DNA of 64,000 nt from Macrostomum lignano (taxonomy: Eukaryota): assembly GCA_002269645.1 (NCBI GenBank), contig NIVC01000633.1, positions 186,001 to 250,000 of the forward strand. The letters run 5' to 3'. Both the position numbers and the translations under genes were made by a program. Positions 1 through 64,000 of the stretch are shown one piece after another (the first letter of the stretch is position 1; the number at the start of each line of letters is the position of its first letter). The notes under the pieces are model-generated. The model searched no databases. It was given only the letters and a program-made list of their open reading frames with translations, and was not told where the DNA came from.

Positions 1-1
1 G

Positions 2-259
2 GCAAGCGGCGCTGCCGTCAACACCGCAGCTGCAGCAGCCGCCGCCGCTCACCACCACGGACTGCTGGGCACCAGCGCCAACGGCACTTCGCCGGGCTCA
101 GCCGCGGCGCTGGGCGGAGGCGGCGGGCAGCTGCCGAGGCCGCCCGACACGCCGCCGCCGCCCAGCCGCATCAGCGGCAGCAAGGCCCGCCGGCGCCGCT
201 TTAAACCGTCGCAGACGACCGCCAGCCAGGAGGCGCCCAGCACCTCCGCCACGGAGTGA
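2..259 (+). CDS. 3'-terminal coding exon (partial) of an unidentified gene; low-complexity Ala/Gly/Pro/His C-terminus ending ...KARRRRFKPSQTTASQEAPSTSATE*
   Basis: Open frame from 2 to TGA at 257-259 with GC3-rich codons like the other exons here; followed by AT-rich, 3'UTR-like sequence. No recognisable domain. Confidence 0.6.
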   Translation, partial: ASGAAVNTAAAAAAAAHHHGLLGTSANGTSPGSAAALGGGGGQLPRPPDTPPPPSRISGSKARRRRFKPSQTTASQEAPSTSATE

Positions 260-1679
260 GGCGGCCGGTGAAGAAGACGGTGATTGATGATGAAGCAGTT
301 AGCCTAGTCCCAGCTTCCCAGCTCAGCCACCTCCTGCTATATGCTAATATTAATATTTTATTTTGCCTCGCCGTGGGGGATGTCGGGGATTTGACACAAT
401 TTGTGCCTCGGTCTCGTCTTTCGTAATCCCAAAAAATTGCACCACCTGTTGAGCTGCTGACTCGGGCTGACCGCGAGCTTCTAGAAATGATAAAGGTAGA
501 AATGGTGAACTTGCTGGTACAGTTGCGTACCTGGATTAGGCTGGACAGCCTGACAGCAGCGGATGGGAGCTGATTCATTACTCTGTGGATTGCCATTCAC
601 CCCTACACATACTTGGATTTCGCTGTATTGATATCGAATTAACCCGCCTGTCTGTCTGAGTTCTCCGGCCACGCGAATGCTTCATTTTGGCTTATCCTAT
701 TCTATATATGCTACTATAGCTGTTACTAATCGCTATGCTATGATTATTTATTTATGCTGTCTGCCAGCCCGGCATGCACTGTACAGAGCAGCCTCATCAC
801 CGGCTGCTGGGCTGCTGGCACCCGGGCGCAGTCCGTGTAAGGAAAGCGAGTTGGTCGACAATCCAAGCATTAAGCGCTTTATTTGTTTTTATTTATTTGT
901 GTGTGCGAGAGCTCAGCCTCCGCTTTCAGGGCCAAGGCAAGCGCAGCAAAGCTTTGCAAGTCTGCTTTTGTCTGCTGCTTTTTTCATTTTCTATTCGAGC
1001 AAAGTCCCAAGGAATTTTATTATTATTACTATTAATATTATTACAAATTATTATTTTACACAAACTGCTTCTGTTCCACTTGCGCGGTCACCAAAATCTC
1101 CGTTTCAGGCAGCGGCGCCTCGCGACAATTTCCAAATAAAATGCCTTAAACTGCCTGCTTATAGTAGTGTCAGCAGTAGCAAGTGATTTGATTAATTTGA
1201 TTAATTCTATTTGATTAATTCTACACAATGTCAGCTCCTCGGACCTCTGAGCGATTTGATTGAATGACTGATTTTCGCACTTGCCGCCTGCGCACAAGTC
1301 CCTCCTGCTGTCTGTGATTGGCGCCGCCACAGCCCTTTGTGTATTTCTATCGCATCTTCATTTCCTGTGCTTTGATGCCCATTGCTAATATTATTATTAT
1401 TACTATGCATATTGCTAATGTAGCGCAAGTATTGCCTTCTGACAGGAGCGCAGCCGTGCATACCAGTTTTTATTGTGTTATTATTTTATTCATCATAATA
1501 TTACTATCATTATTATTAATATTGTTTTTAGCGCAGATTTTTTTGCTGCTAACTGAACCAACTTTATTCATGCCTTGGGTTTGTCCTGCGTGCGCGCTTG
1601 CGGCTGACTTGGAATGCCATCTTGCATCTCCCTGTTTCTCCTATGCAGACTCTCAGCTCAGCTCTAATCTCCACGACGC

Positions 1680-4145
1680 CCCCTCACCCCAAGCCCCAGT
1701 TGCTGCCGCACCCCAAGCGGAGCCCCCAGCCCAGCACCCCAAGCGGAGCCCACAGCCCAGCACCCCAAGCGGAGCCCACAGCCCAGCACCCCAAGCGGAG
1801 CCCACAGCCCAGCACCCCAATCGGAGCCCACAGCCCAGCACCCCAATCGGAGCCCACAGCCCAGCACCCCAAGCGGAGCCCACAGCCCAGCACCCCAAGC
1901 AAAGCCCACAGCCCAGCACTCCAAGCGGAGCCCACAGCCCAGCACCCCAAGCAAAGCCCACAGCCCAGCACCCCAAGCGGAGCCCACAGCCCAGCACCCC
2001 AAGCGGAGCCCACAGCCCAGCACCCCAAGCGGAGCCCACAGCCCAGCACCCCAAGCGGAGCCCACAGCCCAGCACCCCAATCGGAGCCCACAGCCCAGCA
2101 CCCCAATCGGAGCCCACAGCCCAGCACCCCAAGCGGAGCCCACAGCCCAGCACCCCAAGCAAAGCCCACAGCCCAGCACCCCAAGCGGAGCCCACAGCCC
2201 AGCACCCCAAGCAAAGCCCACAGCCCAGCACTCCAAGCGGAGCCCACAGCCCAGCACCCTAAGCAAAGCCCACAGCCCAGCACCCCAATCGGAGCCCACA
2301 GCCCAGCACCCCAAGCAAAGCCCACAGCCCAGCACTCCAAGCGGAGCCCCCAGCCCAGCACCCCAAGCAAAGCCCACAGCCCAGCACTCCAAGCGGAGCC
2401 CACAGCCCAGCACCCCAATCGGAGCCCACAGCCCAGCACCCCAAGCAAAGCCCACAGCCCAGCACTCCAAGCGGAGCCCCCAGCCCAGCACCCCAAGCAA
2501 AGCCCACAGCCCAGCACTCCAAGCGGAGCCCACAGCCCAGCACTCCAAGCGGAGCCCACAGCCCAGCACCCCAAGCAAAGCCCACAGCCCAGCACTCCAA
2601 GCGGAGCCCACAGCCCAGCACCCCAAGCAAAGCCCACAGCCCAGCACCCCAAGCAAAGCCCACAGCCCAGCACTCCAAGCGGAGCCCACAGCCCAGCACC
2701 CCAAGCGGAGCCCACAGCCCAGCACCCCAAGCGAAGCCCACAGCCCAGCACTCCAAGCGGAGCCCACAGCCCAGCACCCCAAGCGGAGCCCACAGCCCAG
2801 CACCCCAAGCAAAGCCCACAGCCCAGCACTCCAAGCGGAGCCCACAGCCCAGCACCCCAAGCAAAGCCCACAGCCCAGCACTCCAAGCGGAGCCCACAGC
2901 CCAGCACCCTAAGCAAAGCCCACAGCCCAGCACCCCAATCGGAGCCCACAGCCCAGCACCCCAAGCAAAGCCCACAGCCCAGCACTCCAAGCGGAGCCCC
3001 CAGCCCAGCACCCCAAGCAAAGCCCACAGCCCAGCACTCCAAGCGGAGCCCACAGCCCAGCACTCCAAGCGGAGCCCACAGCCCAGCACCCCAAGCAAAG
3101 CCCACAGCCCAGCACTCCAAGCGGAGCCCACAGCCCAGCACCCCAAGCAAAGCCCACAGCCCAGCACCCCAAGCAAAGCCCACAGCCCAGCACTCCAAGC
3201 GGAGCCCACAGCCCAGCACCCCAAGCAAAATCCACAGCCCAGCATGGCAGCACCCCAATCGGAGCCCACAGCCCAGCACCCCAAGCAAAGCCCACAGCCC
3301 AGCACCCCAATCGGAGCCCACAGCCCAGCACTCCAAGCGGAGCCCACAGCCCAGCACCCCAAGCAAAGCCCACAGCCCAGCACCCCAAGCAAAGCCCACA
3401 GCCCAGCACTCCAAGCGGAGCCCACAGCCCAGCACCCCAAGCAAAATCCACAGCCCAGCATGGCAGCACCCCAATCGGAGCCCACAGCCCAGCACCCCAA
3501 GCAAAGCCCACAGCCCAGCACCCCAAGCAAAGCCCACAGCCCAGCACTCCAAGCGGAGCCCACAGCCCAGCACCCCAAGCGGAGCCCACAGCCCAGCACC
3601 CCAATCGGAGCCCACAGCCCAGCACCCCAAGCGGAGCCCACAGCCCAGCACTCCAAGCGGAGCCAACAGCCCAGCACCCCAAGCAAAGCCCACAGCCCAG
3701 CACTTCAAGCGGAGCCCACAGCCCAGCACCCCAAGCGGAGCCCACAGCCCAGCACCCCAATCGGAGCCCACAGCCCAGCACCCCAAGCAAAGCCCACAGC
3801 CCAGCACTCCAAGCGGAGCCCCCAGCCCAGCACCCCAAGCAAAGCCCACAGCCCAGCACCCCAAGCAAAGCCCACAGCCCAGCACTCCAAGCGGAGCCCA
3901 CAGCCCAGCACCCCAAGCAAAATCCACAGCCCAGCATGGCAGCACCCCAATCGGAGCCCACAGCCCAGCACCCCAAGCAAAGCCCACAGCCCAGCACCCC
4001 AAGCAAAGCCCACAGCCCAGCACTCCAAGCGGAGCCCACAGCCCAGCACCCCAAGCGGAGCCCACAGCCCAGCACCCCAAGCGGAGCCCACAGCCCAGCA
4101 CCCCAAGCGGAGCCCACAGCCCAGCACCCCAAGCGAAACCCCAAG
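1680..4145. repeat. 26-bp minisatellite (CCCCAAGCGGAGCCCACAGCCCAGCA), ~95 copies
   Basis: Tandem periodicity read directly; recurring variants (aagcaaag, aatcggag, ctccaa). Confidence 0.97.
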
Positions 4146-4577
4146 TGGAGCCCCCCACCCGGTAGCCGCAGCAGCCGCTGGCCTCTTCATTCCCGCAGTG
4201 CAGCCGCAAGCTTTTTCCGCTCTTCAGTTTCTGTCGCAGCCGCATGCAAAACCCGCACGGATTCGCTTATTTGAGTTTTGTTCAACCTGCAGAGAGGCTT
4301 TTTGATTGCCGAGCAGACGAGTGTCGATAAACTACGGCTATTTATTGCTTGTTATTGCTACACTTATTTTATTGTGATGCTGCTACCGAGATTGAGAACT
4401 TTCATTTTTGCTTCAGTTTAGCAGACAACAGCGCAGCAGAGAATTCAGACCCAAACTGATCAAATAGAAGCCATCAGTGGCCGGTCGCGGGTTCGCGTCC
4501 CGGCGCTCTGCGGTTTCATAATCTTTATCGTGGACTTTTTGCGGCTTTTTGTTTTCAAAAGTGTTCGGCTGGCCTTC

Positions 4578-4595
4578 CTGTCTGTCTGTCTGTCC

Positions 4596-4633
<38 letters not shown>

Positions 4634-4910
4634 CTGTCTGTCCGTCTGTCTGTCTGTCTGTCTGTCTGTCCATCTTTTAGTGTGTGTGTGTGTGTCTGTC
4701 TGTCTGTCTGCCTGTCTGTCTGTCTGTCTGTTTGTCTGTGTGTCTGTCTGTCTGCCTGCCTGTCTATTTCTGTCTGCCTGCCTGTCTGTGTCTGTCTGTC
4801 CGTCTTAGTGTGTCTGTCTGTCTGTCTGTCTGTCTGTCTGGCTGTGTGTCTGTCTGCCTGCCTGTCTGTGTCTGTCTGTCCGTCTTAGTGTGTCTGTCTG
4901 TCTGGCTGTG

Positions 4911-4962
<52 letters not shown>
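4578..4962. repeat. (TCTG)n compound microsatellite
   Basis: Direct reading. Confidence 0.95.
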
Positions 4963-4967
4963 AATCA

Positions 4968-5280
4968 TGTCGCAGGCGGCAGGCTCTCATGGATTCGAGA
5001 CGTGACCCCAGGGCGCATGCATTCGGGGTTTGTGCACGAAAATTTGCTTGGCCTTGTTTTGCGAATCACACCTACAAGTTTACATGCCAGACGATTAGAA
5101 ACTCATGGCTGCTGTTCACCCTGTGTGAGCGCGCCTACGAGTGCATGCCTGCGTACAGTATTGGCGCCTTTGTGTGCTCAGAAGTGAGGAAATGGGCAGA
5201 ATTGGCGTCAGCGCCGGTTGCAACAGCACTGCATTGATAATGGAGTCCAAACAAGAAAAAAATTAAAGCAGTAAAAACTA
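4968..5280 (+). mobile_element. Diverged SINE-like copy related to the element at 27733-28101
   Basis: Shares the core CCTGTGTGAG...TGCCTGCGTAC (~5119-5157) with ~27942-27967 and ~36091-36116; ends in an A-rich tail at ~5247-5280. Confidence 0.45.
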
Positions 5281-5355
5281 AATTGATATGCCCTGCTGGC
5301 CAGTCTGTTTATATTGTTGGAGAGCAAAAACAAAATGCAGATGGATTAGAAATTA

Positions 5356-5660
5356 TTCATCCTGTGACTCATCCTGTGACTCATCCTGTGACTCATCCTG
5401 TGACTCATCCTGTGACTCATCCTGTGACTCATCCTGTGACTCATCCTGTGACTCATCCTGTGACTCATCCTGTGACTCATCCTGTGACTCATCCTGTGAC
5501 TCATCCTGTGACTCATCCTGTGACTCATCCTGTGACTCATCCTGTGACTCATCCTGTGACTCATCCTGTGACTCATCCTGTGACTCATCCTGTGACTCAT
5601 CCTGTGACTCATCCTGTGACTCATCCTGTGACTCATCCTGTGACTCATCCTGTGGCTCAT
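5356..5660. repeat. 12-bp perfect tandem repeat (CATCCTGTGACT), 24 identical units plus one variant
   Basis: Direct reading; each unit contains TGACTCA. Confidence 0.97.
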
Positions 5661-5847
5661 CAGTACATTGAGGCATGCAGCTACTCGGCATTTCATCTTG
5701 CTCATGTCGAATTTGACCGATCCGCAGCTGCCGCAGCCCAGCGACAAGTTCTGCACGGGAAAAAGGAATTCAAACTTTTCGAGGCAGTTGTTACTCGAAC
5801 CCGACATTCGACTGCTATTGGCCGACTGCCGTCAAGTTCGGTTTGAG

Positions 5848-6062
5848 TAGGGTAGGGTTTGGTTAGGGTAGGGTTTGGTTAGGGTAGGGTTTGGTTAGGG
5901 TAGGGTTTGGTTAGGGTAGGGTTTGTTTAGGGTAGGGTTTGGTTAGGGTAGGGTTTGGTTAGGGTAGGGTTTGGTTAGGGTAGGGTTTGGTTAGGGTAGG
6001 GTTTGGTTAGGGTAGGGTTTAGGTAGGGCTGGGGTTAGAGTGGAGTTTAGGTAGGGCTGGGT
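5848..6062. repeat. Telomere-like 16-bp repeat (TTAGGGTAGGGTTTGG), ~11 copies, degenerating at the 3' end
   Basis: Direct reading; each unit contains TTAGGG. Confidence 0.9.
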
Positions 6063-6254
6063 TGTCAGTCAGTATGGAGCAGTTAGTATGGGGCAGTCAG
6101 CATGGGGCATTGATTCGATTCGTTGCCAAGAGTAAAGAATTTTGTACAATGTAGAAAATTCCGAGCTTACAAATGCACGTATAGTGTAGTCTGATCCATT
6201 ATTTTTTCGCCAAGTACAAACGGAAAATTTTGTCGCAAACGGACATTTTATCTG

Positions 6255-6560
6255 CTCAGACGATTTTATCCGCCAATAAACAATTTTATCCGCCAATGGA
6301 CAATTTTATCCGCCAACCGACAATTTTATCCACCAATGGACAATTTTATCCGCCAATGGACAATTTTATCCACCAATGGACAATTTTATCCACCAATGGA
6401 CAATTTTTATCTACCAATGGACAATTTTATCCGCCAATGGTCAATTTTTATCTACCAATGTACAATTTTATCCGCCAATGGACAATTTTATCCGCCAATG
6501 GACAATTTTATCCGCCAATGGACAATTTTATCCGCCAATGGACAATTTTATCCGCCAACG
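6255..6560. repeat. 21-bp minisatellite (TTTATCCGCCAATGGACAATT)
   Basis: Direct reading. Confidence 0.93.
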
Positions 6561-6927
6561 GATATAATTAAAAGAATCTACGAAGGTAATTCGTAGAAAG
6601 CTACACGAAAGCTAACAGGTAAAACTTGTGTCCGATTATTGCTACGCACTAATCAGTGACGTCATCGGAAGAGTTTATTTTCGGTGCATTGGAGGGCAAA
6701 TTTGACGGAGAAGAATTGGCTGTCTCAGTTGCTGATTTAAATCTGGATTTTCGACTTTGCTACTGATAGTAGTTGGAGAGCGTCTGCGGTTATCGAAGGC
6801 ATTCAGAGTATTTGCGTTGAAAATAAAAAGCGCATTCAATATTCCGAGTGGCATTTAAAAATCTATAAAAGTACAAGCTGTCAGTAATTAAGGCCAGTAA
6901 TTAGCTGGGGTTCAGCGCGTCTCATCT

Positions 6928-9900
6928 TCACTGGCAGATTTTCCACTTGCCGCCGACTTTTACGCAGGCGCCGCCAGCGTTCGGGCAGCGAATGCCGAGC
7001 CGGGTGCACGGGTTGTCGGATGGCGCGGCGCAGCTGCCGCCGGAGCGCTTGAAGCCGGGCAGGCAGGCGCAGGTCTTGGCGCCCCAGACGCCTTCGCAGG
7101 ACTCGGTGGCCTTGTTGCAGCTGCAGGCCGGCGCCGGGTCCTTGCAGTCCGCGGCCGCCTTCACTCCGCTGGACGAGTACGTCACCTTCACGGACGTCGG
7201 GCTGTCGTCCATGGTCGAGTCGGCCGAGCTGGTGGGCATGTACACGTCCGACACGCGAAGGCCGGTGATGCAGCCTGGGGGGGGGGGCGATGGGACAGAT
7301 GAGCTGCAGTTTTGAGCACCGAAAGGATCCGGAACTGGAGGATGGGGAACTGGAGGATGGGGAACTGGAGGATGGGGAACTGGAGGATGGGGAACTGGAG
7401 GATAAGGAACTGGAGGATGGGGAACTGGAGGATGGGGAACTGGAGGATGGGGAACTGGAGGATGGGGAACTGGAGGATAAGGAACTGGAGGATAAGGAAC
7501 TGGAGGATGGGGAACTGGAGGATAAGGAACTGGAGGATGGGGAACTGGAGGATGGGGAACTGGAGGATAAGGAACTGGAGGATGGGGAACTGGAGGATGG
7601 GGAACTGGAGGATAAGGAACTGGAGGATGGGGAACTGGAGGATGGGGAACTGGAGGATGGGGAACTGGAGGATGGGGAACTGGAGGATGGGGAACTGGAG
7701 GATAAGAAACTGGAGGATGGGGAACTGGAGGATGGGGAACTGGAGGATGGGGAACTGGAGGATGGGGAACTGGAGGATGGGGAACTGGAGGATGGGGAAC
7801 TGGAGGATGGGGAACTGGAGGATGGGGAATTCGAGGATGGGGAACTGGAGGATGGGGAACTGGAGGATGGGGAACTGGAGGATGGGGAACTGGAGGATGG
7901 GGAACTGGAGGATGGGGAACTGGAGGATGGGGAAGAGGAGGATGGGGAACTGGAGGATGGGGAACTGGAGGATGGGGAATTCGAGGATGGGGAACTGGAG
8001 GATGGGGAACTGGAGGATGGGGAACTGGAGGATGGGGAACTGGAGGATGGGGAACTGGAGGATGGGGAATTCGAGGATGGGGAACTGGAGGATAAGAAAC
8101 TGGAGGATGGGGAACTGGAGGATGGGGAACTGGAGGATGGGGAACTGGAGGATGGGGAACTGGAGGATGGGGAACTGGAGGATGGGGAACTGGAGGATGG
8201 GGAACTGGAGGATGGGGAACTGGAGGATGGGGAACTGGAGGATGGGGAACTGGAGGATGGGGAAGAGGAGGATGGGGAACTGGAGGATGGGGAACTGGAG
8301 GATGGGGAATTCGAGGATGGGGAACTGGAGGATAGGGAACTGGAGGATGGGGAACTGGAGGATGGGGAACTGGAGGATGGGGAACTGGAGGATGGGGAAC
8401 TGGAGGATGGGGAAGAGGAGGATGGGGAACTGGAGGATGGGGAACTGGAGGATGGGGAATTCGAGGATGGGGAACTGGAGGATGGGGAACTGGAGGATGG
8501 GGAACTGGAGGATGGGGAAGAGGAGGATGGGGAACTGGAGGATGGGGAACTGGAGGATGGGGAAGAGGAGGATGGGGAACTGGAGGATGGGGAACTGGAG
8601 GATGGGGAATTCGAGGATGGGGAACTGGAGGATGGGGAACTGGAGGATGGGGAACTGGAGGATGGGGAAGAGGAGGATGGGGAACTGGAGGATGGGGAAC
8701 TGGAGGATGGGGAAGAGGAGGATGGGGAACTGGAGGATGGGGAACTGGAGGATGGGGAATTCGAGGATGGGGAACTGGAGGATGGGGAACTGGAGGATGG
8801 GGAACTGGAGGATGGGGAACTGGAGGATGGGGAACTGGAGGATGGGGAATTCGAGGATAGGGAACTGGAGGATGGGGAACTGGAGGATAGGGAACTGGAG
8901 GATGGGGAACTGGAGGATAGGGAACTGGAGGATGGGGAACTGGAGGATGGGGAACTGGAGGATGGGGAACTGGAGGATGGGGAACTGGAGGATGGGGAAC
9001 TGGAGGATGGGGAACTGGAGGATGGGGAACTGGAGGATGGGGAACTGGAGGATGGGGAACTGGAGGATGGGGAACTGGAGGATGGGGAACTGGAGGATGG
9101 GGAACTGGAGGATGTGGAATTGGGGGATGTGGAACTGGAGGATGGGGAACTGGAGGATGTGGAACTAGATGATGTGGAACTAAAGTTGGAAACTCGACAA
9201 GGAATTCGAGGATGGGGGATTTGAGGTTGGGGAACTGGAGGTTGGGGAAAAAGAGGATGGGGATTTTTGAGGATGGGGAATTTGAGGATGGGGAACTGGA
9301 GGTTGGGGAAATAGAGGATGGGGAACTGGAGAGTGTGGGAATTTGAGGATGGTGAATTTGAGGATGGGGAACTGGAGGTTGGGGAAATAGAGGATGGGGA
9401 ACTGGAGACTGTGGGAATTTGAGGATGGTGAATTTGAGGATGGGGAACTGGAGGTTGGGGAAATAGAGGATGGGGAACTGGAGAGTTTAAGAATTTGAGG
9501 ATGGGGAATTTGAGGATAGGGAATTTGAGGATGGGGAATTTGAGGATGGGGAACTGGAGAGTGTGGGAATTCGAGGATGGGGAATTCGAGGATGGGGAAT
9601 TCGAGGATGGGGAATTCGAGGATGCAGCTCTATTAAAATTAGATCAAGTTCGCAAGTACAGTTGGCCATGATTCAGCGACAAGCCTGCCAGGTGCTACTA
9701 AAAGACAAAGCCCTGGGGCGGGCCAAGCCACTCACTGCTGGGCAGATTCATGCTGACTTTGAAGGAGTTCACGAGAATCTCCTTGGGGAGCAGGTGCACC
9801 TGTGAGTATTCATCCACTGCAAGGAAGAGCTGCGACTTGGCCGTGGACACCAGGACCTCGTGCCAGTGGCCGTCGCTGACCACTTTGGGGATGAAGGGCC

Positions 9901-12900
9901 GGCAGCTCGAGTCGATGCAGAACTGCAGGGTCTCAGACTCCAGCTGCAGTTTGAGCGATTAACTTATTGCAGTGTGTGATATGTAGGGTGGGATATGCAG
10001 TGTGGGATATGCAGTGTGGGATATGCAGTGTGGGATATGCAGTGTGGGATATGCAGTGTGGGATATGCAGTGTGGGATATGCAGTGTGGGATATGCAGTG
10101 TGGGATATGCAGTGTGGGATATGCAGTGTGGGATATGCAGTGTGTGATATGCAGGTTGGGGTATGCAGTGTGGGATATGCAGTGTGGGATATGCAGTGTG
10201 TGATATGCAGTGTGGGATATGCAGTGTGGGATATGCAGGTTGGGATATGTAGTGTGGGATATGCAGTGTGGGATATGCAGTGTGGGATATGCAGTGTGGG
10301 ATATGCAGTGTGGGATATGCAGTGTAGGAAAACTATGATGTAGCAGTCTTGCCTTCAGCTCGAATCGGGTGGCTTCTGAGCCAGTGCTTTCAATCGTCAG
10401 CAGCTGAGTGGCGGTGGCAACTCTGGTGCGGAACCGGAGTCGCAGGCCCAGCGGCGAAGCGCTCCGCAGGGGGATGTTGGAGCCGCTGCTCAGCGTCCAG
10501 CTGATGCCGCTGTCGCTGGCGGCCGTGTTCAGGATAAGCAGCTCTGAGGGTGGCGGTGCGGCAGGCGGCTGGAAACTGGCACAAACAGTGGCATCAGGGG
10601 CACAAACGGGAACCAGAGACACCAGGGACATCAGGGACACCAAAGACACCAGGGAAATCAGGGACACCAGAGACATCAGGGACACCAGAAACATCAGGGA
10701 CACCAGAAACACCAGGGACATCAGGGACACCAGAGATACCAGGGACATCAGGGACACCATAGACACCAGGGACATATGGGACATCAGAGACATCAGGGAC
10801 ACCAGGGACACCAGGGACACCAGGGACACCAGAGACACCAGGGACATCAGGGATATCAATCAGCAGGGCTCCTGCTCACCCTTGCTGCAGGAGGCGGCGC
10901 ACATTGCGGGGTCGGTGATTTTCTCATTAGTCATCCTGGTCTGGCCGGAGCACCGGCACTGGCACAGATCCTTGCGGACGACCCCGAGGAAGCCGTAGCA
11001 CACGGACTTGTCGCCGCACAGGTAGCCGGTCTCCGAGCCGCCGCAAGAGGCGTCCTGCTGGCTGCATTTCTCGGAAGTTTTCGCAATCGGGCCCTTGTGG
11101 CCGTCCACCTTCAGGTCAACCAGCCGGTTGTTGAGCCGCACGTTGCGGAAGCAGCCATTAAAGGAGCCGCCGAGTAAGACAGTGGTGCTGCTGAGAGCGA
11201 AGTCACCGGACAAGGTGCTCTCGGCCGTCTGCTGGATGCACTCGGAGCCCGGCTCCACCGTGCAGAACACCGTGACAGTCTGGCAGCACCGGGGGAATTG
11301 ATCCGGTGTATCCAATTATAGCTGATTTATTTATTTTAACAGGGCCCAGCTCGAGAGTGCCCAACTCGAGATAGATAGGAGTGTCCAACTCGAGATAGAT
11401 AGGAGTGTCCAACTCGAGATAGATAGGAGTGTCCAACTCGAGATAGATAGGAGTGCCCAACTCGAGATAGATAGGAGTGCCCAACTCGAGATAGATAGGA
11501 GTGCCCAACTCGAGATGGATAGGAGTGCCCAACTCGAGATGGATAGGAGTGCCCAACTCGAGATGGATAGGAGTGCCCAACTCGAGATAGATAGGAGTGC
11601 CCAACTCGAGATGGATAGGAGTGCCCAACTCGAGATAGATAGGAGTGCCCAACTCGAGATAGATAGGAGTGCCCAACTCGAGATAGATAGGAGTGCCCAA
11701 CTCGAGATAGATAGGAGTGCCCAACTCGAGATGGATAGGAGTGCCCAACTCGAGATAGATAGGAGTGCCCAACTCGAGATGGATAGGAGTGCCCAACTCG
11801 AGATAGATAGGAGTGCCCAACTCGAGATAGATAGGAGTGCCCAACTCGAGATAGATAGGAGTGCCCAACTCGAGATAGATAGGAGTGCCCAACTCGAGAT
11901 AGATAGGAGTGCCCAACTTCCTAGCAGCAAGAGATTCTCCACAAAGAAACCCGGTGGAACTCACGGTGAGTTTGCTGCCGCTCAGCTTGGCCACAATGGT
12001 GACATCCATCCAGAGCCCCTGCTGCACGAATCTGTTGGAGTGCAGCGCGGTCTGGGTGAACTCGGGCTCCATGCTAGGCACGGTGGCGGTGGTGTACAGC
12101 GGTTCGGGCACTCGGCCTAGCTGGACATTGACCAGATCTTTGGACTTGGACACCAGAGTGACAATGGTACACAGGTTCCCGTCCGGATTCATGCACCTGC
12201 CGGCGAACTTGAATTTCAGCGTCAGCATGTCCGGCCGGCCGGCTCTGTTCGGCACCAGGTGATGGGTTGTGATGGCGTCGCTGCCGGTGCCGCCGTTGTA
12301 GCCGCGGGTCAGCAGCTCGCAGTTGGGTCCGCGGACCTCGTTCTTGACTTCGGAGGAGGAGCACTCGCAGCTGCGGGACAGCGGGAGGGGCGCAGGCTCG
12401 GAGCTCCTGAATTTGCCTCCCGAATCCTTTGGTTTCTTGGAATTCGCACAGCCCGAATTCAATTCAGAAACTGTCTCCACAAAACGATTTTAAGGAATAA
12501 ACGCTAAAAATTCGATGTCTTAGAATCCACCCCTCAAATTCAATTTCTTAGAATCCACCCCTCAAACTCTATTTCTTAGAATCCACATCTCAAATTCGAT
12601 TTCTTAGAATCCACCCCTCAAACTCTATTTCTTAGAATCCACATCTCAAATTCGATTTCTTAGAATCCACCCCTCAAACTCTATTTCTTAGAATCCACCC
12701 CTCAAACTCTATTTCTTAGAATCCAAATCTCAAATTCGATTTCTTAGAATCCACATCTCAAATTCGATTTCTTAGAATCCACATCTCAAATTCTATTTCT
12801 TAGAATCCACATCTCAAATTCGATTTCTTAGAATCCACATATCAAATTCTATTTCTTAGAATCCACATCTCAAATTCGATTTCTTAGAATCCACATCTCA

Positions 12901-14989
12901 AATTCGATTTCTTAGAATCCACATCTCAAATTCGATTTCTTAGAATCCACATCTCAAATTCGATTTCTTAGAATCCACATCTTAAATTCTATTTCTTAGA
13001 ACCCACGTCTCATATTCGATTTCTTAGAACCCACGTCTCATATTCGATTTCTTAGAACCCACGTCTCATATTCGATTTCTTAGAACCTACATCTCATATT
13101 CGATTTCTTAGAACCCACGTCTCAAATTATGTTTCTCAGAATGTACACGACAAAATCAATTTTTAAGAATCCACCCCTCAAATTTGATTGCTTAGAATCC
13201 CTTTTCTTCAAATGTGATTTCTTAGAACTTCCTCCCGAACTCGATTTCCCAGGACGTGGAGCCACTCACGGGCCGTAGCTTGGCACATCAAAGCTGGTCT
13301 TGCATTTTCCCGGAGCAGCGCAGGTCTTGGAATTACAGGACCCCTGCAGGTCCTTAAAGGCGTCCTTGCCGCACCGCGTTTCCCACTTGGTCGGCATGCC
13401 CAGGACAGCCTTGTCGTCCGCACTCTTGACGCTGCCAAGCTCCGTGAAGCCCTTGGAAGAGTCGTGCACCAGCACCGATCTGCAGAATGTCTTGCACGTT
13501 GAGTAGCAGTCCTTCTCGCCATCGACTGCGACTCCTACTTCCTGTGTGCGTGGGGAAGACGGTGTCAGCGAGAGCCGCTGTCCCACCTGATCCTTCAACG
13601 AGAGCCGCTCTCCCACCTGATCTTTCAGGGGGAGCTGCTGTCCCACCTGATCCTTCAGCGAGAGCAGCTGTCCCACCTGATCCTTCAGCGAGAGCAGCTG
13701 TCCCACCTGATCCTTCAGCGAGAGCAGCTGTCCCACCTGATCCTTCAGCGAGAGCAGCTGTCCCACCTGATCCTTCAGCGAGAGCAGCTGTCCCACCTGA
13801 TCCTTCAGCGAGAGCAGCTGTCCCACCTGATCCTTCAGCGAGAGCAGCTGTCCCACCTGATCCTTCAGCGAGAGCCGCTGTCCCACCTGATCCTTCAGCG
13901 GGAGCCGCTGTCCCACTTAATCCTTCAGCGGGAGCCGCTGTCCCACCGCAGTGAGTTGCAGGAGAGAAACTGGGGACTTCTTCAAGTTTATGTTGATAAA
14001 ATACTTCCGATTTTTCGATTTTTCTAAAACTTGCATTGGAGACTTATGGGGCACCCAAAAGTGTATCCACTAGATTTTAATCTAATAGCACATGTGCTAG
14101 AACTTCATTAAGCCAATTAAAGATAAATAATAATATCTACAAATTAATATGCAATTGTCTTTTACGTTGGCTGATAATAGTTTTTCAATTTAGTTATAAT
14201 GCATAGACAGTGTAATGTCACTGTTCGCTTTTTTTAAAAACTGTCACGACCGGCTCAATGTTTGCACTGTGGTCTTTTCACTGCACCCAGGCAAAGCAAT
14301 GTTCGCAACCTTAAAGCATTTCGCTCCTCAAAACCAATTACTGTACAAGGCTAGATTACTAATTCTATTGTATTAAGGAAGTAACAGCACTTGATTTCGG
14401 TAAGCAAATTCATTTAGATAAAGTTTTAGAATTCAACCAACTTCTGACATAATTATGTTGACTCTTTGGTGGATTCTCTCTTTTCTCGTGTCGTGGAGTT
14501 ACAACCTCTCCCCCCTATTAGAATTGGAATTTGTCAGCACAATCTTGAATAGGTCTCCATGCCTCTATTCAAGTTTATGTTGATAAAATCAATCCCCATG
14601 AAGAATCTCCCCACCCTAAAACCCCTATTCCCCATGCCCCGGTGGTTGGTTTTAAGCTACATATAATTGGGTTAAAGCTACCTAAAAATGGAGCTCAAAT
14701 TTGAAATCAGCACCATCAAAAACCCCTTTAGAGACAAAATTATGATCCTATCAAAATTGAAACTATTTTATCAACATAAACTTGAAGAAGTCCGAATTTT
14801 CAATATGCTACTACAAGTAACAAACCGAGCACATGGCTTACCTTTGCATTGTTCCTGATGATCGTATCAGCCTTGTCTTTGGGAATCAGGTTGCCCGAGC
14901 CGTCGTATAGCAAGATGCCGGTGCCGCCGGAGCCGCCGGAGCCGCCGGTGCCGCCGGTGCCGCCGGAGCCGCCGGAGCCGCCGGAGCCA

Positions 14990-15024
<35 letters not shown>

Positions 15025-16663
15025 ACCGGAGCCGCCCGCATTGCTGGAAGCAACCGTGGCCGTGTAACCGGAATCCTTAAGCTTTTTCAGGAGATCCTTG
15101 ACCTTGTCGCCTTCACCTGCAGGAGCGTAAAACAGCCTTATAAAATTTTATGAACGTCTGAAAATCAAAAATATTCTACTGGCCAAATCAATTCGTACCA
15201 TTGACAACAACCGTCTGGGGAAGGTCTGTGGGGTTGACCTTGTTGACATTGATGGTGCCCTTGAGGATGACGATTTTACCGTCGGGGCCCTTGCCGATGA
15301 CCGTGAAGGGCACGTCGCAGTTGGGCAGGGCGCCTCGGTAGGCCAGCTTGTTTTTCGGCGAGCTGGACTCGTCAGCGAGCAGCAGGTGCGGCAGCGGCGA
15401 GGTGATGCTGAGTATCTCGGTCACGGAGGGGAATGTGATGTAGCCGAACCCGTCCTTGAAATTGGCGTCTGTCGGATCGAATTTCCGGCATTCTTTGATG
15501 AATTCAAGTGGCTTCGGTTTGGTTGAATTTGAGCATTTTTAACTGTAAGGCTAACATGTAGTTATGGTATGAGAAATTTGAGTTTTTCTAATTTATTTCA
15601 CTGCTTCGAGCTCCTATCATGAAGTTTCAACTAGAGAATCGTGCTATTGAAAGATTTCCCAGTCAAAACTGTACTGCATGCTTAAACCACTCTCAGTTAA
15701 AGTCCAAATCTGATGGGAATTACATGTCCATACTGATCTTACCGACTATTGTTGGGAAGTACTTGTTAGTCTGAATGAGTGCTCAACAGTGTTTATCAGT
15801 TCTAATCAGTGTTCATCAATGCTCAGCAATGTTCATCAGTTCTAATCAGTGTTCATCAATGCTCATCAGTGCTCATCAATGTTTATCACTGCTCATCACT
15901 GCTCATCACTGCTCATCAATGCTCATCACTGCTCATCAATGCTCATCAGTGCTCATCAGTGCTCATCAAAGTTCATCAGTGCTCATCAGTGCTCATCAAT
16001 ATTCATCAGTGCTCATCAATGTTCATCAGTGCTCATCAGTGCTCATCAATGTTCATCAGTGCTCATCAGTGCTCATCAAAGTTCATCAGTGCTCATCAGT
16101 GCTCATCAATATTCATCAGTGCTCATCAATGTTCATCAGTGCTCATCAGTGCTCATCAGCATTCATCAGTGCTCATCAGTGCTCATCAGTGCTCATCAAT
16201 GTTCATCAGCATTCATCAGTGCTCATCAGCATTCATCAGTGCTCATCAGCATTCATCAGTGCTCATCAGTGCTCATCAGCATTCATCAGTGCTCATCAGT
16301 GCTCATCAGTGCTCATCAATGTTCATCAGCATTCATCAGTGCTCATCAGTGCTCATCAATGTTCATCAGCATTCATTAGTGCTCATCAGCATTCATCTGT
16401 GCTCATCAATATTCATCAGCATTCATCTGTGCTCATCAGTGTTCCGCAATACAGAAGTTGCTGGATCAGCTGTTTTGATTGAATGGACATCATATAGCTC
16501 ACCTGCACAACTCATCCGAGCTCGTACATGTAGGATCAGTAGATAATCCAACAAACTCACCGGCGGGGCCGTTAACGTTCACAGAAAAGTCAGCGCCAAC
16601 AAGAGCCACCGCAGTCGCAGCCAACAGAAGTCTGGCCAGAGTGCAGCGCCGATCTCCCAGCAT
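6928..16663 (-). CDS. Putative secreted 823-aa protein resembling the membrane-proximal ectodomain of a non-chordate classical cadherin: signal peptide, degenerate cadherin-like repeat, NC-like region with (GGS/T)13 insert, EGF, LamG, EGF, LamG, EGF-like. Exons: 16663-16561, 15468-15199, 15116-14842, 13541-13270, 12370-11965, 11279-10880, 10543-10353, 9943-9736, 7274-6928
   Basis: All 8 junctions are phase-consistent (2472 nt = 824 codons); 7 are GT-AG and 1 is GC-AG. N-terminus MLGDRRCTLARLLLAATAVALVGA is signal-peptide-like. LamG motifs LLGGSFNGCFRNVRLN, VSDGHWHEV and SCITGFRV; EGF Cys spacing CEC...GPNCE and CACLPGF...SC. AATAAA on the minus strand at ~6676-6681. Family assignment is from memory of motifs, not a database search. 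Confidence 0.8.
7325..9622. repeat. 15-bp minisatellite (GAACTGGAGGATGGG), ~150 copies, filling intron 8 of the LamG/EGF gene
   Basis: Direct reading; homogeneous core with a degenerate right edge. Confidence 0.97.
9967..10325. repeat. 14-bp minisatellite (GCAGTGTGGGATAT), intron 7
   Basis: Direct reading. Confidence 0.95.
10612..10856. repeat. 9-bp-based repeat (CAGGGACAC/CAGGGACAT), intron 6
   Basis: Direct reading. Confidence 0.9.
11345..11918. repeat. 24-bp minisatellite (GAGTGCCCAACTCGAGATAGATAG), intron 5
   Basis: Direct reading. Confidence 0.96.
12515..13200. repeat. 28-bp minisatellite (CTTAGAATCCACATCTCAAATTCGATTT), intron 4
   Basis: Direct reading. Confidence 0.95.
13568..13947. 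repeat. 30-bp minisatellite (CTGTCCCACCTGATCCTTCAGCGAGAGCAG), intron 3
   Basis: Direct reading. Confidence 0.96.
13974..14793. mobile_element. MITE-like non-autonomous element with ~30-bp TIRs (GGACTTCTTCAAGTTTATGTTGATAAAATA)
   Basis: 13974-14003 is the reverse complement of 14764-14793; a third partial TIR copy lies at ~14568-14589. No TSD identified and no coding capacity. Confidence 0.7.
15773..16442 (+). repeat. 10-bp satellite (GCTCATCAGT and variants), intron 1
   Basis: Direct reading. Confidence 0.95.
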
Positions 16664-17204
16664 GTCTTCCCGACGGACTCACTGCAGTTATTATTCGCCG
16701 AAAATTTATTCTCTATACTCAGATTTCTGACTATTAAACTGTCAACATGAAGCGGGCAGAGTTGCACAGATAACAAGTGAAGTCTCCAGTGACCGGGCTG
16801 ACCGCTGCGATATGCATTTGCAGTATCTCTCGCTGACGGTACAGGCAGGCGTCTTGGCCACAGACTGCTGCTGCGGGGCTGCTACCATAGACAGTTCAGA
16901 ACTGCTGCCCTAAGATAGCCGAGCTGAATAAAAGTGCATGGGGATCTACGTGTGTAAATTTATCGCTTTTATAGCTCTCTCGGCCATATTTAACTCGCCG
17001 GCTCTCGATGTACTTGTACTTTAGTCTGCCATGCCGATTTACATGATTGTTATTGACACGAGATTGCCACACCAAATTAACCATTGAAAGCAGCGCTTTT
17101 ATTGTTGCAGCTTTGGCTTTAAGTTTCTTAAACAATTTGTACGAATAGCACAGTATAAACACAAAAGACAAAATAACAAAAAGAACTGATGCACATGAAT
17201 TTAA

Positions 17205-20200
17205 ATACTGATGAGTACTGAATGAACAATGATGAGCACTGATGAGCACAGATGAATGTTGATGAGTACAGATGAGCACAGATGAATGTTGATAAGCACC
17301 AATGAGCACAGATGAATGCTGATTAACATTGATGAGCACTGATGAGCACAGATGAATGTTGATAAGTACCAATGAGCACAAATGAGCACAGATGAATCTT
17401 GATGAGTACAGATGAGCACAGATGAATGTTGATAAGCACCAATGAGCACCAATGAGCACAGATGAATGTTGATGAGTACAGATGAACACAGATGAATGTT
17501 GATAAGCACCAATGAGCACAGATGAATGTTGATAAGTACCAATGAGCACAGATGAGCACAAATGAATGTTGATGAGCTCCAATGAGCACAGATGAATGTT
17601 GATAAGCACCAATGAGCACAGATGAATGTTGATAAGTACCAATGAGCACAGATGAATGTTGATAAGCACCAATGAGCACAGATGAATGTTGATAAGCACC
17701 AATGAGCACAGATGAATGTTGATAAGCACCAATGAGCACAGATGAATGTTGATAAGTACCAATGAGCACAGATGAGCACAAATGAATGTTGATGAGCTCC
17801 AATGAGCACAGATGATTGTTCATGAGCACAAATGAATGTTCATGAGCACTGATGAGCCCAAATGAATGTTCATGAGCACTGATGAGCCCAAATGAATGTT
17901 CATGAGCACAGATTAGCACAAATGAATTTTCATGAGCACTGATGAGCCCAAATGAATGTTCATGAGCACTGATGAGCCCAAATGAATGTTCATGAGCACA
18001 GATGAGCACAAATGAATGTTCATGAGCACTGATGAGCCCAAATGAATGTTCATGAGCACTGATGAGCCCAAATGAATGTTCATGAGCACAGATGAGCACA
18101 AATGAATGTTCATGAGCACTGATGAGCCCAAATGAATGTTCATGAGCACTGATGAGCCCAAATGAATGTTCATGAGCACAGATGAGCCCAGATGAATGTT
18201 CATGAGCACAGATGAGCACAAATGAATGTTCATGAGCACAGATGAGCACAAATGAATGTTCATGAGCACAGATGAGCACAAATGAATGTTCATGAGCACA
18301 GATGAGCACAAATGAATGTTCATGAGCACAGATGAGCACAAATGAATGTTGATGAGCTCCAATGAGCACAGATGAATGTTGATAAGCACCAATGAGCACA
18401 GATGAATGTTGATAAGTACCAATGAGCACAGATGAATGTTGATAAGCACCAATGAGCACAGATGAATGTTGATAAGCACCAATGAGCACAGATGAATGTT
18501 GATAAGCACCAATGAGCACAGATGAATGTTGATAAGTACCAATGAGCACAGATGAGCACAAATGAATGTTGATGAGCTCCAATGAGCACAGATGATTGTT
18601 CATGAGCACAGATGAGCCCAGATGAATGTTCATGAGCACTGATGAGCCCAGATGAATGTTCATGAGCACAGATGAGCACAAATGAATGTTCATGAGCACA
18701 GATGAGCACAAATGAATGTTCATGAGCACTGATGAGCCCAGATGAATGTTCATGAGCACAGATGAATGTTCATGAGCACTGATGAGCCCAGATGAATGTT
18801 TATGAGCACAGATGAGCACAAATGAATGTTCATGAGCACAGATTAGCACAAATGAATGTTCATGAGCACAGATGAGCACAAATGAATGTTTATGAGCACA
18901 GATGAATGTTCATGAGCACAGATTAGCACAAATGAATTTTCATGAGCACTGATGAGCCCAAATGAATGTTCATGAGCACTGATGAGCCCAAATGAATGTT
19001 CATGAGCACAGATGAGCACAAATGAATGTTCATGAGCACTGATGAGCCCAAATGAATGTTCATGAGCACTGATGAGCCCAAATGAATGTTCATGAGCACA
19101 GATGAGCACAAATGAATGTTCATGAGCACTGATGAGCCCAAATGAATGTTCATGAGCACTGATGAGCCCAAATGAATGTTCATGAGCACTGATGAGCCCA
19201 AATGAATGTTCATGAGCACAGATGAGCCCAGATGAATGTTCATGAGCACAGATGAGCACAAATGAATGTTCATGAGCACAGATGAGCACAAATGAATGTT
19301 GATGAGCTCCAATGAGCACAGATGAATGTTGATAAGCACCAATGAGCACAGATGAATGTTGATAAGTACCAATGAGCACAGATGAATGTTGATAAGCACC
19401 AATGAGCACAGATGAATGTTGATAAGCACCAATGAGCACAGATGAATGTTGATAAGCACCAATGAGCACAGATGAATGTTGATAAGTACCAATGAGCACA
19501 GATGAGCACAAATGAATGTTGATGAGCTCCAATGAGCACAGATGATTGTTCATGAGCACAGATGAGCCCAGATGAATGTTCATGAGCACTGATGAGCCCA
19601 GATGAATGTTCATGAGCACAGATGAGCACAAATGAATGTTCATGAGCACAGATGAGCACAAATGAATGTTCATGAGCACTGATGAGCCCAGATGAATGTT
19701 CATGAGCACAGATGAATGTTCATGAGCACTGATGAGCCCAGATGAATGTTCATGAGCACTGATGAGCCCAGATGAATGTTTATGAGCACAGATGAGCACA
19801 AATGAATGTTCATGAGCACAGATGAGCCCAAATGAATGTTCATGAGCACTGATGAGCCCAGATGAATGTTCATGAGCACAGATTAGCACAAATGAATGTT
19901 CATGAGCACAGATGAGCACAAATGAATGTTCATGAGCACAGATGAGCACAAATGAATGTTCATGAGCACAGATGAATGTTCATGAGCACAGATGAATGTT
20001 CATGAGCACAGATTAGCACAAATGAATTTTCATGAGCACTGATGAGCCCAAATGAATGTTCATGAGCACTGATGAGCCCAAATGAATGTTCATGAGCACA
20101 GATGAGCACAAATGAATGTTCATGAGCACTGATGAGCCCAAATGAATGTTCATGAGCACTGATGAGCCCAAATGAATGTTCATGAGCACAGATGAGCCCA

Positions 20201-20540
20201 GATGAATGTTCATGAGCACAGATGAGCACAAATGAATGTTCATGAGCACAGATGAGCACAAATGAATGTTCATGAGCACAGATGAGCACAAATGAATGTT
20301 CATGAGCACAGATGAGCACAAATGAATGTTTATGAGCACAGATGAGCACAAATGAATGTTTATGAGCACAGATGAGCACAAATGAATGTTCATGAGCACA
20401 GATGAGCACAAATGAATGTTTATGAGCACCAATGAGCAGAGATGAGCACAGATAAATGTTGATAAGCACCAATGAGCACAGATGAGCACAAATGAATGTT
20501 GATGAGCACCAATGAGCACAGATGAGTGGCATATGAGTAC
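17205..20540 (-). repeat. 3.3-kb 10-bp-based satellite (GATGAGCACA / AATGAATGTT), same family as 15773-16442 in opposite orientation, with higher-order blocks
   Basis: Direct reading; GATGAGCACAGATGAAT is the reverse complement of ATTCATCTGTGCTCATC in the first array. Confidence 0.95.
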
Positions 20541-20954
20541 AGATAAGCACGGAGGCTGTGGCAGAATAAATATTGGGCTGCAAAAGAAAAGCAAGCCAAT
20601 GATTGAACAAGTCACGATATTGATTTGCAGTTCACGAGAGTTGCTGCAGCAGTTGGTCTCACAGCAAAGCTTACAAAGAGTGAGGACTGCAGCTGCTGGG
20701 CTTCCAATTCGATATATTTTCATTAATTCATTCGGTGCCAGTCAGCAGGCAGGTAAATTTTATGACACCAGGGTCAGGTAGGTTTGAACAAAGCAAACCA
20801 GTTTATGACATCGACTGCAGCCGCAGGGGCTGGGGCAGGGGTCGGGGAGTGGACACAAAACAGCTACCAACGACAAGAGCATGCAAACATGTAAGGATAA
20901 ATTTTAGATAATGGCCAAGGCTGACTGACTGGTTTGCACAGGAATTTGCACAGC

Positions 20955-21472
20955 AATCCGCCATCCTTAACCTGCATATAGATTAGCAATCCACCATCCC
21001 TAATCTGCACATAGATTAGCAATCCACTATCCGTAATCCGCACGGATTAGCAATCCACCAGCCATAATCCGCACGGATTAGCAATCCACCAACCATAATC
21101 CGCACGGATTAGCAATCCACCATTCCTAATCTGCACATAGATTAGCAATCTACCATTCCTAATCTGCACATAGATTAGCAATCTACCATTCCTAATCTGC
21201 ATATAGATTAGCAATCCACCATTCCTAATCTGCATATAGATTAGCAATCTACCATTCCTAATCTGCATATAGATTAGCAATCCACCATTCCTAATTTGCA
21301 CATAGATTAGCAATCCACCATTCCTAATCTGCATATAGATTAGCAATCCACCATTCCTAATCTGCACATAGATTAGCAATTCACCAGCCCTAATCCACAC
21401 GGATTAGCAATCCACCAGGCCTAATCTGCACACAGATTAGCAATCCACCAGCCCTAATCCGCACGGATTAGC
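20955..21472. repeat. 33-bp minisatellite (GATTAGCAATCCACCATTCCTAATCTGCACATA) just downstream of the WDR53 stop
   Basis: Direct reading. Confidence 0.93.
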
Positions 21473-21506
21473 AGTAATCCCCAGCCAGCAGACGGCACAC
21501 AGGCGG

Positions 21507-23693
21507 TCAGGCGGCAGCGGACAGGTCGCAGCAGTGGACGGTGCTGCCGGAGTCGGCCACGAACACGCGGTCAGGCCGGGTGCCGCAGAGGGCGTTCACC
21601 TTGTCGCTGTGGGCGAAGGACGCGCCGGCCTGCTCGGAGTCCAGCGCCCACAAATAGCAGCGCCGGTCGTTGCCGCCGGACAGCAGCAGGTGGCCGGGCA
21701 GGCACAGCAGGGCGCTGACACCGGCCGAGTGTCCGTAGAGGCTCTCAGACTGCAGCAGGTGGCGGCCGGAGCCGCTGAACAATTCCACGGAGCCGTTCTC
21801 CAGGCCGGCTGCCACGAACTGCCCGTCGGAGCTGGCGGCCAGGCAGTGCACCAGCGGCGGGTTCACGCCGATGCCGCTGGCTGACACCGTCGACTCGGCG
21901 TCCTGCAGCTCGCTCATGTCGAATATGTTGACGGCCTCGCCGCGGTGGCTCTTCCAGTCGGTGACAACCAGGCGATAGTCCATGCCGCCTGAGATCACCT
22001 GCGGGAGGGGGACGGCGTGTGAAATGCTGAGATCCCCGGGGTGTTGATGTTGATCCCGCTGAGATACCAGGGATGTTGATGTTGATCCCGCTGAGATCTC
22101 CGTGATCTTGATATTGATCCCGCAGAGATCCCAGGGATGTTGACATTGATCCCGCAGAGATCCCAGGGATGTTGACATTGATCCCGCTGAGATCCCAATA
22201 AAGTGAAGTGAAACAAAGGTGGCTGAAATCCCGGGCCCAAACGACTCACCTGCCAGGTGCGGGTTGGCCGGAAGATCACAGCCGATGCGATGTTGTCGTG
22301 CTTGTGCAGGACGCGCACCAGCTCGCCGCTGACGGCGTCGAAGATTTTCACGGCGCCGGTGTCGTCAGCCGTGGCCAGCCGCCGCTCCTCCTCCAGCAGG
22401 GCCACCGAGTTCACCTCGTCTTCGGCTGCGCAGATGGACAGCAGCGGCTGTGCCGGGCTGCGCAGGTCCCAGGCGTGCACCGCGCTGCCCTGCAGGCAGG
22501 GAGAGGACACGGGCGCGGTGTGGGATCACTCCATAGTGTGGGATCACCCCATAGTGTGGGATCACCCCATAGTGTGGGATCACTCCATAGTGTGGGATCA
22601 CTCCATAGTGTGGGATCACCCCATAGTGTGGGATCACTCCATAGAGTGGGATTACTCCATAGTGTGGGATCACCCCATAGAGTGGGATCACCCTATAGTG
22701 TGGGATCACTTTATAGTGTGGGATCACCCTATAGTGTGGGATCACCCTATAGTGTGGGATCACTTTATAGTGTGGGATCACCTATAGTGTGGAATCACTT
22801 TATAGTGTGGGATCACTATAATGTGGGATCACTTTATAGTGTGGCATCACTTTATAGTGTGGCATCACTTTATAGTGTGGCATCACTTTATAGTGTGGGA
22901 TCACTTTATAGTGTGGCATCACCCTATAGTGTGGGATCACCCTATAGTGTGGGATCACTCCATAGAGTGGGATCACATCATAGAGTGGGATCACTCCATA
23001 GTGTGGGATCACCCCATAGTGTGGGATCACCCATAGTGTGGGATCACTCCATAGAGTGGGATCACATCATAGAGTGGGATCACTCCATAGTGTGGGATCA
23101 CCCCATAGTGTGGGATCACTCCATAGTGTGGGATCACCCCATAGTGTGGGATCACTTCATAGTGTGGGATCACTCCATAGTGTGGGATCACATCATAGTG
23201 TGGGATAACCCCATAGTGTGGGATCACCTATAGTGTGGGATAACCCCATAGTGTGGGATCACCTATAGTGTGGGATTACCTATAGTGTGGGATCACCCCA
23301 TAGTGTGGGATCACCTATAGTGTGGGATCACTTCATAGTGTGGGATCACTCCATAGTGTGGGATCACATCATAGTGTGGGATAACCCCATAGTGTGGGAT
23401 CACCTATAGTGTGGGATCACCCCATAGTGGTGGGATCACCCCAGTACCTGAGCGGCAAACAGCAGCCGACCGGAGGCAAAGCCGGGCGATGAGAACGCCA
23501 GCGATACAACGGGAGCGCCGGCGGGGCCGCCGCACTGCCACTTGGCAGTCAGGAGGCGCTGGCCGGCGTCCCATAAGCAGATGGCGGCGTCGTCGGCCCC
23601 GGAGGCCAGCAGGCTGGAGTCGTGGTCCAGCGCCAGGCAGTTCACGGATGCGGAGTGGCCGTTGGCCAGAGCGGATGATGCAGAGGTGGCCAT
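21507..23693 (-). CDS. WDR53: WD repeat protein 53 (325 aa); exons 23693-23448, 22489-22250, 21998-21507
   Basis: All junctions phase 0, GT-AG. Motifs GHSASVNCL, EDEVNSVAL..RLATADDTGAVKIFD, HDNIASAVIFRP, GVNPPLVH, GHSAGVS..LLSGGND and HSDKVNAL match WDR53 as I recall it. Confidence 0.88.
22030..22197. repeat. ~32-bp degenerate repeat (GAGATCCCAGGGATGTTGACATTGATCCCGCA), WDR53 intron 2
   Basis: Direct reading. Confidence 0.85.
22518..23430. repeat. 18-bp minisatellite (GTGTGGGATCACTCCATA), WDR53 intron 1
   Basis: Direct reading. Confidence 0.95.
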
Positions 23694-23796
23694 AAAGTTT
23701 ATGCAACAGTACAGTAAAGCAGGAATGGGGAAAAGTACACAGTGGGAGACAGATGGGAGGGGTCTGTAGGGATGTCAGTTCTCAATTTAGTTGGAC

Positions 23797-26102
23797 TCAG
23801 CGGACATGGCGATTTAAGCTGCGAGCGCGATGGTTGAACGCGTAGAAGCTGGGCCGGTTGATGTTGTCCCAGACTCTGCAAGTGCAGGTGCATGATTCAT
23901 CAGCTTAGTCAGGTTGTTTGTGTTAGGGTAAACGGCGGGAGTAACTATTACCCTGGTCTAAACAACCTATGCCTCGTCATCTAATCAGTAGTTATTTAAC
24001 CTTCCGCAGCTGAACTGCTCACTTGTTCTCAGGCTCGGCAGCAGCAAATATCACTCTGAAGTCGCCAGCAATGTTAACAATGCCAATGCAGACAATGGCA
24101 AAGCCTAGCAGGCACTCGATGGCAATGTCCAGTGGCAGCTGCTCAAATTCCTCTTCACTAAGTCGCAGGATGCGGCGATCTGTTGTGAGGCCAGGATAAG
24201 GCAGGAAAAGCAACATTAAATGGCCAGCTTTGGCTGCAGACTCTTCTAAAGCATGAAAAAAATTGTTGCACAAATTAAACATTTTATTTGGATAGCTAAA
24301 ATTCAATGCAAATTTTGCTGTAATCCAGCACACTATAACAAATGAAAACAATGCAAAATAAACCATTGACTAAGCATTTAATTATTACATATTTGGTATC
24401 TACTAGATAAACAACTATTGCCCCCTATGAATTATTATAAAAAAATTGCATGCATGGCTTATAACTGGGACTATGGAATTTAGGCCTCTATCTAAGAGCC
24501 CTTGTGTTGCTTCCTCCCAATGTTGCCACTTAAGCTTGAGTAAGTATTTGCATAGGAAGATCAAATTTGCATAGCCGAGCCTGTCTTTTTGGATTCATAA
24601 GTTGGTATAGCATATTTTTTATGCAATAAAAGAGCTTTTTGCAAACTTTCATTGAAGATATCCCTATGCAGATATCTCTTGTACCAAAATATAATAATTG
24701 GTTTTTAAAGTTTTCTACTGGAAAAGAACTATTGCATGGCAATAATATATAGGCAATTTGCTTGCTATACTAGACTAGAGGATGGAATATCAGGTGAAGT
24801 TAGAGTGGAATATGACATGGATTATAGGGTTGATAACTGTCTCATTTATGCAGAAAAAGAAATTTGAAAATTTGCATATTTTTATAAAATTTGCTTAATG
24901 GCAATACTCCCCACTCCTAAATATATATTTCTTTTATAGTACCTAATTTTTGATCAAATGGTACAAGTTTAAAGAAAATTAATTAAGCCATTTTTTCTAA
25001 AAAACAATCACATAGCTAGATAGCTATATACAAACAACTCATTTTTAGTATATAAGACTACTATACAATTTTAGTCATTTTTATTTTATTATACACTTGA
25101 TATCATTAAGACTAGGCCTATACTAGAAATCATGTCATGTAAAATATACTGATATGGTAGAAAGCAGACATCATGGCCATATTATTACTAGAAAATTCTA
25201 GTATATATTCAGTTTGGCCAAAAATGTTGGCATGCATTTGGTTATTGTATAGAAAAAGTAGTATGCTATGGTATAGAATGGCTTGATAGCATAAAATGTG
25301 GCATGATAGTAAGGATATGTCTTCTTCAGATGTGGGATGGAATACTATATATTATTATAATATATCATAGTTCTTAAAAATACTTAAAATATTTGTAATA
25401 TATTTTAATGCTTGTGGCTATAAAATATTCTTAACGCTTTGTTTTTTTCTTGAGCACTTTTTAACCATAATGTTAGATATATTTTATAAAAACATGTAAG
25501 AAATAGAAAGGAAAACAATAATGTGCATAATATGTAGTTGATGAGCATAGTGTAAAATAGGTATGGAAACAAAAAACGATTTGCAATATATTCCTGTGCG
25601 CATCTAACATGATCCAGAATATTGGAGTATCCAAACTCTGGAATATTGTCATATAACTAAAAATCTAGATTTTTACTTAGAATTGCCAAGTTTTTATTAA
25701 AAATAAAATGAATTTTTTTTAATTTTGTGTTTACTTACTATTTCCACTATGACCTTCTTATGGAGACAAAAAACAGTGGCAGATATAGGATTTTATTTTT
25801 TTAAAGTAGCGGGGTAGATTGGCCTAACTTTTTGGGTTGGCCCAAAATAACCCCTAAAAAATAAGACCTAAATAAGCCCGACATAGCAGCCCTAAGACTT
25901 AGACCTCTACATATCATTAAGGTAGGAATATAAAGTCACATTACTATTACAAACAAAGTTAAAAAATTGAATTTCACGAATGTCAGATTGTTACAATTAC
26001 AATACTGTACCACAATAACTCACGCTGTGCGGCGGAATAGGCTGAATGTAGGAGAAGTATAGCACCAACTAAAGTAGCAAACCTGCCATAAGTAAATGTC
26101 AT
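23797..26102 (-). CDS. MMGT1: Membrane magnesium transporter 1 / ER membrane complex subunit 5 (104 aa); exons 26102-26024, 24179-24023, 23875-23797
   Basis: Joined product MTFTYGRFATLVGAILLLHSAYSAAQHRRILRLSEEEFEQLPLDIAIECLLGFAIVCIGIVNIAGDFRVIFAAAEPENKVWDNINRPSFYAFNHRARSLNRHVR* carries the EMC5 motifs HAAFSAAQH, LPxDI, HIAGEF and RPSFYxFNHR; phases 1 and 2 are consistent. Confidence 0.92.
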
Positions 26103-26599
26103 CTTCTATAGCAAAAATGCTGAAATATAAAGAGCTCGAGCCGCAACTGAGTTTATTGCAATGCTCAGTTGGTTGGTGAAGCGACTTTAAGTTTCAGAGA
26201 AATCGGAGGCAGTTTGAAAAATCGGCGTAACACTTTCTGATAGTTAAACGCAATCTGTAGTACTTAATTTAGTATATATTTCATTAGGCTAGTTTCAGTA
26301 TATAAAACATGCATTGAATCTTAACTAAAAAGCATTGTCTAGTCATTACCTTTGTGTAAATAAAAAAGACGATATTTAAAAGCATAGACTTGATAATTAA
26401 TTTTCGTGGCAGAAAGTCTAAACAAACCATATTTAGTAGTACATGGATTTGAGATTTAGTTATATAGATAGAAGAAGACAGACAGACCTTAGAGATTTAG
26501 TATAATGTGATGATCACCTTTTTCGTCGGTGGCGCTCAAAGTTAAACTAGGCTAGGGGTCATCTAGCAGATGTCGAGGTCCAAGTCCGACAAAATTTCA

Positions 26600-26885
26600 T
26601 GTTGTATTTTTTTACTTGCTTTGTTTACTTTGTGAATAACAGGCTTATTTTATATCCATATTAAAAATGGTTTGTCTTGTCGGTAAGTAGGTATCTCTCT
26701 TATCTATCTATCTATTGGTGTGAACGATTTTGGAAAACGCTACTCAAACGATTTTCATGAGACTTGCACTGTTCGATCAGAAATTTTCTGGTGACAGTAC
26801 ACCTGTCGTGGCTAAGAAATTGCTCAATGCTAAATCATTGGGTGCGATGGGTGGTACAGTTGCAAATTGGGGCAGTAGCTAATGG
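26600..26885 (+). mobile_element. Possible Helentron-associated non-autonomous element (HINE/DINE-1-like) fragment
   Basis: Short (TATC)n tract followed by AAACGCTACTCAAACGATTTTCATGAGACTTG, resembling the recalled HINE core aaactactcaaccgattttcatgaaa; boundaries uncertain. Confidence 0.35.
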
Positions 26886-27732
26886 GCCCAATTAATTAAG
26901 ACTCATTTGGCAAAGATAATATAAAATATAAATATATTTATATTTATACCAATTCACAATTGTTAGTGAGTCAAGTATTTAAAAAACAAAGTTTTTAATG
27001 CCCAGCCCACCATTTTTAATGGTGGGTTAATTTGAATACCTACCATTGGGGCTTATTGTTGTAGTATGCTCATGTAAACTTAACAATACCAAAAAGTTGC
27101 CATCTCAGGTTCTGTCTGTGGTTGCCTTTTTTAAAAGTGCAAATAAAGCCTCTTGTTGGACTTTGACTGACTCTTTTGACTGATCTTTTATGGACTGTGG
27201 GCTCTGGGGTCAGTGCTTGGGGTGGGTTATTTGTCTGGTGAGGGTTTGCATATTCTATATACATCATTGTTGTTCATTCTTTATTCTATCCATTATGCAT
27301 GTCTTATCTCTGTCACCTACCCAATGCTATGTTGCAATGCTTATTGAAATGTGTTTCTGATCAAAGGTTGACTTCAATAGACTTTTGTCACTACTTGAGA
27401 GCTAAAGCTATTGACTTTCATCTCTCTTCTTTGCAAGTAACATAACTTGCTACGCCACTGCAGGTTTGAGTTGAGGAATGAAGTGGGGGAGGGGTGCAGT
27501 GTGTAAAGGTTTTATTGGATAGATTAAAGCTACCCAATCAGTTTTCTGGTATCTTTTATTTTAGAACAGTCCAACAAAAATTGGACTAAAGAACACTGAT
27601 ACATAGAATGGCAACTTTTCAATGTTGCTAAATATATATTGATAAAATTGATTTGGAAGTGGGTCAAATATTCAAAAATGATTTTTCATACTTTCAATGT
27701 TTGAATTTTGAATTTGAATACCCCCCATGGGG

Positions 27733-28101
27733 AAGGGGGCCGTAGCCCAGTGGTAGCGCAGCTGCTCTGGTGTGCCAGCGACCCAGGCTCGATTCCAAAT
27801 GCAGTCACATTAATTTGGGACTGAATTGGAATCTTGGCTTGGCTATGCTCATGCAATTAACGGCCTTGAGAGCCAGCCCCCCCAAGGCGCAGTGAAGTGT
27901 ATATGCCTAACAATAATATAAAGTTAGGGCCGCTGTACACTCCTGTGTGAGTGTGTGCCTGCGTACGTATCCGCACGCTTGTATGCCTGCTCAGGGGAGT
28001 CAGCGAAATGGGCAGCAATGCCTTTCGCTGGTTGTGTGCCTATGTTGCTTAAAGTGCGCCAGGGTGCACACAACCCCCCTGCCTCTAATAAAATAAAACC
28101 T
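27733..28101 (+). mobile_element. tRNA-derived SINE (~370 bp) with A/B boxes, A-rich tail and 8-bp TSD CCATGGGG
   Basis: Head GGGGCCGTAGCCCAGTGGTAGCGC...GGCTCGATTCC; tail AATAAAATAAAA; direct repeats CCATGGGG at 27725-27732 and 28102-28109. Confidence 0.7.
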
Positions 28102-28472
28102 CCATGGGGTGCTTAAAGCACTAGTTAATGCTAATTTTGGCCTTTGTAATAAATTTTTGTTTATTGGAAATTTTATTATTAACCAAATGTTTAGTGGCAA
28201 AAAAAGACATTAGTAGGAGTTTTATTTATATTTTTTTCAAAATTGGCACATTTCAAAATTAGTAGATTTTATTTTATTAAAATAATAGTTTATTTGTTTA
28301 TTTAATAGTTTATTTAATAGTTCCCTTGCCACTATTAGGGATATGAACCATTGCTATCATTATATAGGATTCAATTGTAGTTAGAAGTCATTTCTCAGTC
28401 AATCAACAAAACTTGCTGCAGCCTCAGCAGCCAGGCTGCCTGCCCACAGCTCTCCAGTGCCCCTAGCCAGAA

Positions 28473-29033
28473 ATGCCAGTCTTCATAGTCATGGGCCCAT
28501 CTGGCTGTGGCAAGACCTCAATAGCTGCAGCCATGGCCAGCCACTTTGGTCTGCCATACGCCGAGGCAGACGAATTTCACAGCGAGGCCAACCAGTCGAA
28601 GATGAGGCGCGGCGAGCCGCTGACAGATGCAGATCGGCTGCCCTGGCTGCTGGAGCTGCACAGGCGGGTGGCTGATTGGCTGGCTGCTGGCCAGGATGCT
28701 GTGATTACCTGCTCGGCATTGAAGCGCTCCTACCGACGCCTGCTGATGACGGGCCGCAGCGATGAGGCGTCGGCAGTGTCAACAGACGCTGATGCCTCTG
28801 CTGTGCTGTTCATTCACCTGGCCGTGCCGCGGGAGACTCTGCTGGCCCGGGTGGCGGCCAGGCGGGGCCATTTCTTCCCTGCTGGCCTGGTGGAGTCGCA
28901 GCTGGCCTGTCTGGAGCCGCCAGACCCGGCCGAGGAGCCAGCGGTGCTGGTTGACGCTGACAGGCCCGAGCCTGCCGTGCTGCAGGCTGTGATTGGCGCC
29001 GTGGCTCAGAGGCTGCAGCCGCACCGGTTTTAG
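28473..29033 (+). CDS. IDNK: Gluconokinase (GntK/IdnK family), 186 aa, intronless
   Basis: P-loop VMGPSGCGKT, EADEFH..N..KMRRGEPLTDADRLPWL, CSALKRSYR, HFFPAGLVESQLACLEPP. Confidence 0.95.
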   Translation: MPVFIVMGPSGCGKTSIAAAMASHFGLPYAEADEFHSEANQSKMRRGEPLTDADRLPWLLELHRRVADWLAAGQDAVITCSALKRSYRRLLMTGRSDEASAVSTDADASAVLFIHLAVPRETLLARVAARRGHFFPAGLVESQLACLEPPDPAEEPAVLVDADRPEPAVLQAVIGAVAQRLQPHRF

Positions 29034-29104
29034 CAAAGGAGTCCGTGTCTTTGAAAGTGTTGCTTCCTTTATTTGCATTTGCACTGACGGCAATATTTCA
29101 CTAC

Positions 29105-29365
29105 TGTTAGAGTAGCTCAGCAGTTGAGTAGCTCAGCAGTTGAGTAGCTCAGCAGTTAAGTAGCTCAGCAGTTGAGTAGCTCAGCAGTTAAGTAGCTCAG
29201 CGGTAGCTCAGCAGTTGAGTAGCTCAGCAGTTGAGTAGCTCAGCAGTTGACTAGCTCAGCAGTTGACTAGCTAAGCGGTAGAGTAGCTCAACGGCTAACC
29301 TATCTGTCTTTCTCACCAAAGTAGTCGGGGGTTCGATTCCGAGAGCGGTCACTTCACTAGTTTTT
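29105..29365 (+). other. tRNA-like Pol III cassette whose A-box segment is tandemly amplified (16-bp AGTAGCTCAGCAGTTG, ~12 copies) ahead of one B box (GGTTCGATTCC) and a TTTTT run
   Basis: TAGCTCAG (A-box-like) in each unit; B box at ~29330-29340; T5 at 29361-29365. No full cloverleaf, so not called a tRNA gene. Confidence 0.6.
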
Positions 29366-29789
29366 GAAATTTGCAGAAAAAAATAAGCCAGTGGCTTGTA
29401 CGATTTATGAAATAGCTTACGCATTCTTGCTTGCTACTGAAAGTAGAGGCAACTGTTATGCATTTTAGATCTACCATTTAAAAAGTATTCATCACACTTG
29501 AATCCGTAGGGGCTTATGCGTACCTTAAGCTTTTAATTGAAAACATAATGCTTAGAAAATCATGATTTTTTATCTGAGGCTCTCTCAGAGGAACTTTCGA
29601 ATTTTCAAAGTGACTAAATCCTAGCGCGTTTGCCTCCTGCTAGATGCTTTATAATAATGTGCAATTGCTAGTTTAATGAGTTTTTCATGCGTCATTTTTC
29701 ACTACTTTCAGTACGCATAAGAGAATTTGTAACCGTTTTTATGTCTCTTGTCATTTCTTTAAAATGAAATCGTTTAGACTGTTAAAAGC

Positions 29790-30238
29790 ACTGGCTTCCC
29801 TCCAATCTGTGCCCACATCTCAATGTACACACTGGCTTCCCTCCAATCTGCGCCCACCCATCAATGTACACACTGGCTTCCCTCCAATCTGCGCCCACCC
29901 CTCAATGTACACACTGGCTTCCCTCCAATATGTGCCCACCCCTCAATGTACACACTGGCTTCCCTCCAATCTGTGCCTACCCCTCAATGTACACACTGGC
30001 TTCCCTCCAATCTGTGCCCACCCCTCAATGTACACACTGGCTTCCCTCCAATCTGCGCCCACCCCTCAATGTACACACTGGCTTCCCTCCAATCTGCGCC
30101 CACCCCTCAATGTACACACTGGCTTCCCTCCAATCTGCGCCCACCCCTCAATGTACACACTGGCTTCCCTCCAATCTGTGCCCACCCCTCAATGTACACA
30201 CTAGCTTCCCTCCAATCTGCGCCCACCCCTCAATGTAC
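29790..30238. repeat. 41-bp minisatellite (GTACACACTGGCTTCCCTCCAATCTGCGCCCACCCCTCAAT), ~11 copies
   Basis: Direct reading. Confidence 0.95.
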
Positions 30239-30794
30239 AGTCTTGCCCATCTAACACAGCCGAATTTAAATCCGATGGACCCTCTTATCCGCACTTACAC
30301 AGCCCACATATCTATAATTCATAGCGACAGAGAGATTTATCTCACAAACAGTCAAGCATTGCAATGCCAAGGCAAAGGATCATGCAGACATGCAATGCGG
30401 GCGCCCTCAAAGACTATGGCACAGGGTTGCTCAAATTCATTTGGCCATCAACAATCACGCCTGTCCCGCCCTACTTGTTGTTTGTCCTAATCCCTTTAAA
30501 TGGAAATAGGCTCAAGTCAGATTGTATTACACTCAGTTTTAATCAAATCTTGCTCATATCTTTGTGACGCGATGCTTTGAGAGAGAGAAAGCAATAAATT
30601 TGAAATTCTAGAAGTGGCTACATTTGCTAATCGCATTCGCTCCATTTCTAGCTGCTTTTTTATGGATTGCCTCTGTTCTTGTTTTTTCAGTGGCAATGCA
30701 CTTTCCCTGCTGTAGTGGCGTTTTTGCATCTCTGAGATAATCACTGAGTGTAGAGTGATGCGCTCTCCAGCTGAGTACTGATATCATATCTGCT

Positions 30795-32290
30795 GCTTTC
30801 ACTCTCAGACTCTGCCTTTCACTCTGCTCACTCTCAGACTGCCTTTCACTCTGTTAACTCTCAGACTCTGCCTTTCACTCTGCTCACTCTCAGACTGCCT
30901 TTCACTCTGTTAACTCTCAGACTCTGCCTTTCACTCTGCTGCTTTGAATCTCAGACTCTGCCTTTCACTTTGCTCACTCTCAGACTCTGCCTTTCACTCT
31001 GCTCACTCTCAGACTGCCTTTCACTCTGTTAACTCTCAGACTCTGCCTTTCACTCTGCTGCTTTGAATCTCAGACTCTGCCTTTCACTCTGCTCACTCTC
31101 AGACTCTGCCTTTCACTCTGCTCACTCTCAGACTGCCTTTCACTCTGTTAACCCTCAGACTGCCTTTCACTCTGCTCACTCTCAGACTCCGCCTTTCACT
31201 CTGCTCACTCTCAGACTTTGCCTTTCACTCTGCTCACTCTCAAAACTCTGCCTTTCACTCTGCTCACTCTCAGACTGCCTTTCACTCTGCTCACTCTCAG
31301 ACTGCCTTTCACTCTGCTCACTCTCAGACTGCCTTTCACTCTGTTAACTCTCAGACTGCCTTTCACTCTGCTCACTCTCAGACTCTGCCTTTCACTCTGC
31401 TCACTATCAGACTGCCTTTCACTCTGCTCACTCTCAGACTGCCTTTCACTCTGTTAACTCTCAGACTGCCTTTCACTCTGCTCACTCTCAGACTGCCTTT
31501 CACTCTGCTCACTCTCAGACTCTGCCTTTCACTCTGCTCACTCTCAGACTGCCTTTCACTCTGCTCACTCTCAGACTCTGCCTTTCACTCTGCTCACTCT
31601 CAGACTCTGCCTTTCACTCTGCTCACTCTCAGACTGCCTTTCACTCTGTTAACTCTCAGACTGCCTTTCACTCTGCTCACTCTCAGACTCTGCCTTTCAC
31701 TCTGCTCACTCTCAGACTGCCTTTCACTCTGCTCACTCTCAGACTGCCTTTCACTCTGCTCACTCTCAGACTGCCTTTCACTCTGCTCACTCTCAGACTC
31801 TGCCTTTCACTCTGCTCACTCTCAGACTGCCTTTCACTCTGTTAACTCTCAGACTGCCTTTCACTCTGCTCACTCTCAGACTGCCTTTCACTCTGCTCAC
31901 TCTCAGACTGCCTTTCACTCTGCTCACTCTCAGACTTTGCCTTTCACTCTGCTCACTCTCAAAACTCTGCCTTTCACTCTGTTCACTCTCAGACTTTGCC
32001 TTTCACTCTGCTCACTCTCAGACTGCCTTTCACTCTGCTCACTCTCAGACTTTGCCTTTCACTCTGCTCACTCTCAGACTGCCTTTCACTCTGCTCACTC
32101 TCAGACTTTGCCTTTCACTCTTCTCACTCTCAGACTTTGCCTTTCACTCTGCTCACTATCAGACTGCCTTTCATTCTGCTCAGTCTCAGACTGCCTTTCA
32201 CTCTTCTCACTCTCAGACTCTGCCTCTCACTCTGCTCACTCTCAGACTCTGCCTTTCACTCTGCTGCTTTCACTCTTCTTTCACTCTGAT
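30795..32290. repeat. 27/29-bp minisatellite (CTCTCAGACTGCCTTTCACTCTGCTCA)
   Basis: Direct reading. Confidence 0.95.
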
Positions 32291-32373
32291 TCCCAGAATA
32301 AACTTTCTCTCCGACTCACCAATCTCACTGACTAACATTTCAGAAACCTACTACCCGCTCTAGCCCCGATTTT

Positions 32374-32904
32374 ATGACATTTTTCATGCCTTTGGCAGCC
32401 AGCCCGGACCGCGCAAGGCGTTACAGTAACAGCAGCAGCAGTAGCAGCGGCAGCAACAGCAGCACCAGAGCGGCCCTGCTGCCATCGCGCTTGCAGACCC
32501 GGGAGCCGCCTCAGCCTGCAGCAGCAGCAGCAGCATCCGCCACCGCACAGTCCGCCGCCCCCAGCCTCACCGAGTCGGCGGAAATCCCGGAGGAAGCCGG
32601 CCACAGCTCGGCGGCCGTCACGGAGCCTCCAGCCGCCGACATGCGGTTGTCATCCGCCTGCCGCCCCGCCTGCTGCTGCTGCGGCCTCGGCCGACGTGCC
32701 CGCCATCGTTTGGCTGGCGGTGCCGACTTTGTCCGGCGACACCTGGCCTTCGCCCTGGCCCCGGCCGCCTGCCTGCTGGCCGTGGAATCCGGCGGGCTCG
32801 TAGCCTTTGCAGTGCTGCTGCTTGGAGCGCTGCTGGGCCTCCTCAGCCTCGAGGCCTACCTGGTCTACTGTAGGAATGAGCCTCCCGAGTCCAGGTGTGA
32901 CAGA

Positions 32905-32989
<85 letters not shown>

Positions 32990-33026
32990 TAGACAGACAG
33001 ACATATAGACAGACTGACAGACAGGC

Positions 33027-33062
<36 letters not shown>

Positions 33063-33190
33063 TCTAAGACAGGCACCATGACGGACAGACAGACACTAAT
33101 ACAGACACTGACAGACAGACAGACACTAATACAGACACTGACAGACAGACAGACAGACAGACAGACATATAGACAGACTGACAGACAGGC

Positions 33191-33226
<36 letters not shown>

Positions 33227-33352
33227 TCTAAGACAGGCACCATGACGGACAGACAGACACTAATACAGACACTGACAGACAGACAGACACTAATACAGAC
33301 ACTGACAGACAGACAGACAGACAGACAGACGACAGACACTAATACAGACACT

Positions 33353-33415
<63 letters not shown>

Positions 33416-34944
33416 GACAGACACTAATACAGACACTGACAGACAGACAGACAGACGACAGACACTATGACGGATTAAGACAGACACTAAGACATCACTG
33501 AGACTCTAATACAAACACCATGACAGACAGACAGACACTAAGACAGACCCTGTCCCCCCAACCCCCCAGGTACTTCGTCGACCACCCGTCCCGCTATGGG
33601 CTGCCGTCCCAGACGGTTTTTCTGGACAGCGGGCGGGGGGCGCGGCTGCACTGCTACTTCATCAAGCAGCCGGGCGACTCTACCCGCCTGCCCACGCTGC
33701 TCTTCCTGCACGGCAACGCGGGCAACATCGGGCACCGCCTGCCCAACGCGGCGCTGCTGTTCCACCAGTGCCGGGTGAATCTCTTCCTGCTGGAGTACCG
33801 AGGCTACGGCATCAGCACCGGGGCTCCCTCCGAGACCGGCCTGTACGCCGACGCCGCCGCAGCGCTGCAGCACCTGAGCCGGCGCTCCGACATCGACCCG
33901 CAGCGCGTGCTGCTGTTTGGCCGGTCCCTCGGTGGCGCGGTGGCCATCGAGCTTGCAGCCCGGCCGGAGACCGCCGCCCTGCTCAGCGGCCTGGTGCTGG
34001 AGAACACCTTCACCAGCCTGCCCGAGGCCGCCAGCGTGCTGTTCAGGCTGCCGCTGCTCAGCTCCCTGCCCGGCCTGGTCATGACCAACAGGTAAGCCTT
34101 GTCCCTACAGATCCCATCTACAGATCCATCCCTACAGATCCCATCCCTACAGATCCTATCCCTACAATCCCATCTCTACAGATCCATCCCTACAGATCCC
34201 ATCCCTACAGATCCTATCCCTACAATCCCATCTCTACAGATCCCATCCCTACAATCCCATCTCTACAGATCCCATCCCTACAGATCCCATCTCTACAGAT
34301 CCCATCCCTACAGATCCCATCTCTACAGATCTTATCCCTACAGATCCTATCTCTACAGATCTTATCCCTACAGATCCCATCCCAACCGATCCCATCTCAA
34401 CAAATCCATCTCAACAGATCCCATCTCAACAATCTCATCCCTACAGATCCCATCCCAACAAATTCCGTCCTAAAAAATCGCACCGAAACACCCACCAGGT
34501 TGAAATATCCCACTCCTACTTGTGCTACATCTAGAGCTCAATCAACTCCCCATCCTCAGGTTCAACTCCCGTGCCAAAATGCCGTCTGTCCGCGTGCCGA
34601 CGCTGTTCATCAGCGGGCTGCGGGACACCCTGATCCCGCCCGCCATGTCCGCCTGCCTGCACAGCCTCTGCGGCTCCGGCGTCCGCCGCCTGGAGACCTT
34701 CGAGTCCGGGGAGCACAACACCACCTGGCAGTGCGCCGGCTACTTCCAGCGCCTCGCCGGCTTCCTGCACTTCGCCTCCGAGATGGCGCCGCAGCGCGAG
34801 GACTGGCACGCCGGCCAGCACTCCGAGGACGAGGAGGACCAGTCGGCGGGCGCCGCTGCCGCTGCCGCCTCAGCCACCTCCGCTGCTGGCGGAGCTTCCG
34901 CCGGAACCGCCGCAGATGACATTCCGACAATTACTGTGCTGTGA
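32374..34944 (+). CDS. ABHD13: Alpha/beta hydrolase domain-containing protein 13 (up to 475 aa); exons 32374-32894, 33570-34091, 34560-34944; the true start codon may be downstream (e.g. ATG at 32641)
   Basis: LFLHGNAGNIGHRLPNA, LEYRGYG, nucleophile elbow FGRSLGGAVA, ENTFTS, LFISGLRDTLIPP, GEHNTTWQC; N-terminal TM segment; phase-2 GT-AG junctions. Confidence 0.93.
32898..33548. repeat. (GACA)n compound microsatellite making up almost all of ABHD13 intron 1
   Basis: Direct reading. Confidence 0.95.
34105..34460. repeat. 15-bp minisatellite (TACAGATCCCATCCC), ABHD13 intron 2
   Basis: Direct reading. Confidence 0.9.
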
Positions 34945-35576
34945 CTCTGTACGGAACTGCGCTGCTGCTGCTAGGGATAGCAGGTCACCTGGACAAGAGG
35001 ATATTTATCCCTTAGACTGGGATATTAACCCCTTAGACATGGGATATTTATCCCTTTGACATGGGATATTTATCAATTAGACATGGCGATATTTTTGGGC
35101 ATGGAAATATTACCTGGACATGGATATTCCAGGGGATATTTACCTGGGCATGGCGATATTCACCTGAGTATGGGGACATGCTTATTTGGGCACTGGGATG
35201 AGTTCACCCGAACAGCAGGCCGCGCGATCCCCTCCCTCATCTCTCTTTTCCTGGCAGCGAAAGAGGATTTTGTTTCCCATCCCGAGTTCGTGCCTTCATT
35301 TATCAAGTGTAGAGTAGAGCAAATATGATGAATTTATGATCCTCTTGATGGCTTGCGACGCGACCTTCGGTGTTCCTTTGTCCCGGCACTGTGTGTATTT
35401 TATGCTTGTCTGCTGCTTGCTTTTAGTAGCAATTTTCAAATTGCTGCTGTATGAGAATATGTCATAGCCTGCAGTGCCGCACTGCCCGTCTCATCTATAT
35501 TGGCCCCCGCTCTGTCACGCAACGCCACTTTGCAGCTTGTTTTTTGCTCGCTATCTCTGTTAATAAATGCAATACC

Positions 35577-35590
35577 GTTGCCATGGTAAC
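35577..35590. promoter_or_regulatory. X-box (RFX-binding) consensus match GTTGCCATGGTAAC
   Basis: Exact match to the GTNRCC-N(0-3)-RGYAAC consensus; no target gene identified nearby. Confidence 0.4.
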
Positions 35591-35989
35591 CGGATTCCAC
35601 AGTAAGCGCTCCAATGATTTCTTTCTGCTCCACCAAACCAAAGCCGGGCGATCAAACCGCTCAGTGCAGTGCATTGCGGCTCTGCTGGTGTGCACCGCGC
35701 CCCGCCGCTGGCAGTGCGAAATACACGCCTCTGTGGCTGCTCCTTTGTTTCTTCAAGATCGCACCAGACCGTACTGTTTAATTAATCCCTCCAGGGACGC
35801 GTTTTAATTATTCTTCATTTCCTTTGAGGATCCTGGCTGGGGGAGGGGTCTGGGAGAAGTCGCTGCTCTGGTGAGTTTCCACTCCGAGCGGTCTTCTCAA
35901 GCTAATCAAGGCTGAGAAGTACTGCTCGGAGTAACGCGATTTTAATTCCATTGCAATTTTTCTGCGACTAAATATTAGAGCCATCGCTG

Positions 35990-36175
35990 CCAAGGGAGTC
36001 GAGCTCGATTTTGAGCTGTGCACACATCACCCCGGGACTCACCTAGCAGAATGTGCATGCCTGAAGATGACAATTCCAGGGCCACTGAGTCCCTGTGAGA
36101 GTGCGTGTCTGCGTACGGCATCCGTGTGCGTTCCCAAAGGTCAGCGACTGCTGCCTGCGGGCCGACTGGCGCCTT
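35990..36175 (+). mobile_element. Diverged SINE-like copy related to 27733-28101
   Basis: GAGCTCGATTTT (B-box-like) and AGGGCCACTGAGTCCCTGTGAGAGTGCGTGTCTGCGTACGGCATCCG align by eye with AGGGCCGCTGTACACTCCTGTGTGAGTGTGTGCCTGCGTACGTATCCG at ~27926-27973. Confidence 0.5.
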
Positions 36176-36184
36176 GGAATTAAT

Positions 36185-37012
36185 TAGACACCTGCTCCCC
36201 CGAATCTTTATTAGACACCTGCTTTCCCTGAACCTTAGTTGGACACCTGCTCCCCTGAACTTTAGTTGGACACCTGCTCCCCTGAACCTTAATTGAACAC
36301 CTGCTTTCCCTGAACCTTAGTTGGACACCTGCTCCCCTGAACCTTAGTTGGACACCTGCTCCCCTGAACCTTAACTGAACACCTGCTTTCCCTGAACCTT
36401 AGTTGGACACCTGCTCCCCTGAACCTTAGTTGGACACCTGCTTCCCTGAACCTTAGTTGGACACCTGCTTTCCCTGAACCTTAGTTGGACACCTGCTTTC
36501 CCTAAACCTTAATTGAACACCTGCTTTCCCTGAACCTTAGTTGGACACCTGCTCCCCTGAACCTTAATTGAACACCTGCTTTCCCTGAACCTTAGTTGGA
36601 CACCTGCTTTCCTGAACTTTAGTTGGACACCTGCTTCCCTGAACCTTAGTTGGACACCTGCTTCCCTGAACCTTAGTTGGACACCTGCTTTCCTGAACTT
36701 TAGTTGGACACCTGCTTCCCTGAACCTTAGTTGGACACCTGCTCCCCTGAACCTTAATTGAACACCTGCTTTCCCTGAACCTTAGTTGGACACCTGCTTT
36801 CCTGAACTTTAGTTGGACACCTGCTCCCCTGAACCTTAGTTGGACACCTGCTTCCCTGAACCTTAGTTGGACACCTGCTCCCCTGAACCTTAATTGAACA
36901 CCTGCTTTCCCTGAACCTTAGTTGGACACCTGCTCCCCTGAACCTTAGTTGGACACCTGCCCCCCTGAACCTTAGTTGGACACCTGCTTCCCTGAACCTT
37001 CAGCGGACACCC
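36185..37012. repeat. ~27-28-bp minisatellite (GAACCTTAGTTGGACACCTGCTCCCCT)
   Basis: Direct reading. Confidence 0.95.
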
Positions 37013-37644
37013 GTCTCTAAGTTAGGCGGCTTGCGCAGTCAGAGAATGTCGCCAGTTCCCATTGGGAAACTGAGCTGTTAAATGAGCGCACGAACTCAAA
37101 AGCTCACTTCTCAATTCGATGCCGCACCAGAAAAGCTTCGACCGCGAATTAAAAAAACTTGATAAAAGCGGCAGACAATATAAAAAACTGATAAAAACCA
37201 ATATTTCATTTTTACCACACGGCTTTCAACTCAATGCCCGGGGCAGAACGGGACGACAAAACGACGATGCATTGAAAATAAACAAAGAAAATTCTCAACC
37301 TGAACAAAGTAAAGTACGGGAGATATGACGCTTGAATAAAATAATGGATTTCTATTCGGCAAAAATATGATTTCATTCTGGCTGCACCCAGGATTCAAAC
37401 TGCCCTGTAAATATGCATTAACAATAATCCTCTACCAGCTTATGTACACGTGACATTACGCAAACATTGTGACGGCCCTGGTGCTCAGCGTTGTTAATTA
37501 TAAAGCAGTCTAACAAGACAGTAGACAGGATTGAAGCTGCAATGCCCAATACGGTTAACTAGCAGTTGGTGCATGCAAATAAATATCTGCTTTGGTCCTT
37601 CTGCGCCCAGCAGTGCGAATGGAGTATGGCTTCACTTGAGCTGT

Positions 37645-38835
37645 CTATGGCCTAAGCTGTTTCAGTCAAGCTGTCTATGACCCAAAATGTGTCAGTCAAG
37701 CTGTCTATGACCCAAACTGTATGAGTCAAGCACTGTCTATGATCCAAAATGTGTGAGTCAAGCTGTCTATGACCCAAACTGTATGAGTCAAGCGCTGTCT
37801 ATGACCTAAACTCTATGAGTCAAGCGCTGTCTATGACCCAAACTGTATGAGTCAAGCTGTCTATGACCTAAACTCTATGAGTCAAGCGCTGTCTATGACC
37901 CAAACTGTATGAGTCAAGCGCTGTCTATGACACAAACTCTATGAGTCAAGCGCTGTCTATGACACAAAATGTATGAGTCAAGCTGTCTATGACCCAAACT
38001 CTATGAGTCAAGCGCTGTCTATGACACAAAATGTATGAGTCAAGCTGTCTATGACCGAAACTGTGTAGGACTCAAATTGTCTATGACCGAAACTGTGTAG
38101 GACTCAAATTGTCTATGACCCAAACTGTGTAGGACTCAAATTGTCTATGACCCAAACTGTGTAGGACTCAAATTGTCTATGACCCAAACTGTGTAGGACT
38201 CAAATTGTCTATGACCCAAACTGTGTAGGACTCAAATTGTCTATGACCCAAACTGTGTAGGACTCAAATTGTCTATGACCCAAACTGTGTAGGACTCAAA
38301 TTGTCTATGACCCAAACTGTGTAGGACTCAAATTGTCTATGACCCAAACTGTGTAGGACTCAAATTGTCTATGACCCAAACTGTGTAGGACTCAAATTGT
38401 CTATGACCCAAACTGTGTAGGACTCAAATTGTCTATGACCCAAACTGTGTAGGACTCAAATTGTCTATGACCCAAACTGTGTAGGACTCAAATTGTCTAT
38501 GACCCAAACTGTGTAGGACTCAAATTGTCTATGACCCAAACTGTGTAGGACTCAAATTGTCTATGACCCAAACTGTGTAGGACTCAAATTGTCTATGACC
38601 CAAACTGTGTAGGACTCAAATTGTCTATGACCCAAACTGTGTAGGACTCAAATTGTCTATGACCCAAACTGGACTCAAATTGTCTATGACCCAAACTGTG
38701 TAGGACTCAAATTGTCTATGACCCAAACTGTGTAGGACTCAAATTGTCTATGACCCAAACTGGACTCAAATTGTCTATGACCCAAACTGTGTAGGACTCA
38801 AATTGTCTATGACCCAAACTGTGTAGGACTCAAAC
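37645..38835. repeat. ~30-32-bp minisatellite in two sub-blocks (GTCTATGACCCAAACTGTATGAGTCAAGC, then GTCTATGACCCAAACTGTGTAGGACTCAAATT)
   Basis: Direct reading. Confidence 0.95.
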
Positions 38836-39149
38836 TGACGACCCAAATTTCAAGGATTTAAACTGTCAATAACTTATCCATCTTGGATTGCATGCATTAA
38901 TTACATTATCGAACAATCAGATGCTACAAAGCATACAAAATTCAAATCAAACAATATTAGACAATTATAGAAAAGTACAAAACTACTATAAATATAACTA
39001 AAACAGTAAACAGACAAATTATAATACACAGCGATCTGACACAGCTAGATAGAATTAATAATGGGCTGGGCACAAAATCAAAAGTGATAAAAAACAGTTC
39101 AAACGAGTGCAAATTATTTAACTTGAAACAGCAAGACAGTAGCATTTCG

Positions 39150-39625
39150 AGGGAAGGAGATGAGGGAGGGGGTGAGGGAAGGAATTGAGGGAGGGGGTGA
39201 GGGAAGGAATTGAGGGAGGGGTGAGGGAAGGAGATGAGGGAGGGGGTGAGGGAAGGAGATGAGGGAGGGGTGAGGGAAGGAGATGAGGGAGGGGGTGAGA
39301 GGAGATGAGGGAGGGGGTGAGGGAAGGAGATGAGAGAGGGGGTGAGAGGAGATGAGGGAGGGGGTGAGGGAAGGAGATGAGAGAGGGGGTGAGAGGAGAT
39401 GAGGGAGGGGTGAGGGAAGGAGATGAGAGAGGGGGTGAGAGGAGATGAGGGAGGGGGTGAGGGAAGGAGATGAGAGAGGGGGTGAGAGAAGGAGATGAGA
39501 GAAGGAGTGAGGGAAGGAGATGAGGGAGGGGGTGAGGGAAGGAATTGAGAGAGGGGGCGAGGGAAGGAGATAAGAGAGGGGGTGAGAGGAGATGAGGGAG
39601 GGGGTGAGAGGAGATGGATGGGTGA
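39150..39625. repeat. Purine-rich GA repeat (GAGGGAGGGGGTGAGGGAAGGAGAT)
   Basis: Direct reading. Confidence 0.9.
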
Positions 39626-39840
39626 GGGAAGTGAGTGACTGCAAGAATGAGACGAATCGAAGGGTGAGAGTGAGGAAAAGAGAGGAAGAGATGAAGGGGG
39701 GTAAAAGCAGGGGAGCAATGGATGACGAGCTGCGCGAAGTGAATCAGTAAAGCGAATGTCCGGCCAAAGGAGACTCAGCAGGCCTGCAGGCAGGGGCGGC
39801 GGCAGGTCTTCAATACAGCAAGGAGAATCTCAGGCCGACT

Positions 39841-49712
<9,872 letters not shown>

Positions 49713-50918
49713 AGTCGTAAAAGTTTTTTTTGTGCGTTCAATTAAAGCAAGTAAATTACTTGCCTACTTGGTAAATTTTTGAGTGGACTCTGTGTTGTCG
49801 GCTTGTCGCCAGGATCAGAAAAGTATCATTGTTTCTTTGAAAACAAAAATTTAAAAAAACCTCGAAACTAACAAACTTGTGACGTGAAAATTAACTAAGA
49901 AGAAATAGTGAATATAAATATTATTTTCATGTTTTTATGTACTTTTGTTTTTATTAGCATATTGTATTTTTTCTTTTTAGTATCGTTAGCATTTCGCTTG
50001 CCTACTTGACTTGACTTCAAAATATTTTTTATTAAATCCATATGCGGCGACTGCGCACGTACATCTACGACTACGACCCTTCCTTTTTACATGCTAGTAT
50101 TATTTAAGTGCAATTAATTTTTTCGAATGTTGATGAAATAACTTGCGACTAGTATAATCTTCAAATCTTGTAAAATTTATAACTTAGGCAGACATCTATA
50201 CCCTTGCCCTTGTCATTTATTAAGTAAATACTGCATTTGAAAATCTTGAATCATCTGAGGCTTCAGCCTCTAGACTTCAGTCTACCCCTAAATTAATATT
50301 GTGTCTAGGCTTGTCTTTGATATTTTTGCCTAAGATATGTTCGAAGCATAAGTGTTTTGTCTAATGTTTTTAGTGAGAATTACCTTTTTCTTACTTTATA
50401 TATAACATATTGAGCTAAAATTATCTTCGTTTTTTCGTTTTTATCTTATGTTATGTCTAACTTAGTTTATCTTTGTTCTTACTTTTGTCATAACCATTTG
50501 AATTTTATTTAAATTTGTAATTTTTTATTATTATTTTGTTTGTTTTCAAGTTCATATGCAAGTCTAATAAGAGATTTTGTACTTGCTTAGTTTTTTTAAA
50601 GTTCTAGGATTTTTAGTTTTCAATGCTCTAGTTCTTCTTAAGTTTGTTTTTTGTCTAGCACAAAAATTCAGGGGTTTCATTTAATTAAAGCAGTTTTATG
50701 AATACAAGCAACAAGATACTATAAAAATCAAGATTATTTAAGGAAAATTTTAAGTTTATGAAGACCATTGTTCTGCTACTGCTTTTTAAAAACAATGTAG
50801 ACTAATTTTTTTATTTAGAAACTTTCATCAATTGCTTATCTGTTTATAGAATCTGTACACTAATTTACTAACAATCAGCCAAATTGATTAAAAATGATCA
50901 TCCTCGCCTATTCCTCTT

Positions 50919-53900
50919 ATGCCCGATTTGCGCCCATCCTCCCAGGCCTCTGGTGGCAGCGCTAGTGGGCGCCCCAGCAGCCGCCGAAGTCGCCGGAGCA
51001 GCGCTGGCAGTGGCGGCTCGGCCATCTCAACGGACCGAGCCAGCTCTGGGCCAGACGATGCCCAGTCCCGCGTGTTCCTGGCGCTCAAGCAGCGAGGCGA
51101 CGTCGAGCAGCTAAAGGCGCACCTTCGCAAGCGCCTATTTGAAGCCATTCAACAGCAGCAGCAGCTGCCCAAGCAGCAGCTGCCGCGCGAGATGGACGAC
51201 ATCGACAGGGCGGCGGCGACGCTGGTGGCAGAGCACCTGCGCACTGCCGGCTTCCCCTACAGCCTGTCGGTGTTCGTGCCGGAGTCAGGGCTCAGCAGCG
51301 GCGGCCTGCTGGACCGCAACAGCCTGCAGGAGCTGCTGCGCCTGCCGGCGGACGGCGGTTTTCACAGGCGGCTGGTGGCCGCGCCCGATGGTGCCAGCGT
51401 GCTGCGGACGGTGCTGCAGCATCTGGCCGAAGCTGGCGGCGGCGCCGGCGGGGTGAACGCCGGCGTGCAGACGGCGGAGTCGCACCCGGCCGAAGCGCTG
51501 CTGGCGGCCCGCATGGCGGCCATCGACAGCCAGTTCGACCAGCGCGCCAGGCAGCAGAAGCGCCAGCCGGAGTCGTCGGCCGCCTCGGTGGAGGCGGCGC
51601 TGCTGCAGTGCCGGCGGGAGACGGAGGAGCGGATGCGGAAGCAGCTGCAGGCCGACATGCAGCGATTCCGCGAAGGCGAGCTGGCGAAGGTGCGACTGGA
51701 GGAGCGGGTGGCGATGCAGAAGGAGCTGGAGGCCCGGCGCCGGGAGATGGAGGCCGAGTACCGCCTGAGATTCACCCGGCTGGTGGACCGCGAAGGCAGC
51801 TGCGACGATGCGCTGGCCCGGCAGCTGAAGGTACGGCGGGCTCTGCGCTTGCAGTTGCTGCGGTTGCTTGCTGTCCACCTGATCCTTCAGTGATCTGTTC
51901 CAATCATTCAGTGATCCAATTTATTTTTTTCAGTGACCCATTTGAATCTTTCAGTGACCGATTTGAATCTTTTAGTGATTCATTTAGATCTTTCTGTGAC
52001 ACACTTTGATTTTTTCAGTGACCCTCCAAAGACCTTCAGTGATCCTTATTAAGTTATCCTCTCAGATTTCCAGAGATCCCTCAGATGCTAAAGGTTGAGA
52101 ACACGTACTGTGGCTGATATTGTTGCAATTTTGCCGCATTTCCTTCTAGGAGCAAGAGCGGGAGTGCTACCTGCGGCGGCAGACCCTGCTGGAGCAAATC
52201 GACTTAGCCAAGGAGCGGGAGAACCAGCTGCGGCGCGACCGGGAGGCCTGGGAAAGGTTTGCTGCCGCACGGATCCTTTCTTCCCCGATCCCAGTTCATG
52301 CCCTCTTTTATACTCGCTGACGTCCCGTAATCCCCAGTGGTATCCCCTGATCCCCAGTGATGTCCCCTGATCCCCAGTGATGTCCCCTGATCCCCAGTGA
52401 TGTCCCCTGATCCCCAGTGATGTCCCCTGATCCTCAGTGATGTCCCCTGATCCCCAGTGATGTCCCCTGATCCTCAGTGATGTCCCCTGATCCTCAGTGA
52501 TGTCCCCTGATCCCCAGTGATGTCCCCTGATCCTCAGTGATGTCCCCTGATCCTCAGTGATGTCCCCTGATCCCCAGTGATGTCCCCTGATCCTCAGTGA
52601 TGTCCCCTGATCCTCAGTGATGTCCCCTGATCCCCAGTGATGTCCCCTGATCCTCAGTGATGTCCCCTGATCCTCAGTGATGTCCCCTGATCCTCAGTGA
52701 TGTCCCCTGATCCTCAGTGATGTCCCCTGATCCTTAGTGATGTCCCTGATCCCCAGTGACACTAAAGTGCAAATCCTTAATCAATGCTTTGACTCACCTG
52801 CCAATTAACAGAGAGCAGACGGTGCGGCAGGAGCAGCTCCGAGCCCTGGATCAGTCCCTGGTGGACCGCGAGACCAAACTGAAAGCCAGCGAGCTGTCGC
52901 TGGAGACTCGGCTGAAGGACGAGGTGGCCAAGTGAGCCGAGGCGTGCGCTGCGGGAGCTCAGAAAACGAGACAGATATAATGGACTAGATATGGGAGGGA
53001 TAGATATGGGAGAGAGTGGATAGCTATGGGAGAGAGTGGATAGATATGGGAGGGATAGATATGGGAGAGAGTGGATAGATATGGGAGAGAGTGGATAGAT
53101 ATGGGAGAGAGTGGATAGATATGGGAGGGGATAGATATGGGAGAGAGTGGATAGCTATGGGAGAGAGTGGATAGATATGGGAGAGAGTGGATAGATATGG
53201 GAGAGTGGATAGATATGGGAGAGAGTGGATAGATATGGGAGAGTGGATAGCTATGGGAGAGTGGATAGCTATGGGAGAGAGTGGATAGATATGGGAGGGA
53301 TAGATAAGAGAGAGAGAGTGGATAGATATGGGAGAGTGGATAGATATGGGAGGGAGTGGATAGATATGGGAGAGAGTGGATAGCTATGGGAGAGAGTGGA
53401 TAGATATGGGAGAGAGATGGATAGATGTGGATAGATATGAGAGAGTGGATAGATATGGAGAGAGTGGATAGATATGAGAGACAGTGGGTAGATATGGGAG
53501 AGAGTGGATAGATATGAGAGAGAGTGGGTAGATATGGGAGAGTGGATAGATATGGGAGGGAGTGGATAGATATGGGAGAGAGTGGATAGCTATGGGAGAG
53601 AGTGGATAGATATGGGAGAGAGTGGATAGATGTGAGAGAGAGTGGATAGATATGAGAGAGAGTGGATAGATATGAGAGACAGTGGGTAGATATGGGAGAG
53701 AGTGGATAGATATGAGAGAGAGTGGGTAGATATGGGAGAGAGTGGATTGATATAGGAGAGAGTGGATAGATATGGGAGAGAGTGGATAGCTATGGGAGAG
53801 AGTGGATAGATATGGGAGAGAGTGGATAGATATGGGAGAGAGTGGATAGATATGGGAGAGAGTGGATAGATATGAGAGAGAGTGGATAGATATGAGAGAC

Positions 53901-56900
53901 AGTGGGTAGATATGGGAGAGAGTGGATAGATATGAGAGAGAGTGGGTAGATATGGGAGAGAGTGGATTGATATATGAGAGAGTGGATAGATATGGGAGAG
54001 AGTGGATAAATATAGGAGAGAGTGGATAGCTATGGGAGAGAGTGGATAGATATGAGAGAGAGAGTGGTTAGATATGAGAGAGAGTGGATAGATATGGGAG
54101 AGAGTGGATAGATATGGGAGAGAGTGGATAGATATGGAAGAGAGTGGATAGATATGGGAGAGAGTGGATAGATATGAGAGAGAGTGGGTAGATATGAGAG
54201 AGAGTGGATAGATATGGGAGAGAGTGGATAGATATGGGAGAGAGTGGATAGATATGGGAGAGAGTGGATAGATATGAGAGAGAGTGGATAGATATGGGAG
54301 ATAGTGGATTGATATAGGAGAGAGTGGATAGATATGGGAGAGAGTGGATAGATATAGGAGAGAGTGGATAGCTATGGGAGAGAGTGGATAGATATGAGAG
54401 AGAGTGGGTAGATATGAGAGAGAGTGGATAGATATGGGAGAGAGTGGATTGATATAGGAGAGAGTGGATAGATATGAGAGAGTGGATAGATATGAGAGAG
54501 AGAGTGGGTAGATATGAGAGAGAGTGGATAGATATGAGAGAGAGAGTGGGTAGATATGAGAGAGAGTGGGTAGATATGGGAGAGAGTGGATAGATATCGG
54601 AGAGAGTGGATAGATATAGGAGAGAGTGGATAGCTATGGGAGAGAGTGGATAGATATGAGAGAGAGTGGATAGATATGGGGGAGAGTGGATAGCTATGGG
54701 AGAGAGTGGATAGATATGGAGAGAGTGGATGGGATATGAGAGAGTGGATAGATATGGGAGAGAGTGGATTGATATAGGAGAGAGTGGATAGATATGAGAG
54801 AGTGGATAGATATGAGAGAGTGGATAGATATGAGAGAGAGAGTGGGTAGATATGGGAGAGAGTGGGTAGATATGAGAGAGAGTGGATAGATATGGGAGAG
54901 AGTGGATTGATATAGGAGAGAGTGGATAGATATGATAGAGTTGATAGATATGAGAGAGAGTGGGTAGATATGAGAGAGAGTGGATAGATATAGGAGAGAG
55001 TGGATAGCTATGGGAGAGAGTGGATAGATATGGGAGAGAGTGGATTGATATAGGAGAGAGTGGATAGATATGGGAGAGAGTGGATAGATACAAGTATAAA
55101 AAGGTGGCCCCACAAGCAGGAAAGTGGCATTCCACCTCGCCCACCCGCAGGATGAAGCTATCCGAGGAGACGAAGTACTTCCAAAAATGGAAGGAGCTGG
55201 AGCTGCAGGACGCCAGGAACAAAGGTGCGGGTTTATGCGACTCAGCTGTGACTCTCGGTAAGAATTCATCCTCAGTTTACTGATTCGCCGCACCCGTCCC
55301 ATTGCAGAGGAGAGAGCCATCATCGAGCGGGAGCGCGAGGCGTCACGGAAGCTGCGCGAGGACCTGATGCAGCGGCAGTCTCTACTCAACGAGATGGAGG
55401 TAATTTTTTGCTGGAAATCCAGACCATGACGTGCCCAAAAATGTGATGACTTCCTTAATGACTCTATAGCTGATGATTTTGTCTTAAAAACAATGTTCAA
55501 CTTATGCGAATTTCATATCAGCTTTCAGCAGCTCTGCTGTCTGTGGGCAGCGGCTCTGGTTCAAAGGTAACACGAGAGCTCTGCGTTGCTAGGGGCAACC
55601 CGGTGCTGTGTGTTGGTGTCCTTGAGTGTTGGTGTCCTTGTGTTGGTGTCCTTGAGTGTTGGTGTCCTTGTGTGTTGGTGTCCTTGTGTGTTGGTGTCCT
55701 TGAGTATTGGTGTCTTTGTGTGTTGGTGTCCTTGTGTGTTGGTGTCCTTGTGTGTTGGTGTCCTTTTGTGTTGGTGTCCTTGTGTGTTGGTGTCCTTGTG
55801 TGTTGGTGTCCTTGTGTGTTGGTGTCTGTTGTGGGTTGATGGCTTTGCCATAGACATTTTTGTTACGCGACTGCGTTGATGAATTGAACCATGCTATTGA
55901 GTTATGAAATAAATAATAGACGCGTCAGAGGTCAGCAGACCGCTAGACTGACAATTGCTTAAGACTAAAGCCAAAAGCACAACAGTGGCGTCGGCAAGCA
56001 TAGGCTACGAAAATGCCTGGAAGTACGCCAGCATCGCCAACTAAAGGAGTTGGTAAAACGGTTTCGAGCGACAAAGCACCACCGCTTGCGATCTCGTCGA
56101 AATCAGTCCAAGCGACAAAGTCGGCAACAGCGACAGCGCAGAACCCAAGCGCACAAGTATCGAGAGGACAGCAAGTTGACATCGAAAAACTCGATGAAAG
56201 TTCGAACTTCCAGAGGTGGTTGGACCGATTCACACTGTGCAGCGAACTCAACGGCTGGCAGGACGACACGAAAAACAAGCTGCTGCTGATGAAGCTCAGC
56301 ACCAAGCTGTACGACGCATTGGCAGATCGAGCCGCTCCCAAGAAGCCGGGAGAAAAGAGCTTCGATGAACTGACCAAACTACTGGCCAGCATCCTGGAAC
56401 CAAAGACGTTCGTCATGGCTGAGAGATTCAATTTCCAGCATATCACTCGCACGGCATCAATGAGCATTCGTGAGTATGCACAGCAACTCTGCATGCAAGC
56501 AGACAAGTGTCAGTTTGGCCTATCCAGAGATGAGAGACTGAGAGATCAGCTCGTATTCGGTTTGAATGACAAGGTGGCCATCAGCAAGTTATTGGAACAG
56601 GACTTCAGCACTCTCACGTTTGAGACAGCTATCAGCATCGCTGAGGCGCACCAGAACCTATCACAAACGCAAATACTAAAGGGTTGCACCAGTCAGCCGC
56701 AGTCTTCTGAAGTAATGAAAATTTCAGCATCGGTGGCCAGAGGCTCCCACTCTACAAGCTCCAAGTGTGGCAGATGTGGCACAATGCATGGCTCCAATGG
56801 AGGGTGTCCTGCGAAAGGAAAAACGTGCAACAAATGTGGCATGCAAAACCACTTCGCAACAGTTTGCAAAACGAAATCAACTGGTTTTGGCAAAGGCCGA

Positions 56901-59900
56901 AAATCGTTCAAAAGCCCGTCAGCATCTGGTCAATTTAGGCGAGCTGCAGTGTGGCCAAGGACCAAAAGCTTTGTAGATGCAAGCGAAGCTGAACAGGAGG
57001 ATTGTTTTCACATTCGACATCCCGTTGATAGCTACACCGTGCCTGTTAGGCTCAGACACACGAGCGGGTCGATGCTTAGCGTGAACGCACAAATCGATAC
57101 TGGGGCAGGAGTTTCGGTAATGTCAAAAACGATCTGGAAACGATTGGGTTGTCCAAAGCTGACACCTACAGACACTGTTCTGACAACATACGCTGATACG
57201 CAGATGAAGGTCTTTGGAACACACGACACTGAGTTGGAGTACAATGACGAGTTCATTCCAATCACATTCTTCATTGTGGAATCGCAGAGGAACTTTGTTC
57301 TGGTTGGCCGAGACAAGCTCAATTTCACGCTAAACGCTGTAGACAACAGCTGCACATCGGCAACCCAGTCATGCGAATTTCCACCAGTAACTCTTAAGAT
57401 CAAGGAAGGAACCACTCCAATTCATTGCAAACCCAGGCCGCTACCCTTCGCACTCAGACAGGGAGTCAAGGATGAAATCGATCGGTTGCTTGAAGAAGAC
57501 ACCATCAAGCCCGTCGAGTTCAGTGAATGGGCCTCACCAATTGTCGTGGTCAAGAAACCTTCCGGAAAGCTCAGACTTTGCGTCGACTACAAGGTGACAA
57601 TCAATTCTCATCTTATCAACGATTCATATCCGATGCCTGCACCTGACGAAGTGATTGCAACTGCTGCTGGCAGCCGGATATACACTCGTCTGGACCTAGA
57701 GAAAGCTTATCACCAGATCCCACTAGATGAAGCTTCCAAAGAGCTGACAGTAATGTCAACACCATTTGGGATGTTCGCTTTCAACAAGCTTCCGTTCGGA
57801 GTGAAAACAGCACCTGCGATCTTCCAGCGGTACATTAGCCAAGTCCTACAAGGAATTCCTGGCGTCATTGCCTACGTAGACGACATATTGATATGCGGCA
57901 AAGGCGTAGAACAATTGGCAGTTCGTGAGACGGAAGTATTGCATCGACTAAACCAGCAAGGATTGAAGATCAACACGGCGAAAATTGAATTCCGCAAGAC
58001 TTCGATCAAGTTTCTAGGCTACTTATTGGAAGGAGATCAGCTCAAGCCGGACCCAGCCAAAGTGAAGGCAATCCAGGACATGACACCACCGCAGAACGTT
58101 GGCGAGCTTGAATCCTTCCTGGGTCTCGTAAATTTTAGCGGCAAGTTCATCAGAAACCTAGCTGCACTGACCAAGCCTCTCAATCGACTAAGAAAGAAAA
58201 ATGAGGACTTCGTGTGGACAAAGGAGTGTCAAATAGCATTTGACAAAATCAAGGTCACTCTCTCTGATCAATCGAGTCTTCAAATATTTGATCCGGAGAA
58301 GCCCATTGAACTGGAATGCGACAGTTCTCAGCGAGCTCTGGGCGGAGTGTTGACACAAAGCGGTCAAGTCGTGCTGTACATGAGCAAGACTCTGTCTGAC
58401 GCCGAAACAAAATATTCGTGTCTCGTGTCAGACAACGGCCCTAGTTTTGTGAGCGAAGCGGTGACCGGCTGGCTCACCCAGATTGGCTGTTCGCACATCA
58501 CAACGCCCGCCTACCATCCACAGAGCAACGGCATTGCAGAGCGAATGGTGCGAACCGTCAAAGAGACAATCAAGACCAATGGTTTATCCCAAAGAAGTAT
58601 TGACAGATTTCTACTGTTCTACAGAGCTGCCAAATGGAAGCAGCAAGCATCACCGTCCGAGTTGTTGAACGGCCGGGAACAGAACAAGCTGAGAGAGCAC
58701 AACAGCAACAGACTGAGGTTGGAGTTCAATCCAAGCCGTCACCCAGGCGAAGCGAACGCTTGGCCAAGAAAACTAGAATTTTTTATCGCACCTGAGTGAT
58801 AATTGTACACCTACCTATAGAAGAGGGAGGGTGTTGTGGGTTGATGGCTTTGCCATAGACATTTTTGTTACGCGACTGCGTTGATGAATTGAACCATGCT
58901 ATTGAGTTATGAAATAAATAATAGACGCGTCAGAGGTCAGCAGACCGCTAGACTGACAATTGCTAAAGGCTAAAAGCCAAAAGCACAACAGTGTCCTTGT
59001 GTGTTGGTGTCTTTGTGTGTTGGTGTCCTTGTGTGTTGGTGTCCTTGTGTGTTGGTGTCTTTGTGTGTTGGTGTCCTTGTGTGTTGGTGTCCTTGTGTGT
59101 TGGTGTCCTTGAGTGTTGGTGTCCTTGTGTGTTGGTGTTCTTGTGTGTTGGTGTCCTTGTGTGTTGGTGTCCTTGTGTGTTGGTGTCCTTGTGTGTTGGT
59201 GTCCTTGTGTGTTGGTGTCCTTGTGTGTTGGTGTCCTTGTGTGTTGGTGTCCTTGTGTGTTGGTGTCCTTGTGTGTTGGTGTCTTTGTGTGTTGGTGTCC
59301 TTGTGTGACCCTGTTCTCTATATTGGTGTCCTTGTACTTTAACCTTTATCACTATTCTATATGCTGCTGCTATTGACCTATATTCCTTCTGCCTGCCTGC
59401 TTGAACAGGGTTTTCTATCAGTAGACTTTCCTATTGACTTGCTGCATGCCTTAGCAACCTGGTTATTTACCTTGGATACGCGTGCTTGGATAATTCGCTC
59501 CCATCTCCGCGCCGCTTGGCCGGCAAGACTCACGCCCGAGAGCTGCGCCGCGACCTGCTGTTTGCCGACGCCAAGAATGTGCTCATGCGGGAGCGGCTGG
59601 AAGAGGTGCTGCTGAGTACTTGAGGCTGGTTTGAGCACTGATGGAGGCCTGGATCACAGATGTCACCATTTTTAATTAGTCCATTGCTGTATGATGAAAC
59701 TAGAAAAGTAATATTCAACAATATTCGGTGAATGGATTGCTAATCTAGCCAATCACGGATTACTAGGAATAAAATGGATTGCTAATCTAGCCAATCACGG
59801 ATTACTAGGAATAAAATGGATTGCTAATCTAGCCAATCAAGGAATACTAGGAATAAAATGGATTGCTAATCTAGCCAATCAAGGATTACTAGGAATAAAA

Positions 59901-62900
59901 TGGATTGCTAATCTAGCCAATCAAGGATTACTAGGAATAAAATGGACTGCTAATCTAGCCAATCACGGATTACTAGGAATAAAATGGATTGCTAATCTAG
60001 CCAATCAAGGATTACTAGGAATAAAATGGATTGCTAATCTAGCCAATCACGGATTACTAGGAATAAAATGGATTGCTAATCTAGCCAATCAAGGATTACT
60101 AGGAATAAAATGGATTGCTAGTCTAGCCGATTACGGATTATTAGAAATCGAATTTATTACCAAAGTCCTTATTCACTGTTCTTAGATTTTTTTAATTTCC
60201 TCTGCATTTTATAAGTTTCTTTTTGTGATAAATTTGTATTGGTGTCACATTTTTCTCCATACGCAAGCGGTTTCCTTGCTGTTGTGCTGCTTGACTTTTG
60301 CTTATGCAGAAGCAGTCGCTATAAGCTCCAAGCTCCCTCCCGTCTCTCCAGGTGGCGGATTACCCGCGACTCAAAGAAGAGAACGCAGCTTTGAAACGCG
60401 AAATCGAACTGCTGAATAAGTGAGCGCTGATCAGATGCACTGCTTCCGGCCGCCTGCCTCTTGACCGCCCCTTAACCGGCCCTTAAACGCCCCTTAACCA
60501 CCCCTTAAACGCCTTTTAACCGCCCGTAACTGCCCCTAAGAATCGCTCCTTAACCACCCCTAAGAATTGCGTTTTAACCACCCCTTAACCGCCCCTAAGA
60601 ACCGCCCCTTAACCGCCCCTAAGAATCGCCCTTTAACCGCCCCTTAAACGCCCCTAAGAACCCCCCGTAACCGCCCCTAAGAATCGCCCCTTAACCGCCT
60701 GTAACCGCCCCTAAGAATCGCGACTAAAAACCGCTCCTTAACCGCCCGTAAGAACCGTCCTTAACCTCCCCTTATCCGCCCCTAAGAGTCCCCTTAAGCG
60801 CAGCCGCAGCTCCCCAACAGCAACCCGAACCCCCGCCCCGGTGCCCGCAGCCGCGCCGCCGAACTGCGCATCGAGTGCGAGTCGGAGCGCCAGCGCGCGC
60901 AGCGCACCAGCCAGGACTCAGGCCAGGAGCTTGAGCGCCTGCGGCAGGCGGCCGCTGCCCTGGAGCAGCAGCGGTCGGGCCTCGAGCGGCGGCTGCAGGA
61001 GGAGGCCGCGAACGCCTCCCGATGCCAGTCGGAGGCGGAGGCGGCCCGTCAGGAGGCGGCCGAGCTGCGGCGCCAGCTGACTGCGGCTGAGGAGGCGCTG
61101 GCGGCCGCGGACCGTCAGGCGCAGCTGCTGCAGCTCCGGCAGCTGGCGGGCGGCTCTGCGCAACCGCCGCGAAGCGCCCGAAGCTTCGGCGTTGGCTCGG
61201 CCAGGGTGGCGCCTTCGGAGATCGGCGGTGGAGACGACGACGGCGGCGGTGGCGGCGGCCTCGCCTCCTTTCGGCTGATGACGCCACGAGGGCCGCTGAT
61301 GTCGCACCGCTCCGGCTTCAACGGCGACTATGGCGGAGGCGGCGGCGGCCGCGGCGGTGGCGGCGGTGGCAGTGGCATCGGAAGCGCCGCCAATCTTAAC
61401 GATGACGAAATTGCTGAGACGATGGAGCGGCTGAGGCAGCTGGGTGAGCGGAGGCTGGGTTAATGCGTCCTAATGGGCAGATTGGTGTGCTGTTTGTGGC
61501 AGATTATTGTGCAGTTTCTGGCAGATTGGTGTGCCTGGCAGATTGGTGTGCTGTTTGTGGCAGATTGGTGTGCTGTTTGTGGCAGATTGGTGTGCTGTTT
61601 CTGGCAGATTGGTGTGCTGTTTCTGGCAGATTGGTGTGCTGTTTCTGGCAGATTGGTGTGCTATTTCTGGCAGATTGGTGTGCAGTTTCTGGCAGATTGG
61701 TGTGCAGTTTCTGGCAGATTGGTGTGCAGTTTCTGGCAGATTGGTGTGCTATTTCTGGCAGATTGGTGTGCAGTTTCTGGCAGATTGGTGTGCTGTTTCT
61801 GGCAGATTGGTGTGCAGTTTCTGGCAGATTGGTGTGCAGTTTCTGGCAGATTGGTGTGCAGTTTCTGGCAGATTGGTGTGCTGTTTCTGGCAGATTGGTG
61901 TGCTGTTTCTGGCAGATTGGTGTGCTATTTCTGGCAGATTGGTGTGCAGTTTCTGGCAGATTGGTGTGCTGTTTCTGGCTATGCAGTTAAGTGGCAGTTG
62001 GTGTAGTCAGAGGCAGATTGGTGTGCAGATTTTCCAACCCGCTCTGCAGACGAGGAGGGCGAGTCGCTGAACCAGGCCTACCGCAGCTTCCAGCATCGGC
62101 TGCAGCAGTCAGTTTTCCAGCCTCCGCCGCAGCCTCATCAGCGCCAGCGGCTGCTGCAGTCCAACAGCAACGCGGCCGAGATGGCGCCAGACAATGATGA
62201 GGATGATGATGAGGCGAGTGATTCTCGCTGGTTGCTAGGCAACAGTCAGCGCCGCTTGGTCGGCTCGCCTCCCAACCAAGAGCGCCATCATCAGCTGACG
62301 GGAGACTGGGACTCGCGCCAGTTTGGGTGAGGCTGCCGCTGCATCTCAAGTTTCTCTTTAATATCAGGAAATGCAATACCTGAGTGCGTGCCTGAGGGCT
62401 GCTGTACAACTCCAAGCGTGTGTGTGTGTGTGCGTGTGTGTGTGCGTGTGTGTGTGTGTGCGTGTGTGTGTGTGTGCGTGCGTGTGCACCTGTTCATGTG
62501 CTTGCTCAGTGTGAGGGGAATGAGCAGGCCCACACGCATCCCCATGCCGGATGCAGCTTGACTGCCGACCCTCCTACAAAAACTGACTAACAATTACCAA
62601 TTGCTCAACGATGCTCATAAAAATCCTCGCCGCCCTCCCAATCGCTGATCAGTAGTTGGAGAAGCTCTCAGCAGCAGCAGCAGCAGCAGCACGTGCGGTT
62701 TTCACGCGGCCCGCCGCAGGCACCCAGCAGGTTCGCCAGGCACCCTGGAGAGGGGGTTTATTTGAGCTTGGCGGGGTCGGGCTGTGTGCGGATTTTTATC
62801 ACTGGGTGAAGCTCTGCGCACCAGAAGTTTATTTGCCTCTTGCTGTTGGACTTTCCTGATTCTACCGCTGATTCTCCCATGTTGCTCTCCCAGCGTTTGT

Positions 62901-63630
62901 CAGTTTAGTAGTTTCTGGAGTTGCTCTCGTTCAGTTCGGTCACTTGTGTTTTCATTTTTGTGAGCACTTTTATACCCCAGCTTCACCTTTCCACCCTCAT
63001 GTGATCCCATTTCACCCTCATGTGATCCCATTTCACCCTCATGTGATCCATTCCACCCTCATGTGATCCCATTTCACCCTCATGTGACCCCATTCCAACC
63101 TCATGTGACCCCATTCCACCCTCATGTGACCCCATTCCACCCTCATGTGACCCCATTTCACCCTCATGTGATCCCATTCCACCCTCATGTGACCCCATTC
63201 GACCCTCAATATGATCCCATTACGCCCTTATGTGACCCCAGAGCAACTTTTTATGATCCCTCATATCCCTGATTCCAATTTCCTGACCCAATTCTCCCTC
63301 TCTTCATCGCATCCTTCGCATCCGCACAATCCCAACCGAATGAATCCCCACCTGTCAGGTCGGACCCCGCCAGCATCCCCTACGGCGGCATCAGCCTGGA
63401 CAACCTGGAGAAGCGAGGCGACGCGTCGGTGCAGCGCGGAGAAGGCGGCGGCGGTGGCGGCAGCGGGTTGGACAAAACCGAAGCGGAGGCCGCAAAGCCG
63501 GCGAGCCCCAAGCATCTGGCGGCCGTGACCTTTGACCTCGGGACCGCCAGCAGCGGGAAGTCTTCAACAGCTCAGCAGGAGCAGCAAGAGCAGGAGCAGC
63601 AATCTCAGTTTCCGGAGCAGCCTGACCACG
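50919..63630 (+). CDS. OFD1: OFD1 centriole/centriolar-satellite protein (LisH + coiled coils), incomplete at the window end; exons 50919-51830, 52150-52256, 52812-52931, 55151-55224, 55308-55399, 59528-59605, 60352-60419, 60851-61443, 62050-62326, (62653-62730?), 63359-63630
   Basis: N-terminal VFLALKQRGDVEQLKAHLRKRL and LisH AATLVAEHLRTAGFPYSLSVFVPESGL; coiled coils; ERLRQLDEEGESLNQAYRSF resembles an OFD1 motif. Phases are consistent; the 59528-59605 splice sites are weak and the 62653 exon is tentative. Confidence 0.85.
52325..52758. repeat. 20-bp minisatellite (TGTCCCCTGATCCCCAGTGA), OFD1 intron 2
   Basis: Direct reading. Confidence 0.96.
52975..55090. repeat. ~20-bp purine-rich minisatellite (GGGAGAGAGTGGATAGATAT), OFD1 intron 3
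   Basis: Direct reading. Confidence 0.96.
55607..55826. repeat. 16-bp minisatellite (GTGTTGGTGTCCTTGT), left part, split by the LTR element
   Basis: Direct reading. Confidence 0.93.
55827..58990 (+). mobile_element. Ty3/Gypsy (Mag-like) LTR retrotransposon, 3164 bp, internally deleted; LTRs 55827-55984 and 58832-58990; TSD GTGTC
   Basis: 158/159-bp TG...CA LTRs differing by about 2 substitutions and 1 indel; PBS-like TGGCGTCGGC at 55986; PPT AGAAGAGGGAGGG at 58819-58831; GTGTC at 55822-55826 and 58991-58995. Confidence 0.97.
56013..58799 (+). CDS. Gag-Pol polyprotein (928 aa): Gag with two zinc knuckles, aspartic protease, RT, truncated RNase H fused in frame to a partial integrase
   Basis: CGRCGTMH...C and CNKCGMQNHFATVC; IDTGAG; WASPIVVVKK, RLCVDY, LPFG, YVDD; ECDSS...LSDAETKYS|CLVSDNG...HPQSNGIAERMVRTVK. 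Confidence 0.93.
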   Translation: MPGSTPASPTKGVGKTVSSDKAPPLAISSKSVQATKSATATAQNPSAQVSRGQQVDIEKLDESSNFQRWLDRFTLCSELNGWQDDTKNKLLLMKLSTKLYDALADRAAPKKPGEKSFDELTKLLASILEPKTFVMAERFNFQHITRTASMSIREYAQQLCMQADKCQFGLSRDERLRDQLVFGLNDKVAISKLLEQDFSTLTFETAISIAEAHQNLSQTQILKGCTSQPQSSEVMKISASVARGSHSTSSKCGRCGTMHGSNGGCPAKGKTCNKCGMQNHFATVCKTKSTGFGKGRKSFKSPSASGQFRRAAVWPRTKSFVDASEAEQEDCFHIRHPVDSYTVPVRLRHTSGSMLSVNAQIDTGAGVSVMSKTIWKRLGCPKLTPTDTVLTTYADTQMKVFGTHDTELEYNDEFIPITFFIVESQRNFVLVGRDKLNFTLNAVDNSCTSATQSCEFPPVTLKIKEGTTPIHCKPRPLPFALRQGVKDEIDRLLEEDTIKPVEFSEWASPIVVVKKPSGKLRLCVDYKVTINSHLINDSYPMPAPDEVIATAAGSRIYTRLDLEKAYHQIPLDEASKELTVMSTPFGMFAFNKLPFGVKTAPAIFQRYISQVLQGIPGVIAYVDDILICGKGVEQLAVRETEVLHRLNQQGLKINTAKIEFRKTSIKFLGYLLEGDQLKPDPAKVKAIQDMTPPQNVGELESFLGLVNFSGKFIRNLAALTKPLNRLRKKNEDFVWTKECQIAFDKIKVTLSDQSSLQIFDPEKPIELECDSSQRALGGVLTQSGQVVLYMSKTLSDAETKYSCLVSDNGPSFVSEAVTGWLTQIGCSHITTPAYHPQSNGIAERMVRTVKETIKTNGLSQRSIDRFLLFYRAAKWKQQASPSELLNGREQNKLREHNSNRLRLEFNPSRHPGEANAWPRKLEFFIAPE
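58991..59306. repeat. 16-bp minisatellite (GTGTTGGTGTCCTTGT), right part
   Basis: Direct reading. Confidence 0.93.
59712..60140. repeat. 42-bp minisatellite (ATGGATTGCTAATCTAGCCAATCACGGATTACTAGGAATAAA), ~9-10 copies
   Basis: Direct reading. Confidence 0.95.
60465..60795. repeat. Degenerate repeat (TTAACCGCCCCTAAGAATCGCCC)
   Basis: Direct reading. Confidence 0.8.
61478..62030. repeat. 22-bp minisatellite (CTGGCAGATTGGTGTGCTGTTT)
   Basis: Direct reading. Confidence 0.95.
62417..62486. repeat. (TG)n/(TGCG) microsatellite
   Basis: Direct reading. Confidence 0.9.
62990..63215. repeat. 21-bp minisatellite (CCCTCATGTGACCCCATTCCA)
   Basis: Direct reading. Confidence 0.92.
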
Positions 63631-63639
63631 GTAGGCGTG

Positions 63640-64000
63640 ACACCCACCCCACCCTCCGCCAGTGAACTACTCAGACTCAAACCCCCACCCTCCATCAGTG
63701 AACTACTCAGGCACTCACCCCACCCTCCGCCAGTGAACTACTCAGACACCCACCCCACCCTCCGCCAGTGAACTACTCAGACACCCACCCCACCCTCCGC
63801 CAGTGAACTACTCAGACACCCACCCCACCCTCCGCCAGTGAACTACTCAGACACCCACCCCACCCTCCACCAGTGAACTACTCAGATACCCACCCAACCC
63901 TCCGCCAGTGAACTACTCAGACACCCACCTCACCCTCCGCCAGTGAACTACTCAGACACCCACCCCACCCTCCGCCAGTGAACTACTCCGGCCACACCTC
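63640..64000. repeat. 35-bp minisatellite (CCACCCTCCGCCAGTGAACTACTCAGACACCCACC), runs off the window
   Basis: Direct reading. Confidence 0.93.

What the first reader, a model, noticed from the sequence alone, without database searches (positions are those of the whole stretch)
6928..16663. Apparently secreted, membrane-proximal-only classical-cadherin derivative hidden across nine satellite-separated exons
Seen: nine phase-consistent exons give an 823-aa protein with a signal peptide, two LamG and several EGF-like modules, a stop at 6928 and a downstream AATAAA, but no hydrophobic TM segment or catenin-binding tail. Known: non-chordate (type III/IV) classical cadherins have EC repeats, then NC, EGF, LamG, EGF, LamG, EGF, TM and a cytoplasmic tail. 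DCYSTCKTFCRSVL...AVLGM...TRC and CEC...GPNCELLTRGYNGG match my memory of the NC/CE1-LG1 Cys pattern. Inference: this is a cadherin that lost most EC repeats and its membrane anchor and became a secreted matrix, mucus, adhesive or decoy protein. The last EGF stops after ICQ, so a further 3' exon via a CA|GTGAAG donor cannot be fully excluded; I found no suitable exon by eye.
Basis: partly seen in the sequence, partly recalled or inferred. Interest (0 to 1): 0.7.

Follow-up and report, generated by a model that had tools for sequence, protein, structure and literature searches.

The report
Secreted flatworm protein resembling cadherin stalk
This is a real, intact nine-exon gene from a Macrostomum-type flatworm that encodes a secreted protein resembling the membrane-near stalk of large cadherins (CELSR, Fat, non-chordate classical) without the adhesive cadherin repeats; it is an unusual lineage-restricted family, but a specifically classical-cadherin origin is not shown.

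Summary
Nine phase-consistent minus-strand exons (16663 to 6928) give exactly 823 aa, with a signal peptide, no other hydrophobic segment, and two laminin-G (LG) folds separated by Cys-rich EGF-like modules. The stop is TGA at 6930-6928 and an AATAAA lies 249 nt downstream. Seven of the eight introns carry their own minisatellite.

Only three relatives exist among 1.84 billion representative proteins, two named Macrostomum lignano and one from an unnamed sample:
- A 797-aa apparent transcript stops at the same residue (…VCQ-TAG).
- A 29%-identical M. lignano paralogue continues into a transmembrane (TM) helix and a 25-aa tail within one exon.
- The third is a mis-predicted, fused model of a near-identical copy.

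So secretion by truncation is well supported.

The cadherin idea is partly supported. The LG/EGF similarity, however, is generic: neurexin scores as well. The specific signal lies at the junction of the MAD/NC-like domain and the first EGF, and it is shared at least as strongly with mouse CELSR1 (E 2.9e-11). No family member has Ca2+-binding cadherin repeats or a catenin-binding tail.

Verdict: an EC-less offshoot of the cadherin-superfamily juxtamembrane cassette. A "classical" origin is unproven. Function was not tested.

The parts
16561..16663 (-). Exon 1: ATG at 16663 and signal peptide (aa 1-24, MLGDRRCTLARLLLAATAVALVGA), then the start of the mature protein (DFSVNVNGPA). The donor is CG|GTGAGT, phase 1.
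   Evidence: An in-frame TGA lies 15 nt upstream of the ATG. Both homologues start the same way.
15199..15468 (-). Exon 2: most of the N-terminal seven-strand beta-sandwich domain (EC/Ig-like fold prediction). An alternative acceptor at 15492 would add 8 aa.
14842..15116 (-). [quoted passage not shown] An in-frame 9-nt microsatellite (14917-15036) encodes a 39-aa Gly-Ser/Thr run in the loop between strands 2 and 3. The run is absent from both homologues.
13270..13541 (-). Exon 4: the Cys motif DC-x3-C-x3-C-RSVLVHDSS…G…W…C (equivalent to the end of cadherin NC and to CELSR EGF1), followed by the first four Cys of the first canonical EGF (CE1).
11965..12370 (-). Exon 5: the end of CE1 (…GPNCELLTRGYNG) and the first two thirds of LG1.
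10880..11279 (-). Exon 6: the end of LG1 (…GCFRNVRLNNRLVDLK) and the Cys-rich CE2 module (9 Cys).
10353..10543 (-). Exon 7: the first part of LG2. It ends at a GC-AG intron (AAG|GCAAGA).
   Evidence: P0002 contains the segment that a GT-only gene model (P0001) skips.
9736..9943 (-). Exon 8: the core of LG2 (…VVSDGHWHEVLVSTAKSQLFLAVDE…).
   Evidence: Pfam Laminin_G_2; PDB laminin alpha2 LG4-5.
6928..7274 (-). Exon 9: the end of LG2, a linker, one full EGF (…CEGVWGAKTCACLPGF…) and a final EGF cut after its fourth Cys (…KWKICQ). The stop TGA is at 6930-6928.
6674..6679 (-). AATAAA, 249 nt downstream of the stop; a likely polyadenylation signal.
   Evidence: The pattern alone is weak evidence (91 copies in the window).

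Best explanation
The locus is an intact, previously mis-annotated gene of a Macrostomum-type flatworm. It encodes a secreted extracellular protein of about 800 aa.

The layout, after the signal peptide, is:
- an Ig/EC-like beta-sandwich;
- a ferredoxin-like (MAD/FBox/NC-like) domain;
- an EGF-like module with a long insert;
- an EGF, then LG1, then a Cys-rich module, then LG2;
- an EGF and a final truncated EGF.

The gene belongs to a small family so far seen only in M. lignano and one unnamed sample. The family is best read as a highly diverged offshoot of the juxtamembrane cassette of the large cadherins (CELSR/Flamingo, Fat, type III classical cadherin) that no longer carries a Ca2+-binding cadherin repeat array.

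An older membrane-anchored form survives as a paralogue with a TM helix and a 25-aa tail. The form in the window became soluble through a stop codon inside the last exon, after the fourth Cys of the last EGF. Two disulfide pairs can still form, but the rest of that EGF, the TM helix and the tail are gone.

Shown: the gene structure, the signal peptide, the absence of a TM segment, the conserved stop, the two LG folds, and the homology to the MAD-EGF-LG region.

Inferred: that it acts outside the cell as an LG/EGF ligand or matrix component, possibly competing with its anchored paralogue. Which partners it binds is unknown.
For: - Gene model and phases.
- Signal peptide is the only hydrophobic segment.
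- Only three relatives among 1.84 billion representatives, two named M. lignano and one from an unnamed sample.
- P0002 is an uninterrupted 797-aa ORF on a 2.7-kb assembled contig. It ends at the same residue with a different stop codon (CAG TAG).
- P0003 (M. lignano PAA54150.1) aligns end to end and adds a TM helix and short tail. Its last exon runs from the end of LG2 through the tail without an intron.
- No remnant of that tail lies downstream in the window.
- LG folds.
- Colinear profile-profile match to the type III cadherin stalk, probability 99.2%, E 1e-19, 527 columns. Reversed-sequence controls score about 20.
- LG1, LG2 and CE3 each score best against their positional counterpart.
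- The NC-end plus CE1 sub-profile hits all four cadherins at the right place. In the whole PDB, only CELSR1 matches upstream of the EGF (KCVSVLRFDSS… against FCRSVLVHDSS…).
- Family profile against CELSR1 residues 880-1450: E 2.9e-11, starting inside the FBox/MAD domain.
[quoted passage not shown] Its top Foldseek hits are dystroglycan, PCDH15 EC9-MAD12 and CDH23 EC25-MAD28.
- The literature places MAD/FBox between the last EC and the EGF/LamG domains in Fat and CELSR: bioRxiv 10.1101/460097 and PMC12038025.
Against: - No RNA evidence from this species was available.
- The Foldseek hits for the N-terminal unit are weak (E 2.5e-3 to 2e-2; none at or below 1e-3), and the model rests on a three-sequence alignment.
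- The N-terminal 160 residues have no detectable sequence similarity to cadherin EC17/NC.
- phmmer with residues 217-823 found no cadherin at E 0.001 or better in the 1.84-billion library.
- The LG/EGF part is no closer to cadherins than to neurexin or laminin.
- Crumbs, Fat, and flatworm cadherins could not be tested.
Confidence: 0.6

Rival explanations
1. One reading: the family descends from a type III classical cadherin that lost its EC array and catenin-binding tail. The window gene additionally lost the TM helix.
For: - The module count and order equal type III exactly: NC-like, EGF-with-insert, one EGF, LG1, CE2, LG2, two EGFs, then a TM about 20 residues later in P0003 (PMC5473995).
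- CELSR1, by contrast, has three EGFs before LamG1, and EGF5-8, HormR and GAIN after LamG2 (PMC12038025).
- LG1, LG2 and CE3 each score best against their positional counterpart.
- The shared CE3 motif C-x-x-x-W-x4-C-x-C-x-x-GF is present.
Against: - No cadherin repeat or Cadherin_C signal appears in any member.
- The TM paralogue's tail is 25 basic residues.
- The similarity to mouse CELSR1 across MAD to LG1 is higher than to any of the four arthropod type III cadherins.
- EGF numbers change easily in evolution.
Confidence: 0.25
2. It is a generic LamG/EGF extracellular protein (Crumbs-, neurexin-, agrin- or laminin-like lineage) with no cadherin ancestry. The cadherin resemblance comes from shared EGF and LG modules plus chance.
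For: - The best PDB sequence matches are laminin alpha2 LG4-5 (32 bits) and neurexin.
- A neurexin LG-EGF-LG fragment scores as well as cadherin fragments against the family profile.
- The cadherin stalk profile strongly prefers neurexin and CELSR1 over this family.
- The short-tailed single-pass paralogue is reminiscent of Crumbs (my own knowledge, not tested).
Against: - The region upstream of the first canonical EGF matches only cadherin-superfamily proteins in my tests.
- The CELSR1 alignment runs into the FBox/MAD domain.
- The N-terminal fold prediction retrieves EC-MAD pairs.
Confidence: 0.3
3. The protein is really membrane-anchored: CA|GTGAAG at the stop acts as a donor to an unseen downstream TM exon, possibly as an alternative isoform.
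For: - The donor-like site overlaps the stop.
- The public model P0001 of a near-identical M. lignano copy uses this site and runs on downstream.
Against: - P0001's continuation is a frame-shifted fusion with no TM helix.
- The orthologue ends at the same residue with CAG|TAGCTC, which is not a good donor.
- The TM paralogue has no intron at this point.
- tblastn of its tail finds nothing in the window.
- The only non-repeat hydrophobic ORFs downstream (5299-5243, 1552-1496 and 1454-1368) are short, AT-rich and lack the missing Cys pair.
Confidence: 0.07

Closest known systems
CELSR/Flamingo ectodomain segment CADH9-FBox(MAD)-EGF1-3-LamG1-EGF4-LamG2 (mouse CELSR1, PDB 8vy2)
   Same: - Both have a ferredoxin-like domain followed directly by an EGF-like module carrying C…C-x-SVL-x-x-DSS, then EGF and LamG.
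- hhalign gives E 2.9e-11 over 303 columns, starting inside FBox.
- CELSR1 is the only PDB protein that matches upstream of the first EGF.
   Different: - This protein has no cadherin repeats, HormR, GAIN or 7TM.
- It has two rather than three EGFs before LG1 and only two after LG2.
- It is secreted.
Type III (non-chordate) classical cadherin membrane-proximal region NC-CE1-LG1-CE2-LG2-CE3 (e.g. DN-cadherin; Mma1, Sm1, Sm2, Ea2 of PMC5473995)
   Same: - The module order and number are identical.
- The alignment is colinear over 527 columns, E 1e-19.
- The NC-end/CE1 motif lies at the same place.
- In the paralogue P0003 the TM follows CE3 directly.
   Different: - There are no Ca2+-binding EC repeats.
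- There is no catenin-binding cytoplasmic domain in any family member.
- Sequence similarity is weak (8-40 bits by HMMER) and no better than to neurexin in the LG parts.
EC-MAD and cadherin-like-SEA juxtamembrane pairs (PCDH15 EC11-MAD12, CDH23 EC27-MAD28, dystroglycan)
   Same: [quoted passage not shown]
   Different: - The hits are weak (E 2.5e-3 to 2e-2).
- There is no sequence similarity.
- In this protein the pair sits at the N-terminus of a secreted protein, not next to a membrane.
Neurexin / laminin alpha LG-EGF-LG units
   Same: - The LG folds are the same, with an EGF spacer between them.
- These give the best PDB sequence and fold matches for LG2 and for the LG pair.
   Different: Those proteins have no MAD-like domain and no EGF1-type motif. 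The overall architectures differ.

Membership tests
Classical cadherin (type III/IV) | Tandem extracellular cadherin repeats with Ca2+-binding motifs (DxD, DRE, DxNDNxP) | tested here: not met
   No Pfam Cadherin hit at E up to 1. None is found in P0002 or P0003 at E 0.01 or better. There is no sequence similarity of residues 1-165 (mature numbering) to cadherin EC17/NC. By eye I saw no such motif. Only one beta-sandwich is predicted.
Classical cadherin (type III/IV) | Single-pass TM followed by a catenin-binding cytoplasmic domain | tested here: not met
   The window protein has no TM segment. The TM paralogue P0003 has a 25-aa basic tail with no Cadherin_C hit.
Classical cadherin (type III/IV) | NC-CE1-LG1-CE2-LG2-CE3 membrane-proximal complex | tested here: inconclusive
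   The colinear hhalign match (E 1e-19) and the positional preference of LG1, LG2 and CE3 support it. However, the LG/EGF similarity is generic, and the NC part matches only from its second half, and better to CELSR1.
MAD-bearing atypical cadherins (CELSR, Fat) | Ferredoxin-like MAD/FBox domain placed between the last EC and the EGF/LamG modules | tested here: inconclusive
   [quoted passage not shown] The Foldseek hits to EC-MAD pairs are weak. Model confidence is moderate, from a three-sequence alignment.
MAD-bearing atypical cadherins (CELSR, Fat) | Long EC array; for CELSR also HormR, GAIN and 7TM | tested here: not met
   The ORF starts with a signal peptide directly before the single beta-sandwich. 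The protein ends after the last EGF.
Laminin-G (LNS) domain proteins | LG beta-sandwich fold | tested here: met
   Pfam Laminin_G_2, E 2.8e-10. The family profile against laminin alpha2 LG4-5 gives E 3.7e-7. Foldseek against LG pairs gives E 1e-12.
Secreted protein | N-terminal signal peptide, no TM segment, no GPI-type hydrophobic C-terminus | tested here: met
   Hydropathy scan. The C-terminus …VKVGGKWKICQ is polar. The same holds in the orthologue P0002. No dedicated signal-peptide predictor was available.

The most novel reading that the evidence does not exclude
A flatworm lineage detached the non-adhesive stalk (MAD/NC-EGF-LG cassette) of a classical-type cadherin from its cadherin repeats and from catenin signalling. 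It kept that stalk as an independent gene family and then made a soluble version. This would show that the long-puzzling membrane-proximal complex of non-chordate cadherins is an autonomous functional unit with its own ligands. The secreted form could act as a diffusible competitor or matrix partner of that complex.
Probability: 0.15. Interest if true: 0.7.

Novelty: new variant of a known kind. Interest (0 to 1): 0.45.

Why it matters
The role of the NC/EGF/LamG stalk of non-chordate classical cadherins, and of the equivalent FBox-EGF-LamG block of Flamingo and Fat, is poorly understood.

A family that keeps only this block, in both anchored and secreted forms, would give a natural experiment for what the block does without cadherin repeats or catenins. 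M. lignano is tractable by RNAi and in situ hybridisation.

On a practical level, the locus is mis-annotated in public data: the only public model I found of this kind of locus (that of a near-identical copy) is truncated, frame-shifted and fused. It also shows how minisatellite-filled introns and a GC-AG intron defeat gene predictors in this genome.

Tried and rejected
- The first homologue search with the whole protein returned nothing, because the Gly-Ser run swamped the word index.
- The profile search with the trimmed family alignment returned only P0002, so no deeper alignment could be built.
- My first exon 2 (acceptor at 15542) and exon 7 (acceptor at 10568) were out of phase or hit a stop, and I replaced them.
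- The 831-aa variant (acceptor at 15492) was set aside because it inserts 8 residues that both homologues lack.
- Exact look-ups of the 823- and 831-aa models found no public record.
- The whole-protein AlphaFold model was poor (pLDDT 49) and returned only LG hits.
- hhalign of the N-terminal beta and MAD-like parts against cadherin EC17/NC gave nothing.
- Literature searches for the run accession and for the paralogue's locus tag gave no papers.
- The OCR'd alignment in supplement 8 of PMC5473995 was too corrupted to use. I used the clean FASTA supplement instead.
- P0001's downstream extension was examined and rejected as a fused, frame-shifted prediction.


Full report
**What is in the sequence**

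On the minus strand between 16663 and 6928 there are nine open segments with canonical splice sites. My first attempt used the best-looking acceptors and failed in two places. The acceptor at 15542 is followed by an in-frame TAA, and the one at 10568 is in the wrong phase.

The phase-consistent model is:
- Exon 1: 16663-16561
- Exon 2: 15468-15199
- Exon 3: 15116-14842
- Exon 4: 13541-13270
- Exon 5: 12370-11965
- Exon 6: 11279-10880
- Exon 7: 10543-10353
- Exon 8: 9943-9736
- Exon 9: 7274-6928

One intron is GC-AG (AAG|GCAAGA). The segment it keeps is present in the homologue P0002, whereas the public GT-only gene model P0001 skips it.

A second possible acceptor for exon 2, at 15492, would give 831 aa. 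The alignment with both homologues is ungapped only with 15468.

An in-frame TGA 15 nt upstream of the ATG, together with the equivalent starts of both homologues, rules out hidden upstream cadherin-repeat exons.

Seven of the eight introns are each filled by a different minisatellite, and 47% of the window is tandem repeat.

**Secretion**

The only strongly hydrophobic stretch is the N-terminal signal peptide, and the C-terminus is polar.

Searching 1.84 billion representative proteins with residues 217-823 found just three relatives:
- **P0002** is a 797-aa uninterrupted ORF on a 2.7-kb assembled contig (SRR30276812, most likely a transcript). It is 45% identical over the full length. It ends at the same residue, …KWQVCQ followed by TAG and about 196 nt of non-coding sequence.
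- **P0003** is M. lignano PAA54150.1. It is 29% identical and aligns from signal peptide to last EGF. It then completes that EGF (…ECICPPGVTMC) and continues into a TM helix and a 25-residue basic tail.
- **P0001** is a truncated, frame-shifted and fused public model of a copy that is about 95% identical in exons 7 and 8. This places the window in Macrostomum.

In the M. lignano genome the last exon of P0003 runs from the end of LG2 through the tail without an intron. The CA|GTGAAG 'donor' that overlaps the stop in the window is therefore probably coincidental.

tblastn with the P0003 tail finds nothing in the window. The only non-repeat hydrophobic ORFs downstream are short and unrelated. AATAAA lies 249 nt after the stop.

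I conclude that the soluble form is genuine and old, being conserved at 45% identity. It arose by a stop within the last exon that removes the last Cys pair of the final EGF, the TM helix and the tail.

**What kind of protein it is**

Pfam sees only Laminin_G_2 in the second LG. The family profile matches laminin alpha2 LG4-5 and, weakly, neurexin and CELSR1 in the PDB. The AlphaFold model is poor overall (pLDDT 49) but clearly contains two LG sandwiches.

To test the cadherin idea with real sequences, I took four arthropod type III cadherins (Mma1, Sm1, Sm2, Ea2) from the supplement of PMC5473995.

- **The motif is real.** For example, Mma1 reads ECLIENLNCESSCTNVLMVD…SFVGV…KCTCG…GPQCQQTTRSFNG, against the window's DCYSTCKTFCRSVLVHD…AVLGM…TRCG…GPNCELLTRGYNG.
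- **The profiles align colinearly.** Profile-profile comparison gives one colinear alignment of 527 columns from the end of NC to CE3 (probability 99.2%, E 1e-19).
- **The score is not a composition artefact.** Reversed-sequence controls score about 20, against 145-162 for the real alignment.
- **Modules prefer their positional partners.** LG1, LG2 and CE3 each score best against their positional counterpart.

**Controls that temper this**

The type III stalk profile scores neurexin-1alpha at 269 bits and CELSR1 at 210 bits, but this family at only 20-40 bits. A neurexin LG-EGF-LG fragment scores as well against the family profile as the same region of the cadherins does. The LG/EGF similarity is therefore generic.

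The specific signal lies upstream of the first canonical EGF:
- A sub-profile of that region hits all four cadherins at the right position (16-21 bits).
- Across the whole PDB, only CELSR1 matches upstream of the EGF (KCVSVLRFDSSAPF against FCRSVLVHDSSKGF).
- The cadherin profile itself aligns EC17-NC-NCend-CE1 with CELSR1 CADH9-FBox-EGF1-EGF2. So NC equals the FBox/MAD domain, and the motif equals CELSR EGF1.
- The family profile aligns to CELSR1 residues 880-1450 with E 2.9e-11 over 303 columns. The alignment starts in the second half of FBox. This is better than to any single arthropod cadherin (scores 42-72 against 92).

[quoted passage not shown] Its top Foldseek hits are dystroglycan, PCDH15 EC9-MAD12 and CDH23 EC25-MAD28, but they are weak (E 2.5e-3 to 2e-2).

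The literature places exactly such a MAD/FBox domain between the last cadherin repeat and the EGF/LamG modules of Fat and CELSR (10.1101/460097, PMC12038025).

**Interpretation**

The best reading is a Macrostomum-restricted family that keeps the juxtamembrane cassette of the large cadherins but has no Ca2+-binding repeat array and no catenin-binding tail. It exists in anchored and secreted versions, and the window holds the secreted one.

The sequence signal is at least as strong to CELSR1.

It fails the defining tests for membership of the classical cadherins, so I do not file it there.

Function is inferred only from the domain types: an extracellular LG/EGF ligand or matrix component, perhaps competing with its anchored paralogue.

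**Novelty and score**

Neither gene model is present in a 15-billion-protein collection, and no paper mentions the family. I rate it a new variant of a known kind, of moderate interest (0.45). It is attractive for cadherin-evolution specialists if the ancestry is confirmed, but it rests on weak and partly generic similarity and on no expression data.

Noticed in passing
window 6928-16663 (protein); L001: The 823-aa secreted protein and its 797-aa orthologue P0002 contain no N-x-S/T glycosylation sequon. About 6 are expected from composition in each (P about 0.002 each). The membrane-anchored paralogue P0003 has two. This is unexplained; it may reflect selection against N-glycans.
   Followed up: partly
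window 14917-15036: An in-frame 9-nt microsatellite (GCCGGAGCC, about 13 copies) inside exon 3 encodes a 39-aa Gly-Ser/Thr run. It sits in a predicted loop of the MAD-like domain and is absent from both homologues. It also swamped the word-indexed protein search.
   Followed up: partly
window 7331-16441, and the whole window: Seven of the gene's eight introns each hold a different minisatellite (periods 9-30 nt, up to 2.3 kb), and 47% of the 64-kb window is tandem repeat. The repeats are intron- and intergenic-specific and differ from each other.
   Followed up: no
window 56004-58796 (+): A single 931-aa ORF carries a gag-type aspartic protease, reverse transcriptase, RNase H and a truncated integrase. 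It is an LTR (Ty3-like) retrotransposon copy.
   Followed up: partly
window 21510-22364 (-), 28467-29030 (+), 33502-34941 (+), 50898-51890 (+): Exon-sized ORFs of neighbouring genes: a WD40 repeat protein, a P-loop kinase (AAA_33/SKI-like), an alpha/beta hydrolase, and a LisH/FOP-dimer centrosomal-type protein.
   Followed up: no
L002 22358-25370 (M. lignano NIVC01002960.1): A tandem paralogue of the anchored family member P0003 lies about 7 kb downstream of it on the same strand (50-97% identity by exon). The family is therefore locally duplicated in M. lignano.
   Followed up: partly
window 16664-16685: An AG (ctgcag|TGAGTCC) lies 17 nt upstream of the ATG and is followed at once by an in-frame TGA. 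It could be a spliced-leader trans-splice acceptor, as is common in Macrostomum (my own knowledge; not tested).
   Followed up: no
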